A stretch of 64,000 nucleotides of DNA from Bacteroidota bacterium (lineage in GTDB: Bacteria > Bacteroidota > Bacteroidia > Bacteroidales > UBA7960). Positions within the stretch are counted from its first letter, which is position 1. The number at the start of each line of letters is the position of its first letter. The notes beneath the pieces were generated by a model. The model had not been told where the DNA came from and did not search any database. It saw only the letters and a list, made by a program, of their open reading frames with translations. Below are positions 1-64,000 of the stretch, one piece after another. Both the position numbers and the translations under genes were made by a program. The stretch is taken from assembly GCA_018335675.1 (NCBI GenBank), contig JAGXRQ010000017.1:8051-72050 (forward strand). Direction: 5' to 3'.

Positions 1-9
1 GACTTTCAT
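1..9 (-). CDS. rpmJ: First three codons (Met-Lys-Val) of a gene running off the left edge; most likely 50S ribosomal protein L36
   Basis: ATG at 9..7 (minus) followed by AAA GTC. MKV is the usual L36 N-terminus and rpmJ normally follows infA. Only 9 nt are visible. Confidence 0.3.
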
Positions 10-41
10 TTTTCCAGTTTTTGAAATTCGGAATACTTTCT

Positions 42-260
42 TTATTTGTATCTAAAGGTGATACGTCCTTTAGTTAAGTCATATGGCGACATTTCAATCT
101 TCACTTTATCTCCCGGAAGAATCTTTATATAATGCATTCGCATCTTACCTGAAATATGAGCTGTAATAACATGTCCATTTTCAAGTTCTACGCGAAACAA
201 TGCATTACCAAGAGATTCTATCACAGTACCATCTTGTTGTATTGAAGATTGTTTTGCCAT
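42..260 (-). CDS. infA: Translation initiation factor IF-1
   Basis: 72-aa S1-like OB-fold protein ([30 protein letters not shown] end). Lies downstream of map in the spc operon tail. Confidence 0.95.
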
Positions 261-263
261 AAA

Positions 264-1067
264 CTAATTATTGTTGATAATTGTATTATTATTATTAGAT
301 TGTAATGCCTCTTCGATGTATTTAAACGTTGATAAAACATCTACTTTGTCTTTTCCGACAGCAATAGTGTGTTCAAAATGTGCAGAAGGTTTTCGGTCAG
401 CAGTTCTGATAGTCCATCCATCTCTGTCTTGAACTATGTTTTTAACGCCTAAATTAATCATAGGCTCAACTGCAATCACAAGGCCTTCTTTTAATTTCAA
501 GCCTTTTCCCTGTTTTCCGTAGTTAGGAACCTCTGGAGCTTCGTGAAGATTTCTACCAACACCATGACCCACAAGTTCGCGAACAACTGAAAACCCCTCT
601 TTTTCAGCATTATACTGAATTGCATATGAAATATCACCCAGAAAGTTACCATCTATAGCCTTTTCAATTCCAATCATAAGGCAATTATGTGTAACCTTTA
701 GCAGCCGCTTGAGTTGTTCGGAAATTTCTCCAACAGCAAATGTAAACGCGGAATCACCATAAAAACCATTTAGTAAAACTCCGCAATCTACTGAAACTAT
801 ATCCCCATCTCTTAATTCCTTATTTGATGGGATACCGTGAACAACAACATCATTGGGGCTAACACATAAGGTGGCAGGAAATCCCCTGTAACCTTTAAAC
901 CCAGGCAATGCTTTGTTATCACGAATAAATGTTTCAGCGATATCATCAAGCTGTTTTGTAGAAATCCCCGGACGAATATTTCGGGCAACTTCAGCCAACG
1001 TTTTAGCAACAAGCAAAGAACTATTACGAATTAATTCTATTTCTTCTTTATTCTTATATTCAATCAT
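264..1067 (-). CDS. map: Type I methionine aminopeptidase
   Basis: Pita-bread fold motifs are present (DIVSVDCGV, VGHGVGR, VIAVEPM). Lies between secY and infA. Ends in an Asn-rich tail (SNNNNTIINNN). Confidence 0.93.
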   Translation of the reverse strand: MIEYKNKEEIELIRNSSLLVAKTLAEVARNIRPGISTKQLDDIAETFIRDNKALPGFKGYRGFPATLCVSPNDVVVHGIPSNKELRDGDIVSVDCGVLLNGFYGDSAFTFAVGEISEQLKRLLKVTHNCLMIGIEKAIDGNFLGDISYAIQYNAEKEGFSVVRELVGHGVGRNLHEAPEVPNYGKQGKGLKLKEGLVIAVEPMINLGVKNIVQDRDGWTIRTADRKPSAHFEHTIAVGKDKVDVLSTFKYIEEALQSNNNNTIINNN

Positions 1068-1078
1068 AACGTCAGGTA

Positions 1079-2446
1079 TTAACCTGCCATACCCATAGCA
1101 GATGAAGCCCTGCCCTTTATTCTTCCGGATTTAGTTAATCCATCATAATGTCTCATTAATAAGTGGCTTTCTATCTGTTGCAATGTATCTAGCACAACAC
1201 CCACCATAATCAACAAAGATGTACCTCCAAAGAATTGAGCAAACTGACCTGTAACACCAAAAATACTAACTAATGCAGGCATAATAGCCACAAATGCTAG
1301 GAAGAAAGATCCAGGCAAAGTAATTTTAGACATAACATTGTCAATAAACTCGGCAGTCTTTTTGCCTGGTTTTACGCCAGGAATAAAGCCTCCGTTCTTC
1401 TTCATATCTTCAGCCATCTGGCTTGGATTTACAGTAATAGCAGTATAGAAATATGTAAACAGTATGATTAAAACTGCAAATGTGAAATTATACCAAAAAC
1501 CGGTAAAATTTGAAAAACTCGCAGCTATTCCGCTTAAAGCATCTGAATCAGCGAACCCAACCAAAGTAATAGGAATAAACATAATTGCTTGAGCAAAGAT
1601 GATAGGCATAACACCCGCTGCATTAACTTTCAAAGGGATATACTGTCTGACACCACCATATTGTTTGTTACCAACAATTCTTTTTGCAAACTGCACAGGA
1701 ATTCTTCTTGTACCCTGAACAAGCAGTATACATAAAATAATTACCCCTAATAAGACAACAATTTCAAGGAGGAATATAACAAGTCCGCCTCCTTGACCGG
1801 TTAGTCTTGCAGCAAATTCTCCAAACAAAGCAAAAGGAAGTTTGGCAATAATACCTACCATAATAATCAGAGAAATTCCATTACCAATACCTTTCTCTGT
1901 AATTCTTTCACCTAGCCACATAACAAACATAGTTCCCGCAATCAGAATAATAACTGAAGAGACAACAAAATAAGTTGATGGACCTGCTGATAAAGGATCA
2001 AAAGGCGAAATAGCTTCTGGAGGTAAATTACTCACAAGGTTAGCAATATATGCCGGAGCTTGCGCTGCAGTAATTATAACAGTAAGATATCTTGTAATCT
2101 GGTTTAATTTCTTTCTTCCACTTTCACCCTCTTTCTGTAGTCGCTGAAAATATGGAACTGCGATACCCATTAGCTGAATAACAATAGATGCACTAATGTA
2201 TGGCATAATTCCTAATGCAAAAATAGAAGCATTTGAGAAAGCACCACCAGAAAACATATTAAGCAGTCCAAGTAAACCATCTTGAGTTTGAGCTTGCAAT
2301 TGAGCCAGCTGACCAGGATCAACACCCGGTAAAACAACATAAGATCCCAAACGATAAATTAGAATAATACCAAGTGTATTAATTATTCTAATTCGTAGGT
2401 CTTCTATTTTGAAGATGTTCTTGATGGTTTGTATAAAACGTTTCAT
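1079..2446 (-). CDS. secY: Preprotein translocase subunit SecY
   Basis: 455-aa polytopic membrane protein with the canonical SecY N-terminus (LRIRIINTLGIILIYRLGSYVVLPGVD). Follows rplO. Confidence 0.97.
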   Translation of the reverse strand: MKRFIQTIKNIFKIEDLRIRIINTLGIILIYRLGSYVVLPGVDPGQLAQLQAQTQDGLLGLLNMFSGGAFSNASIFALGIMPYISASIVIQLMGIAVPYFQRLQKEGESGRKKLNQITRYLTVIITAAQAPAYIANLVSNLPPEAISPFDPLSAGPSTYFVVSSVIILIAGTMFVMWLGERITEKGIGNGISLIIMVGIIAKLPFALFGEFAARLTGQGGGLVIFLLEIVVLLGVIILCILLVQGTRRIPVQFAKRIVGNKQYGGVRQYIPLKVNAAGVMPIIFAQAIMFIPITLVGFADSDALSGIAASFSNFTGFWYNFTFAVLIILFTYFYTAITVNPSQMAEDMKKNGGFIPGVKPGKKTAEFIDNVMSKITLPGSFFLAFVAIMPALVSIFGVTGQFAQFFGGTSLLIMVGVVLDTLQQIESHLLMRHYDGLTKSGRIKGRASSAMGMAG

Positions 2447-2503
2447 CTAAAATAATTTTATAATAGTATAACCAATTATTTGTGTATTCTTTATTAACCT
2501 AAA

Positions 2504-2950
2504 CTAAATCAAATTAGCTTTTCCACCACTTGCTTCAATAGCTTGCAATGCTGCTTTAGAAAAAGCATGAGCAGTCACTTCCAATTTAGCTGATAATTTT
2601 CCTCTGCCTAGAATTTTAACTCTATCATTTTTCGACACAAGTCCATTTTCTAAAAGAACAGCAGGATTAATAATTGCTAACCCTTTCTCTTCATTTAGTT
2701 TTTGTAGTATATCTAGATTAACTCCGCTATATTCTATTCTATTTGGATTTTTAAAACCAAACTTAGGAACTCTACGGGTTAGCGACATCTGACCACCTTC
2801 AAATCCGGCTTTGCTTTTATAACCACTACGTGATTTTGCACCTTTATGGCCTCTTGTTGAAGTACCACCGTGTCCAGAACCTTCGCCACGTCCAATTCTT
2901 TTACGATTCTTTACTGACCCTTTTGCCGGTTTAAGATTACTTAAATCCAT
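2504..2950 (-). CDS. rplO: 50S ribosomal protein L15
   Basis: Gly/Arg-rich N-terminus (GRGEGSGHGGTSTRGHKGAKSRSG) and operon position. Confidence 0.95.
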   Translation of the reverse strand: MDLSNLKPAKGSVKNRKRIGRGEGSGHGGTSTRGHKGAKSRSGYKSKAGFEGGQMSLTRRVPKFGFKNPNRIEYSGVNLDILQKLNEEKGLAIINPAVLLENGLVSKNDRVKILGRGKLSAKLEVTAHAFSKAALQAIEASGGKANLI

Positions 2951-2992
2951 TGTTATATTAATTTATAGTTTACCAATACTTTAATTAAATAG

Positions 2993-3370
2993 CTATTCAG
3001 TAGCTTCTTTCTTAGGTTTTGCAACCTTTTTTGCAGGAGCTTTTTCTGATTTTGCTTTAGTTGTTTTTGCAGCAGGTTTTTTAGCTTTTGGTTCTGCTTT
3101 AATTTTTGCATCTTTAACTACAGTTTCTTTAACTACTGCGGCTTTAGGTGCTTCTTTTTTTACAACCTGTTTTTTAGGAACATCTTGAGTAGCTTCTTCG
3201 ACTCTGACAAGGTGTTTAACCTTTTGAATCATCCCTAAAATAGCAGGGTTAGTTTCAAGAATATTACTACTGTTCATTTTCCTCAAACCAAGAGCTTCCA
3301 ATGTTCTCTTTTGATTTTTGGGTTGTTTTATATGGCTCTTTATTTTTGTTACCTTAACTTTTGTCATCAC
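2993..3370 (-). CDS. rpmD: 50S ribosomal protein L30 with a ~66-aa Lys/Ala/Pro-rich C-terminal extension
   Basis: The first ~59 aa are a normal L30 (KVTKIKSHIKQPKNQKRTLEALGLRKMN...VRVEE). The same ORF continues into KKEAPKAAVVKETVVKDAKIKAEPKAKKPAAKTTKAKSEKAPAKKVAKPKKEATE. Lies between rpsE and rplO. Confidence 0.85.
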   Translation of the reverse strand: MMTKVKVTKIKSHIKQPKNQKRTLEALGLRKMNSSNILETNPAILGMIQKVKHLVRVEEATQDVPKKQVVKKEAPKAAVVKETVVKDAKIKAEPKAKKPAAKTTKAKSEKAPAKKVAKPKKEATE

Positions 3371-3474
3371 AAAAAATATTATTGGATTTCTAATTTATTA
3401 AAGGGTATTTAGCCCTAATTATGAATCATAAGTATAATATATACAGATATACAGAATACCAGATTCAGCTATTA

Positions 3475-3993
3475 CTATCCGTTAAAAACTTTATCAACAG
3501 AAACACCTCTTTGTTGTGCAACTGTAATAGGGTCTCTTAATTTAACAAGAGCGTCTACAGTAGCTTTAACTACACTATGAGGGTTTGAAGATCCTTTGGA
3601 TTTAGCTAAAACATCTGTAATTCCAACACTTTCAAGAACTGCACGCATTGCTCCACCAGCAATAACGCCTGTACCATGAGCAGCAGGTTTGATTAAAACA
3701 AGAGCACCACTATACTTACCGATCTGTTCATGAGGAATTGTTCCTTTATGAATAGGGACTTTGATAAGATGCTTCTTAGCGTCATCAATACCTTTACTAA
3801 TAGCGGTAGTAACTTCTTTGGCTTTTCCAAGTCCGTAACCAACAACACCATTTTCATTTCCAACAACTACAATAGCAGAGAAACTGAATGTTCTACCACC
3901 TTTTGTAACTTTGGTTACTCTTTGAATGCTTACCAAACGATCTTTGAATTCAATTTCGCTTGATTTAACTTTCTTAATATTCACGTTTGCCAT
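3475..3993 (-). CDS. rpsE: 30S ribosomal protein S5
   Basis: 172 aa with S5 dsRBD and C-terminal domains ([35 protein letters not shown]). Operon order supports it. Confidence 0.95.
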
Positions 3994-3997
3994 AATC

Positions 3998-4354
3998 CTA
4001 GAATTTTAAACCTCCTTCTCTGGCACCTTCAGCCAAAGATTTTATTCTACCATGATATAAATAACCATTGCGATCAAAGATCACTTGTTCAACACCTTTT
4101 TGCTTAGCTTTCTCCGCAATTAATTTTCCTACTTGCTTAGCTATTTCAGATTTTACAGCTGGTGTTTCACTCACTTCTTTAGACACTGATGATGCAGAAG
4201 CTATAGTTACGCCTTCATTATCATCAATAATTTGGGCATAAATTTGTTTATTGCTTCTAAAAACAGTCAATCTTGGTCTTTCTTGAGTGCCAAATATTTT
4301 TTTCCTAATACGGAACTTTATTTTTGTTCTTCTATCAAGCTTTTTTGTTGCCAT
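3998..4354 (-). CDS. rplR: 50S ribosomal protein L18
   Basis: 118 aa ([39 protein letters not shown]). Operon order supports it. Confidence 0.95.
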
Positions 4355-4386
4355 TTCCTTGTACTTATAAGGATTAATTAAATAAA

Positions 4387-4944
4387 CTACTTAGCTGAAG
4401 CTGATTTACCAGCTTTTCTGCGAATAACTTCATTCTGGAATCTAACACCTTTACCTTTATATGGTTCAGGTTTACGCATACCGCGTATTTTAGCAGCTAC
4501 TTGTCCAATAAGCTGTTTGTCGTAAGATTCAAGTATGATTAACGGGTTCTTACCTCTTTCTGTAATTGTTTCAACTTTAACTTCCTGAGGAAGTTCGAAG
4601 AAAACATTATGAGAGAACCCAAGTGATAGTTCTAACAATTGTCCAACGTTAGAAGCTTTATAACCAACACCTACTAATTCCTGAACAATTTTATATCCCT
4701 CAGAAACACCAACAATCATATTACTTATCAAAGCTCTGTAAAGGCCATGAAGCGCTTTATGATGTTTTTGATCACTAGGGCGTTGAACAAAAAGAGTATT
4801 TTCTTCTTGTTTTATAGTAATTTCCGGATTAATTCTTTGGCTTAATTCTCCTTTAGGTCCTTTTACAATAATAGTATTCTCGTTATTAACTGTAATAGAA
4901 ACTCCTGAAGGAATAGTAATCGGTAATTTTCCTATTCTTGACAT
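4387..4944 (-). CDS. rplF: 50S ribosomal protein L6
   Basis: N-terminus [19 protein letters not shown] and C-terminal PYKGKGVRF motif. Operon order supports it. Confidence 0.95.
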
Positions 4945-4957
4945 TTTACCCTCCTTT

Positions 4958-5356
4958 TTAACTTACGAAACAAATAACTTCCCCACCAACACCAAGTGTA
5001 CGTGCTTCCTTATCTGTAAGTAATCCTTTAGATGTACTAATAATAGCTATACCAAGACCATTAAGAACTCTTGGAATTGCAGCACTGTCACAATACTTCC
5101 TAAGACCAGGTTTGCTAACACGTTTCAGCTCACTAATTGCAGGCAGTTTTGTAGTAGGATGATATTTCAAGGCAATTTTTATTATGCCAGGAATTTTATC
5201 ATCTTCGAATTTATAATTCAGAATGTATCCTTTGTCAAAAAGGATTTTAGTCATCTCTTTTTTGAGATTCGATGCAGGAATTTCAACAATCCTATGATTG
5301 GCCTTCACGGCATTCCTTATTCTATTAAGGTAATCTGCAATTGGATCCGTTATCAT
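4958..5356 (-). CDS. rpsH: 30S ribosomal protein S8
   Basis: N-terminus [16 protein letters not shown] and C-terminal [10 protein letters not shown] motif. Operon order supports it. Confidence 0.95.
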
Positions 5357-5389
5357 TTTTTTTAATATAAATTATTCAACAAATTATTA

Positions 5390-5659
5390 TTACCAGCTAG
5401 CTTTTGTAACTCCGGGGATAAGACCTTGATTGGCCATTTCTCTAAAGTTGATACGAGAAATACCAAATTGTCTCATGTATCCTTTTGGTCTTCCTGTGAG
5501 TTTGCAGCGATTGTGCAATCTAACCGGAGAAGAGTTCTTTGGTAGCTTTTGCAAAGCTACATAATCACCTTTTGCTTTAAGTTCAGCGCGTTTTGCGGCA
5601 TACTTAGCTACAAGTTTAGCTCTTTTTCTTTCTCTTGCTTTTATTGATTCTTTTGCCAT
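5390..5659 (-). CDS. rpsN: 30S ribosomal protein S14 (long, non-zinc form)
   Basis: 89 aa ([13 protein letters not shown] ... [11 protein letters not shown]). Lies between rplE and rpsH. Confidence 0.93.
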
Positions 5660-5668
5660 TTATCTTTG

Positions 5669-6226
5669 TTATTTAATGACGTTTTTAAATGGGATTCCGA
5701 ATGCTTTAAGAAGTCCGAATGCTTCTTTATCGGTATTGGCAGTAGTCACAAAAGTGATATCCATGCCCATAATTTTATTAATCTTATCAATATTAATTTC
5801 AGGGAAAATGATTTGTTCAGAAACTCCTAACGAGAAATTTCCTTTACCATCAAATCCTTTTTCATTAATACCTTTAAAGTCGCGAATCCTAGGCAGAGAT
5901 ATAGCTATAAGCCTGTCAAGGAATTCATACATTTTGTCACCACGAAGAGTTACTCTAACTCCAATTGGCATACCTTTACGAAGTTTAAAATTAGAAATAT
6001 CCTTTTTAGATTTTGTCTGAACGGCTCTTTGGCCTGAAACAAGAGACATTTCTTCGACAGCTGTATCGATAATTTTCTTATCAGCAATTGCCGAGCCTAC
6101 GCCTTGATTAAGACAAATCTTGGTTAATTTAGGAACTTCCATACTACTCTTGTAGTTGAATTCCTTAGTTAATGAAGGAATTATTTCCTTTTCGTATTTA
6201 GTTTTAAGTCTTGGTATATATTTCAT
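5669..6226 (-). CDS. rplE: 50S ribosomal protein L5
   Basis: 185 aa with [20 protein letters not shown] and [10 protein letters not shown] motifs. Operon order supports it. Confidence 0.95.
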
Positions 6227-6546
6227 TATTTGATTACCTCCCCTGACTTTTTAGAATAACGAACTAAGTTGTTTTTATCATCCAATTTTTTCCCAGTGCG
6301 AGTAGCATTTCCTTTAGCATCAATAACCATAAGGTTAGAGATATGAATTCCTGCTTCTTGCTTAACAATGCCACCCTGTGGGTTAGCTGCATTTGGCTTA
6401 GTGTGTTTAGACACAAGGTTTAAGCCTTCTACGATCGCTCTGCTTTTAACTCTGTCGATCCTAAGTACCTTACCTTGGCGTCCTTTCTCATTACCGGCTA
6501 TTACTTTTACAGTGTCGCCTTTTTTTATGTGTAACTTAGATTGCAT
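6226..6546 (-). CDS. rplX: 50S ribosomal protein L24
   Basis: KOW motif ([22 protein letters not shown]). Its stop region overlaps the rplE start by 1 nt. Confidence 0.93.
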
Positions 6547-6566
6547 AATTTCAAATATTTTCCAAA

Positions 6567-6935
6567 TTATAGCACTTCAGGTGCTAAAGAAACGATCTTC
6601 ATATATTGCTTTTCGCGTAATTCTCTGGCAACAGGGCCAAAGATACGAGTACCTCTGATTTCATCAGTGGCAGATAGCAGCACAACTGCGTTATCATCGA
6701 AACAGATATAAGATCCGTCTGGACGACGCAAGTGCTTTTTAGTCCTAACAACAACGGCTTTAGAGACTGTTCCTTTCTTTACGTTACCTCCCGGTATCGC
6801 ATCCTTAACGGTAACAATTATTTTGTCACCAATGCTGGCATATCTTCTTCTGGTGCCACCTAGCACTCTGATGCAGAGTACTTCTTTTGCACCACTATTG
6901 TCAGCAACTGCGAGTCTTGATTCTTGTTGTATCAT
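6567..6935 (-). CDS. rplN: 50S ribosomal protein L14
   Basis: [27 protein letters not shown] is the canonical L14 N-terminus. Confidence 0.96.
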
Positions 6936-6937
6936 AA

Positions 6938-7195
6938 TTATTTAGCTCTTTCAATAATTTCGACTAATCTCCAACACTTATTGCGGCTTAAAGGCCTTGT
7001 TTCCATAATGCGAACTTTATCTCCAGCATTACAGTCGTTGTTTTCATCATGTGCCATAAACTTGGAATATTTTTTAACGAATTTTCCGTATTTAGGATGT
7101 CTCACGCGACGCATAACCTGAACGACAATGGACTTTTGCATTTTATTACTCACAACTAATCCTATTCTTTCTTTTCTGCGAGTTCTGGTTTCCAT
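6938..7195 (-). CDS. rpsQ: 30S ribosomal protein S17
   Basis: 85 aa ([31 protein letters not shown]). Lies between rpmC and rplN. Confidence 0.93.
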
Positions 7196-7196
7196 A

Positions 7197-7412
7197 TTAA
7201 TTTACTTTCAGTTTTTTAATTTCTTGAATTTCTCTCGTCCGGAGCTCGGTATTAATTCTAGCAACTATCTTACGATATGCTTGAATTTTCACAGGATTCT
7301 CAAGAGGAGAAACAGCATGATTAAGTTTTAACTTTTGCAGTTGTTTCTTTTCCTCTGCCAATCTTTCACGGAGTTCACCGGTTGACATTTCACGAATTAC
7401 CTTTGGTTTCAT
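7197..7412 (-). CDS. rpmC: 50S ribosomal protein L29
   Basis: 71-aa helical protein ([28 protein letters not shown]). Lies upstream of rpsQ. Confidence 0.9.
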
Positions 7413-7602
7413 GTGTTTTTAATTACATTAATTATTCACATGTAATGTTCTAAAATTTAATTTATTTTGATAAAAAAACTAAAGAACATTTCATTTACTT
7501 ATTTTAATTCAACATTCCGCAATCAAGCGGTATTGAGGGTTTTTTGAATTTATTCGCAGGTAACGGCCACGTGATTTTATCAATTTCCCTCCAAAAAGGC
7601 TG

Positions 7603-7610
7603 CAAAGATA
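7603..7610 (-). promoter_or_regulatory. Candidate internal Bacteroidota -7 promoter box (TATCTTTG) in the rplP-rpmC spacer
   Basis: The minus strand reads TATCTTTGCAGCC, an exact match to the TAnnTTTG consensus. It lies inside an unusual 223-nt non-coding gap in the S10 operon. Confidence 0.35.
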
Positions 7611-7635
7611 CAAAAATTATTTAGAATAAAAAATC

Positions 7636-8058
7636 TTATTCTTCAACATAATCCCTTCTAACAACAAATTTTGTTGCAATGGGTAATTTTTGCGCGCCTA
7701 ATCTCATAGCTTCCTTTGCCACTTCGTTAGAGACACCATCTGCTTCGAACAGAATACGACCCGGGCAAACTCTTGCCACGAATAATTCAGGAGCACCTTT
7801 ACCTTTACCCATACGAACTTCAGCGGGTTTTTTAGTAATAGGTTTATCCGGAAATATTCTAATCCACAACTGTCCTTCACGTTTCATGTGACGAGTTATG
7901 GCCTGACGTGCAGCTTCAAGCTGTCTACCTGTAATCCAACAGGTTTCAATAGACTTAATTCCAAAAGAACCGAATGCAAGTTCAGCACCACGTTTGGTAT
8001 TGCCTTTCATTCTGCCTTTTTGCTGCTTTCTGAATTTTGTTTTCTTAGGTTGTAACAT
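7636..8058 (-). CDS. rplP: 50S ribosomal protein L16
   Basis: [19 protein letters not shown] is the canonical N-terminus. Lies after rpsC. Confidence 0.96.
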
Positions 8059-8095
8059 TTTATTAAAATATTTCTCTATTAATACAAACTAAACA

Positions 8096-8869
8096 TTATT
8101 GTTTTCTACGGCCTTTAAATCTATCGCCTCTTTCTCCTCTTTCGTTTCTATCGCCTCTTTCACCTCTCTCGCCTCTTTGTCCAGAGCCACCAATACCTCT
8201 GTTTGGTTTTGTTGTTTCAGTGATAAAAGGAGTAAGATCTCTTTTTCCATAAACTTCACCATTGCAGATCCAAACCTTAACACCAAGGCGACCGTATGTA
8301 GTGTGAGCTTCTGCTCTAGCATAGTCGATATCTGCTCTTAAAGTATGCAGAGGAACACGACCTTCTTTATATGTTTCGCTTCTAGCCATTTCAGCACCAC
8401 CAAGACGACCTGATACGGTAATTTTTATACCTTCAGCGCCTAGTCTAATAGTAGATGCAATAGCTGTTTTCACTGCTCTTCTGAAAGAAATTCTACCTTC
8501 AATTTGGCGAGCAACGGTATTAGCAACTAGAGTAGCGTCTAATTCGGGTCTTTTAATTTCGGAGATATTGATTTGAACTTCTTTTTGAGTTACTTTTTTC
8601 AATTCTTCCTTAATTTTATCAACTTCCTGACCACCTTTCCCGATAATTATACCTGGGCGAGCAGTGTTAATTGTAACAGTAATAAGCTTCAAGGTTCTTT
8701 CGATAATAATTTTAGAAACTCCAGCTTTAGCCAAACGGGCGTTCAGATACTTTCTGATTTTATCGTCTTCTACTAATTTGGCTGAGTAATCGTTACCGCC
8801 AAACCAATTGGAATCCCATCCTTTGATAATCCCTAACCTAAGGCCTATTGGATTAGTTTTTTGTCCCAT
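8096..8869 (-). CDS. rpsC: 30S ribosomal protein S3 with an Arg/Gly/Glu-repeat C-terminal tail
   Basis: [14 protein letters not shown] start with KH and S3-C domains. The tail reads [31 protein letters not shown]. Confidence 0.95.
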
Positions 8870-8881
8870 TTAATATTTTTT

Positions 8882-9286
8882 TTATTGGTTTTCAATTTTA
8901 CTGTCAACATAAATAGTAACATGGTTTGATCTTTTTCTGATCCTATGACCACGTCCTTGCGGAGCTGGGCGTAAACGTTTCAACATCCTTCCACTGTCAA
9001 CATTAATTGACTTCACGAAAAGATTGCTGTCTTCCAAACGAGCACCTTCGTTTTTTGCCTGCCAGTTGTTAATTGCAGAAAGCAATAATTTTTCTAATCT
9101 TTCTGCTGCTTCTTTTTTGGTAAACTTTAGAATACCGAGGGCTCTATTTACTTCTTTACCCCTAATCAGATCAGCGACGAGTCGCATTTTTCTGGGTGAA
9201 GTGGGGCAATTGCACAATCTGGCGAAGTATTGAGTTTTTTTCTCTTCCTTTAATTTTTCAGCCCTTAAATGTTTTCTTAATCCCAT
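8882..9286 (-). CDS. rplV: 50S ribosomal protein L22
   Basis: 134 aa ([42 protein letters not shown]). Operon order supports it. Confidence 0.94.
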
Positions 9287-9300
9287 GATCCAGTTAATTT

Positions 9301-9579
9301 TTATTTTTTAGCTTTATCTTTTTTACCAGCATGGCCACGAAAAATACGTGTTGGAGCAAATTCTCCAAGTTTGTGACCGACCATATTTTCAGTTACATAC
9401 ACAGGAATAAATTTATTTCCATTGTGCACTGCGATAGTTAAACCCACAAAATCAGGAGAAATCATAGAAGCTCTTGACCATGTTTTAATAACCGATTTTT
9501 TTGGGTTACTAGCCATTTGAAACACTCTTTGTTCAAGTTTATAGTGTATATATGGTCCTTTTTTTAATGAACGACTCAT
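9301..9579 (-). CDS. rpsS: 30S ribosomal protein S19
   Basis: [10 protein letters not shown] start and [11 protein letters not shown] motif. Confidence 0.96.
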
Positions 9580-9604
9580 TTTAATGAATTTTTTCCGTTA
9601 ATAA

Positions 9605-10429
9605 TTATTTCTTCCTTTTTTCAACAATCAGTCTATTAGACTCTTTTGTTTTGCTACGGGTTTTGTATCCTTTAGCAGGAATACCTTTTCTGCTGCGAGG
9701 GTGTCCACCGCTTGCACGGCCTTCTCCACCACCCATTGGGTGATCAACAGGGTTCATAGCAACTCCTCTAGTACGAGGTCTACGTCCAAACCATCTGCTT
9801 CTACCTGCTTTACCAGACACTTCGTGCATATGATCAGGATTAGAGATGCTTCCAATAGTAGCTTTGCAAGTAACCAAAACCATTCTTGATTCTCCAGAAG
9901 GAAGTTGCAAAATTGCATATTTACCATCACGGGAAGTTAGCTGAGCATAAGAACCTGCTGAGCGAGCTATTTTTGCACCTTGGCCTGGTCTAATTTCAAC
10001 ATTATGAATTACACTACCTAGTGGTACATTTTTAAGGAACATTGTATTCCCAATATTAGGAGTAGCCTCATCACCAGACATAACAGTTTGACCAACTTTT
10101 AATCCGTGAGGAGCAATAATATATCTTTTTTCGCCATCTGCATAAACAACAAGCGCTATTCTAGCACTGCGATTAGGATCATACTCAATGGTAGAAACCG
10201 TTGCTGGTATACCATCTTTTTCGCGTTTAAAATCAACTAAACGGAATTTACGTTTATGACCTCCACCGATATAACGGCATGTCATTTTACCTCTATGATT
10301 CCTGCCTCCTGATCTGTTTTTCCCAACCACTAAGCTTTTTTCCGGTGTTGAGGCAGTTATTTCGTCAAAAGCGCTAATAAGTTTAAAGCGTTGACCTGGG
10401 GTGGTTGGTTTAAATTTTCTTAAAGCCAT
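9605..10429 (-). CDS. rplB: 50S ribosomal protein L2
   Basis: 274 aa with GGGHKRKFR and [14 protein letters not shown] motifs. Confidence 0.97.
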
Positions 10430-10439
10430 TTATTCAATC

Positions 10440-10733
10440 TTAAATGTTGCTGTAAAAATCAATCGTTTGACCATCAGCTACCTGTACGATAGCCTTTTTG
10501 AAACTATTTTTCCTACCGGAGATATATCCGGTTTTAGTATACCTTACCTTAAGTTTTCCAAGGTAGTTCATTGTATTCACGTCTTCTACTGTAACGCCAT
10601 ACATTTCCTCGACAGCTTTTTTAATCTGTGTCTTGCTCGCTCTTTTATCAACAACAAAGCCAAATCTATTCGGAAATTTTTCCGTAGCAGCTGTCATTTT
10701 TTCTGTTATAAGAGGCTTAATTAAAACGTTCAT
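10440..10733 (-). CDS. rplW: 50S ribosomal protein L23
   Basis: 97 aa (IKPLITEKMT ... KKAIVQV). Lies between rplD and rplB. Confidence 0.93.
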   Translation of the reverse strand: MNVLIKPLITEKMTAATEKFPNRFGFVVDKRASKTQIKKAVEEMYGVTVEDVNTMNYLGKLKVRYTKTGYISGRKNSFKKAIVQVADGQTIDFYSNI

Positions 10734-10778
10734 TTTTATACCTGTTTAAAGCTGTTCTATTTCCAGCTAAATCAATAA

Positions 10779-11408
10779 TTATTTCAACAACGTATTTTCA
10801 ATTTTTTCAATTGAGCTTTCTACCAAAAGGATTCTTTGTGCATCAAGAATCTGATAAGTATTCAGATCACTAGCAAGAACAACAGAAGTTTTGGGAAGAT
10901 TCCTTGCTGAAAGTATAATATTACGGTCAACATCGGGAATCACAAGCAAAGATTTTTTATCCGACAAGCTAAGATTATTTAGCATACTAATATACTGTTT
11001 AGTTTTAGGTTGTTCGAAAGAGAAATCTTCAATAATCATTAGGTTATTTTCTTTAACTTTATAAGTAAGTGCAGATTTTCTAGCTAGTATCTTAACTTTT
11101 TTATTAAGTTTAAAAGAATAATCCCTTGGTTTTGGTCCAAAAATACGACCACCACCTCTTAGAGTAGGAGCTTTAATATCGCCTATACGTGCTCCACCGG
11201 TACCTTTTTGTCTACGAAGCTTACGAGTACTACCAGCAACTTCGTTTCTTTCTTTAGATTTGTGTGTACCTTGTCTTTTGTTAGCCAGATACTGTTTTAC
11301 ATCAAGATAAATAACATGATCATTTGGTTCAATCCCAAAAATCTCATCATTTAAGTTAACAGTTTTGGCTGTTTTTTTTCCATCAATATTATAAACTGCT
11401 AGCTCCAT
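10779..11408 (-). CDS. rplD: 50S ribosomal protein L4
   Basis: 209 aa ([33 protein letters not shown]). Its start overlaps the rplC stop by 10 nt. Confidence 0.95.
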
Positions 11409-12028
11409 CTTTCAAGTATTAAATATGAACCATTAGGACCAGGAACAGATCCTTTTACAATAACAATATTCTTTTCGGGAATAAGTTTCATGACCTGTAA
11501 GTTGATCATTTTCACTCTGTTTCCACCCATACGGCCTGCCATACGCATACCTTTAAAAACCCTAGAGGGGTAAGAAGACGCACCCAAAGAACCCGGAGCT
11601 CTAAGACGGTTATGCTGACCGTGAGTAGCTTGACCCACACCACTAAAACCATGTCTTTTAACAACACCCTGGAAGCCTTTTCCTTTAGAGGTACCTACCA
11701 CATCGATAAATTCACCTTCTATGAATACATCACAGGTAAGAGTATCTCCAAATTTCTTCTGATGACCCGGTTCAAAGCGGGTAAATTCGGCGACCATTTT
11801 CTTAGGAGTAGTTTTTGCTTTTGCAAAATGACCAAGAAGAGCTTTAGAAGTATGCTTTTCTTTTTTGTCATCGAAAGCAAGTTGGATAGCATCATATCCA
11901 TCTATCTCCTTCGTTCTTATCTGCGTAACAACACAAGGACCAGCCTCAATTACAGTGCATGGGACATTTTTCCCAGAGGCATCAAATACGCTGGTCATTC
12001 CAATTTTTTTTCCAATTAATCCTGACAT
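11399..12028 (-). CDS. rplC: 50S ribosomal protein L3
   Basis: [15 protein letters not shown] start and [13 protein letters not shown] motif. Confidence 0.96.
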
Positions 12029-12073
12029 TTTTCTCAGTATTTTTCTTTACGCAATAGTGAAATAATAAAATAA

Positions 12074-12379
12074 TTAAACTTTAATTTCAACCTCTACACC
12101 ACTTGGTAGCTCTAATTTCATTAAAGCATCCACAGTTTTCGAGGATGAAGAATAAATATCTAAAAGACGTTTGTAGCTGCAAACCTGGAATTGCTCCCTT
12201 GATTTTTTGTTTACAAACGTTGATCTTAGCACAGTAAAAATCTTTTTATTGGTTGGCAATGGGATAGGACCATTCACAACAGCACCTGTAGATTTAACAG
12301 TTTTAACAATCTTCTCAGCTGATTTATCAACCAGATTGTAATCGTAAGATTTTAATTTAATTCTAATTCTTTGACTCAC
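12074..12379 (-). CDS. rpsJ: 30S ribosomal protein S10
   Basis: [13 protein letters not shown] start and 101 aa. It follows fusA directly with no tuf, as is typical for Bacteroidota. Confidence 0.96.
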
Positions 12380-12400
12380 GGTTGTTTTTTTTTAAGAACG

Positions 12401-14503
12401 TTAATATGCTTTAATTCCATTTATTTTCAGAATAACATCATCTGCAATATTTTTAGGAGCGGGCTCAAAATGAGAAAACTCCAAAGTAGAAGTTGCGCGT
12501 CCTGAAGATAAAGTTCTAAGAGATGTAACATAACCAAATGTTTCACTTAAAGGGACTTTAGCTTTTATGACCTGAAGATTAGCTCTAGAAGAAATTCCTT
12601 CTAGCTGTCCTCTTCTACGGTTAATATCACCAGATATATCACCAACATAACTGTCTGGTGTAACAACTTCCAATTTCATTATAGGTTCAAGCAAAATTGG
12701 TTTTGCTTTTTTCATAGCATTTTTGAATGCAATTTTGGCAGCAAGTTCAAAAGAAAGAGAATCAGAATCAACTGTATGGTAAGAACCATCTAGTAATCTA
12801 ATTTTCAAACTATCAACTGCATAACCTGCAAGAACTCCATTTTGCATTGCTGTTTTAAAACCAAATTCTACAGCAGACACAAATTCTTTGGGGATATTTC
12901 CACCTCTAACTTCATTAATAAATTGAAGACCTGTTTTATCTTCATCTGCAGGCGCCATTTCAAAAATGATATCAGCAAATTTTCCTCTTCCGCCCGATTG
13001 CTTTTTATAAACTTCTCTATGTTCAACAACAGCTGTGATAGCTTCTTTGTATGCAACCTGAGGTTGTCCTTGATTACATTCAACGTTGAACTCTCTTTTT
13101 AATCTATCTACAAGAATTTCCAGATGCAATTCGCCCATACCACTTATAATAGTTTGGCCTGAATCCGGATCTGTTCTAACTTTAAAAGTTGGATCTTCTT
13201 CAACTAATTTGCTAAGCGCTATTGAAAGCTTGTCTATATCAGCCTGAGTTTTAGGTTCAACTGCAATACTAATAACAGGTTCTGGGAAAGTCATTGTTTC
13301 AAGAACAATTGGTTTACTTTCCAGGCATAAAGTATCTCCGGTATGAATTACTTTAAAGCCCACGGCTGCACCAATATCACCAGCCTCTATAAATTCGATA
13401 GGGATTTGTTTGTTTGCATGCATCTGAAGGATTCGAGAAATTCTTTCTTTCTTTCCTGTAGATGCATTTAATATATATGATCCAGACTCTAATCTACCGC
13501 TGTAAACTCTGAAAAATGCTAGTTTACCAACATAAGGATCTGTTGCAATTTTGAATGCCAAGGCGCTAAAAGGCTCTTGTACGTCTGGGTGCCTTATCTC
13601 TTCTTTTCCAGTTCTTGGATTGATCCCTGTTACTGCAGTAATATCAATTGGAGATGGCAGGAATCTGCAAACGGCGTCGAGTAAAAGCTGCACACCTTTA
13701 TTTTTGAAAGAAGAACCACAAAGAACAGGAGTAATTTTTAGAGAGATTGTAGCTTCTCTAATAATGCTAATCATTTCCTCTTCTGAAATATTATTAGGAT
13801 CTTCCATGAACTTTTCCAGCATTTCTTCGCTTTCTTCGGCGCAACCTTCTATAAGATTCATCCTATATTCCTGAACAGTTTCTATCATATCATCAGGAAT
13901 TGGAATTTCGACAAAAACATTACCAAGTGATTGTTCTTCCCAGATGTATGCTTTTCCGGTAATAAGATCAACAAGACCGCTAAAAGTATCTTCGCTACCT
14001 ATTGGCAGCTGAAGAGGCACCGGATTCATTCCAAGTCTGTGTTTGATTTCCGAAACAACAGAGAAGAAGTCTGCTCCAGCGCGATCCATTTTATTAACAT
14101 AACTGATGCGAGGCACCATATATTTGTCGGCTTGTCTCCAAACAGTTTCTGACTGTGGTTCTACGCCTCCCACTGCACAAAAAAGAGCAATAGCTCCATC
14201 GAGTACTCTAAGAGACCTTTCCACTTCAACGGTGAAATCAACGTGTCCAGGAGTATCAATGATATTAATTTTATATTGAACGTCTTTATATTTCCAAAAA
14301 GTTGTAGTAGCAGCAGAGGTAATTGTAATTCCTCTTTCTTGCTCCTGCGCCATCCAGTCCATGGTAGCGGTGCCATCATGCACCTCTCCCAGCCGGTGAT
14401 TTACACCGGTATAGAACAATACTCTCTCAGTAGTTGTAGTTTTACCTGCATCTATGTGAGCCATAATGCCTATATTCCTGGTATGTTTTAAATTTTTGGA
14501 CAT
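12401..14503 (-). CDS. fusA: Translation elongation factor G
   Basis: 700 aa with GTPase motifs [17 protein letters not shown] and NKMD. Lies between rpsG and rpsJ. Confidence 0.97.
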
Positions 14504-14518
14504 TTAAATTTATCGATG

Positions 14519-14986
14519 TTAGAATCTAAAATGAGAGAATGCTTTGTTTGCTTCTGCCATACGATGTGTATCTTCTTTTCTTTTATATGCAGCTCCTTCT
14601 TCTTTATAAGCAGCTACAATCTCACCGGCAAGTTTGTTGGCCATTCCTTTATCATTGCGTTTGCGAGCAAATTTGATAAGGTTTTTCATACCAACAGACA
14701 TTTTTCTTTCCGGTCTGATTTCAGATGGGATTTGGAAAGTAGCTCCACCGATACGTCTACTTCTTACCTCAACAGCAGGAGTAACGTTGGCAAGTGCTTT
14801 TTTCCATACTTCCAGTCCGTCTTCTTTTGTTTTCTGAGAAACAATTTCTACTGCATCGTAGAAAATGTCGAAAGCAGTAGTTTTCTTACCGCTAAACATC
14901 AGGTTATTAACAAACATTGTTACTAGCTGATCATTAAATTTAGGATCAGGCAGTATAATTCTCTTTTTTGGTTTTGACTTTCTCAT
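14519..14986 (-). CDS. rpsG: 30S ribosomal protein S7
   Basis: 155 aa ([17 protein letters not shown] ... KAFSHFRF). Confidence 0.96.
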
Positions 14987-15015
14987 TTATACGGATATTA
15001 AATCTAATTACACGA

Positions 15016-15396
15016 CTATGATTTTACTTTTGGTCTTTTTGTTCCGTATTTAGACCTTCTTTGTTTACGACCATCAACACCACTTGTATCTAAAGCACCG
15101 CGGATGATATGATATCTTACACCTGGAAGGTCTTTAACTCTGCCTCCACGGATAAGCACAATAGAGTGCTCTTGTAGGTTGTGACCTTCGCCCGGGATGT
15201 AGGAGTTAACTTCTTTACCGTTAGTAAGCCTAACTCTTGCAACTTTACGCATAGCTGAGTTTGGCTTCTTGGGAGTTGTTGTGTATACTCTAACACAAAC
15301 TCCACGACGCTGTGGGCATGAATCTAAAGCGGGCGACTTACTTTTATAAGTTACCTGTTTTCTTCCTTTTCTTACCAATTGTTGTATTGTTGGCAT
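15016..15396 (-). CDS. rpsL: 30S ribosomal protein S12
   Basis: [12 protein letters not shown] start and [16 protein letters not shown] motif. First gene of the str operon. Confidence 0.97.
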
Positions 15397-15470
15397 ATTC
15401 TAATGTAATTTTATATAAAACTCGTTATTTATTAAGTACTTAATCAATTTTATGCACATTTTAGGGAGTG

Positions 15471-15478
15471 CAAAGGTA
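15471..15478 (-). promoter_or_regulatory. Candidate -7 promoter box (TACCTTTG) proximal to rpsL
   Basis: The minus strand reads TACCTTTGCACTCCC, matching TAnnTTTG, about 75 nt upstream of the rpsL ATG. Confidence 0.45.
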
Positions 15479-15632
15479 AGGGTTATTTTCAGAATTCCAA
15501 TAGTGAATTTGATTTTTTTTGACCCAACCTAAAAATAATTTCCGAAACAGCATTAAATACATACTGCTTCTAGGAAAATTTATTACCAAACTGCCTGATT
15601 TTCAAAACTGAATATACAGAATTTTGGGGGCA

Positions 15633-15640
15633 CAAAGATA
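15633..15640 (-). promoter_or_regulatory. Candidate distal -7 promoter box (TATCTTTG) upstream of rpsL
   Basis: The minus strand reads TATCTTTGTGCCCCC, matching TAnnTTTG, about 240 nt upstream of rpsL and downstream of the Ppx/GppA gene stop. Confidence 0.4.
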
Positions 15641-15701
15641 TTAAAATAATTTAGAAAGCTAAGAATAAAATAATCAAGATAAAAAAAAGAAAAATTAATT
15701 A

Positions 15702-16637
15702 TCAAATAATACGATTTGCCATAAGCCCTGACAAAACCCCCTCTTTTAATGCGAAATTTGAAAAAACCAACTCATTAATATTATATTGATTTCTTACAAA
15801 TTCGATAAATAACACGGCAAGCACAATTGTATCTATTCTCATGGGGATAAGTCCTTTAATTCTTTTTCTATCTAATTCGGAAGAGCTTATCAATTTGTTA
15901 TAAACCATTAAAAAATCATTATTCAATATGGAGACAGACTTTATATTATCATCCGGGTCGACATTATATAATTCTTTGCAAATAATTGAATAAACAGATT
16001 CAAATGATCCTGAACTTCCAACAAGTTTATTGACATTATATTGACTAACAATATTAGATAAAGAATCCAATTCTGTTTTCAAGAAATTGTTTATTGCAAT
16101 AATATTTTCCGGAGTAATGGGGTTTTGGGGTTGGAATTTCTGTAAAATTCTTGCTACACCGAGATCAAAACTTTTTTTAAAAATTATATTATTGTTTTCA
16201 GCAAGAATAAACTCAGTACTTCCACCACCAATATCCATAATCAAAATGGGCTCAAGAATATTTTTCAATGCAAGAGCTACGCCATTATATATATAGTATG
16301 CTTCTTTGTCGCCATCAATTACTTTAATAGATACTCCTGTTTTATTATAAACAGCCTCAACAAACTCTTTTCCATTCTCTGCACTTCTAACTGCAGATGT
16401 CGCATAAGCTAATATTTCATTTGGATTAAATGAGTTGGCAACCTGGGTTAGTTCATAAAATGCTGATATACCTCTTTGAAAAGCTTCAGGTGAAATTTGA
16501 TTATTAAGAATTGTGTTCTGTCCAAGCTTCACATTCTTCATTAATCGTTTTAAAATTTTATAATTTCCTGAGTTATCATATTCTGCGATGAGAAGATGAA
16601 AAGTATTAGTACCACAATCAATAATAGCTGCTATCAT
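15702..16637 (-). CDS. Ppx/GppA family phosphatase (exopolyphosphatase / pppGpp phosphohydrolase-like)
   Basis: N-terminal ASKHA phosphate-1 motif AIIDCGTNTFHLLIAE and a later DIGGGSTEF motif. 311 aa. Confidence 0.8.
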   Translation of the reverse strand: MIAAIIDCGTNTFHLLIAEYDNSGNYKILKRLMKNVKLGQNTILNNQISPEAFQRGISAFYELTQVANSFNPNEILAYATSAVRSAENGKEFVEAVYNKTGVSIKVIDGDKEAYYIYNGVALALKNILEPILIMDIGGGSTEFILAENNNIIFKKSFDLGVARILQKFQPQNPITPENIIAINNFLKTELDSLSNIVSQYNVNKLVGSSGSFESVYSIICKELYNVDPDDNIKSVSILNNDFLMVYNKLISSSELDRKRIKGLIPMRIDTIVLAVLFIEFVRNQYNINELVFSNFALKEGVLSGLMANRII

Positions 16638-16713
16638 CTTTATTTATAAAGTTTTAAATCAAAACAGGTATCTGCTTGGCATTTCCTATACTCAGGAAAA
16701 GTGAATCAAGAAA

Positions 16714-18054
16714 TTAACCTTTAAATTTAATCCATTTCCAGATTTCCTTATAACTGACTTTCTTCCCATACATAAGAATACCTGTTCTATATATTTTAGA
16801 TGCGAGCCAAGTTGTTCCTACAAAGCCCAATACCAATAATGCCATTGACAGATAGACTTGAGCCATTGGAACACCAAAAGGAATTCTTAGCATCATAATT
16901 ATGGGGGATGTGAATGGAATCATTGACAGCCAAACTGCTACAGGCCCCGATGGATTGTTAGCGACCATCTGAGCCATAACTATTGCAAAGATGAGAGGCA
17001 CAGTAATCGGGAGCATAAACTGCTGAGTATCTGCTTCATTGTCGACAGCAGCACCAATGGCTGCAAACAGGGAAGCATAAAGTAAATAACCGGCTAGGAA
17101 GAAGAAAATAAAAGAACCAATCATTACGGGCAAATTAATTGAGCTTAAAGCATCCATAATTTGACCTGCAGGCGAATTATACTGCATAACAATTTCCGTT
17201 CTTTCCTTTAGTACCTCAGGATTGTATGCATCATCTGCCGATATATATACTTGTTCAACCGGAGTATATTTAAATTGTTCGGGAAAAGCTGTCTGAACAG
17301 CAGTTACAATTATTAGCGTCAAGAAGATCCATATCAAGAATTGAGTGAGTCCGACCAAAGCTACGCCAATAATCTTACCCATCATAAGCTGGAATGGCTT
17401 AACTGAAGAAATAATAACTTCAACAATTCTATTTGTTTTTTCTTCCATTACACCTCTCATTACTTGAGAACCAAAAAGAAAAATAAAAAAATATATTAGT
17501 ATTCCACTAAAAATTCCAAGGACCATTCTTAGCTCTGGATAATCTGTTTTTTCCAGACCATCTTTCGTAAGTCTGACAGTCATAATATTTATGCTAGTTT
17601 TTATTTTCTGCAAAACATCTTCATCAATACCTTCCTTAGCAAGTTTTAGACTTTCAAAATCAAGTTTTAGTTGATTTTCGATATTAAGTTTAGCATTCAG
17701 GTTTACTGATTTCTCACTAAACATTCTCAAACCACTTGGAGCTTCAAAAGCAAATTTCGGGATATGAAGAATGGCGTCATAATTACCTTTTTTATGAAGT
17801 TCAATTGCAGCCTCAATGTCAAGATTTAGTTGAGAAAATTCAACATTATTAGTATTTTTCAATCTTTCAAAAAAGAAATCAGAATCATCAACAACGCCTA
17901 CCTGATAAACACTGTCAGACATTTTTGCAATAAAGACAGGACCAATCATTAATGCTGCCATTAACAAAGGACCTAGAATTGTCATAATAACAAAACTACG
18001 CTTCCTCACTCTGGTTAGATATTCTCTCTTTATAATAATTGCTATTTTATTCAT
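16714..18054 (-). CDS. ABC-2 type transporter permease (NatB-like)
   Basis: One N-terminal TM helix, a large extracytoplasmic loop, then five C-terminal TM helices. I place the start at the internal ATG (MNKIAIIIKREYL, 18054), 10 nt after the upstream ATPase stop, rather than at the ORF-track start of 18147. Confidence 0.8.
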   Translation of the reverse strand: MNKIAIIIKREYLTRVRKRSFVIMTILGPLLMAALMIGPVFIAKMSDSVYQVGVVDDSDFFFERLKNTNNVEFSQLNLDIEAAIELHKKGNYDAILHIPKFAFEAPSGLRMFSEKSVNLNAKLNIENQLKLDFESLKLAKEGIDEDVLQKIKTSINIMTVRLTKDGLEKTDYPELRMVLGIFSGILIYFFIFLFGSQVMRGVMEEKTNRIVEVIISSVKPFQLMMGKIIGVALVGLTQFLIWIFLTLIIVTAVQTAFPEQFKYTPVEQVYISADDAYNPEVLKERTEIVMQYNSPAGQIMDALSSINLPVMIGSFIFFFLAGYLLYASLFAAIGAAVDNEADTQQFMLPITVPLIFAIVMAQMVANNPSGPVAVWLSMIPFTSPIIMMLRIPFGVPMAQVYLSMALLVLGFVGTTWLASKIYRTGILMYGKKVSYKEIWKWIKFKG

Positions 18055-18064
18055 CTCTGCTTTT

Positions 18065-19030
18065 TTAGATCTGATTATTCTGATAATTATTTTTGTTATT
18101 AACTTCATCAGGATATTTTCCCGTAACATTTTTAATAAAAATGTCATTCATGCTAGGCAGAACTTCCTGAAACGAAATAACTCTTCCGGCCTCCATAATA
18201 CTTTTAAGCAGGTTGTTTGATGGATCTCCGTCAGGCTTTCTAATTCTATATTTATAGAGATTTTCTGATTTACCTTCAAGAGAAACATTATATTGGCTCC
18301 CTAGCATGCTCTCAAGAGGTTTTTTAACATCTTCTAATTCGACACAATAAATACCAAGCGAATGAGATTTCCTGATTTCTTTAACATTTCCCTCCAGAAT
18401 TATTCGAGATTTATTAATAAGAGTGATATCATCACAAATTTCCTCAACAGAGCTCATATTATGAGTCGAGAAAATTATTGTAGCACCGTTATTTCTAAGG
18501 TTAAGAATTTCTTCTTTCAGGAGGTTGACGTTAATAGGGTCGAAACCAGAGAAAGGCTCGTCGAAGATAAGAAGTTTGGGTTGGTGTAGAATAGTTATTA
18601 TAAATTGCATTTTCTGGGCCATACCCTTTGAAAGCTCTTCCACTTTTTTGTCCCACCAAGGCAGGAGGTCAAATTTCTCGAACCATACTTTAAGCTTCTT
18701 TTTTGCATCATGCTTATTAACATTTTTAAGCTGAGCAAGATATAACGCCTGTTCGCCAATTTTCATTTTTTTATACAACCCTCTTTCTTCGGGAAGATAG
18801 CCAATAAAATGCACATGTTCAGGTTTAAGTTTTTCACCATCGAAAAACAATTTGCCTTCATCTGGTCCTATAATTTGATTAATAATCCTAATGAGGGTTG
18901 TTTTACCAGCTCCGTTTGGTCCCAATAATCCATATACAGATTGTTTAGGCACTGAAATACTAACATTGTCCAGAGCTTTGTGGCCAGTATAGTTTTTTGT
19001 AATATTCTCAGCTTTAAAAATATATTCCAT
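18065..19030 (-). CDS. ABC transporter ATP-binding protein (NatA-like)
   Basis: Walker A GPNGAGKTT, signature LSKGMAQK and Walker B LLIFDEP. Starts 6 nt after the dnaJ stop. Confidence 0.9.
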   Translation of the reverse strand: MEYIFKAENITKNYTGHKALDNVSISVPKQSVYGLLGPNGAGKTTLIRIINQIIGPDEGKLFFDGEKLKPEHVHFIGYLPEERGLYKKMKIGEQALYLAQLKNVNKHDAKKKLKVWFEKFDLLPWWDKKVEELSKGMAQKMQFIITILHQPKLLIFDEPFSGFDPINVNLLKEEILNLRNNGATIIFSTHNMSSVEEICDDITLINKSRIILEGNVKEIRKSHSLGIYCVELEDVKKPLESMLGSQYNVSLEGKSENLYKYRIRKPDGDPSNNLLKSIMEAGRVISFQEVLPSMNDIFIKNVTGKYPDEVNNKNNYQNNQI

Positions 19031-19036
19031 AAAGTA

Positions 19037-20188
19037 TTAGTTAAAATGTTCTCTCATTTTTTCAAAGAAGCTTTTCTCTGATTTTTTGGGATTAGGTTTG
19101 AAGTTTGGAGATTTTGCAAGATTTGACAACATTGTCTTTTCTTCTTTAGAAAAGCTTTGCGGTGTCCAAACATTAATACTCACAAGAAGGTCACCCCTTC
19201 CATATGAATTAATTGAAGGCAGACCTTTTCCTTTTAGTCTTAATACTTTTCCAGATTGAGTTCCTGGTTCAATTTTTATTCTGGCTTTACCTTCTAGGGT
19301 TGGGATATCAACGCTCGTTCCCAATACTGCATCCGGGAACGAGATATAATGTTCAAACAGCAGATTATTGCCGTCTCTAATAAGGTCTTCGTGTTTTTGT
19401 TCTTCAACAAGGATAATAAGATCGCCGGGCACGCCACCTCTAGCAGCGGCATTACCTTTTCCACTGAGAGAAAGTTGCATTCCTTCGGCCACACCTGCAG
19501 GAATGTTTATACTAATTACTTCTTCATCCTTAACTATACCATTGCCAAAGCAAGTGTTACATTTATCTGTAATGATTTGGCCTTCTCCACCACAAGCAGG
19601 ACATGTAGTGGTAGACTGCATTTGCCCAAGAAAGGTATTTGTAACTCTTGTAACATGTCCTGACCCATTGCAAGTTGAGCAAGTTTTGAATGAGCTTCCT
19701 CCTTTAGCACCTGTTCCACTACATTCCTTGCAAGAAATAAATTTATTAACTTTTACTTTCTTTTCAACGCCGTTGAGGATTTCCTCAAGAGTTAGTTTTA
19801 CCTTAATACGAAGATTTGATCCTCTATTAACTCTTCTAGATGAACGACCTGACCTTCCGAATCCACCAAAGCCACCAAAAGCACTTCCAAATATATCTCC
19901 AAATTGGCTGAATATATCTTCCATAGACATACCACCGCTATATCCGCCGCCACCGAAGTTATTTCCTAATCCGGCATGCCCATATTGATCGTATCTGGAC
20001 TTTTTGTCAGGATTGCTAAGCACTTCATATGCTTCAGCTGCTTCCTTAAACTTTTCTTCAGAAGTAGCATCATTAGGATTTTTATCAGGGTGATATTGCA
20101 ACGCTTTTTTTCTATAAGCCTTCTTTATTTCCTCTGCATTGGCATTTTTTGAAACACCCAAAACTTCATAATAATCTCTTTTTGCCAT
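19037..20188 (-). CDS. dnaJ: Molecular chaperone DnaJ
   Basis: J-domain with HPD ([12 protein letters not shown]), a Gly/Phe-rich linker and four CxxCxGxG zinc-finger repeats. Confidence 0.97.
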
Positions 20189-20201
20189 TTAACAAACCTT
20201 T

Positions 20202-20768
20202 TTAATTAGCTACAACTACTTTTGCGAATCTCAGAACTTTACCATGCAGAAGATATCCTTTTTCCACCTCTTCAATCACTTTGCCTTTTTCCTCATCAGA
20301 TTTAGCAGGAACGTTTGAAATAGCCTCATGAAAATCAGTATTAAAATCTTCTCCAACAGTAGGAATTACTTCTACTCCCTTTTGGGTTAGGATACTTTTA
20401 AATTTTGAATATATTAAAAAAATACCTTCAGCATATGATTCTTCATCTTTTGTATCGTCTGCCATTTCGCATGCTCTGCCAAGGTCATCGAACACAGGTA
20501 GCAATGCTGCAAGTATGTCAGAAGATGCCATTTTAGAATATTCAATTTTTTCTTTCAGCGTTCTTTTTCTATAATTATCAAACTCGGAAAATAACCTTAA
20601 GTACTTATCATTTAGTTCATTTAATTTTAAATTAAGATCTTCACCCTTTTTGTCATCTTGATTATCAGAAACAGACGATTTGTCGTTATCGGTTCCAAAA
20701 GATTGGTCTTGCATTTCCTGTTCCTTATTTTCGTTCATTATGTCTTTTTCTTCAGATTTCTTAGTCAT
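20202..20768 (-). CDS. grpE: Nucleotide exchange factor GrpE
   Basis: 188 aa with an acidic N-terminus, a coiled coil (KYLRLFSEFDNYRKR) and C-terminal GYLLHGKVLRFAKVVV. Confidence 0.93.
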   Translation of the reverse strand: MTKKSEEKDIMNENKEQEMQDQSFGTDNDKSSVSDNQDDKKGEDLNLKLNELNDKYLRLFSEFDNYRKRTLKEKIEYSKMASSDILAALLPVFDDLGRACEMADDTKDEESYAEGIFLIYSKFKSILTQKGVEVIPTVGEDFNTDFHEAISNVPAKSDEEKGKVIEEVEKGYLLHGKVLRFAKVVVAN

Positions 20769-20861
20769 ATCAAATGCACGTATTTAATGTTAAATAAAAT
20801 TTAGCAAAAACTGTCATTTTGCTATCAAAGGTTTTGCCAATTCTAAAAAGCAGTCAATTTG

Positions 20862-22175
20862 TCAGCCAATATTAACTCTTTTTATATCTGCGCCAATATT
20901 TATGAGTCGTTGATCGATATTTTGATAACCTCTATCAATTTGGTCGATATTCAAAATAGTGCTTTTACCTTTAGCAGATAGTGCTGCGAAAAGCAAAGCT
21001 ACACCAGCTCTAATATCAGGAGATGCCATAGTAAGGCCTTTTAGGGAGTGTTGCCTATTGAGTCCGATAACAGTTGCTCTATGCGGATCACAAAGAATTA
21101 TTTGAGCGCCCATATCTATAAGTTTATCAACAAAGAAAAGTCTTGATTCAAACATTTTCTGGTGAATAAGCACACTACCTTTGGCATGAATGGCAGTAAC
21201 GAGTATAATACTGAGAAGGTCGGGAGTTAGGCCCGGCCATGGAGCATCGCTAATTGTAAGTATTCCACCATCTAGAAAAGTTTCCACCTCATAATTTTTT
21301 TGAGAAGGAATATAAATGTCATCATTTTTCACTTCTAAGTAAACTCCCAATTTTTTAAAGACGTCAGGAATAATTCCAAGCTGGTCGAATCTAACATTTT
21401 TAACAGTAATTTCAGACTGAGTCATAGCAGCGAGACCAATAAAGCTCCCAATTTCTATCATATCAGGCAGCATAGTATGCTCGCACCCATGAAGTGAACC
21501 GATGCCTTGAATAGTAAGAAGATTAGAAGCAATTCCTGAGATTTTGGCACCCATTGATACAAGCATTTTACAAAGTTGCTGGAGATATGGTTCACATGCT
21601 GCGTTGTATATAACTGTTTCACCTTCAGCAAGCACAGCAGCCATAACTATATTAGCAGTACCTGTTACGGAGGCTTCGTCAAGTAGCATATAAGCCCCTT
21701 TTAGTTTATCAGCTTTTAACACTGCAAAGCCTTTGTCTTGATCTTGAATAAAATCTGCGCCTAACTTTTGAAGCCCAATAATATGGGTATCCAATCTTCT
21801 TCTGCCAATTTTATCGCCTCCGGGTTTTGGCACAAGGGCTTTCCCAAAGCGAGCCATAAGAGGGCCGATAACCATTACAGAACCTCTAAGTTTCGAAGAG
21901 GCAGAAAGAAATTCTTGTGAATAGATGAAGTCAGTGTCTATTTTATCAGCTTGAAAAGAATATGAGCCTGTTCCAAGTTTTTCGACTTTAACTCCCATTT
22001 GCTGCAACAAGAGTATAAGATTATTTACATCAATAATATCGGGGATATTATTGATTACAACTTTTTTTTCTGTAAGTAAGCAGGCACAAATTATTTGCAG
22101 GGCTTCGTTTTTAGCACCTTGAGGTATGATATCGCCTTTAAGTTTTTTTCCACCGATTATTTCAAAAGCATTCAT
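20862..22175 (-). CDS. murA: UDP-N-acetylglucosamine 1-carboxyvinyltransferase
   Basis: 437-aa EPSP-synthase-like fold (GGKKLKGDIIPQGAKNEALQI, PGGDKIGRRRLDTH). Note Asp rather than Cys in the active-site loop motif. Confidence 0.92.
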   Translation of the reverse strand: MNAFEIIGGKKLKGDIIPQGAKNEALQIICACLLTEKKVVINNIPDIIDVNNLILLLQQMGVKVEKLGTGSYSFQADKIDTDFIYSQEFLSASSKLRGSVMVIGPLMARFGKALVPKPGGDKIGRRRLDTHIIGLQKLGADFIQDQDKGFAVLKADKLKGAYMLLDEASVTGTANIVMAAVLAEGETVIYNAACEPYLQQLCKMLVSMGAKISGIASNLLTIQGIGSLHGCEHTMLPDMIEIGSFIGLAAMTQSEITVKNVRFDQLGIIPDVFKKLGVYLEVKNDDIYIPSQKNYEVETFLDGGILTISDAPWPGLTPDLLSIILVTAIHAKGSVLIHQKMFESRLFFVDKLIDMGAQIILCDPHRATVIGLNRQHSLKGLTMASPDIRAGVALLFAALSAKGKSTILNIDQIDRGYQNIDQRLINIGADIKRVNIG

Positions 22176-22339
22176 GGCTCAATATTTAAATTAGACAATA
22201 TATTTTCATTGCGCAAATATGATTAAAATTTTCGCTTTTTCCTAATAAATAAAAGCCCTAAAAATTGCAAATAGAAATTAAAGGAAGTAATCAAAAAAAA
22301 CAAAAAACTCTTTAATTATAACATTGTCAAGAAGCAAAA

Positions 22340-22993
22340 TTACGGATTCGGTTTTCTGCTTTTAAAATGTGGTTTAGGATAATTACCTTGTTTTTGATTG
22401 CCATGAGCTTTAGGAAGCGGGTGTTTTTTCTTCTTGCTTTTATATAAAATATCAGAAGTATTATGAAGCCTAACCTTATCATCAAGGGTAAGCTTGCCGC
22501 CTGACAAAGTAGCGAGATCGGCAGCGATATCTTCATCATTTACGGAATCACGACTCCATGTCAGGTAAGATTTTTTAAGGTGGTTTGCGATTAATTTTAC
22601 GAGAGCATTCTTTTCGTCGCCTTCAGGAAAAGCAATAGCTTTTTCTATCATTCTTTCAATATGCCTTCCATAGTGTTTATACTTAATATTATTAGAAGGA
22701 TAGCTAAGAATTTCGGGTTTTTTAGTAAGAGTTTCGGCAGAAGGTATTGGATATGGAGATTCAACGTCAAGTGAAAAGTTAGACATTATGAATAAATGAT
22801 CCCAAAGTTTATGTTTAAAGTCGCTAACATCTCTAAGGTGTGGATTTAGCTGCCCCATCACCTGAATTATTGCTTTCGCAAGAATGTTTCTTTTTTCAGG
22901 CGATTCAACAGTTTTAATATGTTCAATCATTTTTTGAATATTTCTTCCATATTCGGAAATATTCATTTTCGAGCGAGATGTATTATATTCCAT
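22340..22993 (-). CDS. DUF4290 family protein
   Basis: N-terminus MEYNTSRSKMNISEYGRNIQKMIEH matches my recollection of the Bacteroidota DUF4290 family. Conserved linkage upstream of murA. Confidence 0.7.
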   Translation of the reverse strand: MEYNTSRSKMNISEYGRNIQKMIEHIKTVESPEKRNILAKAIIQVMGQLNPHLRDVSDFKHKLWDHLFIMSNFSLDVESPYPIPSAETLTKKPEILSYPSNNIKYKHYGRHIERMIEKAIAFPEGDEKNALVKLIANHLKKSYLTWSRDSVNDEDIAADLATLSGGKLTLDDKVRLHNTSDILYKSKKKKHPLPKAHGNQKQGNYPKPHFKSRKPNP

Positions 22994-23133
22994 AGAAATT
23001 ATAAAATGAATTTGGTAGTTACAATGTTATTTACAGAGCAGTAATTTAAACATAAAATAAGTAAATTTTCAGGGCAATAATTAAATATAAGGGGTTGTTT
23101 AAAAATTCGGGGATCCCAAAACATTATCTGCTG

Positions 23134-23141
23134 CAAAGATA
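23134..23141 (-). promoter_or_regulatory. Candidate -7 promoter box (TATCTTTG) for the DUF4290-murA unit
   Basis: The minus strand reads TATCTTTGCAGCAG, an exact TAnnTTTG match in the helicase/DUF4290 intergenic region. Confidence 0.45.
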
Positions 23142-23166
23142 TGCAATTATAGTAAAATGCCAAGAA

Positions 23167-25464
23167 TTAACTTAAAATTTTAAGTTTTGCATATTTAAGC
23201 AATAGTTGTTTTTGTCCGAAATTATTAAATACTACAGATGCTTTTGCATTTTCACCTGCTCCTTCTATTGTTTTAATTTTACCAATTCCAAACCTTTGAT
23301 GCTGCACAACCATGTCAATTCTCAATTGAGCGGCAGTTAACAAAACAAATCCTGCATCACTGTCTTCTTGAGTTGCTGAGGGTGCGGAAGAGATTTTATT
23401 AATAGGTTTAAATTGTTTTCTACTTTCAGAAAAACTTTCTTTAAGCCATGAGTTATCTTTTGGTTTATTAATATTACCGGATATAACATTAATAAACTGC
23501 TCGTCAATTTCGTCAATAAAACGACTATGTTCGCAAAAATTAAATTCTCCAAATCTGAATCTGGTTTCTGCATAAGACAAGAATACCTTCTTCATTCCCC
23601 TGGTAAGAGCAACATAAAACAGGCGTCTTTCTTCTTCGAGTTCTGTTCTTGATTGGAGCGACATATGAGAGGGGAATAGATTCTCTTCCATTCCTGCCAA
23701 AAAAACAACGGGAAACTCTAGACCTTTTGCAGCATGCATAGTCATAAGAGAAACCCTATTTACATCATCTCTGTCGGTTTTTTCAGGCTCAGAATCGGTA
23801 AGCAAAGAGATTTCTTCAAGAAACACATCAATAGTTCTAAGAGCGTTTTCGCCTTCAACGTCACCGGGAGCTTCAGAAAAATCTTTAAGAGCACTGATTA
23901 ATTCTTCGATATTTTCTCTTCTTGTTACGGATTCAGGCGATTCATCTTCGTTATAAAATTTAATTATACCAGATTGATATGCGACCATTTTACCAAACTC
24001 AAAGGCATTATGATTATTTGCTCTTGCTTTAAAGCTTTTTATCATAAGCACAAACTCATTCAGTCTGTTAATTATTCCTGAGTTGAGTTGAACATTGAAT
24101 GCTGCCGGTTTTTGAGCCACTTCCCAGATACTTGAATTATTTTCATTTGCAGCTACGACAAGTCTGTCTAGTGTAGTATTACCGATGCCTCTTGCAGGGA
24201 AATTAATTATCCTAAGAAATGAAGTTTCATCGCTAGGATTTAGAACAAGGCGGAAGTATGCAAGAAGGTCTTTGATTTCTTTTCTCTGATAAAAAGACAC
24301 CCCACCGTATATTTTATAAGGGATATTAAGTTTCCTCAAGGCTTCTTCTAGCGCTCTTGATTGGTAGTTGGTTCGGTATAATATTGCAAAATCTTTATCG
24401 GAAAATTCATTATTTTTCTTTAGTTCAAAAATCCTTGAGCCAATAAGGGCAGCTTCTTCACTTTCACTTGAAGCTTTAAAGAGTTGAATTTTTTCACCAG
24501 ATTCATTATCAGTCCAAACAACTTTTTTAATTTGATCTTTATTATTAGCTATAACACTATTAGCAGCATTAACAATATTTTTTGTGCTTCGATAGTTTTG
24601 TTCGAGTTTAAAAATTTTATGTTCAGGATAGTCTGATTTAAAGTTTAGAATATTTTGGATATTTGCACCTCTAAAAGCATAAATACTTTGGGCATCATCT
24701 CCAACAACACAAATATTTTCATTGTTAGCCGCCAATTTTTTCACAATGAGGTATTGAGAAAAATTTGTATCCTGATACTCGTCTACAAGTATGTACTTGA
24801 ATTTGTTTTGATATTTATATAATACATCAGCATGGTCTCTAAGAAGGATATTTGTATTAAAGAGAAGGTCGTCGAAATCCATTGCTGCAGCCTTTTTAAG
24901 CCTCTGTTGATAGATTGAATAAATCATTCCAAGCTTTGGTTTTCGGCTTTGAGCGTCGTATGTTTGAATTTCAAAATCCTCATTATATTCGGGAGCAGAT
25001 ATAAGGTTGTTTTTTGCATTAGAGATTCTACTGAGGACAGCTCCGGCGTTATAAATTTTATCGTCAAGATTTTGCTCTTTAATAATATTTTTGAGCAACC
25101 TTTTAGAATCATCAGCATCGTATATTGTAAAGTTTGATGGATATTCAATTTTCTCAGCTTCAAACCTAAGAATTTTGGCAAACACAGAATGAAAGGTACC
25201 CATCCATAAACTTTTAGCTTTAGAACCCCCAACAAGCTGGGCAATTCTATCTTTCATTTCCTTAGCTGCCTTATTGGTAAAAGTTAGAGCAAGAATATTA
25301 AAAGGATCTATTCCAAGATTAAGCAAATGAGCTATACGATAGGTAAGCACTCTAGTTTTACCAGAACCAGCTCCGGCAATAACAAGTACAGCGCCATCAA
25401 CAGCTTTAACAGCCTTTTGTTGAGGTTCGTTCAAATCTGCCAAAAAATCAGTCATAAACAACAA
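23167..25464 (-). CDS. UvrD/PcrA/Rep family ATP-dependent DNA helicase
   Basis: SF1 motifs AGAGSGKTRVLT, VDEYQDTN, TMHAAKGLEFPVVF and YVALTRG. The start may be the second Met (MTDFLADLN). Confidence 0.93.
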   Translation of the reverse strand: MLFMTDFLADLNEPQQKAVKAVDGAVLVIAGAGSGKTRVLTYRIAHLLNLGIDPFNILALTFTNKAAKEMKDRIAQLVGGSKAKSLWMGTFHSVFAKILRFEAEKIEYPSNFTIYDADDSKRLLKNIIKEQNLDDKIYNAGAVLSRISNAKNNLISAPEYNEDFEIQTYDAQSRKPKLGMIYSIYQQRLKKAAAMDFDDLLFNTNILLRDHADVLYKYQNKFKYILVDEYQDTNFSQYLIVKKLAANNENICVVGDDAQSIYAFRGANIQNILNFKSDYPEHKIFKLEQNYRSTKNIVNAANSVIANNKDQIKKVVWTDNESGEKIQLFKASSESEEAALIGSRIFELKKNNEFSDKDFAILYRTNYQSRALEEALRKLNIPYKIYGGVSFYQRKEIKDLLAYFRLVLNPSDETSFLRIINFPARGIGNTTLDRLVVAANENNSSIWEVAQKPAAFNVQLNSGIINRLNEFVLMIKSFKARANNHNAFEFGKMVAYQSGIIKFYNEDESPESVTRRENIEELISALKDFSEAPGDVEGENALRTIDVFLEEISLLTDSEPEKTDRDDVNRVSLMTMHAAKGLEFPVVFLAGMEENLFPSHMSLQSRTELEEERRLFYVALTRGMKKVFLSYAETRFRFGEFNFCEHSRFIDEIDEQFINVISGNINKPKDNSWLKESFSESRKQFKPINKISSAPSATQEDSDAGFVLLTAAQLRIDMVVQHQRFGIGKIKTIEGAGENAKASVVFNNFGQKQLLLKYAKLKILS

Positions 25465-25512
25465 TAAAATAAAATAGTTAGAAAAACAGACAAGCCAGAG
25501 GGGGAAATCAAA

Positions 25513-28500
25513 TTAAATTCTCACTCCCATAACAATAATATCATCAATACGCTCGTGATGGCCAGTCCAATCAATAATAGCTTTCTCTAGGATATCCCTT
25601 TGTTCACTGCAGGGTTTTTGATTAACATTAACGAGAAGCTCTTTAAAATTCTTACTCATAAATTTCCTACCTTCCGGGCCTCCAAATTGGTCTTTATAAC
25701 CATCTGAGAAAGAATATAACATATCACCTTTAATAACATCAACTTCTTGATTCACAAAATTTCTATCAGCTCTTCTATGGATTCCGATAGGCATTTTATC
25801 GCATTCTATTTCAATAAGTTCATTGTTTCTTATTAAGTAAAGAGGGTTATTTGCGCCGGCAAATTGAATTTTCGACTTCTCTTTATCAAAAACATAAAGA
25901 GCTATATCCATGCCGTCTCTAGATTCACTTGCCTCGTCTTTTTGTCTGAGAGATTTCATAACCTGATCTCTGAGTTGGTCAAGAATTTGCCCGGCAGTAT
26001 ATTCCTGTCCTGAACTTACTATTTGGTTTAGATAAGCAATACCCAGCATACTCATGAAGCCACCCGGCACACCATGACCTGTGCAGTCGGCTGCGGCGAC
26101 AACAACTTTTTCGCCCATTTTCCCAATCCAATAAAAATCACCACTAACGATATCTCTAGGCATGAATAAGATAAACCTATCTTCAATTAGTTGATCAATA
26201 AAATCACTAGGAGGCAAGGCTGCAGTTTGTATTCTTTTGGCGTATGCTATACTGTTTGTGATGTTTTCGTTTTGTTTGGCAATTTTATCTCTTTGAAGTT
26301 CAATTTCGTCTTTTTGTTTAACAACCTCAGCCGTTCTTTCTCTAACAATTCCTTCAAGAATTTCTTTTTCTCTTTTCAACCTTCGAGTATTAAGAACAAC
26401 AAGCCCGTAAACAATAAGCACTAATATGATAACATAAGAAATATAAGCATATATTGTTTCATACCAAGGCGGAAGCACAGTAATTTGGAATGTTGCCGGT
26501 TCGGTTTCTTGTCCATAAGCATTTCTTGCTTTAACTTTAAACGTATAGCTACCAACTTTAATGTAAGAATATACTGCTTTAGTTTCCGTTGTCCACCTTG
26601 ACCAATTATCAAAGCCTTCAAGTATATAGCTATATTCTATCTTATCTTGATTGTCGAATAAAGGAGCCGAGAAGTAAAACTCCAAATTATTAAACTTATA
26701 GCTAAGGACAGGCTTAAGATTATCAGGTTGGATAAAAGCTGTTTCTCTAATCCCGTATTTATTAACATTATAATTTGTGCCTGCAAAAATCAAAGAATCT
26801 CCTAATGTATTAACCTTTCTAATGATAGTATTAAATTGTTCCTGATAATTCTTTTTCAAATTGTTATCATAACTAAAAAGTATGTTTGAAATTCCAAACC
26901 ACACAACATTATTTTCATCAACAAAAATTGCATCGCACCATAGAGGTGGCATTGGCTTAAATGCATGAGTTATCATTTTAAAACTTCCATCATTTTGCAG
27001 TATATACTTTTCAATCCAACCTTCCTGTTGACCAATATATCTAGACACCAGAAGGTTACTATTTTTATCTTCAGCAATTGCGAAATATCCGGCTTCTTTT
27101 CTAGAGTTAATATCTGAAAATCTATTATCAATATAGAAATTGTTTTCTTTTTCATTAAACAAGAAAACCCCCTGAGAAGTAGGGAATAAAATCTCTTTAT
27201 TGTATTTTTTCAGTTTAAGGTAAGTCAGATTTTCGGGCAATCCATTTTCTGAATTATATAATTCAACAGTTGGGTTATATTTACTTTTACTAAAGCCAAA
27301 TTTAGCATACCCTTTAGTATGAGAAGCTACCCAAATATCTCCATTATCATCTTCAACAATACCTTTTATTGAATAATTATGCTGATCTCTAAAATCAAGA
27401 AGTTTCCATGTATTGCCGACAAGTTCAATAACATCGAGTCCACCAGTAAGCCCAAGATAAATTCTTTCCGGATATTTTTCAGACACTTTGACTTCAAATG
27501 CATTATGTGTAATATCACCAAGCTGTTTAGTAATTGAATTGACTTTAAACTGATTATTAACTTCATAAACCTCTCCGCTTGTTGCAACAATTAGCCTTTC
27601 TTTTTTAGTTACCGGATGGACAAAAACATCTAAACTCCATGCACTCATCTTAATATCATCAATACTAATAAAAGTGGAAGGCTTATCAATATAAGTTTCT
27701 AAATAAAAAACTCCGGCAGTAGTTGAAACAACTATAGTATTATTAAAATTTGTGACATCAACTAGCAATCCTTTTAATCCATAGATTTCAGAAAACTGCA
27801 TAATAGGATCAAAAATATTGGCATATGACAACCCATTATCAAGTGCTATCCAAAGTGGCCCATTCTTAATGGATGAATTATGATAAATTGCATAAACTGT
27901 TTGGTCTTGAAGACCTGTCTGTTGGTTTATAATATATTCGATATTCCCTTTTCTATCAGCCACAATAACTCCTTCATTTGTAGCAAATCCGAATTTATTA
28001 TCAGGCAATTTAACGGCATTAAAGAGGTAGCTATCAATAAGAAGCTCTTGAGTTTCTTTTTTAAAAAAATCGGCATCAAGAGTATGATCATTTAAATTAT
28101 AAAGAAATACACCACTGTCATTAGTGCATATCATTAAATTATCATCGTCATACTTCAAAATTGCAAAGATATTTTTTCTTATAAAGAATTCCCCATTAAC
28201 AACGCTTTCAAAATTGCCATCCTTAAATTTCATAAGACCTTTGCTAAATGCTCCAAGATAAATATCTTGACCAATAACAAATGTAAACAAAGGATGAAAA
28301 GATTCTCTAAACGTTCTGGAATATCTATAAGTTTCGACTTCATCAAGATCCGAATTATAAGTATAAAAACCTAACCTTGTAGAAAAATGAACCTTATTGC
28401 CATAAGCATACGTTTTCCAGACTTCAGCGAATTCGTGGTAAGCAGTATCTACTTTGTTTAGCAGAGATACATATTGCATTGAGCCAATTTCATCGGGTTC

Positions 28501-28806
28501 TAGGTAGCCAAATTCACCAATAGATCCAACATAAACTCTACCTTTTTCATCAAGAGCAATAGAACGAGCAGCTGAATTGTTTGGGATAGCAATCATTCTC
28601 CAATTTGTGCCATCATATTCTAAAACACCGGCATTATTAGCAATATATATTATACCTCTTTTATCCTGAACAATACCCCAATTTTGCTCAGAAGCTTTGT
28701 ATGTAACAGCATTAAAATTTTTGACAGTCGGATAACCCAGACGGTTAACCTGAGAAATCGCAAAGAAAGGCATAAAGCAAATAAAAAATAAAATAATTCG
28801 CCTCAT
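25513..28806 (-). CDS. Membrane-anchored sensor phosphatase with periplasmic propeller repeats, a Y_Y_Y domain, a TM helix, a coiled coil and a PP2C/SpoIIE domain
   Basis: Signal peptide, then a repeated beta-propeller region. YSYILEGFDNWSRW...YTFKVKARN is Y_Y_Y-like and YAYISYVIILVLIVYGLVVL is the TM helix. The C-terminus has SpoIIE motifs (SGDFYW, AADCTGHGVPG, DGMD, SDGY). Confidence 0.8.
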   Translation of the reverse strand: MRRIILFFICFMPFFAISQVNRLGYPTVKNFNAVTYKASEQNWGIVQDKRGIIYIANNAGVLEYDGTNWRMIAIPNNSAARSIALDEKGRVYVGSIGEFGYLEPDEIGSMQYVSLLNKVDTAYHEFAEVWKTYAYGNKVHFSTRLGFYTYNSDLDEVETYRYSRTFRESFHPLFTFVIGQDIYLGAFSKGLMKFKDGNFESVVNGEFFIRKNIFAILKYDDDNLMICTNDSGVFLYNLNDHTLDADFFKKETQELLIDSYLFNAVKLPDNKFGFATNEGVIVADRKGNIEYIINQQTGLQDQTVYAIYHNSSIKNGPLWIALDNGLSYANIFDPIMQFSEIYGLKGLLVDVTNFNNTIVVSTTAGVFYLETYIDKPSTFISIDDIKMSAWSLDVFVHPVTKKERLIVATSGEVYEVNNQFKVNSITKQLGDITHNAFEVKVSEKYPERIYLGLTGGLDVIELVGNTWKLLDFRDQHNYSIKGIVEDDNGDIWVASHTKGYAKFGFSKSKYNPTVELYNSENGLPENLTYLKLKKYNKEILFPTSQGVFLFNEKENNFYIDNRFSDINSRKEAGYFAIAEDKNSNLLVSRYIGQQEGWIEKYILQNDGSFKMITHAFKPMPPLWCDAIFVDENNVVWFGISNILFSYDNNLKKNYQEQFNTIIRKVNTLGDSLIFAGTNYNVNKYGIRETAFIQPDNLKPVLSYKFNNLEFYFSAPLFDNQDKIEYSYILEGFDNWSRWTTETKAVYSYIKVGSYTFKVKARNAYGQETEPATFQITVLPPWYETIYAYISYVIILVLIVYGLVVLNTRRLKREKEILEGIVRERTAEVVKQKDEIELQRDKIAKQNENITNSIAYAKRIQTAALPPSDFIDQLIEDRFILFMPRDIVSGDFYWIGKMGEKVVVAAADCTGHGVPGGFMSMLGIAYLNQIVSSGQEYTAGQILDQLRDQVMKSLRQKDEASESRDGMDIALYVFDKEKSKIQFAGANNPLYLIRNNELIEIECDKMPIGIHRRADRNFVNQEVDVIKGDMLYSFSDGYKDQFGGPEGRKFMSKNFKELLVNVNQKPCSEQRDILEKAIIDWTGHHERIDDIIVMGVRI

Positions 28807-28947
28807 TATAAGCTTGTTAGAAATGATTAACTTTATAATTCAAAGTTTATAAAAGTATAAAAAAAAAATAAATTATGAACGATTTTTATATTTAGAAAAT
28901 AAACTTAACAATCTTTTTTATGTTTAACATAAAAATTCAACTAAGAA

Positions 28948-29829
28948 ATGAAAATACTAATATCAGGAGGTAGCGGATTTATTGGGAGAAATCTTCACAA
29001 TTCCCTATCTAAAGAGGGACATTATATAAAAATCTTAACAAGAGATAAAGACAACAAATATTTAGACCATAATACTTTATTTAGTTATGATTATTTTGAT
29101 AATGGCAATATTGAAAATTTTGATATAGTTATTAACTTATCAGGAGAATCTATTGGAAAAGGCAGATGGACTTCCAAAAGAAAAGAAAAGATATTTAAAT
29201 CAAGGATAGACACAACATCAAGAATTGTAAAAGCAATAAATACAAAAAAGATAACTCCTATATTATTAATTAATGCATCAGCAATAGGCTACTACGGAAA
29301 TCGAGGAGATGAAGAACTTAATGAAAGCTCTTTGTCAGGCAATGATTTCCTATCTCAAGTTTGCGTAAAATGGGAAGAAGAGGCACAAAAAGCAAATACA
29401 AGGGTTGTAAATATAAGAACAGGATTAGTGTTAGGAGACAATGATGCATTCAAAAAACTCATCTTACCATTTAATTTATACCTAGGAGGGATAATTGGGA
29501 GTGGAAACCAGTGGGTATCATGGATACACATAGAAGATCTGGTTAATGCCGTAAGTCACATCATCCAGGATGAAACTATTGAAGGACCTATAAACATTAC
29601 TTCTCCGAATGCATTAATAATGAAGGAATTTCAAAGAGTTATTGGCAAAGCATTAAAGAAACCATTCTGGTTATCTATCCCAGAGTTTGCATTAAGATTA
29701 ATAATGGGCGAGATGGCTGCAATTGTTTTAAACAGTCAAAAAGTTTTTCCTAAAAAACTAATTGCTTCAGGATTTCAATTTAAATATCCTGAAGCAACTG
29801 ATTCAATTTCAAATCTCATTAAAAAGTAA
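28948..29829 (+). CDS. SDR-family epimerase-like protein (YfcH/TIGR01777 type with DUF1731 C-terminus)
   Basis: Rossmann motif ILISGGSGFIGRNL. The 293-aa length and C-terminal SGFQFKYPE region fit the YfcH-like family. Confidence 0.75.
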   Translation: MKILISGGSGFIGRNLHNSLSKEGHYIKILTRDKDNKYLDHNTLFSYDYFDNGNIENFDIVINLSGESIGKGRWTSKRKEKIFKSRIDTTSRIVKAINTKKITPILLINASAIGYYGNRGDEELNESSLSGNDFLSQVCVKWEEEAQKANTRVVNIRTGLVLGDNDAFKKLILPFNLYLGGIIGSGNQWVSWIHIEDLVNAVSHIIQDETIEGPINITSPNALIMKEFQRVIGKALKKPFWLSIPEFALRLIMGEMAAIVLNSQKVFPKKLIASGFQFKYPEATDSISNLIKK

Positions 29830-29849
29830 AACTATTATTGACAGGTTAA

Positions 29850-31631
29850 TTATTTTACAATAATCAATTTCTCCTCCTGTTTAACAGTATTTCTTCCGTT
29901 TGAAGCATTATGCTCTATAAGTCGAAGAAAATACACTCCGCTTTTCATAATTGAACTTAAGTTAAATTCTTCTGAATGATTGCCGGATGAATATTCGTTG
30001 CGACCTGTTTTATAAACAATTCGGCCGTTATCATCTGATATCTCATAACTTAACACGTTTGGCTTTTCAAGATTAAATCTTACGCTAAATACTCCTACTC
30101 CAGGATTTGGAAATGTCCTGAAGTCATTTATTCCTTCCGAAATCTCTGCTATTGGAGTTGCTTCGTTGCTGTTGTATGTGTTTACATGAACAAGTCGGTG
30201 ACTTACATTTGATGCCTCTGCCCTACCCCAGGTAAGTTTTAATGCATCTACACCTTCTATTTTCATTAAAGCTATCTCTCCAATTTCAAAAGGTGTGTTT
30301 GTCATGCTGTATATTAGTCCAATACCTGTATCTTGATTGTATGATATTATGTGGTCGCTGTCAAGAACCAGACCTATATCAGCTTCATCAGACTCTTCTC
30401 CCTTAAGCTCAAAATACAGAGCTGTTAATGTGCCATCACTTAGGAAGCTAACATTACCATCATCATAAAGATATAAATGACCAGGTTCTGATATTACATC
30501 CTGAGGTGATTTAGCTCCTCCCATGATTAAGTTTATTAATGCTGTAAGGTCTGCTATATTGATAAACCCATCATTATTTACATCACCATTTTCAGTGTTA
30601 AATCCTACAGGAGGGCTGCCATTTATATAGCTTACCAGCCAAACAACATCCAAAACATTTACAAAGCCATCGTTATTTACGTCGCCCGGAACAGGAGGTA
30701 GTTGAGAAGAAGCCAAAGTAAATGCGCCAAACATAGTTGTTGAATTAAAACTATCAAAATTCTTTTGCGAAACATTAAAAGCATTTACGCCAAGGTTTCT
30801 CCATGCGCTGCCATTCCATACTGCTGCCAAAAGATTTTCATGATTAGCAACCTGACTGTAATAATTATCCCATGACAATATAACCTTAGCTCCAGTGCCT
30901 CCTGTTCTTGTCATTTCCCAGTATTCAATGTTTGTTACTCTATGAATAAGCTTCCCATTTACTACATTACCCTCTACCAATGGATTTGTATCCCAGCCTC
31001 CCAAGGGATCATTCTCTACGTGGCGGGCTGTTACAGTGGAAGCTGCATTCAGGTTGGAATAACCTATTGGGCGGTAATAAACTCCTGTTCCCAATGGAAA
31101 CAAAAAGCTATGATAAGTTGCATTGCCCCCTTTTCGCATATAGCCTTTTACATGGCTTGTTTCACTGCCTCCGGTGACGTTGCTTGTTAATCCCATACTT
31201 AGAATATTGGTCAGCGTGGTTGTTATGATGCCGTTTGTTAATATCAAGTCGCCTTCCAATGAAACAGGGGTGTTAAGAGTTAATCCACCCGACGACTTAT
31301 CTATCTTCAAGCTCTGCATAGTTATGGCTAACCCTGAGTTGATTAGCACATTACCTGTTCCTGTGAACATGATTACTCCGTTATTGGTGCCATGTTTATA
31401 AAAAGGATCGGCTGCTGATGTTACATTTATATTGCGATTGAGAGTGAGCAGACCTCCGGAATACAAGCGCCCTTGGCCGCCACCATTGTCGCCTATATTC
31501 AAATCCATATCTTGCAATCGAACTTGCACATTGCCCGACAAATGCATATTTGTGCCGCCTATATATAACTGCTGTGATATTAGCAGAATAGGGAAAAATA
31601 GCATTAGGCTGAGTAGTATATGTTTTTTCAT
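29850..31631 (-). CDS. Secreted protein with a tandem dockerin-type Ca-binding repeat pair and a T9SS C-terminal sorting domain
   Basis: Signal peptide, two repeats (GDVNNDGFVNVLDVVWLVSYING and GDVNNDGFINIADLTALINLIMG) and a C-terminal FPNPGVGVFSVRF...GVYFLRL...LIIVK sorting domain. Confidence 0.7.
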   Translation of the reverse strand: MKKHILLSLMLFFPILLISQQLYIGGTNMHLSGNVQVRLQDMDLNIGDNGGGQGRLYSGGLLTLNRNINVTSAADPFYKHGTNNGVIMFTGTGNVLINSGLAITMQSLKIDKSSGGLTLNTPVSLEGDLILTNGIITTTLTNILSMGLTSNVTGGSETSHVKGYMRKGGNATYHSFLFPLGTGVYYRPIGYSNLNAASTVTARHVENDPLGGWDTNPLVEGNVVNGKLIHRVTNIEYWEMTRTGGTGAKVILSWDNYYSQVANHENLLAAVWNGSAWRNLGVNAFNVSQKNFDSFNSTTMFGAFTLASSQLPPVPGDVNNDGFVNVLDVVWLVSYINGSPPVGFNTENGDVNNDGFINIADLTALINLIMGGAKSPQDVISEPGHLYLYDDGNVSFLSDGTLTALYFELKGEESDEADIGLVLDSDHIISYNQDTGIGLIYSMTNTPFEIGEIALMKIEGVDALKLTWGRAEASNVSHRLVHVNTYNSNEATPIAEISEGINDFRTFPNPGVGVFSVRFNLEKPNVLSYEISDDNGRIVYKTGRNEYSSGNHSEEFNLSSIMKSGVYFLRLIEHNASNGRNTVKQEEKLIIVK

Positions 31632-31987
31632 AGCTGTATGATTTATATTTTACTTTCCATAATTCTTAACCAATCGTTTAAAATTACAAATAATTTTTTA
31701 TTCAATTGAATTTTAATCAAATACAATCGACTTATTAACAAACCCTTAATCCTTGTCAAGTAATAATTTTTCTAATGTATAAATCCTGACCACATCAGTT
31801 GTATTTAGTTATCTTTAAACAGGATCCCCAGTTAGAATATTTTTTAAAGAGAAGTTTTATATCATGCTCAAATAAAAAATATTCATTTTGTAAATATATG
31901 TAAAATAATGTTAAAATATAAGCATTTGTTTAATGAATTTTTATTTCCCATTGTTTCACATATTGTTATATCAACAAAATGTATCGT

Positions 31988-31995
31988 TATCTTTG
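31988..31995 (+). promoter_or_regulatory. Candidate -7 promoter box (TATCTTTG) for the sigma-54 activator gene
   Basis: Exact TAnnTTTG match 28 nt upstream of the ATG at 32023. Confidence 0.5.
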
Positions 31996-32022
31996 CATTC
32001 AGCATAAAACAAACTTATCCAC

Positions 32023-33201
32023 ATGGCAAAAATTCTTATAATTGATGACGAAAAAAGCATCAGAAGTACACTAAAAGATATTCTTGAGTATGAAAAATTC
32101 GATGTTGATCTTGCTGAAGACGGAATAGAAGGCATTGAAAAAGCAAAGAAAAACACATACGATGTAATTTTATGCGACATAAAGATGCCAGGCATGGATG
32201 GCATTGAAGTATTGGAAAAACTTCATGAGCAAGGCAACGAGTCAACAATAGTTATGATTAGTGGACACGGGAATATAGAAACGGCTGTTGAAGCTATAAA
32301 GAAAGGCGCATACGATTTTATCTCAAAACCTCTGGATTTAAACCGCATCCTTATTACTATAAGAAATGCAATGGACAAGACGCATCTTGTTACAGAGACT
32401 AAAGTTCTAAAACGAAAAGTTAGCAAGACTTTTGAAATGATTGGAGATTCAGAGCCAATAAAAAAAATTCGTGAGTTGATTGACCGCGTAGCACCAACCG
32501 ATGCCAGAGTGTTCATTACAGGCGCAAACGGAACCGGAAAAGAGTTAGTGGCAAGATGGATACATCTTCAGAGCAAAAGAGCTGAAGGACCTTTTATTGA
32601 AGTAAACTGCGCCGCAATACCTTCCGAGCTTATTGAAAGTGAGCTGTTTGGTCATGAGAAAGGTTCGTTTACTTCTGCCATTAAGCAAAAGAAAGGTAAT
32701 TTCGAAATGGCACATGGTGGCACTATATTCCTTGACGAAATTGGTGACATGAGCCTTGCAGCTCAAGCAAAAGTTTTAAGGGTTCTTCAAGAGAATAAAA
32801 TTACAAGAGTTGGTGGCGAAAAAGATCTTAATGTTGATGTTAAGGTTTTAGCAGCAACTAACAAAGACATCCAAAAAGAGATTGAAAATGGCAACTTTCG
32901 TGAGGACCTATACCACCGATTAAGCGTTATTTTAATACAAGTTCCCTCTCTAAATGAAAGATCTGATGATATACCATTGCTTGCTGAATATTTCCTAAAT
33001 CAAGTTATTGAGGAGCAAAGCATGCCTAACAAACAATTTAGCGCTGAAGCACTAAATGAGCTGAAGAAAATTCAGTGGACAGGCAATATTAGAGAACTTC
33101 GCAATGTTGTAGAAAGGTTAGCTATTCTTTGCGACAAAACAATAAGTGGTGAAGATGTTAAAACCTTTGCGCAACCATTAAGCTCGATAAAATCAAAATA
33201 A
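32023..33201 (+). CDS. Sigma-54-dependent response regulator (receiver + AAA+ domains) lacking a C-terminal HTH domain
   Basis: Receiver domain (DVILCDIKMPGMDG), Walker A GANGTGKE, a GAFTGA-loop variant GSFTSA and Walker B IFLDEIGD. The protein ends about 20 aa after the AAA+ sensor-II region (RELRNVVERL). Confidence 0.85.
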   Translation: MAKILIIDDEKSIRSTLKDILEYEKFDVDLAEDGIEGIEKAKKNTYDVILCDIKMPGMDGIEVLEKLHEQGNESTIVMISGHGNIETAVEAIKKGAYDFISKPLDLNRILITIRNAMDKTHLVTETKVLKRKVSKTFEMIGDSEPIKKIRELIDRVAPTDARVFITGANGTGKELVARWIHLQSKRAEGPFIEVNCAAIPSELIESELFGHEKGSFTSAIKQKKGNFEMAHGGTIFLDEIGDMSLAAQAKVLRVLQENKITRVGGEKDLNVDVKVLAATNKDIQKEIENGNFREDLYHRLSVILIQVPSLNERSDDIPLLAEYFLNQVIEEQSMPNKQFSAEALNELKKIQWTGNIRELRNVVERLAILCDKTISGEDVKTFAQPLSSIKSK

Positions 33202-33234
33202 AAAAAAGGCCGGAAAAAAATCCGGCCTTTTTTA
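33201..33234. terminator. Bidirectional rho-independent terminator between convergent genes
   Basis: A-run, GGCCGGA stem, AAAAAA loop, TCCGGCC stem, then a T-run. It sits between the activator stop (33199-33201) and the nifJ stop (33257-33259). Confidence 0.85.
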
Positions 33235-33256
33235 TTATAATTACTGAAAAGCATTA

Positions 33257-36200
33257 CTACTTTCCAAACTGCATATCTGCATACCTTTTATATGCATTGT
33301 ATCTCCATTTAGCATTTTCTTCAGTAGCTTTCAATAATTCATCAGCATCTTTTGGGAATGCTTTTTTCAAAGAGTTGTAACGAACTTCAGAGTTGATAAA
33401 ATCCTGGAATTTTGACCAATCCGGCTCCTTGCTGTCAAGTTGGAAAGGATTCTTTCCTTCTGCTTCCAACATTGGATTATATCTGAACAAGTGCCAGTAT
33501 CCAGCTTCAACAGCATCTTTGGTTTGTTGCTGAGTTTTTCCCATGCCTTCTTTCAAGCCATGTGCAATACAAGGAGAGTATGCAATAATAACAGATGGAC
33601 CAGGATAAGCTTCTGCTTCACGCACAGCTTTAACAAATTGATTCTGATTAGCGCCCATTGCAACCTGTGCAACATATACATAACCATAAGTCATTGCCAT
33701 AAGCCCAAGATCTTTCTTGCGAATTCTCTTTCCTGATGCGGCAAATTTCGCAATAGCTCCAATAGGAGTAGATTTCGAAGCTTGTCCGCCAGTATTTGAA
33801 TAAACCTCTGTGTCAAGAACTAGCATATTAATATCGTCGCCTGAAGCAATTACATGATCCAAACCACCAAATCCGATGTCATAAGCCCAACCGTCGCCAC
33901 CAATAACCCATACAGATTTCTTAACCAGATATTGTTTAAGATCTAATATTTCTTTTGCAACCGGGTCTTTTTCTTTTGAAAGACAAGCTACAACTTTAGC
34001 TGATACTTCTTTAGATTTTGCTCCATCATTTCTGGTTTCTAACCACTCTTTGAATGCAGCTTTTGTTTCAGCACTTAACTTGCTATCCATAGATGATTCC
34101 ATCAATCTCACAATTCTATTGCGAAGTTTAGTAGCTGCTGTTACCATACCAAAACCATACTCAGCATTATCTTCGAAAAGAGAGTTTGCCCAAGAAGGAC
34201 CATGACCATCTTTATTAACTGCATAAGGAGTAGCAGGAGCCGACCCACCATAGATTGAAGAACAACCTGTAGCATTAGCTATCATCATTCTGTCGCCATA
34301 AAGCTGTGTAATAAGCTTGATGTAAGGAGTTTCACCACAACCAGCGCAAGCACCGCTAAATTCGAATAGAGGCTGAGCAAACTGACTATTTTTAACTGAT
34401 TGATATTTATCAAGATAAGTTTCTTTATAAGAAACATTTTTTGTAAACCAATCCCAATTTGTATCTTCATGCATTTGAGTTTCAAGGAATTTAAACTCAA
34501 GAGCTTTCTTAGGAGCAGGACAAACATCAACACAGTTGCCGCAACCTGTACAATCTAGAGGGCTGATTTGAATTTTATATTTTAGACCTGCGAGAGATTT
34601 TCCATTTGCATCAACAACCTGAATATCTGCCGGCTTTTTCTTCATTTCATCATCATTAAGAAGGAAAGGACGAATTACAGCGTGAGGGCAAACATAAGCA
34701 CATTGGTTACATTGAATACAATTTGAAGGCACCCACTCAGGCACATGCACAGCAATACCCCTCTTTTCATAAGCAGTAGTTCCTTGCGGGAAAGTACCGT
34801 CTTCGCGACCTTTAAATGCACTTACCGGAAGAGTGTCACCTTTTTGGCTGTTAATTGTAAATACCATATCCTCAATAAAAGCAGGAACTTCTTTTTTAGA
34901 TTTTGCCTTTGTTGTGTCGGCTTTTTTCCAATCAGCTGGAATTTCAACTTTAACAACTTTATCAGCAGCATCTATAGCAGCATTGTTCATCTTAACAATA
35001 TCTTCTCCCTTCATGCCATACGACTTCATAATAGCATCTTTCATCTCATGAACTGCTTTTTCGTAAGGGATAACATTTGTAAGCTTGAAGAATACGCTTT
35101 GCATGATTGTGTTTGTACGACCACCAAGACCAAGTTCTTCTGCAATTTCAGTAGCATTTATTATATAAAGCTGAATATCATTATCAGCCATATACTTTCT
35201 CATATGGCCAGGGATATGTTTCTTGGTTTCTTCAACGTCCCAAATAGAATTTAAAAGGAAAATTCCTCCTTTTTTCAAACCTTTGAGCATATCATATTTT
35301 TCAAGATAAGCAGGAACGTGGCATGCAACAAAATCAGCACTATTAATCAGATAAGGTGAGCGAATAGGGCAATCACCAAAGCGAAGGTGAGATACAGTTA
35401 TACCGCCTGACTTCTTACTATCATAAGAGAAATAACCTTGAGCGTATTTATCTGTTGTATCGCCAATAATTTTTATAGAGTTTTTATTTGCACCAACAGT
35501 ACCATCAGATCCAATACCATAAAACTTAGCTGCATAAGCACATTCAATAGAAACATCTATTGGCTCGCCCATTGGAAGAGATGTAAAAGTAACATCATCA
35601 ACTATAGCTACAGTAAAGTTATTTTTTGGCTCTTTTAGTTTTAGATTTTCAAAAACAGAAATAATATGATAAGGCTGAGTATCTTTTGAGCTCAAACCGT
35701 ATCTTCCACCAACGATAATAGGGGCATTTTCTTTGCCATAGAACATTTCACGAACATCAAGATAAAGAGGTTCTCCGTTTGCTCCAATTTCTTTTGTACG
35801 ATCTAAAACTGCAATTCTTTTTACAGTTTTTGGTAGAACTTTAAAGAAATATTTTGAAGAGAAAGGTCTGTAAAGGTGAACTGAAATCAGACCAACTTTT
35901 TCGCCTTTTGATTTCAAATAATCAATAGTTTCTTTAATAGTATCAGTGATAGAACCCATTGCCACAAGAATATTTTCTGCATCGGGTGATCCGTAATAAG
36001 TAAAAGGATGATATTCTCTTCCACAAATTTTAGATATTTCCTTCATATAATCTTCAACCACATCAGGAATAACCTGATAGAATGAATTTGCAGCTTCCCT
36101 AGATTGGAAATAAATATCAGGATTTTGCGCAGTACCTCTTGTAACAGGATGCTCCGGATTTAAAGCTCTTTCGCGGAATTCTTGAAGCGCTTTATAATCA

Positions 36201-36790
36201 ACAAGTTTTTTCAATTCTTCCTCGTTAGCAGCTTCAACTTTCTGAACTTCATGAGAAGTACGGAAGCCATCGAAGAAATGTAAGAATGGAACTCTTGTTT
36301 TTATAGCTGCAAGGTGAGCTATAGGAGCAATATCCATAATTTGCTGAACACTACCTGTAGCAAGCATTGCAAAACCGCTCTGACGAGTACTCATAACGTC
36401 TGAATGATCACCAAAAATTGAAAGTGCTTGTGCAGCTAAACTTCTTGCAGAAACATGAAAAACACCGGGAAGAAGTTCGCCCGAAATTTTATACATGTTA
36501 GGAATCATAAGCAATAAACCCTGAGAAGCAGTGTAAGTGCTTGTAAGTGCACCTGTCTGCAAAGATCCATGCACAGCACCTGCTGCACCGGCTTCTGATT
36601 GCATTTCAACAAGCTTAACTTCGTCTCCAAAAATATTCTTTCTACCGGCTGCCGACCAATTGTCAACATTCTCTGCCATGTCAGATGATGGTGTAATAGG
36701 ATATATAGCGGCTACTTCGCTAAACATATAAGCTACATTTGCTGCAGCATAGTTACCATCGCAGGTAACAAATTTTTTCTTGTTTGTCAT
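33257..36790 (-). CDS. nifJ: Pyruvate:ferredoxin (flavodoxin) oxidoreductase
   Basis: 1177-aa single-chain PFOR with two 4Fe-4S ferredoxin motifs (CIQCNQCAYVCPH, CTGCGNCVDVCP) and a TPP domain (GGDGWAYDIGFGGLDH). Confidence 0.96.
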   Translation of the reverse strand: MTNKKKFVTCDGNYAAANVAYMFSEVAAIYPITPSSDMAENVDNWSAAGRKNIFGDEVKLVEMQSEAGAAGAVHGSLQTGALTSTYTASQGLLLMIPNMYKISGELLPGVFHVSARSLAAQALSIFGDHSDVMSTRQSGFAMLATGSVQQIMDIAPIAHLAAIKTRVPFLHFFDGFRTSHEVQKVEAANEEELKKLVDYKALQEFRERALNPEHPVTRGTAQNPDIYFQSREAANSFYQVIPDVVEDYMKEISKICGREYHPFTYYGSPDAENILVAMGSITDTIKETIDYLKSKGEKVGLISVHLYRPFSSKYFFKVLPKTVKRIAVLDRTKEIGANGEPLYLDVREMFYGKENAPIIVGGRYGLSSKDTQPYHIISVFENLKLKEPKNNFTVAIVDDVTFTSLPMGEPIDVSIECAYAAKFYGIGSDGTVGANKNSIKIIGDTTDKYAQGYFSYDSKKSGGITVSHLRFGDCPIRSPYLINSADFVACHVPAYLEKYDMLKGLKKGGIFLLNSIWDVEETKKHIPGHMRKYMADNDIQLYIINATEIAEELGLGGRTNTIMQSVFFKLTNVIPYEKAVHEMKDAIMKSYGMKGEDIVKMNNAAIDAADKVVKVEIPADWKKADTTKAKSKKEVPAFIEDMVFTINSQKGDTLPVSAFKGREDGTFPQGTTAYEKRGIAVHVPEWVPSNCIQCNQCAYVCPHAVIRPFLLNDDEMKKKPADIQVVDANGKSLAGLKYKIQISPLDCTGCGNCVDVCPAPKKALEFKFLETQMHEDTNWDWFTKNVSYKETYLDKYQSVKNSQFAQPLFEFSGACAGCGETPYIKLITQLYGDRMMIANATGCSSIYGGSAPATPYAVNKDGHGPSWANSLFEDNAEYGFGMVTAATKLRNRIVRLMESSMDSKLSAETKAAFKEWLETRNDGAKSKEVSAKVVACLSKEKDPVAKEILDLKQYLVKKSVWVIGGDGWAYDIGFGGLDHVIASGDDINMLVLDTEVYSNTGGQASKSTPIGAIAKFAASGKRIRKKDLGLMAMTYGYVYVAQVAMGANQNQFVKAVREAEAYPGPSVIIAYSPCIAHGLKEGMGKTQQQTKDAVEAGYWHLFRYNPMLEAEGKNPFQLDSKEPDWSKFQDFINSEVRYNSLKKAFPKDADELLKATEENAKWRYNAYKRYADMQFGK

Positions 36791-36851
36791 AAATATTAAA
36801 ATTTAAAAGGTCCTTATTTTTAAGCTATTGGGTTTGACAATTTTGAGAGTG

Positions 36852-36859
36852 CAAAATTA
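36852..36859 (-). promoter_or_regulatory. Candidate -7 promoter box (TAATTTTG) for nifJ
   Basis: The minus strand reads TAATTTTGCACTCTC, about 62 nt upstream of the nifJ ATG. Confidence 0.5.
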
Positions 36860-36895
36860 TGAAATTTCGAGAATATTTTACAGTGTTTTGCTTAT

Positions 36896-38905
36896 TTAAT
36901 CAAAAAACAACCAAGAAATCCCGAACTTAAACATGCTTTCAGGGAAAGGATAAAAAGGAATCTGATAGTTTACAGGGGTGTCCATTATTAGTCCTAAAAT
37001 GTTTTGATATTTCAAAAACACTCTCACATCCGAAATTTTCACATTTAAAAAAACATCAAGTAAATACAAATCCGGCGACTTAAAATCTTGTTGTTTGTAA
37101 AACTGCATAACAACAGGCATAAATGCAGAAGGATGATATGAACTGTTATAATAGAAATCAAATCCTAATTGAAAATCCATAACTTTTTTAAACAACTTAT
37201 TCTCATAGTACAATGAGTTATAAGACATCAATTTGGGGTAATCAATAAATGACTCATTCGGCACATATTGATACACTATATAATTCTTCAACCCAATGCC
37301 ATAAAATTTATGATCCGTTTTAATACTAAGATTATATGTGTTTAAAGTTGATTGATTTTGGGTGGGCTCTAAGCTTTCATTCATAAAAACCATGTTGTTT
37401 ATAATGAAATAATCTCCGCCCAACTCAATGCCATTAAACAAATACCTCACTGATGCATTTGTCATTTTTATCTTGTCAAATTTAGTTCCCCAATTTTGGT
37501 AGTTGCCTATATAATAATGGTAGAAATATGGAGCTGCTTTTTCGGAATAAGATGCGTTAATCAAAACCTTATGCTTGTCAACATCTCGCCCAACTCCCAA
37601 TCCGGCGGTAATTAACATATCACTATCATTATAACCCAGCATTGTGTATTCAGCTTTACCTTTAAGAGATATGTATTTTGTATTGTCGGATTGAACCTCT
37701 ATGCCAGGAATATATTGATTGAAATGCCATTTATTAAAAAAATATATTGCTTTACCATCTTCAACTCTGGGAGCTGATAGATTAGGAAACTTAAGTTCTA
37801 TATACTGATGCTTAAGGTATAACTTAAAGTTAACAGGCAGGTATAATAAATCTCCCTGTTGAGGATAATTTGACCACGACAATTCATTTTGCGCAAACAT
37901 TACAACAGTAGAATCATAAGTTTGATTAACATTAAATGGCTCTTTATCAAAGAAAGAAGATACAGCAGATTTATCTTCAAAAACAAAAGATTTTCTTTTC
38001 AAGACAGCCTCATGACCAATTCGACCAAGATTGAAATGCGCTTTTTTATCTTTGCCATAAACTGAATCAGTTTTTTCACTTGTTCCTCTGTCATTAATAT
38101 CAAAGCCCAATTTATAATAATGATTTAGAGTAATCTCAAAATCGTAGTGTTTGTACTGGGCCTGACTAAGAATTACGCTTTCCCTAACATCATCATCTTC
38201 AAATGCCAATCTATCCTCTAGTCCACCACTCTCATGATTCATAATTTTTCCGTATGTGGCAGTAGATATAAGTTGATATTTTTTATTTGTTGTAGTGTAG
38301 TCAACAAGACCGTACAAACTATTATTTCGGGCATTTAGCCGAGAATATCTTCCAGGCGAACTAATCACATTATATGCAAAGCCAAAATATAAATTATCAT
38401 TAGCTTTCTGAGCATGCTTGGCATAAAACAATTGCTCACGGCTACTTCCAAAAACATAATACAATTCTGAACTCACATGATTAGGCTTATAAAAGTTCAA
38501 ATCAGAAATTGAATTAATGTAGCCGTAATGATGATTTTCAAAAAACAAAGGGAATAAATCATCCGATATCGGGTTAAATACAAGATTCATTGTTGAATGA
38601 CCAATATTGCCCTTACTTGCAAAAAATAATCTGTCATTTTTGTTTGCAAAGTCATAAATTTGAAAACCGGTAAGAGTTGTATCTATATATGATGGATATT
38701 GATAAAACGGGCTAACAATTTGGCGAAATTTGAAGTAAGCAACTTTGGAAGAAACTACAGAGTCAGATTCACAGATTTGATTATTTTTTTGTTCAACGAA
38801 TAAAGAATCAGACTTTGTTTCTATCAATAAGCTATCAGCTTGAGAAAAACCATACATTAAATAAATGCTTAACAGAAGAGTTATTGCGATGCGTGGGATA
38901 TTCAT
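36896..38905 (-). CDS. Large outer-membrane beta-barrel protein (Bacteroidota 'putative porin' type)
   Basis: Signal peptide, 669 aa, aromatic-rich alternating beta-strand pattern and a terminal ...FGISWLFFD typical of OM barrels. Family assignment is by resemblance only. Confidence 0.5.
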   Translation of the reverse strand: MNIPRIAITLLLSIYLMYGFSQADSLLIETKSDSLFVEQKNNQICESDSVVSSKVAYFKFRQIVSPFYQYPSYIDTTLTGFQIYDFANKNDRLFFASKGNIGHSTMNLVFNPISDDLFPLFFENHHYGYINSISDLNFYKPNHVSSELYYVFGSSREQLFYAKHAQKANDNLYFGFAYNVISSPGRYSRLNARNNSLYGLVDYTTTNKKYQLISTATYGKIMNHESGGLEDRLAFEDDDVRESVILSQAQYKHYDFEITLNHYYKLGFDINDRGTSEKTDSVYGKDKKAHFNLGRIGHEAVLKRKSFVFEDKSAVSSFFDKEPFNVNQTYDSTVVMFAQNELSWSNYPQQGDLLYLPVNFKLYLKHQYIELKFPNLSAPRVEDGKAIYFFNKWHFNQYIPGIEVQSDNTKYISLKGKAEYTMLGYNDSDMLITAGLGVGRDVDKHKVLINASYSEKAAPYFYHYYIGNYQNWGTKFDKIKMTNASVRYLFNGIELGGDYFIINNMVFMNESLEPTQNQSTLNTYNLSIKTDHKFYGIGLKNYIVYQYVPNESFIDYPKLMSYNSLYYENKLFKKVMDFQLGFDFYYNSSYHPSAFMPVVMQFYKQQDFKSPDLYLLDVFLNVKISDVRVFLKYQNILGLIMDTPVNYQIPFYPFPESMFKFGISWLFFD

Positions 38906-38941
38906 TCTGACAATTTATTAATCAATTTCACTTTTGAACGA

Positions 38942-38949
38942 CAAAGTTA
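38942..38949 (-). promoter_or_regulatory. Candidate -7 promoter box (TAACTTTG) for the porin-like gene
   Basis: The minus strand reads TAACTTTGTCG, 37 nt upstream of the ATG at 38905. Confidence 0.45.
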
Positions 38950-38975
38950 TAAATTATGTGTTATATCAGGCTTAA

Positions 38976-39009
38976 TAAAAAACGGGAAACATTCATTGAA
39001 TATTTCCCG
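38976..39009 (-). terminator. Rho-independent terminator after the 39032..39622 gene
   Basis: The minus strand has a CGGGAAA / TTTCCCG 7-bp stem with a 13-nt loop, followed by TTTTTT. Confidence 0.7.
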
Positions 39010-39031
39010 CCTTATAATTATTAAACAACTA

Positions 39032-39622
39032 CTATTTTAGAAATTTTTTCATAGCAGCGCCAAATTTTTTCCCAGCAAGAGCATAACTTTCCTGCACTCT
39101 ATGACCAAGGTCAAAAGCAGTTGAGCCTCTTGCCTGAATAATATCGAATACAGCCACAGGACGATCGGGGTTGCTTCTTTCAACAAACGAAATTTTCATA
39201 TTTACAAATGCCGGTTTACTGGAAATACCAACGTTAAATCCGGGTTCAATGAAATAAGTGTTTACTACCATTATATATTTAGTATCTTCTCTGTATTGAT
39301 CAACAATAATATCTGCCTTAGCAGCATATTTGTTGAATAATTCAATAAACTTAGGTTCAAATCTGTTGTCTCTGTCAGCCAACCACGCATTATGCCATCT
39401 GTCGCCGCCGTCGCCATCTTTTTTATCTGCTTCAGCTCTTTTATCCCTAACATAATCTTCTTCTGTCATCTTGCCAACTCTCATATTGTCGTAAGTAAAC
39501 TGAATCTCAAGAACATCTTCCCCTTTAACAGACGATAGGCTTCCGGAAATTAATTTAATTTTTTGAGAAAAACCTGTTGAAGCTATCAACAAGGCAATGC
39601 TTAACATTAATAGTTTTTTCAT
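39032..39622 (-). CDS. Secreted hypothetical protein
   Basis: Signal peptide MKKLLMLSIALLIASTGFSQ. 196 aa with no motif I recognise. Confidence 0.6.
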   Translation of the reverse strand: MKKLLMLSIALLIASTGFSQKIKLISGSLSSVKGEDVLEIQFTYDNMRVGKMTEEDYVRDKRAEADKKDGDGGDRWHNAWLADRDNRFEPKFIELFNKYAAKADIIVDQYREDTKYIMVVNTYFIEPGFNVGISSKPAFVNMKISFVERSNPDRPVAVFDIIQARGSTAFDLGHRVQESYALAGKKFGAAMKKFLK

Positions 39623-39901
39623 TTTTATAAAAATTTAAGTTGTTAATAATTTGGTTATATATTCGAGTGACGAACATTTTCATTACACATACATTGACAA
39701 AGCAATAAAACCATGCACAGTTGCAGTAATTGCTAACACTATACCTGAAATTCTGTGAATTGAGTGTGGAATTTTTATTGCTCTCATTCCGGTAAAAACT
39801 TGAAACAAAACTAATACAAGGTTAATTATTCCAAGATAAAACATTATATAGAATAAGTCCATAATAATAAGGTTGAGGTTAAGGTTTAGGATAATGAGGC
39901 A

Positions 39902-40264
39902 CTAATTTACAACTATTTTTTTCTTAACAGATCCGGTGCTTCCATGCAGATTGCAATTCCCTTTAATTTCAATTTCAACAGTAGATTCAGCCTCAAATTC
40001 GTAAACTAATTGAAACTCTTGATCATCCGGTAGATTACTTCTTGTAAACTCCCATCTTTTTACTTCTTCGCCATTAATTTTAATAAAAACCCAATCTGTA
40101 AAATGTCTGGATGAGTTTCCCTTATGTTTTACATCAATTGTGATTTTGATAGTTTCTCCAATAGCAGCACTATCTGGAGCAACTATTTTTACAGAGGTTT
40201 TATTAGCTAAAAGACTTAAAGGCATTATGATAATAACTGCCAATAAAAGAAATAATTTCTTCAT
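39902..40264 (-). CDS. Secreted desulfoferrodoxin/superoxide-reductase-like Fe-binding domain protein
   Basis: Signal peptide MKKLFLLLAVIIIMPLSLLA. The HKGNSSRHFTDW and GNCNLHG motifs resemble SOR centre-II ligands (H...H.I.W, CN.HG). The ORF-track start at 40285 is a TTG, so I prefer the ATG at 40264. Confidence 0.4.
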   Translation of the reverse strand: MKKLFLLLAVIIIMPLSLLANKTSVKIVAPDSAAIGETIKITIDVKHKGNSSRHFTDWVFIKINGEEVKRWEFTRSNLPDDQEFQLVYEFEAESTVEIEIKGNCNLHGSTGSVKKKIVVN

Positions 40265-40343
40265 AATACAAAGTTTTAAATTCAACGTTAAAGGTATTAA
40301 TTATATGCGACATAAATGAATTTGAAGATATTTTTTTTAATGG

Positions 40344-40530
40344 GTGACAGGAGGGTGACGGGAGAGTGACAGAAGAGTTACAGGAAAGTGACAGAAGAGT
40401 GACAGGAAAGTGACAGAAGAGTGACAGGAAAGTGACAGGAAAGTGACAGAAGAGTGACAGGAGAGTTACAGGAAAGTGACAGGAGAGTTACAGGAAAGTG
40501 ACAGGAAAGTGACAGGAGAGTTACAGAAGC
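40344..40530. repeat. Tandem array of 17 copies of an 11-bp unit (GTGACAGGAAA and variants)
   Basis: Read directly. Unit variants are GTGACAGGAAA, GTGACAGAAGA, GTGACAGGAGA and GTTACAGGAAA, with strict 11-bp phasing from 40344 to 40530. Confidence 0.95.
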
Positions 40531-40599
40531 CTTACCCTTATACCTTATAACCTTATACCCTTATACCCTTATACCCTTATACCTTATACCCTTATACCC
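40531..40599. repeat. Tandem array of about 9 copies of a 7-8-bp unit (TTATACC / TTATACCC)
   Basis: Read directly. It abuts the 11-bp array and ends 6 nt from the stop of the 40606..42984 gene. Confidence 0.95.
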
Positions 40600-40605
40600 A
40601 AAAAC

Positions 40606-42984
40606 TCAAAAACTAACCTTAATAGTAGCCATTGGATAAAACCCCATTTTATAGGTTTGGATAATTTCTCCTGTTATAAGATCTAGCCTATCGATATACA
40701 CATTTGTATAATTTGTTCTGTATTGCAAGTCGAATGCAGTTTCGATGCTGTATTTTTTTTCATTGCGCCTCATACCTATTCTAAGACTAATTCTTTTATA
40801 ATCCTCTCTTTTCACAGTATAAGCATTTGCCCAATCGTAAATTACTTTTCTATTTTCAACTGAAGCTTCAATATCATATGGCACATAAGGCATTCCACCT
40901 GCATATGTCATATTAATGCCAATATTAGCTGAACGGTTTCTTTTTGGGGCTATAAATTCGTATCCTACTAAAAGGTTAAAAGCATAATTTCCATTAAAAG
41001 CAGTGTTTCTTTTTATACCATCTGCACCGGTATATTTTGATTCAAATAATGAACCCGAAAGTAAAGCAAAGTAGTTTTTACTCCAGAATTTCTCAAAAGT
41101 TAACTCTACCCCATAATTCTCACCTGTTCCAATATTTTGCAGGTTATCTTTTCTTTCGATGTAGTATTCTGCGCCGTAATTGATAATTGAATAAACTGAG
41201 TCTGTAACAGAAACGGGCACATTAAACAGATACTGATAATAAGCTTCAAGTTTAACTCTAAGGTCTGAAGTTATGATATAATCATAGCCAAAAACATTAT
41301 GCCAGCTGCGTGTAAACTTCAAGTCTTTGTTTGTATAAAGACTGCCATTATTATCGCTTAAAACATAATAAGCCATTAATTGCTGCATTTGGCTGTATAA
41401 CCCTGACCCAATGCTAAATGTATGTCGTGGTAAAACATTATAGCTTACATTAATCCTGGGCTCTGCAACAACCTCACCAGTATGCTCAAGCATTTGAGCG
41501 TTTAACCCAACATAGGTCGTTATTTTAGGAGTAATTCTATGTAATAAATCGCTATAGACCCTGTACAACCTCAATGTTTCATTTTTGGCCATTACATTAT
41601 GAACATATCTATTATAAACAAATTGGCTATCAACAAAATTGAGAAAATAATTATCGGCATACAACCCAACAGAGAAATCTGTTTTGGAGGAAAACTTATG
41701 CTTAAACTGAGTTCTCAAAGAATACTTCATTTGGTCTGACATTTCTCTGGCATAAGGGAAGGGATCAACATAAGTAATATTAAATGTATCAACAGCATTA
41801 TAAAGCTGGCTTCCTGATATATAAAACGTAGTTGTGAACAGACTTTTTGCGCCATGGGAGATGTTATGATTTACTCCTATAACCCCCATTCTATATACAT
41901 TTACAATATCTTCACTATAAGATGAAAAAATCCAATTTTCATGTTTTTTTCTAGAGTCAATCAATTCAATTTTACTGTCGCCTCTAAGCCCAACCAGAGA
42001 AAAAGTTCCTGCAGATTTTGTTGGAAAGTTTAGTTTAAAAGAAAAATCGTGATAAAATGCAGCTTCAGGAATTCTAATATTAAACCTTGTTAGAAGATCA
42101 ACCACAGAATATCTGTAACTCATAATGTATGATGCATTATTTAGATGAGGCAGTGGCCCCTCAGTTCCAAATTCAAGACCATTCCATCCGAGTTGAGCCC
42201 AATGCTCATAAGAATAAGCATTCCCATTTCGCAGTTTAAGATCAAACACTCCGGCAATAGAATTGCTGAATTCAGCAGGATAGTTACTTGTAAGAAAGTC
42301 TGAGTTGCCAAGCAAATTAGTGTTCACAATCGTAATAGGGCCTCCGGTAGAACCTGTTGCTCCAAAATGGTTTGGGTTAGGAATTTCCATTCCATCAACT
42401 TTCCAGATTAATCCGCTGGGCGAATTACCTCTAATAATAATATCGTTGCGATTGTCGCGGACAGGCATTACACCGGCATAATTTGCAGCCATACGCGCAG
42501 GGTCGCCGTAGCTTCCGGCATATTTTGTTGTTTCTTCAAGCGAAAATGAGCGGGAAGAAACAATGGCCCTCATATTAATTGGCTTATCTTTTTGAGCAAA
42601 TGACTGAATTGTTACTTCTTCGAGGTTATATACCGCTTCTTTAAGGTTCTGATTTATAACAAGTTCTTTCCCGCTTATAAGATGCATCCTTTCCAAAGTG
42701 AATACTTCATAACCCACCATAGAAAACCTGATATTATAATAACCTACAAGCATATTTGCAAAAACAAAGTAGCCGTTATCATCGGTAATTCTATACTCAA
42801 TTTTATCATTTGAAGAAAGCTGAACTGTAACTCCCGGCAAAGGGAATCCTGCAGAATGGTCAACAACACGCCCCCTGATATTCTGATAAAGCTTACCCTT
42901 TGGGATAGTATCATTTTCCTGAGCAAAAGAATTCAGGCTTACTGACAAAAGAGCAAATAAAAGGATATGATAAGCCTTTTTCAT
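40606..42984 (-). CDS. TonB-dependent-receptor-type outer-membrane protein with an N-terminal carboxypeptidase-regulatory-like domain
   Basis: Signal peptide, CarboxypepD_reg-like GRVVDHSAGFPLPGVTVQL, a plug-like region (GDPARMAANYAGV, RNDIIIRGNSPSGLIWKVDGMEIPNPNHFG) and a terminal aromatic residue (TIKVSF). Confidence 0.8.
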   Translation of the reverse strand: MKKAYHILLFALLSVSLNSFAQENDTIPKGKLYQNIRGRVVDHSAGFPLPGVTVQLSSNDKIEYRITDDNGYFVFANMLVGYYNIRFSMVGYEVFTLERMHLISGKELVINQNLKEAVYNLEEVTIQSFAQKDKPINMRAIVSSRSFSLEETTKYAGSYGDPARMAANYAGVMPVRDNRNDIIIRGNSPSGLIWKVDGMEIPNPNHFGATGSTGGPITIVNTNLLGNSDFLTSNYPAEFSNSIAGVFDLKLRNGNAYSYEHWAQLGWNGLEFGTEGPLPHLNNASYIMSYRYSVVDLLTRFNIRIPEAAFYHDFSFKLNFPTKSAGTFSLVGLRGDSKIELIDSRKKHENWIFSSYSEDIVNVYRMGVIGVNHNISHGAKSLFTTTFYISGSQLYNAVDTFNITYVDPFPYAREMSDQMKYSLRTQFKHKFSSKTDFSVGLYADNYFLNFVDSQFVYNRYVHNVMAKNETLRLYRVYSDLLHRITPKITTYVGLNAQMLEHTGEVVAEPRINVSYNVLPRHTFSIGSGLYSQMQQLMAYYVLSDNNGSLYTNKDLKFTRSWHNVFGYDYIITSDLRVKLEAYYQYLFNVPVSVTDSVYSIINYGAEYYIERKDNLQNIGTGENYGVELTFEKFWSKNYFALLSGSLFESKYTGADGIKRNTAFNGNYAFNLLVGYEFIAPKRNRSANIGINMTYAGGMPYVPYDIEASVENRKVIYDWANAYTVKREDYKRISLRIGMRRNEKKYSIETAFDLQYRTNYTNVYIDRLDLITGEIIQTYKMGFYPMATIKVSF

Positions 42985-43005
42985 CTTGCGGGGTTGTTTA
43001 TAAAA

Positions 43006-43395
43006 TTAATCGGAAATCATTTCAACCACCTTCTCTCGGGCAATTCTTTCCCAGCGTGGTTCAGAAAATAGACCATTGTCTATTTTAAAATGCACAATAT
43101 CGAAAGTTTCATGCAAAAATTCATACTTCGACCCAACATCAGGTGTATGCAGTATAAAAAATAATTCCTCAGGTTTAATTTTTTTATCCTGTGTAATAAT
43201 CTCAGCAAGTTTGGGGCAATATTCTGTTACTGAAGTTCCGGGGTTATCTTCATAAAGCTCTGTAATAATTGCTATTGTCTGATTATTCTTGATTACAATT
43301 TTTAATCCGCATTTAGAAGGCAGCCCCCATAATCCGGCATAATCATAAACTTCATCAACAAAATTCTTTTCCTTATCTCTGATAATTTGTCCCAT
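43006..43395 (-). CDS. Hypothetical 129-aa cytoplasmic protein, translationally coupled to the radical SAM gene
   Basis: Its ATG lies 1 nt from the radical SAM stop. No signal peptide and no recognisable motif. Confidence 0.6.
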   Translation of the reverse strand: MGQIIRDKEKNFVDEVYDYAGLWGLPSKCGLKIVIKNNQTIAIITELYEDNPGTSVTEYCPKLAEIITQDKKIKPEELFFILHTPDVGSKYEFLHETFDIVHFKIDNGLFSEPRWERIAREKVVEMISD

Positions 43396-43396
43396 A

Positions 43397-44662
43397 CTAA
43401 CGATCTATATTTTTTCCAAAACTTTTCTGTACAAGGTCGTCTCTTCTTGATCGATAAGTTCCGTCGCGCATTTCCTTATCAATCACTTTCATCATCATTT
43501 TGAACATTTTCTGTTCCTGAGTTTCTTTAGCATAAAAGGTATCCCACGCATAATAATACAATTCCTGTAGTCTTTCCGGCGACATATGTTTAGGCTTGAA
43601 AACAACTTTTCCGGCATTGTAATTATTCCAATCTTTATCAATAATTCTACCTTCTTTCAAAAAATCATCATAAGCTTTTGTGTGTCTGAATGGAGTAAGA
43701 ACTGTAAATTCAGCAAGGTCAACATTAATCTCTAAAAGAAAATCTATTAGCCTTAGAATATCATCTTCAGTTTGATTGTCCATTCCAAGGAGGATTGTAC
43801 CTTCTACAAGTATTCCATAATCGTGATATCTTTTAACTCTTTCCTTAATATAGTCAGAAGTGTCAAAAACTGCCTGATACACATACCACGCGCCAGCTTG
43901 AGCTGCAAGGTCGAGCACTTCGGGTTTATCTTCGATAGTGTGGCTGCACCATTTCTTTTTTAAAGGTATCATAGCCTTAAAAAGATCTTTTTCCCACTGT
44001 GTATCCTGAGCTAAAGAGTTATCAACGATAAACAACCTGTTATTATAAATCTGTGCAAGCTCTTCAACAACTTTATCGATTGGTCGGGGTCTAAACTGTC
44101 TTCCACCAAGGAATGTTACACAACAAGGATAACATGCATACTTACAACCTCTTGATGCATGAAATAAGTCGACCATTTGCACTCCTTTATGATAGTACAG
44201 CTCTCTTTTCAGGATATCTCTGCGCGCAGGACCAATTAGCTCAATATTGGGGTGCTGATACATATAATTGTATAATGGCTTAAGTTGATTCTTTTTAAAA
44301 TCATCAAAAACTTCATGAAGCCTTCCCTCAACTTCACCCATAAAAATACTATCGGCATGTTGCATAGTTTCTTCGGCATGAAGCATGGTAGAGATACCTC
44401 CGAAAATAACTTTTTTACCAAGCTTTCTATATTCATCCGCTATCTCCCACCCTCTTTTCACCTGTGATGTAAGCATAACAGAGATTCCGACAAAATCAGC
44501 ATCATCTTTAATAACAAGAGGCTCAACGTTTTCGTCAATAAAATCAACTTCAACGTAATCAGGCAATGCAGCCGCCATTACAACAGGACCGTGAGGAGGC
44601 AAGTTAAAATGAGTTTGTCTCTCAAGCTTTGTCCATTTTGGATATATTAATTTAAACTTCAT
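43397..44662 (-). CDS. B12-binding-domain radical SAM enzyme (class B type)
   Basis: N-terminal Rossmann-like B12-type domain (DFVGISVMLTSQ...KVIFGG) and a CxxxCxxC cluster motif in SRGCKYACYPCCV. 421 aa. Confidence 0.8.
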   Translation of the reverse strand: MKFKLIYPKWTKLERQTHFNLPPHGPVVMAAALPDYVEVDFIDENVEPLVIKDDADFVGISVMLTSQVKRGWEIADEYRKLGKKVIFGGISTMLHAEETMQHADSIFMGEVEGRLHEVFDDFKKNQLKPLYNYMYQHPNIELIGPARRDILKRELYYHKGVQMVDLFHASRGCKYACYPCCVTFLGGRQFRPRPIDKVVEELAQIYNNRLFIVDNSLAQDTQWEKDLFKAMIPLKKKWCSHTIEDKPEVLDLAAQAGAWYVYQAVFDTSDYIKERVKRYHDYGILVEGTILLGMDNQTEDDILRLIDFLLEINVDLAEFTVLTPFRHTKAYDDFLKEGRIIDKDWNNYNAGKVVFKPKHMSPERLQELYYYAWDTFYAKETQEQKMFKMMMKVIDKEMRDGTYRSRRDDLVQKSFGKNIDR

Positions 44663-45734
44663 AATTATAGCTATTCATAAATTTATTACATCCTTCCCTA
44701 ATCAAATCAACCTTATCTTGTTCAAGAACGTATTTGTTCTTTTCATATGTTTTTACGCTTAATAAAAATTCTCTGACATTTTTTTCAAATTCATCAGAAA
44801 AACTCAAATTAAGATTTGAGTATAATTTCTTCAAAACCCCGACTGTATCAGCTTCGAGCTCATCAAACCTAACTTTGCAGTAACTTTCACTATCTAAATC
44901 TTTGGTTTGTAGTTTTATGCTTCCCCATAATGAATTAAACATATCAATAGCACTCTGATATGAAATATCAGTCCATTTCCCTGCAAGCAAATTTTGAGAT
45001 CCAACAATATTCCACATTCTAATTGTGCTGGGAATTACTTCCAATGGATTTCTATGAATATGAATAAATTTTGCATTTGGAAACAACGCTTTCAAATGCC
45101 TAACTCTGTATGAGTGAAAAGGATTTTTAAAAAGAGCTATCCCATTATTTTTATAAACAAGCTTTGATACAAAATGAGAAAAAGACTTCTCCCAATTTTC
45201 CGATAACCTTTCATTTTCCATAGAAACTTTAAGATCGGCGAGAAAGTCATTGTTATTTCTTCTGAAAAAAATCTTCTCTAGTGCAGTCCCCTTAACAAGC
45301 TTCACAATAGCGTATTCATCTTCCTGTGGTTCATCAGGACCAAGCTTTACATTATCCATTGGTCTTTTCTCCCCAATAACTTTCGACATAATTTTTCTGA
45401 AATAATTCTCAGACACCAAAAAGCTATCCGGCACAGAAACCTGAACCACAGATGGAGTAACAAACTGAGGGTCAAGCGACATCAATTGATGGAGGAAGGT
45501 ACTTCCTGTTCGCCAATGCCCAATAATAAAAACAGGGCCACAATCATAGTGTTTAGGAAATTTCTTTCTGTTGAATTTTAAAAGTTCAACTCTTTTAAAA
45601 ATAGATGCCCAAATACTTCCTTGCAATAAGAAAAGAAATCTCCCAAAAAAAGCGGGAGATACTCCTTTATTCCTAACGACCATGCTGAATAGCTTGCCGA
45701 AAGTTATTACACTAAGCAAGTATGAGTGCTTCAT
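44652..45734 (-). CDS. Sulfotransferase family protein
   Basis: PAPS 5'-phosphosulfate-binding loop IIGHWRTGSTFLHQL plus downstream RNP/HR elements. It overlaps the radical SAM start by 11 nt. Confidence 0.75.
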   Translation of the reverse strand: MKHSYLLSVITFGKLFSMVVRNKGVSPAFFGRFLFLLQGSIWASIFKRVELLKFNRKKFPKHYDCGPVFIIGHWRTGSTFLHQLMSLDPQFVTPSVVQVSVPDSFLVSENYFRKIMSKVIGEKRPMDNVKLGPDEPQEDEYAIVKLVKGTALEKIFFRRNNNDFLADLKVSMENERLSENWEKSFSHFVSKLVYKNNGIALFKNPFHSYRVRHLKALFPNAKFIHIHRNPLEVIPSTIRMWNIVGSQNLLAGKWTDISYQSAIDMFNSLWGSIKLQTKDLDSESYCKVRFDELEADTVGVLKKLYSNLNLSFSDEFEKNVREFLLSVKTYEKNKYVLEQDKVDLIREGCNKFMNSYNYEV

Positions 45735-45742
45735 TTCTGATG

Positions 45743-46030
45743 TTATTTTTCTACATTATCCAATTCCTTCTCAAGAAAATCAGCAATTGTATCAATAGAT
45801 TCCAAAATAACTCTTGCAAGGTTTTGGTCTGCTATTCTAACATTATATTTTTGCTGAACTGCAAGAATTATCTCAATTGCATCAATAGAGTCGAGTCCAA
45901 GTGGATTGTCTTGACCAAAAAGAGGTGCATTGCTGGGAACTTCAGCAGCTGTTACATGAGTAATTTTTAAGACTTCAATAATCAGTTCGGTTATTTCCTT
46001 TTTTAAATTATTTTTTTCTTCGGCATTCAT
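45743..46030 (-). CDS. Acyl carrier protein
   Basis: 95 aa with the phosphopantetheine attachment motif LGLDSIDAIEI. Confidence 0.85.
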   Translation of the reverse strand: MNAEEKNNLKKEITELIIEVLKITHVTAAEVPSNAPLFGQDNPLGLDSIDAIEIILAVQQKYNVRIADQNLARVILESIDTIADFLEKELDNVEK

Positions 46031-46048
46031 AATAAACTAATTTTTACA

Positions 46049-47053
46049 TTAAACCATTTTTTTAAGATCTGTGAAGAATGATTTTTCTTCATCTCCCCTT
46101 TTTCTAATTAACTCACTCAGTTCTGCCAGCTTGTCGGGGCCAAGATCTCTATTTTTCCCAATTTTTGCGGCGAAGTAAGAAATTTTTCTCCATTCATCGC
46201 CGTTAAGCATCATTCTTTTCGACATATCTGCCAGATTATTATTGCCTAAGATTTCAGATGCTTGTTGCAGAAAAGAAGCGTACATAAATCTAAAACCTGC
46301 ACCACCGGTGCCCTGATCTTCGAGAAGAATATTAATTTTCATTATTTCGTGTGAAAGATGTTCGGTATCTCTTGCGAGCAGAGGCCATTCCTTAACTTTA
46401 TTGGCAAATTTATAAATTCCTTTAACTCCAATAAAAGGCACAGGCAATCCTATCATATTTCTACAAGCATTCTTAATCCCTTTGATAATAGGCTTTCTGA
46501 AATCAATCTCAGTAGGCACTTTTTCAGGGTAGAACAAAAACCCTTTAGGAGGCATGTGTCCGCCAGCCCAACGTGCTTTTCGCATTGACTCTTTTTTAAG
46601 CTCGCTAATTTTAGGATAATAACTATCACTTACAACATAGTAATCGTCCTTTATACCGGTAACAAGAATAAAGTGAACATTGATATGAACTCTTTGCCAA
46701 TCAGGCATATAGTCCATGTAAAAGAAATCCACTTGAGCCGCAGTAGGAATATTATTAAGAATCAACTTATCAAGAGCAGCTTCACCTTTTGCAACATCTT
46801 TATAAGTGTTTTCTTTAAGTTTAATTCCCAATCTGGAAGTAATGTTTTTTCTAATCTGCCCGGGTCTGCTTCTAACAATAAATGTTGGAAAAGGGAAGTT
46901 ATCAGTTTCCAGATAACCGAAAAAGATACCGTTTGCAATTCCAAAAACCAGAGGTTCGGTAATTTTCAAACCGGAATAATTAAATAAGGCTGTCAGAGTG
47001 CCTGTTTCGCAGTGGGCAGCCATTCTATGTTGAAAATCAATAATATTATTCAT
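46049..47053 (-). CDS. BtrH-like protein (BtrH N-terminal papain-like domain + DUF4872-like C-terminus); putative ACP-dependent acyl/amide transferase
   Basis: N-terminal MAAHCETGTLTALFNYSGLKITEPLVFGIANGIFFGY matches the HCE(S/T)G catalytic-Cys motif of BtrH_N as I recall it. An ACP gene lies adjacent. Confidence 0.6.
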   Translation of the reverse strand: MNNIIDFQHRMAAHCETGTLTALFNYSGLKITEPLVFGIANGIFFGYLETDNFPFPTFIVRSRPGQIRKNITSRLGIKLKENTYKDVAKGEAALDKLILNNIPTAAQVDFFYMDYMPDWQRVHINVHFILVTGIKDDYYVVSDSYYPKISELKKESMRKARWAGGHMPPKGFLFYPEKVPTEIDFRKPIIKGIKNACRNMIGLPVPFIGVKGIYKFANKVKEWPLLARDTEHLSHEIMKINILLEDQGTGGAGFRFMYASFLQQASEILGNNNLADMSKRMMLNGDEWRKISYFAAKIGKNRDLGPDKLAELSELIRKRGDEEKSFFTDLKKMV

Positions 47054-47080
47054 CAGAAGTAACGATATTATATAAAAAAC

Positions 47081-47554
47081 TTATTTCTTAACTCCAATTT
47101 TAAATAACTCAAAGCAATCGTTTTTAGTTTTCATCTTTTCGATTTCCAGATTGCTTTTATCATCTTCTTTAACGATTATAACCTGAAGCATAGAAGACAA
47201 AGGCACATCAAACACGTCTGCATATTTTTTTAGCATAGCAAGCGAAAGTTTTTTAAATCCTTGAGGTTTAAAATGTTTTTTTAATGTGAATTTAAAAACG
47301 CCAACCCTAGATGCAAGATCACCTATTCCCATCTCTTGTAACAGCATATAATAATAAACAGGACTAATTTCATTATTAGCAATTTGGTCTCTTAAGCTCT
47401 TTTCAAGATTTTTCCTCTTAGCATAAAAATCGTCAAGATAATCATGTGAAAGCTGTGAACCACTAACCACAGGGCCATAAGAACTGTCGTCCTTTTCCAC
47501 ATAATAGACTGCTTGTTGAGGCTTAAAATCAACATAAAGTTCTTTTTCTTTCAT
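47081..47554 (-). CDS. Small protein with a predicted XRE-like helix-turn-helix region; first gene of the accessory operon
   Basis: 157 aa. The central segment MGIGDLASRVGVFKFTLKKHFKPQGFKKLSLAMLKKYADVFDVPLSSML looks like an HTH_3-type fold. This is pattern recognition only. Confidence 0.4.
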   Translation of the reverse strand: MKEKELYVDFKPQQAVYYVEKDDSSYGPVVSGSQLSHDYLDDFYAKRKNLEKSLRDQIANNEISPVYYYMLLQEMGIGDLASRVGVFKFTLKKHFKPQGFKKLSLAMLKKYADVFDVPLSSMLQVIIVKEDDKSNLEIEKMKTKNDCFELFKIGVKK

Positions 47555-47595
47555 AGGGAAATACTCTTAGGGTTGTTTAAATTTAAAAAGTATGG

Positions 47596-47603
47596 CAAAA
47601 ATA
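47596..47603 (-). promoter_or_regulatory. Candidate -7 promoter box (TATTTTTG) for the accessory operon
   Basis: The minus strand reads TATTTTTGCCATAC, about 42 nt upstream of the ATG at 47554. Confidence 0.45.
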
Positions 47604-47619
47604 GTTATAAAAAAAGGTT

Positions 47620-47726
47620 CCACGCAAATTACGCAAAATTTAAAAGCGCAAAAGTGCGCAAAGTTTACAGATTATTAACTACTCTATGAATATCATTTTC
47701 TGTCATTGCCTTTGCGGCTTTTGCGA
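47620..47726. promoter_or_regulatory. Operator-like array: four direct CGCAAA(A) copies plus an inverted pair
   Basis: CACGCAAATTACGCAAAATT...AGCGCAAAAGTGCGCAAAG carries copies spaced about 10 bp apart. CTTTGCGGCTTTTGCG, about 45 nt further on, is the near-perfect reverse complement of CGCAAAAG-N-CGCAAAG. Confidence 0.5.
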
Positions 47727-47747
47727 GGTAAAAAAAATTTTATGATA

Positions 47748-48215
47748 CTAATTACCCATTATTTTTTTTGCAAATGCAACAACTTGTTCATTTCTTATGT
47801 TCGATGTTTTAGTTGATACGCCGGTAAGCTCTAAAATTACTTTCCTTTCAAATTCCATTAGTAGTTCAGGGTCAATCTCACCTCCGAAACATTCTAAAAT
47901 AACTTTATCATCAGGCTTTTCCGGCAAAATTTTATTAATAAATTCAATATAATTTTTCTCATCCCAGCATAATACAAACACACCAAATAACCTAGGTTTT
48001 ATTGCATCCCAGTTCTTTTTTAGAAAGTTCCTCATATCTCTGGTGGTAGAACCGGCATATATGGGAATTCCTATAATAATTTTGTCGAAAGATTCAATAT
48101 TTTGAATATCCGACAAGGTTGAAAACGCAAATGCATTATCGCAGTTATCAGCAATTTTTTCAGCAACCCTTTTTGTGCTGCCATATTTTGAAGTATATAT
48201 AACAGCTATTTTCAT
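47748..48215 (-). CDS. Flavodoxin-fold protein (flavodoxin_5 / HemG-like)
   Basis: MKIAVIYTSKYGSTKRVAEKIA is an FMN phosphate-loop-like start. 155 aa. ATGA overlap with the upstream dehydratase gene. Confidence 0.7.
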   Translation of the reverse strand: MKIAVIYTSKYGSTKRVAEKIADNCDNAFAFSTLSDIQNIESFDKIIIGIPIYAGSTTRDMRNFLKKNWDAIKPRLFGVFVLCWDEKNYIEFINKILPEKPDDKVILECFGGEIDPELLMEFERKVILELTGVSTKTSNIRNEQVVAFAKKIMGN

Positions 48216-48634
48216 TGCTGCTGCAAAAATATATTCATATCACATTCAGCTATAACTTTACCATTATACAACACAGAACCATGTATAATTGTTGCATTCA
48301 TAACTTCGCTGACAATATCAACTGTAGTAATAATTTCACCATTTACAGCAGGCCTTTCAACAACAGTAAGTTTTTTAACAGCGCCAATAAATCCCGGTAT
48401 TACTGGTTTATTATTACTAATACAATTATACCCAACACCGGCTGCAGCAGTTTGAGCTATATTTTCAATAAGTCCGCTTTCCGAGAGCATATTCTCTTCA
48501 ACAAGAGGATTATCTGAAATGATTTTATAACCAGAAACAATCTTAGTTCCATTGGCTTCTATAAGCCTATCGATAAAGACAAAAGGAGGTCTTTGGGGAA
48601 TATATTTTAATATTTCCTCACCTTGAGCAAGCAT
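48212..48634 (-). CDS. Hotdog-fold 3-hydroxyacyl-ACP dehydratase (aryl-polyene ApeI-like)
   Basis: The IPQRPPFVFIDRL motif is typical of the FabZ/FabA-like dehydratases of APE clusters. The ORF-track start at 48655 is a TTG overlapping the methyltransferase. The ATG at 48634 lies 2 nt after that gene's stop. Confidence 0.75.
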   Translation of the reverse strand: MLAQGEEILKYIPQRPPFVFIDRLIEANGTKIVSGYKIISDNPLVEENMLSESGLIENIAQTAAAGVGYNCISNNKPVIPGFIGAVKKLTVVERPAVNGEIITTVDIVSEVMNATIIHGSVLYNGKVIAECDMNIFLQQQ

Positions 48635-48636
48635 AA

Positions 48637-49707
48637 TTATTTTTTTGGTTTGCAAATAAACATTGTATGGCTAACACCAATGTTGTCCACAGCTTTCTCA
48701 ACATACATTCCTGCTTTATCAACAAGTTTATACATATCGTCGGAATGATACATCTGGCTACATCCATTTGCAATGCAGGTAAAATATAAGGAAGTGGCGT
48801 GCAGACTGTACATTGCCGCATCATATTTCTGTTTGTCCCAATAAGTTTCGAGAATATATAACGCGCCATCAGGACTAAGAGCATTTTTGCCTCTAGTGAT
48901 TAGATGTAAAATATCTTCTTGAGAAAAGCAATCTAAGAACTGGCTCATCCAAACCGCATCATAACCTGTAGGGAAAGGTTTTGAAGAGTCGAGTAAATTC
49001 ATTGCATGTCCGTTAATCCTATCGGAGAAGCCATGATTTTCGATGTTTTTATATGCGTCATTAAGCTGTCCGGGAAGGTCTAGAATTGTCACATTTACAT
49101 CAGCGTCAAACTCACAACACTTAATTGAAAACTTACCTGTATTGCCACCAACATCTAGAATCTTCTTTGGTTTTCTCTCAAAAATAATTGGCAAAGCTTC
49201 AGGGAAAGCATTATCAGAATAATAATGATCAAAAGCGAACCAGCTTTTTCTAACCTGTGCTGGCAGATGCGCAAGAGCTTCATAAACAGTATCCCATTTA
49301 CCAAAGACCTTCAAACCTTCAGGCTTTCCATTTTTTATTGATTCTTCCAGCTCGTAAAAACCAAGATAATTTACGTCATGCGTAAAATCCAAGTTTACTG
49401 TTGTTAGAGAGTCATTTTGAACAAACCAACCGGTTTTAGTTAAGAAGAACTTATCGTCTTTAACATAGACTATTTCCAGACTAATACCTGCTTCAAGCAA
49501 AACTTTTGCTCCATAAACAGAAATTTTGCAATTTTGGGCAACTTCTTCAATAGTTAATCCTATTTTTCTGTTTTTATCCAGAGTATCTAGTATGCCTAAA
49601 TTTCTCATTGATTTTGCAGCCTGAAACATAATGGGAGCAAAGGCTATTTTCTGAGCGTCAAATTTGGCTTGTACTGCCGACTTTTCGTCTGATCCGTAGT
49701 TCTTCAT
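48637..49707 (-). CDS. SAM-dependent O-methyltransferase (Methyltransf_2-like with N-terminal dimerisation domain)
   Basis: SAM motif ILDVGGNTGKF. Start placed at the internal ATG (MKNYGSDEKS), 28 nt after the upstream gene's stop. The longer ORF-track N-terminus overlaps that gene. Confidence 0.8.
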   Translation of the reverse strand: MKNYGSDEKSAVQAKFDAQKIAFAPIMFQAAKSMRNLGILDTLDKNRKIGLTIEEVAQNCKISVYGAKVLLEAGISLEIVYVKDDKFFLTKTGWFVQNDSLTTVNLDFTHDVNYLGFYELEESIKNGKPEGLKVFGKWDTVYEALAHLPAQVRKSWFAFDHYYSDNAFPEALPIIFERKPKKILDVGGNTGKFSIKCCEFDADVNVTILDLPGQLNDAYKNIENHGFSDRINGHAMNLLDSSKPFPTGYDAVWMSQFLDCFSQEDILHLITRGKNALSPDGALYILETYWDKQKYDAAMYSLHATSLYFTCIANGCSQMYHSDDMYKLVDKAGMYVEKAVDNIGVSHTMFICKPKK

Positions 49708-49735
49708 TCTAATAGTATTAAATATTAACAAACAA

Positions 49736-50632
49736 TTAATTAGATATTTTCCAAAACTGATGATAATTAAACCATTGCAGAGGATATTGCTTAACAACTC
49801 TTTCCATTTCAGCGATATAATCATCCATCATTGCCGAAAGTTCTTGCTTTCTGGTTTTGAGATTTGCCGGATATTTATATAACTTCGGCGGTGTTGCAAA
49901 AAAATGATAATGAGTAGTTTTTTCTTTCATAGCAGAAACATAAACAACCGGAACATTATACTTGCTTGCAAGATATACTGAACCGGTAGGAAATTCGGCT
50001 TCAAAACCCATAAAGTTTTTAACAGCATTATTTGTACCCGGCAAAAACCTATCTCCATGCATAGCTATAATTTCTTTATTTTTAAGAGCTTCTGCAATTT
50101 TAAACAGGTAATCGTTGCTATTTTCTTTGATGTATATAATTTCGATATTGTACTTCCTCATAACAGAGCCAACAAGATCCCGAATATAATGCTGCTCACC
50201 GTCGTACATCAAAATGTTGATTTTAGCATTAATTCTTTCCAGCAATTTACCAGCAATTTCCCAATTTCCAACATGTGCACCAACTAGAATGCCTCCGGTA
50301 TTCTCCTCAGCCATTTTATGCAAAAAATGTTCACCTTCGAAATTAAAAGAAAACTTAGTTGAAAAACCTGCTGCAATCGCAATTCTATCAAGCAGAACTT
50401 GTCCAAAAATATAATAATTGCGATAAATACTTTTTTGAGTTTTAAAATAAGAATACTTTAGAACATGCCTGAAATAAAATCGTATTCCCTGTTTATTTGA
50501 AAAGAGGAAAAACCAAAAAGCGACGAAAATAAGCACAAAATAAGCAATTCTGATATTAAAATGCTTTAACAGAAATATAAAGATCCTATATCCTAAGGGT
50601 CCGCCTTTAGTTTTTCCGCTCCATGAAGCCAT
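49736..50632 (-). CDS. LpxL/HtrB-type lysophospholipid acyltransferase (aryl-polyene ApeD-like)
   Basis: N-terminal membrane anchor, VGAHVGNWE (the HX4D-type region reads HVGNWE) and about 300 aa, as in lipid A biosynthesis acyltransferase family members of APE clusters. Confidence 0.7.
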   Translation of the reverse strand: MASWSGKTKGGPLGYRIFIFLLKHFNIRIAYFVLIFVAFWFFLFSNKQGIRFYFRHVLKYSYFKTQKSIYRNYYIFGQVLLDRIAIAAGFSTKFSFNFEGEHFLHKMAEENTGGILVGAHVGNWEIAGKLLERINAKINILMYDGEQHYIRDLVGSVMRKYNIEIIYIKENSNDYLFKIAEALKNKEIIAMHGDRFLPGTNNAVKNFMGFEAEFPTGSVYLASKYNVPVVYVSAMKEKTTHYHFFATPPKLYKYPANLKTRKQELSAMMDDYIAEMERVVKQYPLQWFNYHQFWKISN

Positions 50633-50880
50633 TAATTCTTGTTAAGTTTGTTATAAATGTAATCATAAAGGTCATCAACAGTTCTAACACCTGCAACTTC
50701 CTCTCCAACAACCTTTACTCCAAACTCTTTTTCAACAATAACAGCAATATCAACAAAGTCAAGGCTTTCAATACCTAAATCATCTTTCAACAAAGCATCA
50801 GGAGAGAGTTGAGAGCTCTCAATTTCAAACTCATCGATAAGAAATTCGTTTACCTTGCTAACAATTACTTCTTTTTGCAT
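50632..50880 (-). CDS. Acyl carrier protein
   Basis: LGIESLDFVDIAV carries the attachment Ser motif. Start placed at the ATG (MQKEVIVSKV). The ORF-track start at 50985 is a TTG inside the promoter region. Confidence 0.85.
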   Translation of the reverse strand: MQKEVIVSKVNEFLIDEFEIESSQLSPDALLKDDLGIESLDFVDIAVIVEKEFGVKVVGEEVAGVRTVDDLYDYIYNKLNKN

Positions 50881-50915
50881 AATTACACGAAAATATTTAA
50901 TACTCGATTGACTTA

Positions 50916-50923
50916 CAAAGCTA
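50916..50923 (-). promoter_or_regulatory. Candidate -7 promoter box (TAGCTTTG) for the left arm (ACP to flavodoxin-fold gene)
   Basis: The minus strand reads TAGCTTTGTAAGTC, about 36 nt upstream of the ACP ATG. Confidence 0.45.
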
Positions 50924-51116
50924 AGGTTTTTCACAAATAATCTTAAAAACCTTACGTTAAAAAACCTTATAAAAATGAACAGCAAAAGTATAAAAAAGTT
51001 GCAAACGAATACATAAAAATTATATACTTATTATATATGTTGTTAAAAAACATTGAAAAGGGGGTGGGGTGTTTTCTCTGCGAGCCTTGTGTCTTATAAT
51101 AGGATACGTACTAGCG

Positions 51117-51158
51117 AATCCGTTAAAATCAGTCTAATCTGTGTCATCCGTGTTCCGT
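51117..51158. repeat. Degenerate phased repeat of five copies of AATCNGT-like words at 8-10-bp spacing
   Basis: AATCCGT, AATCAGT, AATCTGT, CATCCGT and TTCCGT, read directly, followed by a T-run. Confidence 0.8.
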
Positions 51159-51200
51159 TTTTTAAATTTGCTTCGGATTTAAGATTTTTTTTAAAAATAG

Positions 51201-51342
51201 CTACACAGTGTTTCACAGTGTTTTCACAGAGTTTCACAGTGTGGTTTGTGCAAACCAAATCGTAAATCGTAAATCGTAAATATTACATTGCCGCTGCCAA
51301 CTGTTGACTATTGACTGTTGACTGTTGTTGCTTACTGCTGAC
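51201..51342. repeat. Mosaic of three short tandem arrays in the divergent promoter region
   Basis: Four TTTCACAGTG-type units at 10-11-bp phasing (51204-51241). A GGTTTG-TG-CAAACC inverted repeat (51243-51256). 3.5 copies of AAATCGT (51257-51281). About seven 7-bp CTGTTGA/CTATTGA-type units (51294-51342). Confidence 0.9.
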
Positions 51343-51388
51343 TTTTTCCCACCAAAACATCCCCTTCCATTTCAAAACAAAAAAATAT

Positions 51389-51396
51389 TATATTTG
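51389..51396 (+). promoter_or_regulatory. Candidate -7 promoter box (TATATTTG) for the right arm
   Basis: TATATTTGCACTGC is an exact TAnnTTTG match, about 120 nt upstream of the GTG start at 51517. Confidence 0.45.
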
Positions 51397-51516
51397 CACT
51401 GCAATTTTAGTCATAAAAAAGCCTTGTCAAAACGGGATAATATTCAGACCAATGCATTCTTGTCTTTTGTTTATAAGGCATTTCAACATTACAAACAACA
51501 CAAATATAACTTTTAA

Positions 51517-53082
51517 GTGATAAAAATTTACCCAAGCAAAGAGTTCTCTATTGATGAGTTTAACTCTATTATTATAAACAAAAAACCCTTTGAACTTGAC
51601 GATGAAAGTCTTGAATCAGTTAATGAAAGCTATAACTTCCTAGTTGAATTCTCAAAGGATAAAGTTATTTACGGAATAAATACGGGCTTTGGGCCAATGG
51701 CTCAATATGTTATTGACAATGAAGATCAAATTCAGCTTCAGTATAACCTTATTAGAAGCCATGCTGCCGGCGTAGGTGAAAAAATACCCGACCTTTATGT
51801 AAAGGCAATAATGTTCGTTAGAATGCGCTCAATAATTCAGGGCTATTCGGGCATTCATCCATCTTGCGTGAAATTGCTACTCGAAATGATAAACAAGGAT
51901 GTATATCCTTATATACCTGAACATGGCGGAGTGGGCGCCAGCGGTGACCTTGTACAACTTTCTCATTTATCTTTAATTATGATTGGAGAAGGTCAGGTAA
52001 CTTTCAAAGGGCAAATTAGAGAGACCGAGGAAGTATTCAAAGAACTTGGTATATCACCAATACAAGTTGTTCTTAGAGAAGGTCTTTCCTTGATTAATGG
52101 AACATCTGTAATGACAGGCATTGGGCTTATAAACATTATTAAAGCTCAACAACTATTAAATTGGGCTGTAGCAGCTTCGGCAATGATAAATGAGATTGTT
52201 GAATCTTTTGACGATTATTTTTCAAAAGAGCTAAATGGAGTAAAAAGACACAACGGACAATCAAAAGTTGCCAAATCGCTTAGAGATATTCTTGCAGACA
52301 GTAAGCTTATAAACCGAAGAGAAAATCATTTTTATAACGGAACAAACAACTACAAAAACAACGGTCGTAATCACATCACCCAAAGAAAGGTTCAGGAATA
52401 TTATTCATTACGCTGTGTACCTCAAGTTTTGGGTCCTGTTTTAGACACAATAAAGTATGCCGAAGAAGTTCTTGTTAATGAAATGAATTCTGTAAGCGAC
52501 AATCCAATTGTAGATGTTGCAACAAAAAATGTATATCACGGTGGTAATTTCCATGGAGATTATGTTTCAATCGAAATGGATAAAATAAAACTTGCAGTCA
52601 CAAAATTATCAATGCTCTCAGAACGTCATCTAGCTTTCTTATGCAATTCTAAGCTAAATGAAAAGCTGCCTCCTTTTGTAAACCTTGGCACTCTTGGCTT
52701 GAATCTTGGCATGCAAGGAGTTCAATTTACAGCTACTTCTACTGTTGCAGAAAATCAGACTTTATCAAACTCCATGTATGTGCATAGCATACCAACCAAC
52801 AACGACAATCAGGATATTGTGAGTATGGGTACTAATGCAGCTATGATGACAAAAAGAGTTATCGACAATGCTTATCAGGTTTTGGCTATTGAATTTATGG
52901 CTTTGCTGCAGGCTGTTGATTATTTGGAATATTCAGACAAACTTTCCTCAACAACTGGCAAAATATACAAAGAACTTCGCAAGCTAGTACCAAAATTCGT
53001 GAGCGACACTCCAAAATATAAGGAAATTGAGCTGCTCAGCAAATTTTTGTTTGAAAATAACATAGATTTAAAAATTAATTAA
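51517..53082 (+). CDS. Aromatic amino acid ammonia-lyase (HAL/PAL/TAL family; probably tyrosine ammonia-lyase of flexirubin/APE type)
   Basis: MIO-forming triad in GGVGASGDLVQLSH, plus NTGFGPMA and QEYYSLRCVPQ motifs. GTG start. The cluster context argues for 4-coumarate formation rather than histidine catabolism, since no hutU/hutI is nearby. Confidence 0.85.
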   Translation: MIKIYPSKEFSIDEFNSIIINKKPFELDDESLESVNESYNFLVEFSKDKVIYGINTGFGPMAQYVIDNEDQIQLQYNLIRSHAAGVGEKIPDLYVKAIMFVRMRSIIQGYSGIHPSCVKLLLEMINKDVYPYIPEHGGVGASGDLVQLSHLSLIMIGEGQVTFKGQIRETEEVFKELGISPIQVVLREGLSLINGTSVMTGIGLINIIKAQQLLNWAVAASAMINEIVESFDDYFSKELNGVKRHNGQSKVAKSLRDILADSKLINRRENHFYNGTNNYKNNGRNHITQRKVQEYYSLRCVPQVLGPVLDTIKYAEEVLVNEMNSVSDNPIVDVATKNVYHGGNFHGDYVSIEMDKIKLAVTKLSMLSERHLAFLCNSKLNEKLPPFVNLGTLGLNLGMQGVQFTATSTVAENQTLSNSMYVHSIPTNNDNQDIVSMGTNAAMMTKRVIDNAYQVLAIEFMALLQAVDYLEYSDKLSSTTGKIYKELRKLVPKFVSDTPKYKEIELLSKFLFENNIDLKIN

Positions 53083-53084
53083 TT

Positions 53085-53813
53085 ATGAAATATGCACTGG
53101 TGACCGGAGGGTCCAGAGGTATTGGTAAAGCTATATGCATTAAATTGGCAAGTGATGGTTTCTACGTTTTAATAAACTATAGATCAAACAAAACAGAAGC
53201 CGAACATACTCTTGCAGAAATTAAAAATAATGGTGGAGATGGAGAGTTGATGCAATTTGATGTTTCAAGTTCAGAAGAGGTAAGATCCGTTTTAGGTAAA
53301 TGGATGGAGGCAAACACCGACAAACATATTGAAGTATTGGTTAATAATGCAGGCATTACAAAAGATAACCTAATGGTTTTTATGTCTGATGACGAATGGA
53401 ATACGGTTATAAATACAAACCAACACAGCTTTTTTTTCGTAACCAAGCAACTTTTGCAGAATATGATTGTTAAAAAGAATGGAAAAATTATTAATATTGT
53501 TTCGCTTTCCGGACAAAAGGGTCAACCCGGACAGGTTAATTATGCCGCCACTAAAGGCGCTATAATAGCTGCAACCAAGTCGTTGGCGCAGGAAGTAGGA
53601 AAGAAAAAAGTAACCGTAAATGCTGTTGCACCGGGCTTTATAAAAACTGATATGACATCTCAAATGGATGAAAACATGCTTAAATCGTTAATACCTCTAA
53701 ACAGATTTGGAGAGCCCGAAGAAGTTGCGGAAGTTGTTGCATTTTTAGCATCAGGAAAAGCATCATATATAACAGGTGAAGTTATTTCGGTAAATGGAGG
53801 AATGTATAGTTAA
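53085..53813 (+). CDS. 3-oxoacyl-ACP reductase (SDR, FabG/ApeQ-like)
   Basis: TGGSRGIGKA cofactor motif, NNAG, and YAATKGA (YxxxK). Confidence 0.9.
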   Translation: MKYALVTGGSRGIGKAICIKLASDGFYVLINYRSNKTEAEHTLAEIKNNGGDGELMQFDVSSSEEVRSVLGKWMEANTDKHIEVLVNNAGITKDNLMVFMSDDEWNTVINTNQHSFFFVTKQLLQNMIVKKNGKIINIVSLSGQKGQPGQVNYAATKGAIIAATKSLAQEVGKKKVTVNAVAPGFIKTDMTSQMDENMLKSLIPLNRFGEPEEVAEVVAFLASGKASYITGEVISVNGGMYS

Positions 53814-53832
53814 TTTTAACAAAAAATTGATT

Positions 53833-55056
53833 ATGAGAAGAGTAGTAATTACAGGTATGGGAGTTTACTCCACAATTGGTAAAAACCTAGAAGAAGTTAA
53901 GGAATCATTATATATCGGACGTTCAGGCATTGGTCTCGACCCAAGAAGAAAAGAGTTTGGATTCAGATCATCTCTAACCGGAATTATAGAAAGGCCCGAC
54001 TTGAAAGGCGTTTTGCCCAGAAGAATGAGAATTGGCATGGCCGAACAGGGCGAATACTCATATGTAGCAACAATGGAAGCTCTTAAAAATGCCGGAATAG
54101 ATGAAGATTTTCTAAATAAGAATGAGATAGGAATTCTCTACGGAAACGACAGCTCTTCGATTCCTGTTATTGATGCTATCGACATTGTAAGAGAGAAAAA
54201 AGACACAACTCTGATTGGCTCTGGATCAATTTTTCAGTCGATGAATTCGACAATAACAATGAATCTGGCAGTGATCTTGAAACTTAAAGGCATTAATTTT
54301 ACAATTAGTGGTGCATGTGCAAGCAGTTCGCATGCTATCGGACTTGCATTTTTCTTAATTGCCAACAACCAGCAAGACATTATCATATGCGGTGGCGGAC
54401 AAGAAGTAAATGCCGAATCAATGGGTAGCTTCGACGGACTAAGTGCTTTTTCAAGAAGAGAAAGCGACCCGACAAAAGCCTCAAGACCATTCGACAAAAA
54501 TCGTGATGGACTTGTCCCAAGCGGTGGAGCTGCAACTGTAATTGTTGAAAGTCTTGACTCTGCACTAAAAAGGGGAGCCAATATTCTCGGAGAAATTGTT
54601 GGATACGGCTTTTCATCAAACGGAGATCATATTTCAGTGCCAAATGTTGACGGCCCTGTAAGGTCTATAGAAAGATGTTTGAAATCAGCTAATCTTAATG
54701 CCAAAGAGATTGATTACGTAAATGCACACGCTACTTCAACTCCTGTTGGTGATGAGTTCGAAGCCAAAGCACTTGATTTGATTTTCGGACCTCATAAAGT
54801 TCCAATCTCTTCTACAAAATCAATGACCGGCCACGAAATGTGGATGGGTGGTGCAAGTGAGGTTATTTACTCTATGATTATGATGCATAATAATTTTATT
54901 GCACCTAATATTAATTTCGAAACCCCGGATGATGCAGTTGCAAACTTGAACATCATTTCAAAAACAACTGAACACAAGATTAATACTTTCTTATCCAACT
55001 CTTTTGGCTTTGGAGGCACAAATTCTACTCTGATTGTTAAAAGATTTGTTAAGTAA
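53833..55056 (+). CDS. Beta-ketoacyl-ACP synthase (FabF/FabB-type KS)
   Basis: Cys-His-His triad contexts ISGACASSSHA, NAHATSTPVGD and KSMTGHEM. Start placed at the ATG (MRRVVITGMGV) rather than the overlapping ORF-track start of 53794. Confidence 0.9.
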   Translation: MRRVVITGMGVYSTIGKNLEEVKESLYIGRSGIGLDPRRKEFGFRSSLTGIIERPDLKGVLPRRMRIGMAEQGEYSYVATMEALKNAGIDEDFLNKNEIGILYGNDSSSIPVIDAIDIVREKKDTTLIGSGSIFQSMNSTITMNLAVILKLKGINFTISGACASSSHAIGLAFFLIANNQQDIIICGGGQEVNAESMGSFDGLSAFSRRESDPTKASRPFDKNRDGLVPSGGAATVIVESLDSALKRGANILGEIVGYGFSSNGDHISVPNVDGPVRSIERCLKSANLNAKEIDYVNAHATSTPVGDEFEAKALDLIFGPHKVPISSTKSMTGHEMWMGGASEVIYSMIMMHNNFIAPNINFETPDDAVANLNIISKTTEHKINTFLSNSFGFGGTNSTLIVKRFVK

Positions 55057-55057
55057 G

Positions 55058-55157
55058 TTCTGAGTCCTGAGTCCTGAGTCCTAAGTTCTGAGTCCTGAGT
55101 CCTGAGTCCTAAGTCCTGAGACCTGAGTCCTGAGTCCTGAGTTCTGAGTTCTGAGTC
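55058..55157. repeat. Tandem array of 14 copies of a 7-bp unit (TCCTGAG and variants)
   Basis: Read directly. It begins 2 nt after the KS stop codon. The first eight units form two identical 28-bp blocks (TTCTGAG TCCTGAG TCCTGAG TCCTAAG). Confidence 0.95.
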
Positions 55158-55199
55158 ATTTTCAATCGTAACTTTTTGTTGGTGAATTATATATTTATT

Positions 55200-55207
55200 T
55201 AACTTTG
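55200..55207 (+). promoter_or_regulatory. Candidate -7 promoter box (TAACTTTG) for the C10 peptidase gene
   Basis: Exact TAnnTTTG match 35 nt upstream of the ATG at 55242. Confidence 0.45.
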
Positions 55208-55241
55208 AAGCACTTAAAGCAAATAATTAAATTCACCATAT

Positions 55242-56891
55242 ATGAAAAAAGTTATTTCGTTAGCAGCCGCACTAATTATTTCAATTACAGTTTTTTCAAA
55301 TCCGGTTGACTATTCCAAAGCATTAAAGATTGCAGAGAATTTTAGCATTGCAAATGAATTAGCACTTAGTCTTTCAGGAGAATTTTCAAAAATTCAAAAT
55401 GACAACAAAACACTAGCTTTTGTATTTTTCGGAAAAGACCATGGTTTTATAGTTGTATCTGCAGATTACAATATTACTCCGGTAGTGTCATACAGTATGT
55501 CAGAAGAATTTTCAGAAGGTTCTGCCTTAGAGAGCCTAATAAAGGCTGATTTAATGACCAGAATAAATAATATTGAATATCAAGCATCTGCCACCAGGCT
55601 TAAAATAAATTCAAAATGGGAAAAACTTTTAACAGATAATCCGACAAAAGAAGAAGTAAACCAATGGCCTGAGCCTGGAACAACTACAACAGGCGGATGG
55701 ACAGAAACAACTTGGAATCAGACGCATCCTTACAATCTGTTTTGCCCTATTAAACTAAGCACGCAACAACGTTCGCTTACCGGCTGTCCTGCAACTGCAA
55801 TGGCACAAATTCTATATTATCACAAAGAACTAAATAATACCAGATTTGGAACAGCAGACAGATACTATCACAACTACTTTCAAAAATACTGGATAGATGA
55901 TGCACATGAAACATATGATTTTTTATCATTTTCTGCATTAAATGAATATCTTGAGAGCATTGAAAGCAAGTTTCAAAACGACGAGGCTTTATCTACAGAA
56001 GATATAGCAGCATTATCTCTTGCTGCAGGCTTTGCGTGCAAAAGTGTTTATGACCCGGGAGGCTCAGGCACTTTCAGTGTGCAACAAGCTTATAATGCTT
56101 TTATAAAATTTGGATTTTCTGAAGCTGTATTGTTAGATGATTCATTTTCTGATGAAGAAATTAAGGAGAAAATGATTGAAAACATCAAGGATGCTTTGCC
56201 TGTGCATCTTGCAGTTGTAGATAATGCGTGGCAATACGGACATAATGTTGTGTGCGACGGATACAGAGACAACGGCTTTTTCAGGATTAACATGGGCTGG
56301 GGAGGAAGTGCTGACAACTGGTATAGTTTGCCGGAAGGATTTCCATATTCTTTAACAGTTTTTGAAGGAATTGTAGCAGATATAATTCCAAAACCAAGGT
56401 TCTCTCTCACCCTTTTGGTTTCACCCGACAATCTTGAAACTGAACTATCAGGAAGTGGAATGTATCAGGAAGGAAATCAAGTTTTAATTACTGCCGGCAT
56501 AATTGAAAACTATGAATTTACTCATTGGTCAGGCAGCGAGAACGATATTGAATTGATAGATGATGCGGAAAATCATGAAACAACCTTTACCATGCCGTCA
56601 AGAAATGTTGAACTTATCGCTAATTATCAGCCGGTTACTAACATTATTACATCACATCAAAAATCAATAAACATATACCCCAATCCATTCAATACTCAAA
56701 TTAACATATCTTCACCAGAAATAATTAAAGAAGCTAAGCTGTCCAATATTTACGGACAAGTAGTGATCTATTCTGGCGAAATCTCAGAGTTTGATGCGAT
56801 AATAACAGCGGGATTTATACAGCAAGGTGCATATATTCTAATTATAACTGATAAAAACGGGAATGTTTTTTCTAAGAAAATTGTGAAATAA
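55242..56891 (+). CDS. C10 (streptopain-like) cysteine peptidase with pro-domain, InlB-B-repeat-like domain and T9SS C-terminal sorting domain
   Basis: Signal peptide, catalytic Cys context TGCPATAMAQILYYH and His context YGHNVVCDGY. YEFTHWSG is an InlB-B-repeat-like element. The C-terminus reads INIYPNPFNTQINI...GAYILIITDKNG...KKIVK. Confidence 0.75.
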   Translation: MKKVISLAAALIISITVFSNPVDYSKALKIAENFSIANELALSLSGEFSKIQNDNKTLAFVFFGKDHGFIVVSADYNITPVVSYSMSEEFSEGSALESLIKADLMTRINNIEYQASATRLKINSKWEKLLTDNPTKEEVNQWPEPGTTTTGGWTETTWNQTHPYNLFCPIKLSTQQRSLTGCPATAMAQILYYHKELNNTRFGTADRYYHNYFQKYWIDDAHETYDFLSFSALNEYLESIESKFQNDEALSTEDIAALSLAAGFACKSVYDPGGSGTFSVQQAYNAFIKFGFSEAVLLDDSFSDEEIKEKMIENIKDALPVHLAVVDNAWQYGHNVVCDGYRDNGFFRINMGWGGSADNWYSLPEGFPYSLTVFEGIVADIIPKPRFSLTLLVSPDNLETELSGSGMYQEGNQVLITAGIIENYEFTHWSGSENDIELIDDAENHETTFTMPSRNVELIANYQPVTNIITSHQKSINIYPNPFNTQINISSPEIIKEAKLSNIYGQVVIYSGEISEFDAIITAGFIQQGAYILIITDKNGNVFSKKIVK

Positions 56892-56892
56892 A

Positions 56893-57648
56893 ATGAAGTT
56901 TTACCTGCTTTCAGCACTATATGTTTTGATAATTGCATTAGCAATACTTTTTCCAATTGAGAGGTTGGAAACCATAATAATCGTATCAGGAGTTTCGATT
57001 GTTTTTATTGCAATAATTGTATGGGCTTCAGTAAATATTAATTCGCAATTTTATGTGAAAACAATTTGCAGAAGCAATAAGAAAAATATGATTGCTATAA
57101 CATTTGATGATGGTCCGGACACAAAAAACACAATGCAAATACTTGATATTCTTGATGATTATAATGCTAAGGCAACATTTTTTGTTATTGGAGAAAAGGC
57201 CGAGGAGAACTCAGGATTAGTAAAGCTAATTCACGACTCCGGTCATCAGGTTGCAAACCACTCATACAGTCACAGCTATTTTTTCCCATTGAAAAGATCT
57301 AAAACAATCAGAGAAGAAATAAATTCTACTCAGTCAATAATTCAAAAAATTACCGGAGAAAAAAGCTTTTACTTCAGACCTCCGTTTGGAGTTACTAACC
57401 CATTAATAGCGAAAGCGTTAAAAGGCTTAAACATCAAAACCATAGGTTGGAGTATTAGATCATTTGATACTGTTCAAAAGGATGCCGAAAAAACCATCAC
57501 AAGAATAAAAAAACGAATAAAAGGAGGCGACATCATTTTGCTTCACGATACCGGCGGAAATATTATCCCAATGTTAAAAAAGCTGCTTGAAATAATTAGT
57601 CATAATAGCTTAATAGCAGTAAGGGTAGATGAACTTCTAAAAAAATAA
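56893..57648 (+). CDS. Membrane-anchored polysaccharide deacetylase (NodB/CE4 family)
   Basis: Two N-terminal TM helices, then NodB motifs TFDDGPD, HSYSH and RPPFG. Confidence 0.85.
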   Translation: MKFYLLSALYVLIIALAILFPIERLETIIIVSGVSIVFIAIIVWASVNINSQFYVKTICRSNKKNMIAITFDDGPDTKNTMQILDILDDYNAKATFFVIGEKAEENSGLVKLIHDSGHQVANHSYSHSYFFPLKRSKTIREEINSTQSIIQKITGEKSFYFRPPFGVTNPLIAKALKGLNIKTIGWSIRSFDTVQKDAEKTITRIKKRIKGGDIILLHDTGGNIIPMLKKLLEIISHNSLIAVRVDELLKK

Positions 57649-57713
57649 ACCCTCCCCTTTCACTTTAATAGAATATGCCAAGCTATTATATGTTTTTATG
57701 CAAAATCTTTGTG

Positions 57714-57721
57714 TAAATTTG
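57714..57721 (+). promoter_or_regulatory. Candidate -7 promoter box (TAAATTTG) upstream of the LolA-like gene
   Basis: TAAATTTGCATCC is an exact TAnnTTTG match, 35 nt upstream of the ATG at 57756. Confidence 0.45.
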
Positions 57722-57755
57722 CATCCTACTGAAGTAATAATTCAAACTACGATTA

Positions 57756-58388
57756 ATGAAGCACCTGATATTTTTGATTATTTGTTTTTGCATTAGCTAT
57801 AATTCCTTTACTCAGAATTATACAAAGGTTAGCAATATAAAAGAATTGGAGGTTCGCCTAACTGACAATTCCAAATCTCTTACCACTATTGTTGCCGACT
57901 TTACTCAAGAGAAGCATTTGGCATTTCTTGATGAGAAAATTATATCAACAGGGAAGTTTTGGCTCAGAGAAGCAAACAGCATCAGATGGGAATACAACAA
58001 TCCATTCAGTCATATTATAATAATTCATGATGGCAAATTCAGAACACGCGACGGTAAAGGGAAAACTTCATCTTTTGATATTAATTCAAACCCGGTATTT
58101 AAGGAAGTAAATAATCTCATTGTGAGCTCTGCTAGAGGCGATCTTATTGCTGACAATAAATTTGATGTAGAAGCCTTTGAAAATCAAACTTCATACAAGC
58201 TGATTCTTACTCCAAAAGATGAAAAGATAAAGCAGGTTATTAATAAAACCGAGCTTTACTTCGATAAAGAATTATTGTCGGTTTATAAAGTAGTAATGAT
58301 TGAAGGAGAAACCGACTTTACTATCATAACATTCACAAACAGAGTATTTAATGCAAATATCCCGAATAGTATTTTTAATATTGATTAG
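57756..58388 (+). CDS. LolA-like outer-membrane lipoprotein carrier protein (ApeL-like)
   Basis: Signal peptide, about 210 aa, and FTQEKHLAFLDEKIISTGKFW, which is typical of LolA-fold proteins in APE/flexirubin clusters. Confidence 0.7.
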   Translation: MKHLIFLIICFCISYNSFTQNYTKVSNIKELEVRLTDNSKSLTTIVADFTQEKHLAFLDEKIISTGKFWLREANSIRWEYNNPFSHIIIIHDGKFRTRDGKGKTSSFDINSNPVFKEVNNLIVSSARGDLIADNKFDVEAFENQTSYKLILTPKDEKIKQVINKTELYFDKELLSVYKVVMIEGETDFTIITFTNRVFNANIPNSIFNID

Positions 58389-58992
58389 TGTTTTTTTGCT
58401 GAATTCCTGCAGTCCGGTTAAAGGTCTCAAAAAAACATCTTACGACAAACCGCTTTCGACAAATAATTCTGTATTGAGCCAACATTACAATACAGCTCTT
58501 TACAAAGCAGGAATTGCAATTTTCGACAATTATTATTCAGGTCTGTTTTTTATAAAAAATATTCAAGACAAAAAAATGGCAAACATTGTTTTTATGTCTG
58601 AATTTGGTTTAAGTTTTATGGATATGAAGTTTGAAAACAATGCGATACAAACTAATAATGTTCAAGAATTTCTGAACAGAAAAGCTATAATCAGCAATAT
58701 GGAAAACTTTTTCCTGGCCTTATTTATGGATATTTCAGAAATCAACAATACAGATATATTTGTTGATGATACAAATGCAATAAAAGTTATAAAATTCAAA
58801 CAGAATTCGAGTCGGTATTATTATTTTTGCAACCAAGACAACAAAATTGAAAGAATAATACAAAAAAAACGAGGCAGGGCAAAACTTGAGATTTCATTAA
58901 AATACAACAATGAAGAATTGCCGTCAGAAATAAAATTTGAAAACAAAAGAATTAAGCTCAGAATGGAACTAGAGCTTGTAAGATTGAACTAA
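58351..58992 (+). CDS. Lipoprotein of unknown function (possible LolB/DUF3261-like partner)
   Basis: Lipobox in ISVFLLNSCSP. It overlaps the LolA-like gene by 38 nt. No further motif recognised. Confidence 0.55.
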   Translation: MQISRIVFLILISVFLLNSCSPVKGLKKTSYDKPLSTNNSVLSQHYNTALYKAGIAIFDNYYSGLFFIKNIQDKKMANIVFMSEFGLSFMDMKFENNAIQTNNVQEFLNRKAIISNMENFFLALFMDISEINNTDIFVDDTNAIKVIKFKQNSSRYYYFCNQDNKIERIIQKKRGRAKLEISLKYNNEELPSEIKFENKRIKLRMELELVRLN

Positions 58993-58995
58993 ACT

Positions 58996-60132
58996 ATGCT
59001 GGCAGGAGATTTTTACACATATATAATTAATGAAAAGAAGGAGGGTGTAATTGTTGCAACAATTACATTCAACCGCCTGCATCCAATATTTGAAGGGCAC
59101 TTTCCTCAGATAGCTGTTGTCCCGGGAGTTTGTCAGGTTCAAATTATTAAAGAGATAATTATCAAAGAACTTAACACAGACTTTCAACTTAGTTCGGCAA
59201 GGGAAATTAAGTTTCTTTCTTTAATAAATCCAGATAATACAGCAGAGCTTAATCTAACAATAAACTACGAATACACAGACTCAGATAATCTAAAAGTTGG
59301 AGCTCAATTTACATTGGGAGAAACAATGTTTCTAAAATTCAAAGCCGAGTACATTAAAAAAAAAAAAGCTTCTGAGCAATGCATAAAAAATGGCGAATGC
59401 TGTGTAATTATACCTACCTATAACAACTCAAACACATTAAAGAAAGTAATTGAAGATGTAAAAGCCTTCACATCTCACATTATTGTTGTAAACGACGGCA
59501 GCACAGACAATACCTCCGAAATTCTCAAAACAATTATCAACATAAAAGTCATAACGCATCAGAAAAACAAAGGAAAAGGTGGTGCATTAAGAACAGGATT
59601 TGCAGAAGCACTTAAATCCGGCTTTAAGTACGCCATTACAATTGACTCCGACGGACAGCATCTGGCAAAGGATATACCTCTGTTTTATGATGTGATTAGC
59701 AACAACCCGGGCTCTTTAATTATCGGATCCAGATTACTAATTCAGGAAAATATGCCGGGGAAAAACACTTTTGCGAACAAATTTTCAAATTTCTGGTTCA
59801 GATTACAAACGGGCATTAATCTGAAAGATACACAAAGTGGTTTTAGATTATATCCCCTTTTAGATATTGACAAAATGAAGCTGTTCTCAGCAAAATATGA
59901 ATATGAGCTGGAAATTTTAGTAAGAGCAGCCTGGCGCAACATAAACATTATTGCAATTCCAATTGATGTTTATTATCCGCCAAAAGAAGAAAGAATTACA
60001 CATTTCAGACCTTTAAGAGATTTTACAAGGATAAGTGTTTTAAATACAATCTTCACTTTTCTTGCTATCATTTACTATAGGCCTGCTTTGTTTTTCAAAA
60101 AAATCAAGAATAAAACAAATAAAACAAAATAA
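58996..60132 (+). CDS. Fusion protein: FabZ-like hotdog dehydratase (N) + family-2 glycosyltransferase (C)
   Basis: N-terminal FEGHFPQIAVVPGV (FabZ active-site motif). C-terminal CVIIPTYNNSNTLKKVIEDV...VVNDGSTDNT...DSDGQH (GT2 DxD region). The domains are joined by a KKKK linker encoded by A12. Confidence 0.85.
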   Translation: MLAGDFYTYIINEKKEGVIVATITFNRLHPIFEGHFPQIAVVPGVCQVQIIKEIIIKELNTDFQLSSAREIKFLSLINPDNTAELNLTINYEYTDSDNLKVGAQFTLGETMFLKFKAEYIKKKKASEQCIKNGECCVIIPTYNNSNTLKKVIEDVKAFTSHIIVVNDGSTDNTSEILKTIINIKVITHQKNKGKGGALRTGFAEALKSGFKYAITIDSDGQHLAKDIPLFYDVISNNPGSLIIGSRLLIQENMPGKNTFANKFSNFWFRLQTGINLKDTQSGFRLYPLLDIDKMKLFSAKYEYELEILVRAAWRNINIIAIPIDVYYPPKEERITHFRPLRDFTRISVLNTIFTFLAIIYYRPALFFKKIKNKTNKTK

Positions 60133-60138
60133 GCTTAA

Positions 60139-63100
60139 ATGCACAGCTTTATCAACATTCACAACTTTATTTCTAAAGGCAAATATGTATTTGCAATTTT
60201 GTTGTTGGCAGTAATCGCATTAGTATCGCATTATGCTTTAAGACTGGAATTGGAAGAAGATATTTCTGCAATTATTCCCAAAGATGAAAGACTTGGAAAT
60301 ATAAATGAAGTAATATCAGGAGCAAAAGTTGCCGACCAACTGATTTTTATGTTCTCAACAAAAGAAGGGCAAGAAAATCCTTATCTTTTAATATCTACCG
60401 CTGACAAGTTCATTGAAGAACTATTAGCCGATACATTATATATTAAGTCTGTAAAATTCAGAACAGAATCTGATGAGTTTCAAAGTCTATACAACTTCAT
60501 TTACAACAACTTGCCACTCTTTTTAAATGATGAAGATTATGAAACTATATCAGAGAAACTTTCCACCCAATCTATAGAAGCAGAAATTGAAAATAATTTC
60601 AGAACATTAATTTCTCCTGTTGGGTTTGTAACCAAAGAATACATCCTCAAAGACCCACTTCATTTGGTTCCAATTGCTTTAAAAAAGCTGGAGAGCTTTC
60701 AACTCGACGGGAATTTCCATCTTTATAATTCCTGCATTTTCACAAAAGATAATAGCACATTATTGATTTTCGTGGAACCTGTTTTTCAGGCAAACAACAC
60801 TAAAGCAAACCGGACATTAATAAGTAATATCGACGATCTTACCGAAAAGTTTAACGAAAGTAATTCAGAAATATCAATAGATTATTATGGTGGAACAGCT
60901 GTTGCAGTTGCTAATGCCAGCAGATTAAAATCAGATATTATCTTCACTGTCTCATTTGCTATGATACTTCTTAGCATATTGTTCTTTTTTGTTTTTAGAA
61001 AAATCAGATATATAATTCTGATGTTTTTCCCTATTGTATTGGGAATATTAATTTCATTGGCGCTACTTGTAGTTATTGAAGGAACAGTTTCTGCAATTGC
61101 ATTAGGTGTAGGAGCTGTACTTATAGGGATCTCAATAGATTATTCATTGCACGCATTCACACATTTTAGAAGCAGTGGATCAGTTATACATACTCTGAAA
61201 AGCATTTCCAAACCAATAATGATGAGTAGCATTTCTACAGCTCTTGCTTTTTTATGCCTCTTTATTGTAAAATCGAAAGCCCTGAATCAACTTGGAATGT
61301 TCTCGGCAATGTCTATTGTAGCCACAGCCCTAATTGTACTAATTGTAGTTCCTTTCTTCCTTAAAGAAAAGAATCAACCTGAACAAAAACCTAACAAAGT
61401 AAAAATACTTGAAAAGATTGCCGAATACAACTTCGATAAAAATAAAAAGCTCATTTATCTAATCCTTGCCTTATCCGTAGTTTTTATTTTCACATCTTCA
61501 AGATTAGGCTTTAACAGCGATTTGGCAAGCCTCAACTATCAGCCCGATAAACTAGAAAAAGCAGAAAAAAAACTTAAGAGCATAAGTTCAGAAGCTTTTA
61601 GTGCTGTTTATTTTATTAATCAGGGGAACAGCCTAGACGAAGCATTGAATCGCTCTGAAAAAACTATTGAACAGCTTACATCGTTTAAGAATGACAGTAT
61701 TATTTCCGACATTTCTTCAATATCAGGATTACTAATATCTGAAGAAAATCAAAAACAAAAAATTGAAAAATGGGAAGAGTTCTGGGATAAAACCAAAAAA
61801 GATGAATTAAGAGAAAATCTAATTAACGCCGGAAATAAATTCAAGTTTAAGAGCAGTACATTTTACAACTTTTATTCACTCCTTGATAAAAAGTTTGAAA
61901 CTGTCGATATCAAAGAACTAGAAGTTGTGTTTGAATCATTTACTGGAAATTATCTAAGTGAGAATAATGGGATATATTCAGTGATTTCAATTGCAAAAGT
62001 TGAGCAAAACAACAAAGACATTCTTTTTAGGAAAATTGATGCCGGAAATGATGTTTTGATTTACGATAATCAATATTACATAAATAAATTTTTAGACATT
62101 CTCAAAGAAGACTTCAATCTGCTGGTAGTACTGTCTATGTCGCTAATTTTTCTCATACTTTTAATATCTTACGGAAGAATTGAAATAGCAATTATCAGTT
62201 TTATCCCAATTGCTTTAAGCTGGATTTGGACGATTGGACTGATGGGATTGTTTGGAATAAAATTCAACATTTTCAATATCATTGTTACAACTTTTGTTTT
62301 CGGACTCGGAGTCGATTACAGCATTTTCATTGTTAGCGGACTTATCGCCAGATATAAATACGGAAATGTATCTTTACAACCATATAAAATGTCGGTGCTT
62401 TTATCTGCTATTACAACAATAACTAGCTTTGGAGTATTATTTTTTGCTCAACATCCGGTTTTAAAATCAATTGCAATAGTTTCAATTATTGGAATTTCTT
62501 CAGTTATACTTATTACATTCACTTTACTACCTAAGATGTTCCATTATCTCGTTGAAAACAAGAGAAGTTACAGAACTATTCCAATAACATTTTACAATCT
62601 CACAGTATCAATAAATGCATTAATCTTTTTCTTAATAGGCACCTTGGGTTTGACAGCTATAATGCCGGTATTGATTAGTCTTCCAATAAAAACAAAACAC
62701 AAGAAGAAATTTGTTCATTGGATGATATGTAATTGCAATTGGGTTATTATTACTGCAAATCACGGTGTGAGAAGAAAATTCATTAACAAAGAAAAACTTG
62801 ATTTCTCAAAACCCTCGGTTATTATTTCAAATCATCAATCATACCTTGATTTGATTTACCTTTTGAGATTGAACCCAAAAATGATTGCATTTACTAATTC
62901 GTGGGTTTATAATAGTTTTTTCTTTGGGAAAATTATTCGCTTTGCAGATTTTGTTCCTGTTTTTCAAGGGCTGGATGAGAACTTCGAGAAGCTTAAAAAG
63001 AAGATTGACGAAGGCTATTCACTATTAGTATTCCCTGAAGGTACCCGCACTCCTGACGGAAACATAAGTCGATTTCATCAAGGAGCTTTTTATGTAGCCG

Positions 63101-63984
63101 ATAAGTTGAACATTGATGTTCAGCCGGTTATGATACACGGTATTTTTGAGTGCATCCCAAAGCATGAATTTTACCTTAAAGCCGGCAAAATTCACATGAA
63201 GATTTTCGACAGGATAAAACCTGTCCATATAAATGAAGAAGCCGGCGAAACGCATAAGGAGCAAGCAAAAGAGATGACAAGGTTTTACCGCGAAGAGATG
63301 AAGAATCTTAAGCAAGAAGTTGAAACTCCAAGATATTTCAAAAGAAAGCTCATTGCTCAGTATATTTATAAAGGACCTGTATTGGAATGGTATATGAAAG
63401 CCAAGGTTCGTTCAGAAAACTATTACGAATTTTTCAATGATGTTATTCCAAGAGATGCAAGCATTGTTGATGTTGGTTGCGGATATGGTTTTCTTTCATT
63501 AATGCTGCATTATATTTCAAACGACAGAAAAATAACGGGCATAGACTATGATGAAGAAAAGATTAGTGTAGCTCAAAACATTCCAAACAAAACAGAAAAC
63601 CTGAAATTTGTTTTATCAGACATTACTGAAGAGGATCTGCCTCTAGCAAATGTTTACATTCTAAACGATGTACTGCATTATATTCCAAAGGAAATGCAGA
63701 TAAAAGTACTTAATCAATGCATGGAAAATGTTGGTGATGTAGGCTTTATAATTGTAAGAGATGCCGACACAAATCTAAAATCAAGAACGGCCGTAACAAA
63801 GTTTACCGAAATACATAGCACACGAATTGTGAAGTTTAACAAAAGTAAGTATAAACTGTCTTATTTTTCAGGGTCAGAAATTTCGGAAATTGCCCAAAAC
63901 AAAGGATTTGTATGCGAAAGATTCGACCATGCAAAACTCACATCTAATATTACATACATAATCAGAAAACAAAGCAATGAATAA
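60139..63984 (+). CDS. Tri-domain fusion: MMPL/RND-type exporter + PlsC-type acyltransferase + class I SAM methyltransferase
   Basis: About 790 aa with two bundles of TM helices separated by a large soluble loop (MMPL-like). Then NHQSYLDL (about aa 898) and FPEGTR (about aa 965), the PlsC motifs. Then VDVGCGYG (about aa 1110), the SAM-binding motif. Confidence 0.8.
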   Translation: MHSFINIHNFISKGKYVFAILLLAVIALVSHYALRLELEEDISAIIPKDERLGNINEVISGAKVADQLIFMFSTKEGQENPYLLISTADKFIEELLADTLYIKSVKFRTESDEFQSLYNFIYNNLPLFLNDEDYETISEKLSTQSIEAEIENNFRTLISPVGFVTKEYILKDPLHLVPIALKKLESFQLDGNFHLYNSCIFTKDNSTLLIFVEPVFQANNTKANRTLISNIDDLTEKFNESNSEISIDYYGGTAVAVANASRLKSDIIFTVSFAMILLSILFFFVFRKIRYIILMFFPIVLGILISLALLVVIEGTVSAIALGVGAVLIGISIDYSLHAFTHFRSSGSVIHTLKSISKPIMMSSISTALAFLCLFIVKSKALNQLGMFSAMSIVATALIVLIVVPFFLKEKNQPEQKPNKVKILEKIAEYNFDKNKKLIYLILALSVVFIFTSSRLGFNSDLASLNYQPDKLEKAEKKLKSISSEAFSAVYFINQGNSLDEALNRSEKTIEQLTSFKNDSIISDISSISGLLISEENQKQKIEKWEEFWDKTKKDELRENLINAGNKFKFKSSTFYNFYSLLDKKFETVDIKELEVVFESFTGNYLSENNGIYSVISIAKVEQNNKDILFRKIDAGNDVLIYDNQYYINKFLDILKEDFNLLVVLSMSLIFLILLISYGRIEIAIISFIPIALSWIWTIGLMGLFGIKFNIFNIIVTTFVFGLGVDYSIFIVSGLIARYKYGNVSLQPYKMSVLLSAITTITSFGVLFFAQHPVLKSIAIVSIIGISSVILITFTLLPKMFHYLVENKRSYRTIPITFYNLTVSINALIFFLIGTLGLTAIMPVLISLPIKTKHKKKFVHWMICNCNWVIITANHGVRRKFINKEKLDFSKPSVIISNHQSYLDLIYLLRLNPKMIAFTNSWVYNSFFFGKIIRFADFVPVFQGLDENFEKLKKKIDEGYSLLVFPEGTRTPDGNISRFHQGAFYVADKLNIDVQPVMIHGIFECIPKHEFYLKAGKIHMKIFDRIKPVHINEEAGETHKEQAKEMTRFYREEMKNLKQEVETPRYFKRKLIAQYIYKGPVLEWYMKAKVRSENYYEFFNDVIPRDASIVDVGCGYGFLSLMLHYISNDRKITGIDYDEEKISVAQNIPNKTENLKFVLSDITEEDLPLANVYILNDVLHYIPKEMQIKVLNQCMENVGDVGFIIVRDADTNLKSRTAVTKFTEIHSTRIVKFNKSKYKLSYFSGSEISEIAQNKGFVCERFDHAKLTSNITYIIRKQSNE

Positions 63985-64000
63985 GTTTGATGTTGTAATT
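63977..64000 (+). CDS. 5' end of the next cluster gene (MNKFDVVI...), probably an FAD/NAD(P)-binding oxidoreductase
   Basis: Its ATG overlaps the preceding stop by 8 nt. DVVI is the usual lead-in to a GxGxxG Rossmann motif. Only 8 codons are visible. Confidence 0.3.

Follow-up and report, generated by a model that had tools for sequence, protein, structure and literature searches.

On balance, we lean toward reading seven co-directional genes in the window (the whole 64,000-nucleotide stretch of DNA that was analysed) as a lineage-specific version of the dar sub-cluster that would make a sulfated flexirubin-like aryl-polyene lipid. Taken as a module, they most likely encode a unit for carrier-protein-dependent acyl transfer, oxygen-independent tailoring, and sulfation, and they point to an undescribed, probably sulfated, pigment lipid. 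Judged by sequence, genes 1 to 3 are a divergent paralogous copy of the published darG, darH (BtrH-like), and darC (ACP) of Chitinophaga and Flavobacterium, and what is new lies in genes 4 to 6, for a sulfotransferase, a B12 radical SAM enzyme, and a 129-aa protein. The features are listed below, with the minus-strand ORFs of the module in order from gene 1 to gene 7.

47555..47747, minus strand: upstream intergenic region, 193 nt, with box, TTTGCG repeats, and hairpin
47081..47554, minus strand: gene 1, DarG*, DarG-family protein, 157 aa (NCBIfam DarG_fam and AlphaFold model)
46049..47053, minus strand: gene 2, DarH*, BtrH-like papain-fold thiotemplated transacylase, 334 aa (BtrH_N and DUF4872)
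45743..46030, minus strand: gene 3, dedicated DarC-like ACP, 95 aa (PP-binding, PF00550, 2.6e-7)
44652..45734, minus strand: gene 4, PAPS-dependent sulfotransferase (SULF), 360 aa (Sulfotransfer_3, PF13469, 3e-31)
43397..44662, minus strand: gene 5, rSAM*, B12-binding (class B) radical SAM enzyme, 421 aa (PF02310 and PF04055)
43006..43395, minus strand: gene 6, u129, 129-aa protein (no Pfam or NCBIfam family)
40606..42984, minus strand: gene 7, outer-membrane beta-barrel protein (OMP), 792 aa (CarboxypepD_reg, PF13620, 7e-14)
47748..48215, minus strand: flavodoxin (PF12724, 1e-21), directly upstream of the DarG* gene
48212..63984, no single strand: flexirubin-type aryl-polyene core and export genes around the module (NCBIfam scores)
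39032..40285, minus strand: h127 and h196, two secreted small proteins accompanying the module

In the ORF listing of the window, the seven genes run from 47554 to 40606, and the gaps of 27, 18, 8, -11, 1, and 21 nt given in the preliminary description match the coordinates exactly. The operon structure that it proposed also holds; the genes are tightly packed and co-directional. A module with nearly the same gene order was found in 50 or more species-level genomes; with few exceptions, these are MAGs and bear the labels of Bacteroidales or related Bacteroidia groups. The cultivable Draconibacterium orientale is one of the carriers. Among 51 related loci with enough flank, DarG* and DarH* are each present in 50, the ACP in 47, the radical SAM and OMP genes in 43 each, and the 129-aa gene in 40, with median gaps between module genes of -1 to 24 nt. 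The order DarG*-DarH*-ACP-SULF is invariant over ~70 species loci (median DarG*-to-DarH* gap of -1 nt in 68 loci), and rSAM*-u129-OMP are linked in ~43 of the 51. This clustering is far beyond chance.

The earlier enzyme-family calls (BtrH-like protein, ACP, sulfotransferase, and B12-radical SAM enzyme) are borne out by Pfam scores and conserved motifs. DarH* matches BtrH_N (PF14399, 1e-34) and DUF4872 (PF16169, 3e-43); its H14-C15 is kept in 69 of 70 sequences, and C15, H123, and H127 are invariant in the orthologue alignment. The ACP keeps D47-S48 in 28 of 28 sequences. The first three genes had been counted in a candidate undescribed system, but they are not novel, being paralogues of darG, darH, and darC (PMC3992019 Table S4; NCBIfam DarG_fam and DarH_acyl), for which the published order is darA-darB-darG-darH(BtrH-like)-darI/J-darC-darD/E (PMC3992019). 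DarG* scores 75 bits against DarG_fam (cut-off of 70) and just 78 bits against the flexirubin_DarG equivalog (cut-off of 170), while DarH* scores 302 bits against DarH_acyl (cut-off of 300); the canonical DarH of locus L029 reaches 450 bits with the same model and is ~35% identical to DarH*. Twelve loci hold both a canonical DarG/DarH pair (DarH, 450 bits; DarG, 170 bits) and a module pair (302 to 316 and 78 bits), and the two are therefore distinct paralogues. At window-type loci, the module lies after ApeP, exactly at the site of the canonical DarG/DarH pair elsewhere. Gene 1 had been called a helix-turn-helix (HTH) gene; DarG* has no Pfam match, but its AlphaFold (AF2) model (pLDDT of 79) contains a central XRE-type helix-turn-helix, with Foldseek matches to the HTH domains of SinR, HipB, and C.BclI (probability of 1.0, TMt of 0.57 to 0.75). 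DarG* could serve in regulation or else act together with DarH* as its partner, and it may simply be a repressor.

The upstream region had been credited with a single TATTTTTG box shared by all seven genes and with an operator-like repeat array. One TATTTTTG box does lie in the 193-nt gap (47603-47596), and its position near -45 is common to L002, L003, L006, and L007, but two further matches fall within coding sequence, and across the window the motif shows no enrichment (87 found versus 95 expected). The array is likewise real, with 6 of the window's 29 TTTGCG copies clustered within ~100 nt upstream (four copies at 47662-47623 and two inverted copies at 47711-47725), but it is lineage specific, not being conserved even in the closest relatives, and partly terminator-like, its first two copies coinciding with a terminator-like hairpin at 47659-47646. 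As for gene 7, earlier described as a TonB-type OMP, a signal peptide and a C-terminal Phe, as in outer-membrane barrels, and the clear CarboxypepD_reg match sustain the barrel, whereas a TonB-dependent-receptor-like plug can be discerned only weakly (Plug domain E = 0.34). The barrel is not a new component, such genes being already present in the F. johnsoniae cluster (PMC3992019).

The adjacent aryl-polyene cluster is flexirubin-type by its NCBIfam members FlxA, FlxB, FlxJ, FlxY, LolA2, and LolB2. Within 48212..63984 are genes for an ApeP-like dehydratase, FlxJ (526 bits versus a cut-off of 560), a lipid A-type acyltransferase, an ACP, FlxA (822 bits), FlxB (388 bits), a KS, a deacetylase, LolA2 (195 bits), LolB2 (100 bits), a glycosyltransferase, and an MMPL-acyltransferase fusion, the scores of FlxA, FlxB, LolA2, and LolB2 being above cut-off. 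FlxY (679 bits) follows ~10 kb past the window end, and a C45 acyltransferase and two CrtI-like oxidoreductases accompany it just past the window. The flavodoxin directly upstream of DarG*, seen only in the window-type relatives L002, L003, L006, and L007, is probably the electron donor for the radical SAM enzyme. Of the two small secreted proteins, h127 has a desulfoferrodoxin-like domain (PF01880, 28 bits) and is present in ~14 of 51 loci, and h196 is present in 29 of 51.

The proposed link of the seven genes to aryl-polyene machinery is supported by this embedding and by the flexirubin-type cluster that surrounds the module in 33 of the 39 related loci having 10-kb flanks. The module is commonly interleaved with flexirubin genes, such as those for FlxY and the C45 acyltransferase: FlxY lies directly after the sulfotransferase gene in other genomes, and the order is C45-MT-DarG*-DarH*-ACP-SULF-rSAM*-u129-FlxY in L024 and C45-rSAM*-u129-OMP-MT-ABC-DarG*-DarH*-ACP-SULF-f22-FlxY in L046 (FlxY, 716 bits). 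As first described, the seven genes include no KS and no adenylating enzyme; the accompanying claim of no loading enzyme does not extend to the cluster as a whole, which has one in FlxY. We consider it unlikely that the module is instead a separate route to some sulfated outer-membrane lipid or signal, merely near the flexirubin genes and leaving the aryl polyene untouched. Such a pathway would suit the six of the 39 loci with no flexirubin/APE marker within 10 kb (L005, L011, L013, L015, L016, and L080), the ~17 loci in which the module has its own second ACP, PPTase, and FabD-like acyltransferase, and L035, L024/L026, and L020, where it lies beside StlD/DarB-like KSIII, crotonases, and 3-hydroxyacyl-CoA dehydrogenase. 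However, in many genomes the module is flanked or interrupted by the genes for FlxY, a ligase specific to flexirubin, and for the C45 acyltransferase; other occurrences of DarG and DarH are known only in dar and flexirubin clusters; and the dar and flx clusters of C. pinensis are physically apart, yet one molecule is made.

In aerobes, DarA and DarB make dialkylresorcinol. Within the genome stretches covered, no DarA or DarB was found in the cluster; neither the window nor L082 contained a DarB-grade KSIII, and none recurred among the neighbours. At the level of gene-cluster content, the sulfotransferase, B12 radical SAM enzyme, and u129 would stand where aerobes have DarA/DarB. The preliminary description had not recognised this combination in described flexirubin clusters, and the sulfotransferase, B12 radical SAM enzyme, and 129-aa protein are indeed absent together from the published gene tables (PMC3992019), the F. 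johnsoniae and C. pinensis flexirubin clusters being without a sulfotransferase or radical SAM gene (PMC3992019 Tables S4/S5). The terms "flexirubin" and "sulfotransferase" were not found together in the literature searched.

The sulfotransferase belongs to the Sulfotransfer_3/mycobacterial Stf1-type family and has a conserved N-terminal extension, and G72, W74, R75, G77, and T79 of its PAPS loop are invariant in orthologues. Its homologues form 2454 clusters and occur in at least 579 GTDB species genomes; several are named "omega-hydroxy-beta-dihydromenaquinone-9 sulfotransferase" by JGI automated annotation. Against the PDB, the family profile matches 2z6v/2zq5 at 1e-14 and the CurM/OLS sulfotransferases at 1e-8 (CurM ST 4gbm, 9e-9; OLS ST 4gox, 4e-8). 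The latter matches favour activating sulfation, as in curacin/olefin synthases, in which a beta-hydroxyacyl chain would receive a sulfate from the enzyme while still bound to the ACP, DarH* would off-load the chain by hydrolysis, and loss of CO2 and sulfate would leave a terminal alkene, with neither sulfate nor carboxyl in the final product. This alternative would account for the lack of need for a resorcinol partner and agrees with the lack of DarA/DarB in the cluster and with the adjoining ACP and sulfotransferase genes (73 of 80 loci), an ACP-ST-release logic like that of CurM. We nonetheless regard it as improbable: the closest solved relatives are the mycobacterial Stf1-type lipid sulfotransferases, which share the N-terminal extension; CurM/OLS release is by an alpha/beta-hydrolase thioesterase, not a BtrH-like transacylase; and the known members of the BtrH family, thiotemplated transacylases whose catalytic triad is Cys-His-Asp, transfer rather than hydrolyse (PMC7183216).

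In rSAM*, the B12-binding match (PF02310, 35 bits) is above cut-off and the Radical_SAM match (PF04055, 26.5 bits) slightly under its cut-off of 29.5, and C173xxxC177xxC180 is invariant in 51 orthologues. The enzyme is the most conserved part of the module (71 to 88% identity between loci), and among full-length representatives of 50% clusters just two are more than 50% identical to it, the others lying at or below 38%; by these identities, it is a tight orthologous group. Characterised relatives closer than ~20 to 38% identity were not found, so "methyltransferase" names no more than the activity most often seen in its class. The u129 protein always follows rSAM* (median gap of 14 nt), and its C29-G30 and N51-P52-G53 are invariant in 43 sequences; its AF2 model (pLDDT of 85) matches no fold in the PDB (best E = 0.012, TM of 0.28). 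That rSAM* and u129 form a protein- or peptide-modification pair, with u129 (through Cys29) as substrate or carrier and no lipid role, would fit this constant pairing, the invariant Cys-Gly and NPG motifs, and the lack of a known fold, but is very improbable, since u129 is well folded and conserved over its full length with no variable core or leader-like part, and rSAM*-u129 are never apart from the DarH*, ACP, and sulfotransferase genes in the loci seen.

We return to the sulfated flexirubin-like lipid, for which the following route can be proposed. An acyl chain, either the 4-coumarate-primed aryl polyene from the surrounding Flx genes or its lipid partner, would be held as a thioester on the module ACP. 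By analogy with BtrH and CtaG, Cys15 of DarH* would take up the chain for transfer to an acceptor, either a hydroxyl or an amine. With the adjacent flavodoxin as its reductant, rSAM* would carry out an oxygen-independent C-H functionalisation, most likely C-methylation and less likely an oxidation substituting for the missing aromatase DarA. The sulfotransferase would add a sulfate ester to a free lipid hydroxyl, and the barrel with the LolA2, LolB2, and MMPL proteins would place the product in the outer membrane. Amide or ester transfer, C-methylation, and a retained sulfate are each plausible as chemistry.

Among known systems, the dar operon (Chitinophaga pinensis Cpin_6843-6852; Flavobacterium johnsoniae Fjoh_1095-1103) likewise combines a DarG-family protein with a BtrH-like DarH and an ACP of its own, is likewise set among, or linked to, Flx aryl-polyene, outer-membrane barrel, and Lol-like genes, and has an ABC-2 permease and ATPase that also occur in many module-related loci. 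The module differs in lacking DarA (aromatase), DarB (KSIII cyclase), and the DarD/E ketosynthases and in having the sulfotransferase, B12 radical SAM enzyme, and 129-aa protein instead. DarG*/DarH* form a separate paralogous branch that shares ~35% identity with the canonical pair and whose NCBIfam scores only just reach the cut-offs or fall below them. The carriers differ as well, those of the dar operon being aerobic Flavobacteriia or Chitinophagia and those of the module Bacteroidia lineages that we take to be anaerobic.

The individual enzymes have relatives of their own. DarH* resembles BtrH and CtaG (butirosin and closthioamide) in its BtrH_N domain, in an N-terminal catalytic Cys preceded by His, in its conserved histidines, and in having the gene for a dedicated carrier protein as its neighbour, but it has no ATP-grasp loader, no aminoglycoside or peptide context, and an extra DUF4872. 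The sulfotransferase shares the Sulfotransfer_3 fold and xRTGST PAPS loop with the mycobacterial Stf1/Stf3-type and CurM/OLS enzymes, and the N-terminal extension with Stf1; by family profile, it is remote from both groups, its gene neighbourhood differs from theirs, and, where the CurM/OLS enzymes are PKS domains, it is a separate protein. Like the class B enzymes BchE, HpnJ, HpnR, and TIGR04013, rSAM* has an N-terminal B12-binding domain and a CxxxCxxC core. It scores far below cut-off against all the named families (at most 57 bits), with AprD4 as the nearest solved structure (E = 6e-4), and its orthologous group is narrow and unusually conserved.

An ORF scan returned the seven minus-strand genes of the preliminary description (47554 to 40606, here referred to as the module) at identical coordinates, separated by gaps of 27, 18, 8, -11, 1, and 21 nt. 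They belong to a co-directional run from 50985 to 40606 whose sole sizeable gap, 193 nt, lies upstream of the module's first gene. In order, the genes encode DarG* (157 aa; an asterisk denotes the module paralogue), DarH*, an ACP, a sulfotransferase, the radical SAM protein rSAM*, the protein u129, and an outer-membrane protein (OMP). Pfam searches assigned BtrH_N and DUF4872 to the 334-aa DarH*, PP-binding to the 95-aa ACP, Sulfotransfer_3 (PF13469; 109.6 bits against a cutoff of 27) to the 360-aa sulfotransferase, and B12-binding (PF02310; 35 bits against 32.1) to the 421-aa rSAM*, in which Radical_SAM (PF04055) scored 26.5 bits, slightly under its cutoff. CarboxypepD_reg was the sole significant domain of the 792-aa OMP, and the 157-aa and 129-aa proteins had no Pfam match. 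The motifs that the preliminary description had read by eye in the BtrH-like, ACP, radical SAM, and sulfotransferase proteins are real and are kept in their orthologues. H14-C15 of DarH* is conserved, with C15, H123, and H127 invariant among 70 sequences, as is D47-S48 of the ACP; all three cysteines of the rSAM* CxxxCxxC cluster motif (C173, C177, and C180) and the GHWRTGST loop of the sulfotransferase, which binds the 5'-phosphosulfate, are invariant. BtrH-family enzymes are thiotemplated transacylases that act via an acyl-Cys intermediate (PMC7183216). By its catalytic Cys, its conserved His, and the carrier gene 18 nt downstream, DarH*, which had no sequence relatives in the PDB, fits such a transacylase, with predicted transfer activity. 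The loop and the family HMM similarly predict a PAPS sulfotransferase, and the B12-binding domain and CxxxCxxC motif point to a class B radical SAM enzyme with putative cobalamin use and methyl transfer.

A profile search found homologues of the sulfotransferase in at least 579 species-representative genomes, nearly all labelled Bacteroidales and the rest Marinilabiliales, Prolixibacteraceae, Draconibacterium, Lentimicrobiaceae, or Rikenellaceae. Across the best 80 loci, the order DarG*-DarH*-ACP-sulfotransferase was constant, and the rSAM*-u129-OMP trio lay either directly after the sulfotransferase, as in the window, or a few genes upstream. Where the locus had enough flank (51 loci), we found DarG* in 50, DarH* in 50, ACP in 47, rSAM* in 43, u129 in 40, and OMP in 43. 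Median intergenic gaps across the module were -1 to 24 nt. Identity across loci was 71 to 88% for rSAM*, the most conserved part of the module, and 37 to 65% for the sulfotransferase. Two loci, L076 (SACF01000019.1) and L012 (JAADID010000077.1), were taken from bins assigned to Alphaproteobacteria and Chlorobiota; in gene order and identities both look like ordinary members of the Prolixibacteraceae and Lentimicrobiaceae types, and they probably reflect mis-binning, not transfer. Among the carrier loci are some assigned to Draconibacterium orientale, a cultured species, in records that are MAGs. The carrier lineages (sediment, digester, and gut-related) are ones that we take to be anaerobic.

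The aryl polyene (APE) genes of the window form a flexirubin-type cluster by NCBIfam. FlxA, a tyrosine ammonia-lyase (822 bits, cutoff of 700), FlxB (388 bits), LolA2 (195 bits), and LolB2 (100 bits) each scored over cutoff, and an FlxJ-like methyltransferase reached 526 bits against 560. The cluster further contains KS, ACP, lipid A-type acyltransferase, ApeP-like dehydratase, ApeI-like, and glycosyltransferase genes and an MMPL-acyltransferase fusion. Past the window end, the source contig (123 kb, from a Bacteroidota MAG) carries two CrtI-like oxidoreductases, a C45 acyltransferase, and FlxY, a 4-coumarate ligase (679 bits, cutoff of 520) just outside the window, followed by unrelated regulators. 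FlxA and FlxY start the polyene. Since the contig walk reaches FlxY and then unrelated regulators, the flexirubin-type cluster is complete, without DarA or DarB. Other features around the module in the window are as follows.

32023-33201, plus strand: sigma-54-type response regulator, downstream of the module
33257-36790, minus strand: pyruvate:ferredoxin oxidoreductase (1945 bits), downstream of the module
36896-38905, minus strand: Porin_10 outer-membrane protein, downstream of the module
39032-39622, minus strand: small secreted protein h196
39902-40285, minus strand: small secreted protein h127
55242-56891, plus strand: C10 (streptopain-like) cysteine peptidase with an I69 inhibitor prodomain and a type IX secretion C-terminal sorting domain
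60139-63984, plus strand: 1281-aa fusion of MMPL/HAE3 exporter, glycerolipid acyltransferase, and methyltransferase domains

The oxidoreductase fits an anaerobic host. Both small secreted proteins recur beside the module in many genomes; h196 occurs in 29 of 51 loci and has no known domain, and a desulfoferrodoxin-like domain was detected in h127 (28 bits). The C10 peptidase lies midway through the flexirubin cluster, with KS on one side and a polysaccharide deacetylase on the other, and looks like an insertion. A flavodoxin gene precedes the module pair, DarG* and DarH*, in the window and in L002, L003, L006, and L007, its four closest relatives. Because radical SAM enzymes usually receive their electrons from flavodoxin, we infer that role for it here.

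In other locus types, too, flexirubin-specific genes are interleaved with the module, in several arrangements. Two related loci, L024 and L026, have the order C45-MT-DarG*-DarH*-ACP-sulfotransferase-rSAM*-u129-FlxY, and loci of the Prolixibacteraceae type have C45-rSAM*-u129-OMP-MT-ABC permease-DarG*-DarH*-ACP-sulfotransferase-f22-FlxY, with FlxY at 716 bits. In a third type, represented by L034, the module is divergent from FlxA. Two proteins of the Prolixibacteraceae-type module had no family match: f22 (257 aa; L046, 11179-11952), after the sulfotransferase, and the conserved f27 (602 aa; L052, 4046-5854), after the OMP. Of the 39 loci with 10 kb on each side, 6 lacked any flexirubin or APE marker and the other 33 had one or more. 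A pathway independent of the polyene, which those 6 loci would allow, is in our judgment unlikely.

We compared DarG* and DarH* to the canonical pair of the flexirubin dar operon. DarG* scored 75 bits with the NCBIfam DarG_fam model (NF053536), above the subfamily cutoff of 70, and 78 bits with the flexirubin_DarG equivalog (NF053545), below its cutoff of 170; by these scores it belongs to the family and is probably not the flexirubin orthologue. DarH* matched "BtrH-related acyltransferase DarH" (NF053550) over residues 6 to 331 at 302.4 bits, borderline against the cutoff of 300; the same model gave 450.5 bits for a canonical DarH (L029) and 315.7 bits for another module copy (L046). In 12 loci the two pairs occur together, with 450 (DarH) and 170 (DarG) bits for the canonical proteins and 302 to 316 and 78 bits for the module proteins. 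Since both pairs are present in the same loci with unlike scores, they are distinct paralogues; the canonical proteins are ~35% identical to those of the window. For the window and the four loci closest to it, the stretches examined contain the module pair alone, and it occupies the position, after the ApeP-like dehydratase, that the canonical pair has in the other type. At the center of the AlphaFold model of DarG* (pLDDT of 79) is a five-helix XRE-type HTH with beta hairpins on either side, and the fold matched SinR, HipB, and C.BclI (probability of 1.0; TM of 0.57 to 0.75 on the target; rmsd of ~2 Å over ~60 residues). HppE and HEPD, in which the HTH fold is a structural, non-DNA-binding domain, were also among the matches. 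In most genomes, the DarG* gene either overlaps darH* or directly adjoins it. DarG* may be either a regulator or a partner of DarH*.

The preliminary description had also proposed that the seven genes share one TAnnTTTG box and an operator-like repeat array. One TATTTTTG lies 42 to 49 nt ahead of the start codon, and the four closest relatives likewise have a box at about -45. Within the window the motif is not overrepresented, so its weight lies only in this common position. The repeat is one feature:

47623-47725: TTTGCG/CGCAAA hexamers, four direct and two inverted

With 6 of the 29 copies in the window packed into ~100 nt, the array is real. As a conserved operator it was rejected: it is missing from all relatives, even from loci 74 to 83% identical at the protein level, and part of it folds like a terminator. 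Behind the flavodoxin gene, the first two TTTGCG copies fold into a GC-rich hairpin with a T-run after it, which may simply terminate the flavodoxin transcript.

The dialkylresorcinol enzymes DarA and DarB were not found within the cluster on the window and its contig extension (L082), and phmmer with an approximate E. coli FabH query sequence found no KSIII-like ORF in either. Four related loci did contain a KSIII-like ORF. In the two that were scanned, L035 and L024, the best NCBIfam match was the StlD/DarB family, far under cutoff (110 to 127 bits against 450 for the StlD/DarB model and 85 to 90 against 550 for the DarB model). Both have two crotonases and a thioesterase alongside KSIII and no DarA-sized unknown gene adjoining it, and a 3-hydroxyacyl-CoA dehydrogenase is also beside KSIII in L035 and L020. 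The KSIII regions beside the module, each of which also has a PPTase-like gene, are as follows.

L035, 2372-7850
L024, 14286-17640
L020, 1-3264

These genes would supply the beta-keto and 2-enoyl thioesters used by DarB-type cyclases, and in none of the three regions does DarA adjoin KSIII.

The sulfotransferase family profile matched mycobacterial Stf1-type enzymes best (1e-14), with the N-terminal extension included; the next matches, at ~1e-8, were the activating sulfotransferases CurM and OLS. CurM-like activating sulfation with decarboxylative release, which these second matches would suit, seems unlikely to us beside a best match of Stf1 type. For rSAM*, a library clustered at 50% identity held two full-length representatives above 50% identity and then none above 38%; the remaining relatives are hundreds of unnamed B12 radical SAM proteins. 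No named family could be given to it, as every NCBIfam match fell far under cutoff and the nearest paralogues are also unnamed. Related clusters contain up to two extra B12 radical SAM genes, 21 to 30% identical to rSAM*.

L034, 1712-3070, minus strand: extra B12 radical SAM gene
L034, 16196-17536, minus strand: extra B12 radical SAM gene
L009, 6751-8232, minus strand: extra B12 radical SAM gene

One such gene is flanked by the lipid A-type acyltransferase and ApeP, the position that FlxJ takes in the window, which suggests that a radical SAM enzyme replaces the conventional methyltransferase there. In P0322, a 1210-aa protein, an MMPL/HAE3 transporter is fused with a B12 radical SAM domain 35% identical to rSAM*, a hint that the wider family acts on exported membrane lipids. 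The u129 model (pLDDT of 85, from 16 database sequences) resembled no solved fold (best E of 0.012, TM of 0.28), and Pfam, NCBIfam, PDB sequence, and Foldseek searches gave no significant match for this protein, in which Cys29-Gly30 is invariant and an Asn-Pro-Gly motif is present. That rSAM* and u129 serve in protein modification, a RiPP reading included, is in our judgment highly improbable. The OMP had been called TonB-type. Its signal peptide and terminal Phe are barrel-like signs, and the TonB-type assignment was not established, with only a weak Plug match (E of 0.34; 11.9 bits against a cutoff of 23.9), no match to a TonB-dependent barrel model, and no PDB sequence match.

These data identify the module as a lineage-specific, conserved version of the dar sub-cluster in flexirubin-type biosynthesis. 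In the pathway that we propose, the ACP would carry the polyene or the polyene's partner, DarH* would transfer this cargo to an acceptor, rSAM* would carry out an oxygen-independent C-H functionalization, most likely a methylation, the Stf1-like sulfotransferase would leave a sulfate ester on the lipid, and the barrel and Lol/MMPL proteins would bring the product to the outer membrane. We judge this general picture to be slightly better than an even bet and any single chemical step much less probable. A more specific version, speculative and rather improbable, is that Bacteroidia living without oxygen make a new class of outer-membrane pigment lipids. DarH* would join the aryl polyene to a partner made or finished oxygen-free, rSAM* and u129 would replace the aromatase DarA, acting on the product of the divergent StlD/DarB-like ketosynthase where present, and the free hydroxyl would be sulfated. 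If true, these would be the first sulfated flexirubin-type compounds.

Flexirubins serve as a classic chemotaxonomic marker for aerobic Bacteroidota, and few gene cluster families in bacteria are as widespread as the aryl polyenes. Here, a flexirubin-type cluster with an altered back end occurs in hundreds of Bacteroidia species of lineages taken as anaerobic. The module predicts a new sulfated outer-membrane lipid and puts an uncharacterized, very conserved class B radical SAM enzyme, rSAM*, in a defined genetic context. To our knowledge, the enzyme coupling the polyene to its lipid partner has never been assigned in flexirubin biosynthesis. Retention of the trio while DarA and DarB are swapped is a natural experiment that points to DarH as this enzyme, and the very widespread module brings the coupling step within experimental reach. 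Because D. orientale is cultured and carrier loci are attributed to it, the prediction is probably directly testable.

The Dar names derive from the dar cluster of Chitinophaga pinensis, in which the order is darA, darB, darG (hypothetical), darH (BtrH-like peptidase), darI/darJ (ABC transporter), darC (ACP), and darD/darE (ketosynthases) (PMC3992019, Tables S4 and S5). In Flavobacterium johnsoniae, the cluster (Fjoh_1075-1110) contains these parts and, in addition, two genes for outer-membrane barrels, with neither a sulfotransferase nor a radical SAM enzyme (PMC3992019); the Azoarcus dar cluster also lists a BtrH-like gene (PMC3949708). Module genes 1 to 3 are thus already known parts, the DarG/DarH/ACP trio. 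Our search of a literature library found nothing pairing flexirubin with a sulfotransferase and nothing on the module's gene combination, and NCBIfam has no model for the sulfotransferase, rSAM*, or u129. Since the trio and the barrels are published in dar/flexirubin clusters, the claim that the combination lies outside described flexirubin clusters is right only for genes 4 to 6. What is new here is a variant cluster, not a new kind of system: compared to the dar/flexirubin cluster, the module keeps DarG, DarH, and ACP and has the sulfotransferase, rSAM*, and u129 in place of DarA and DarB.
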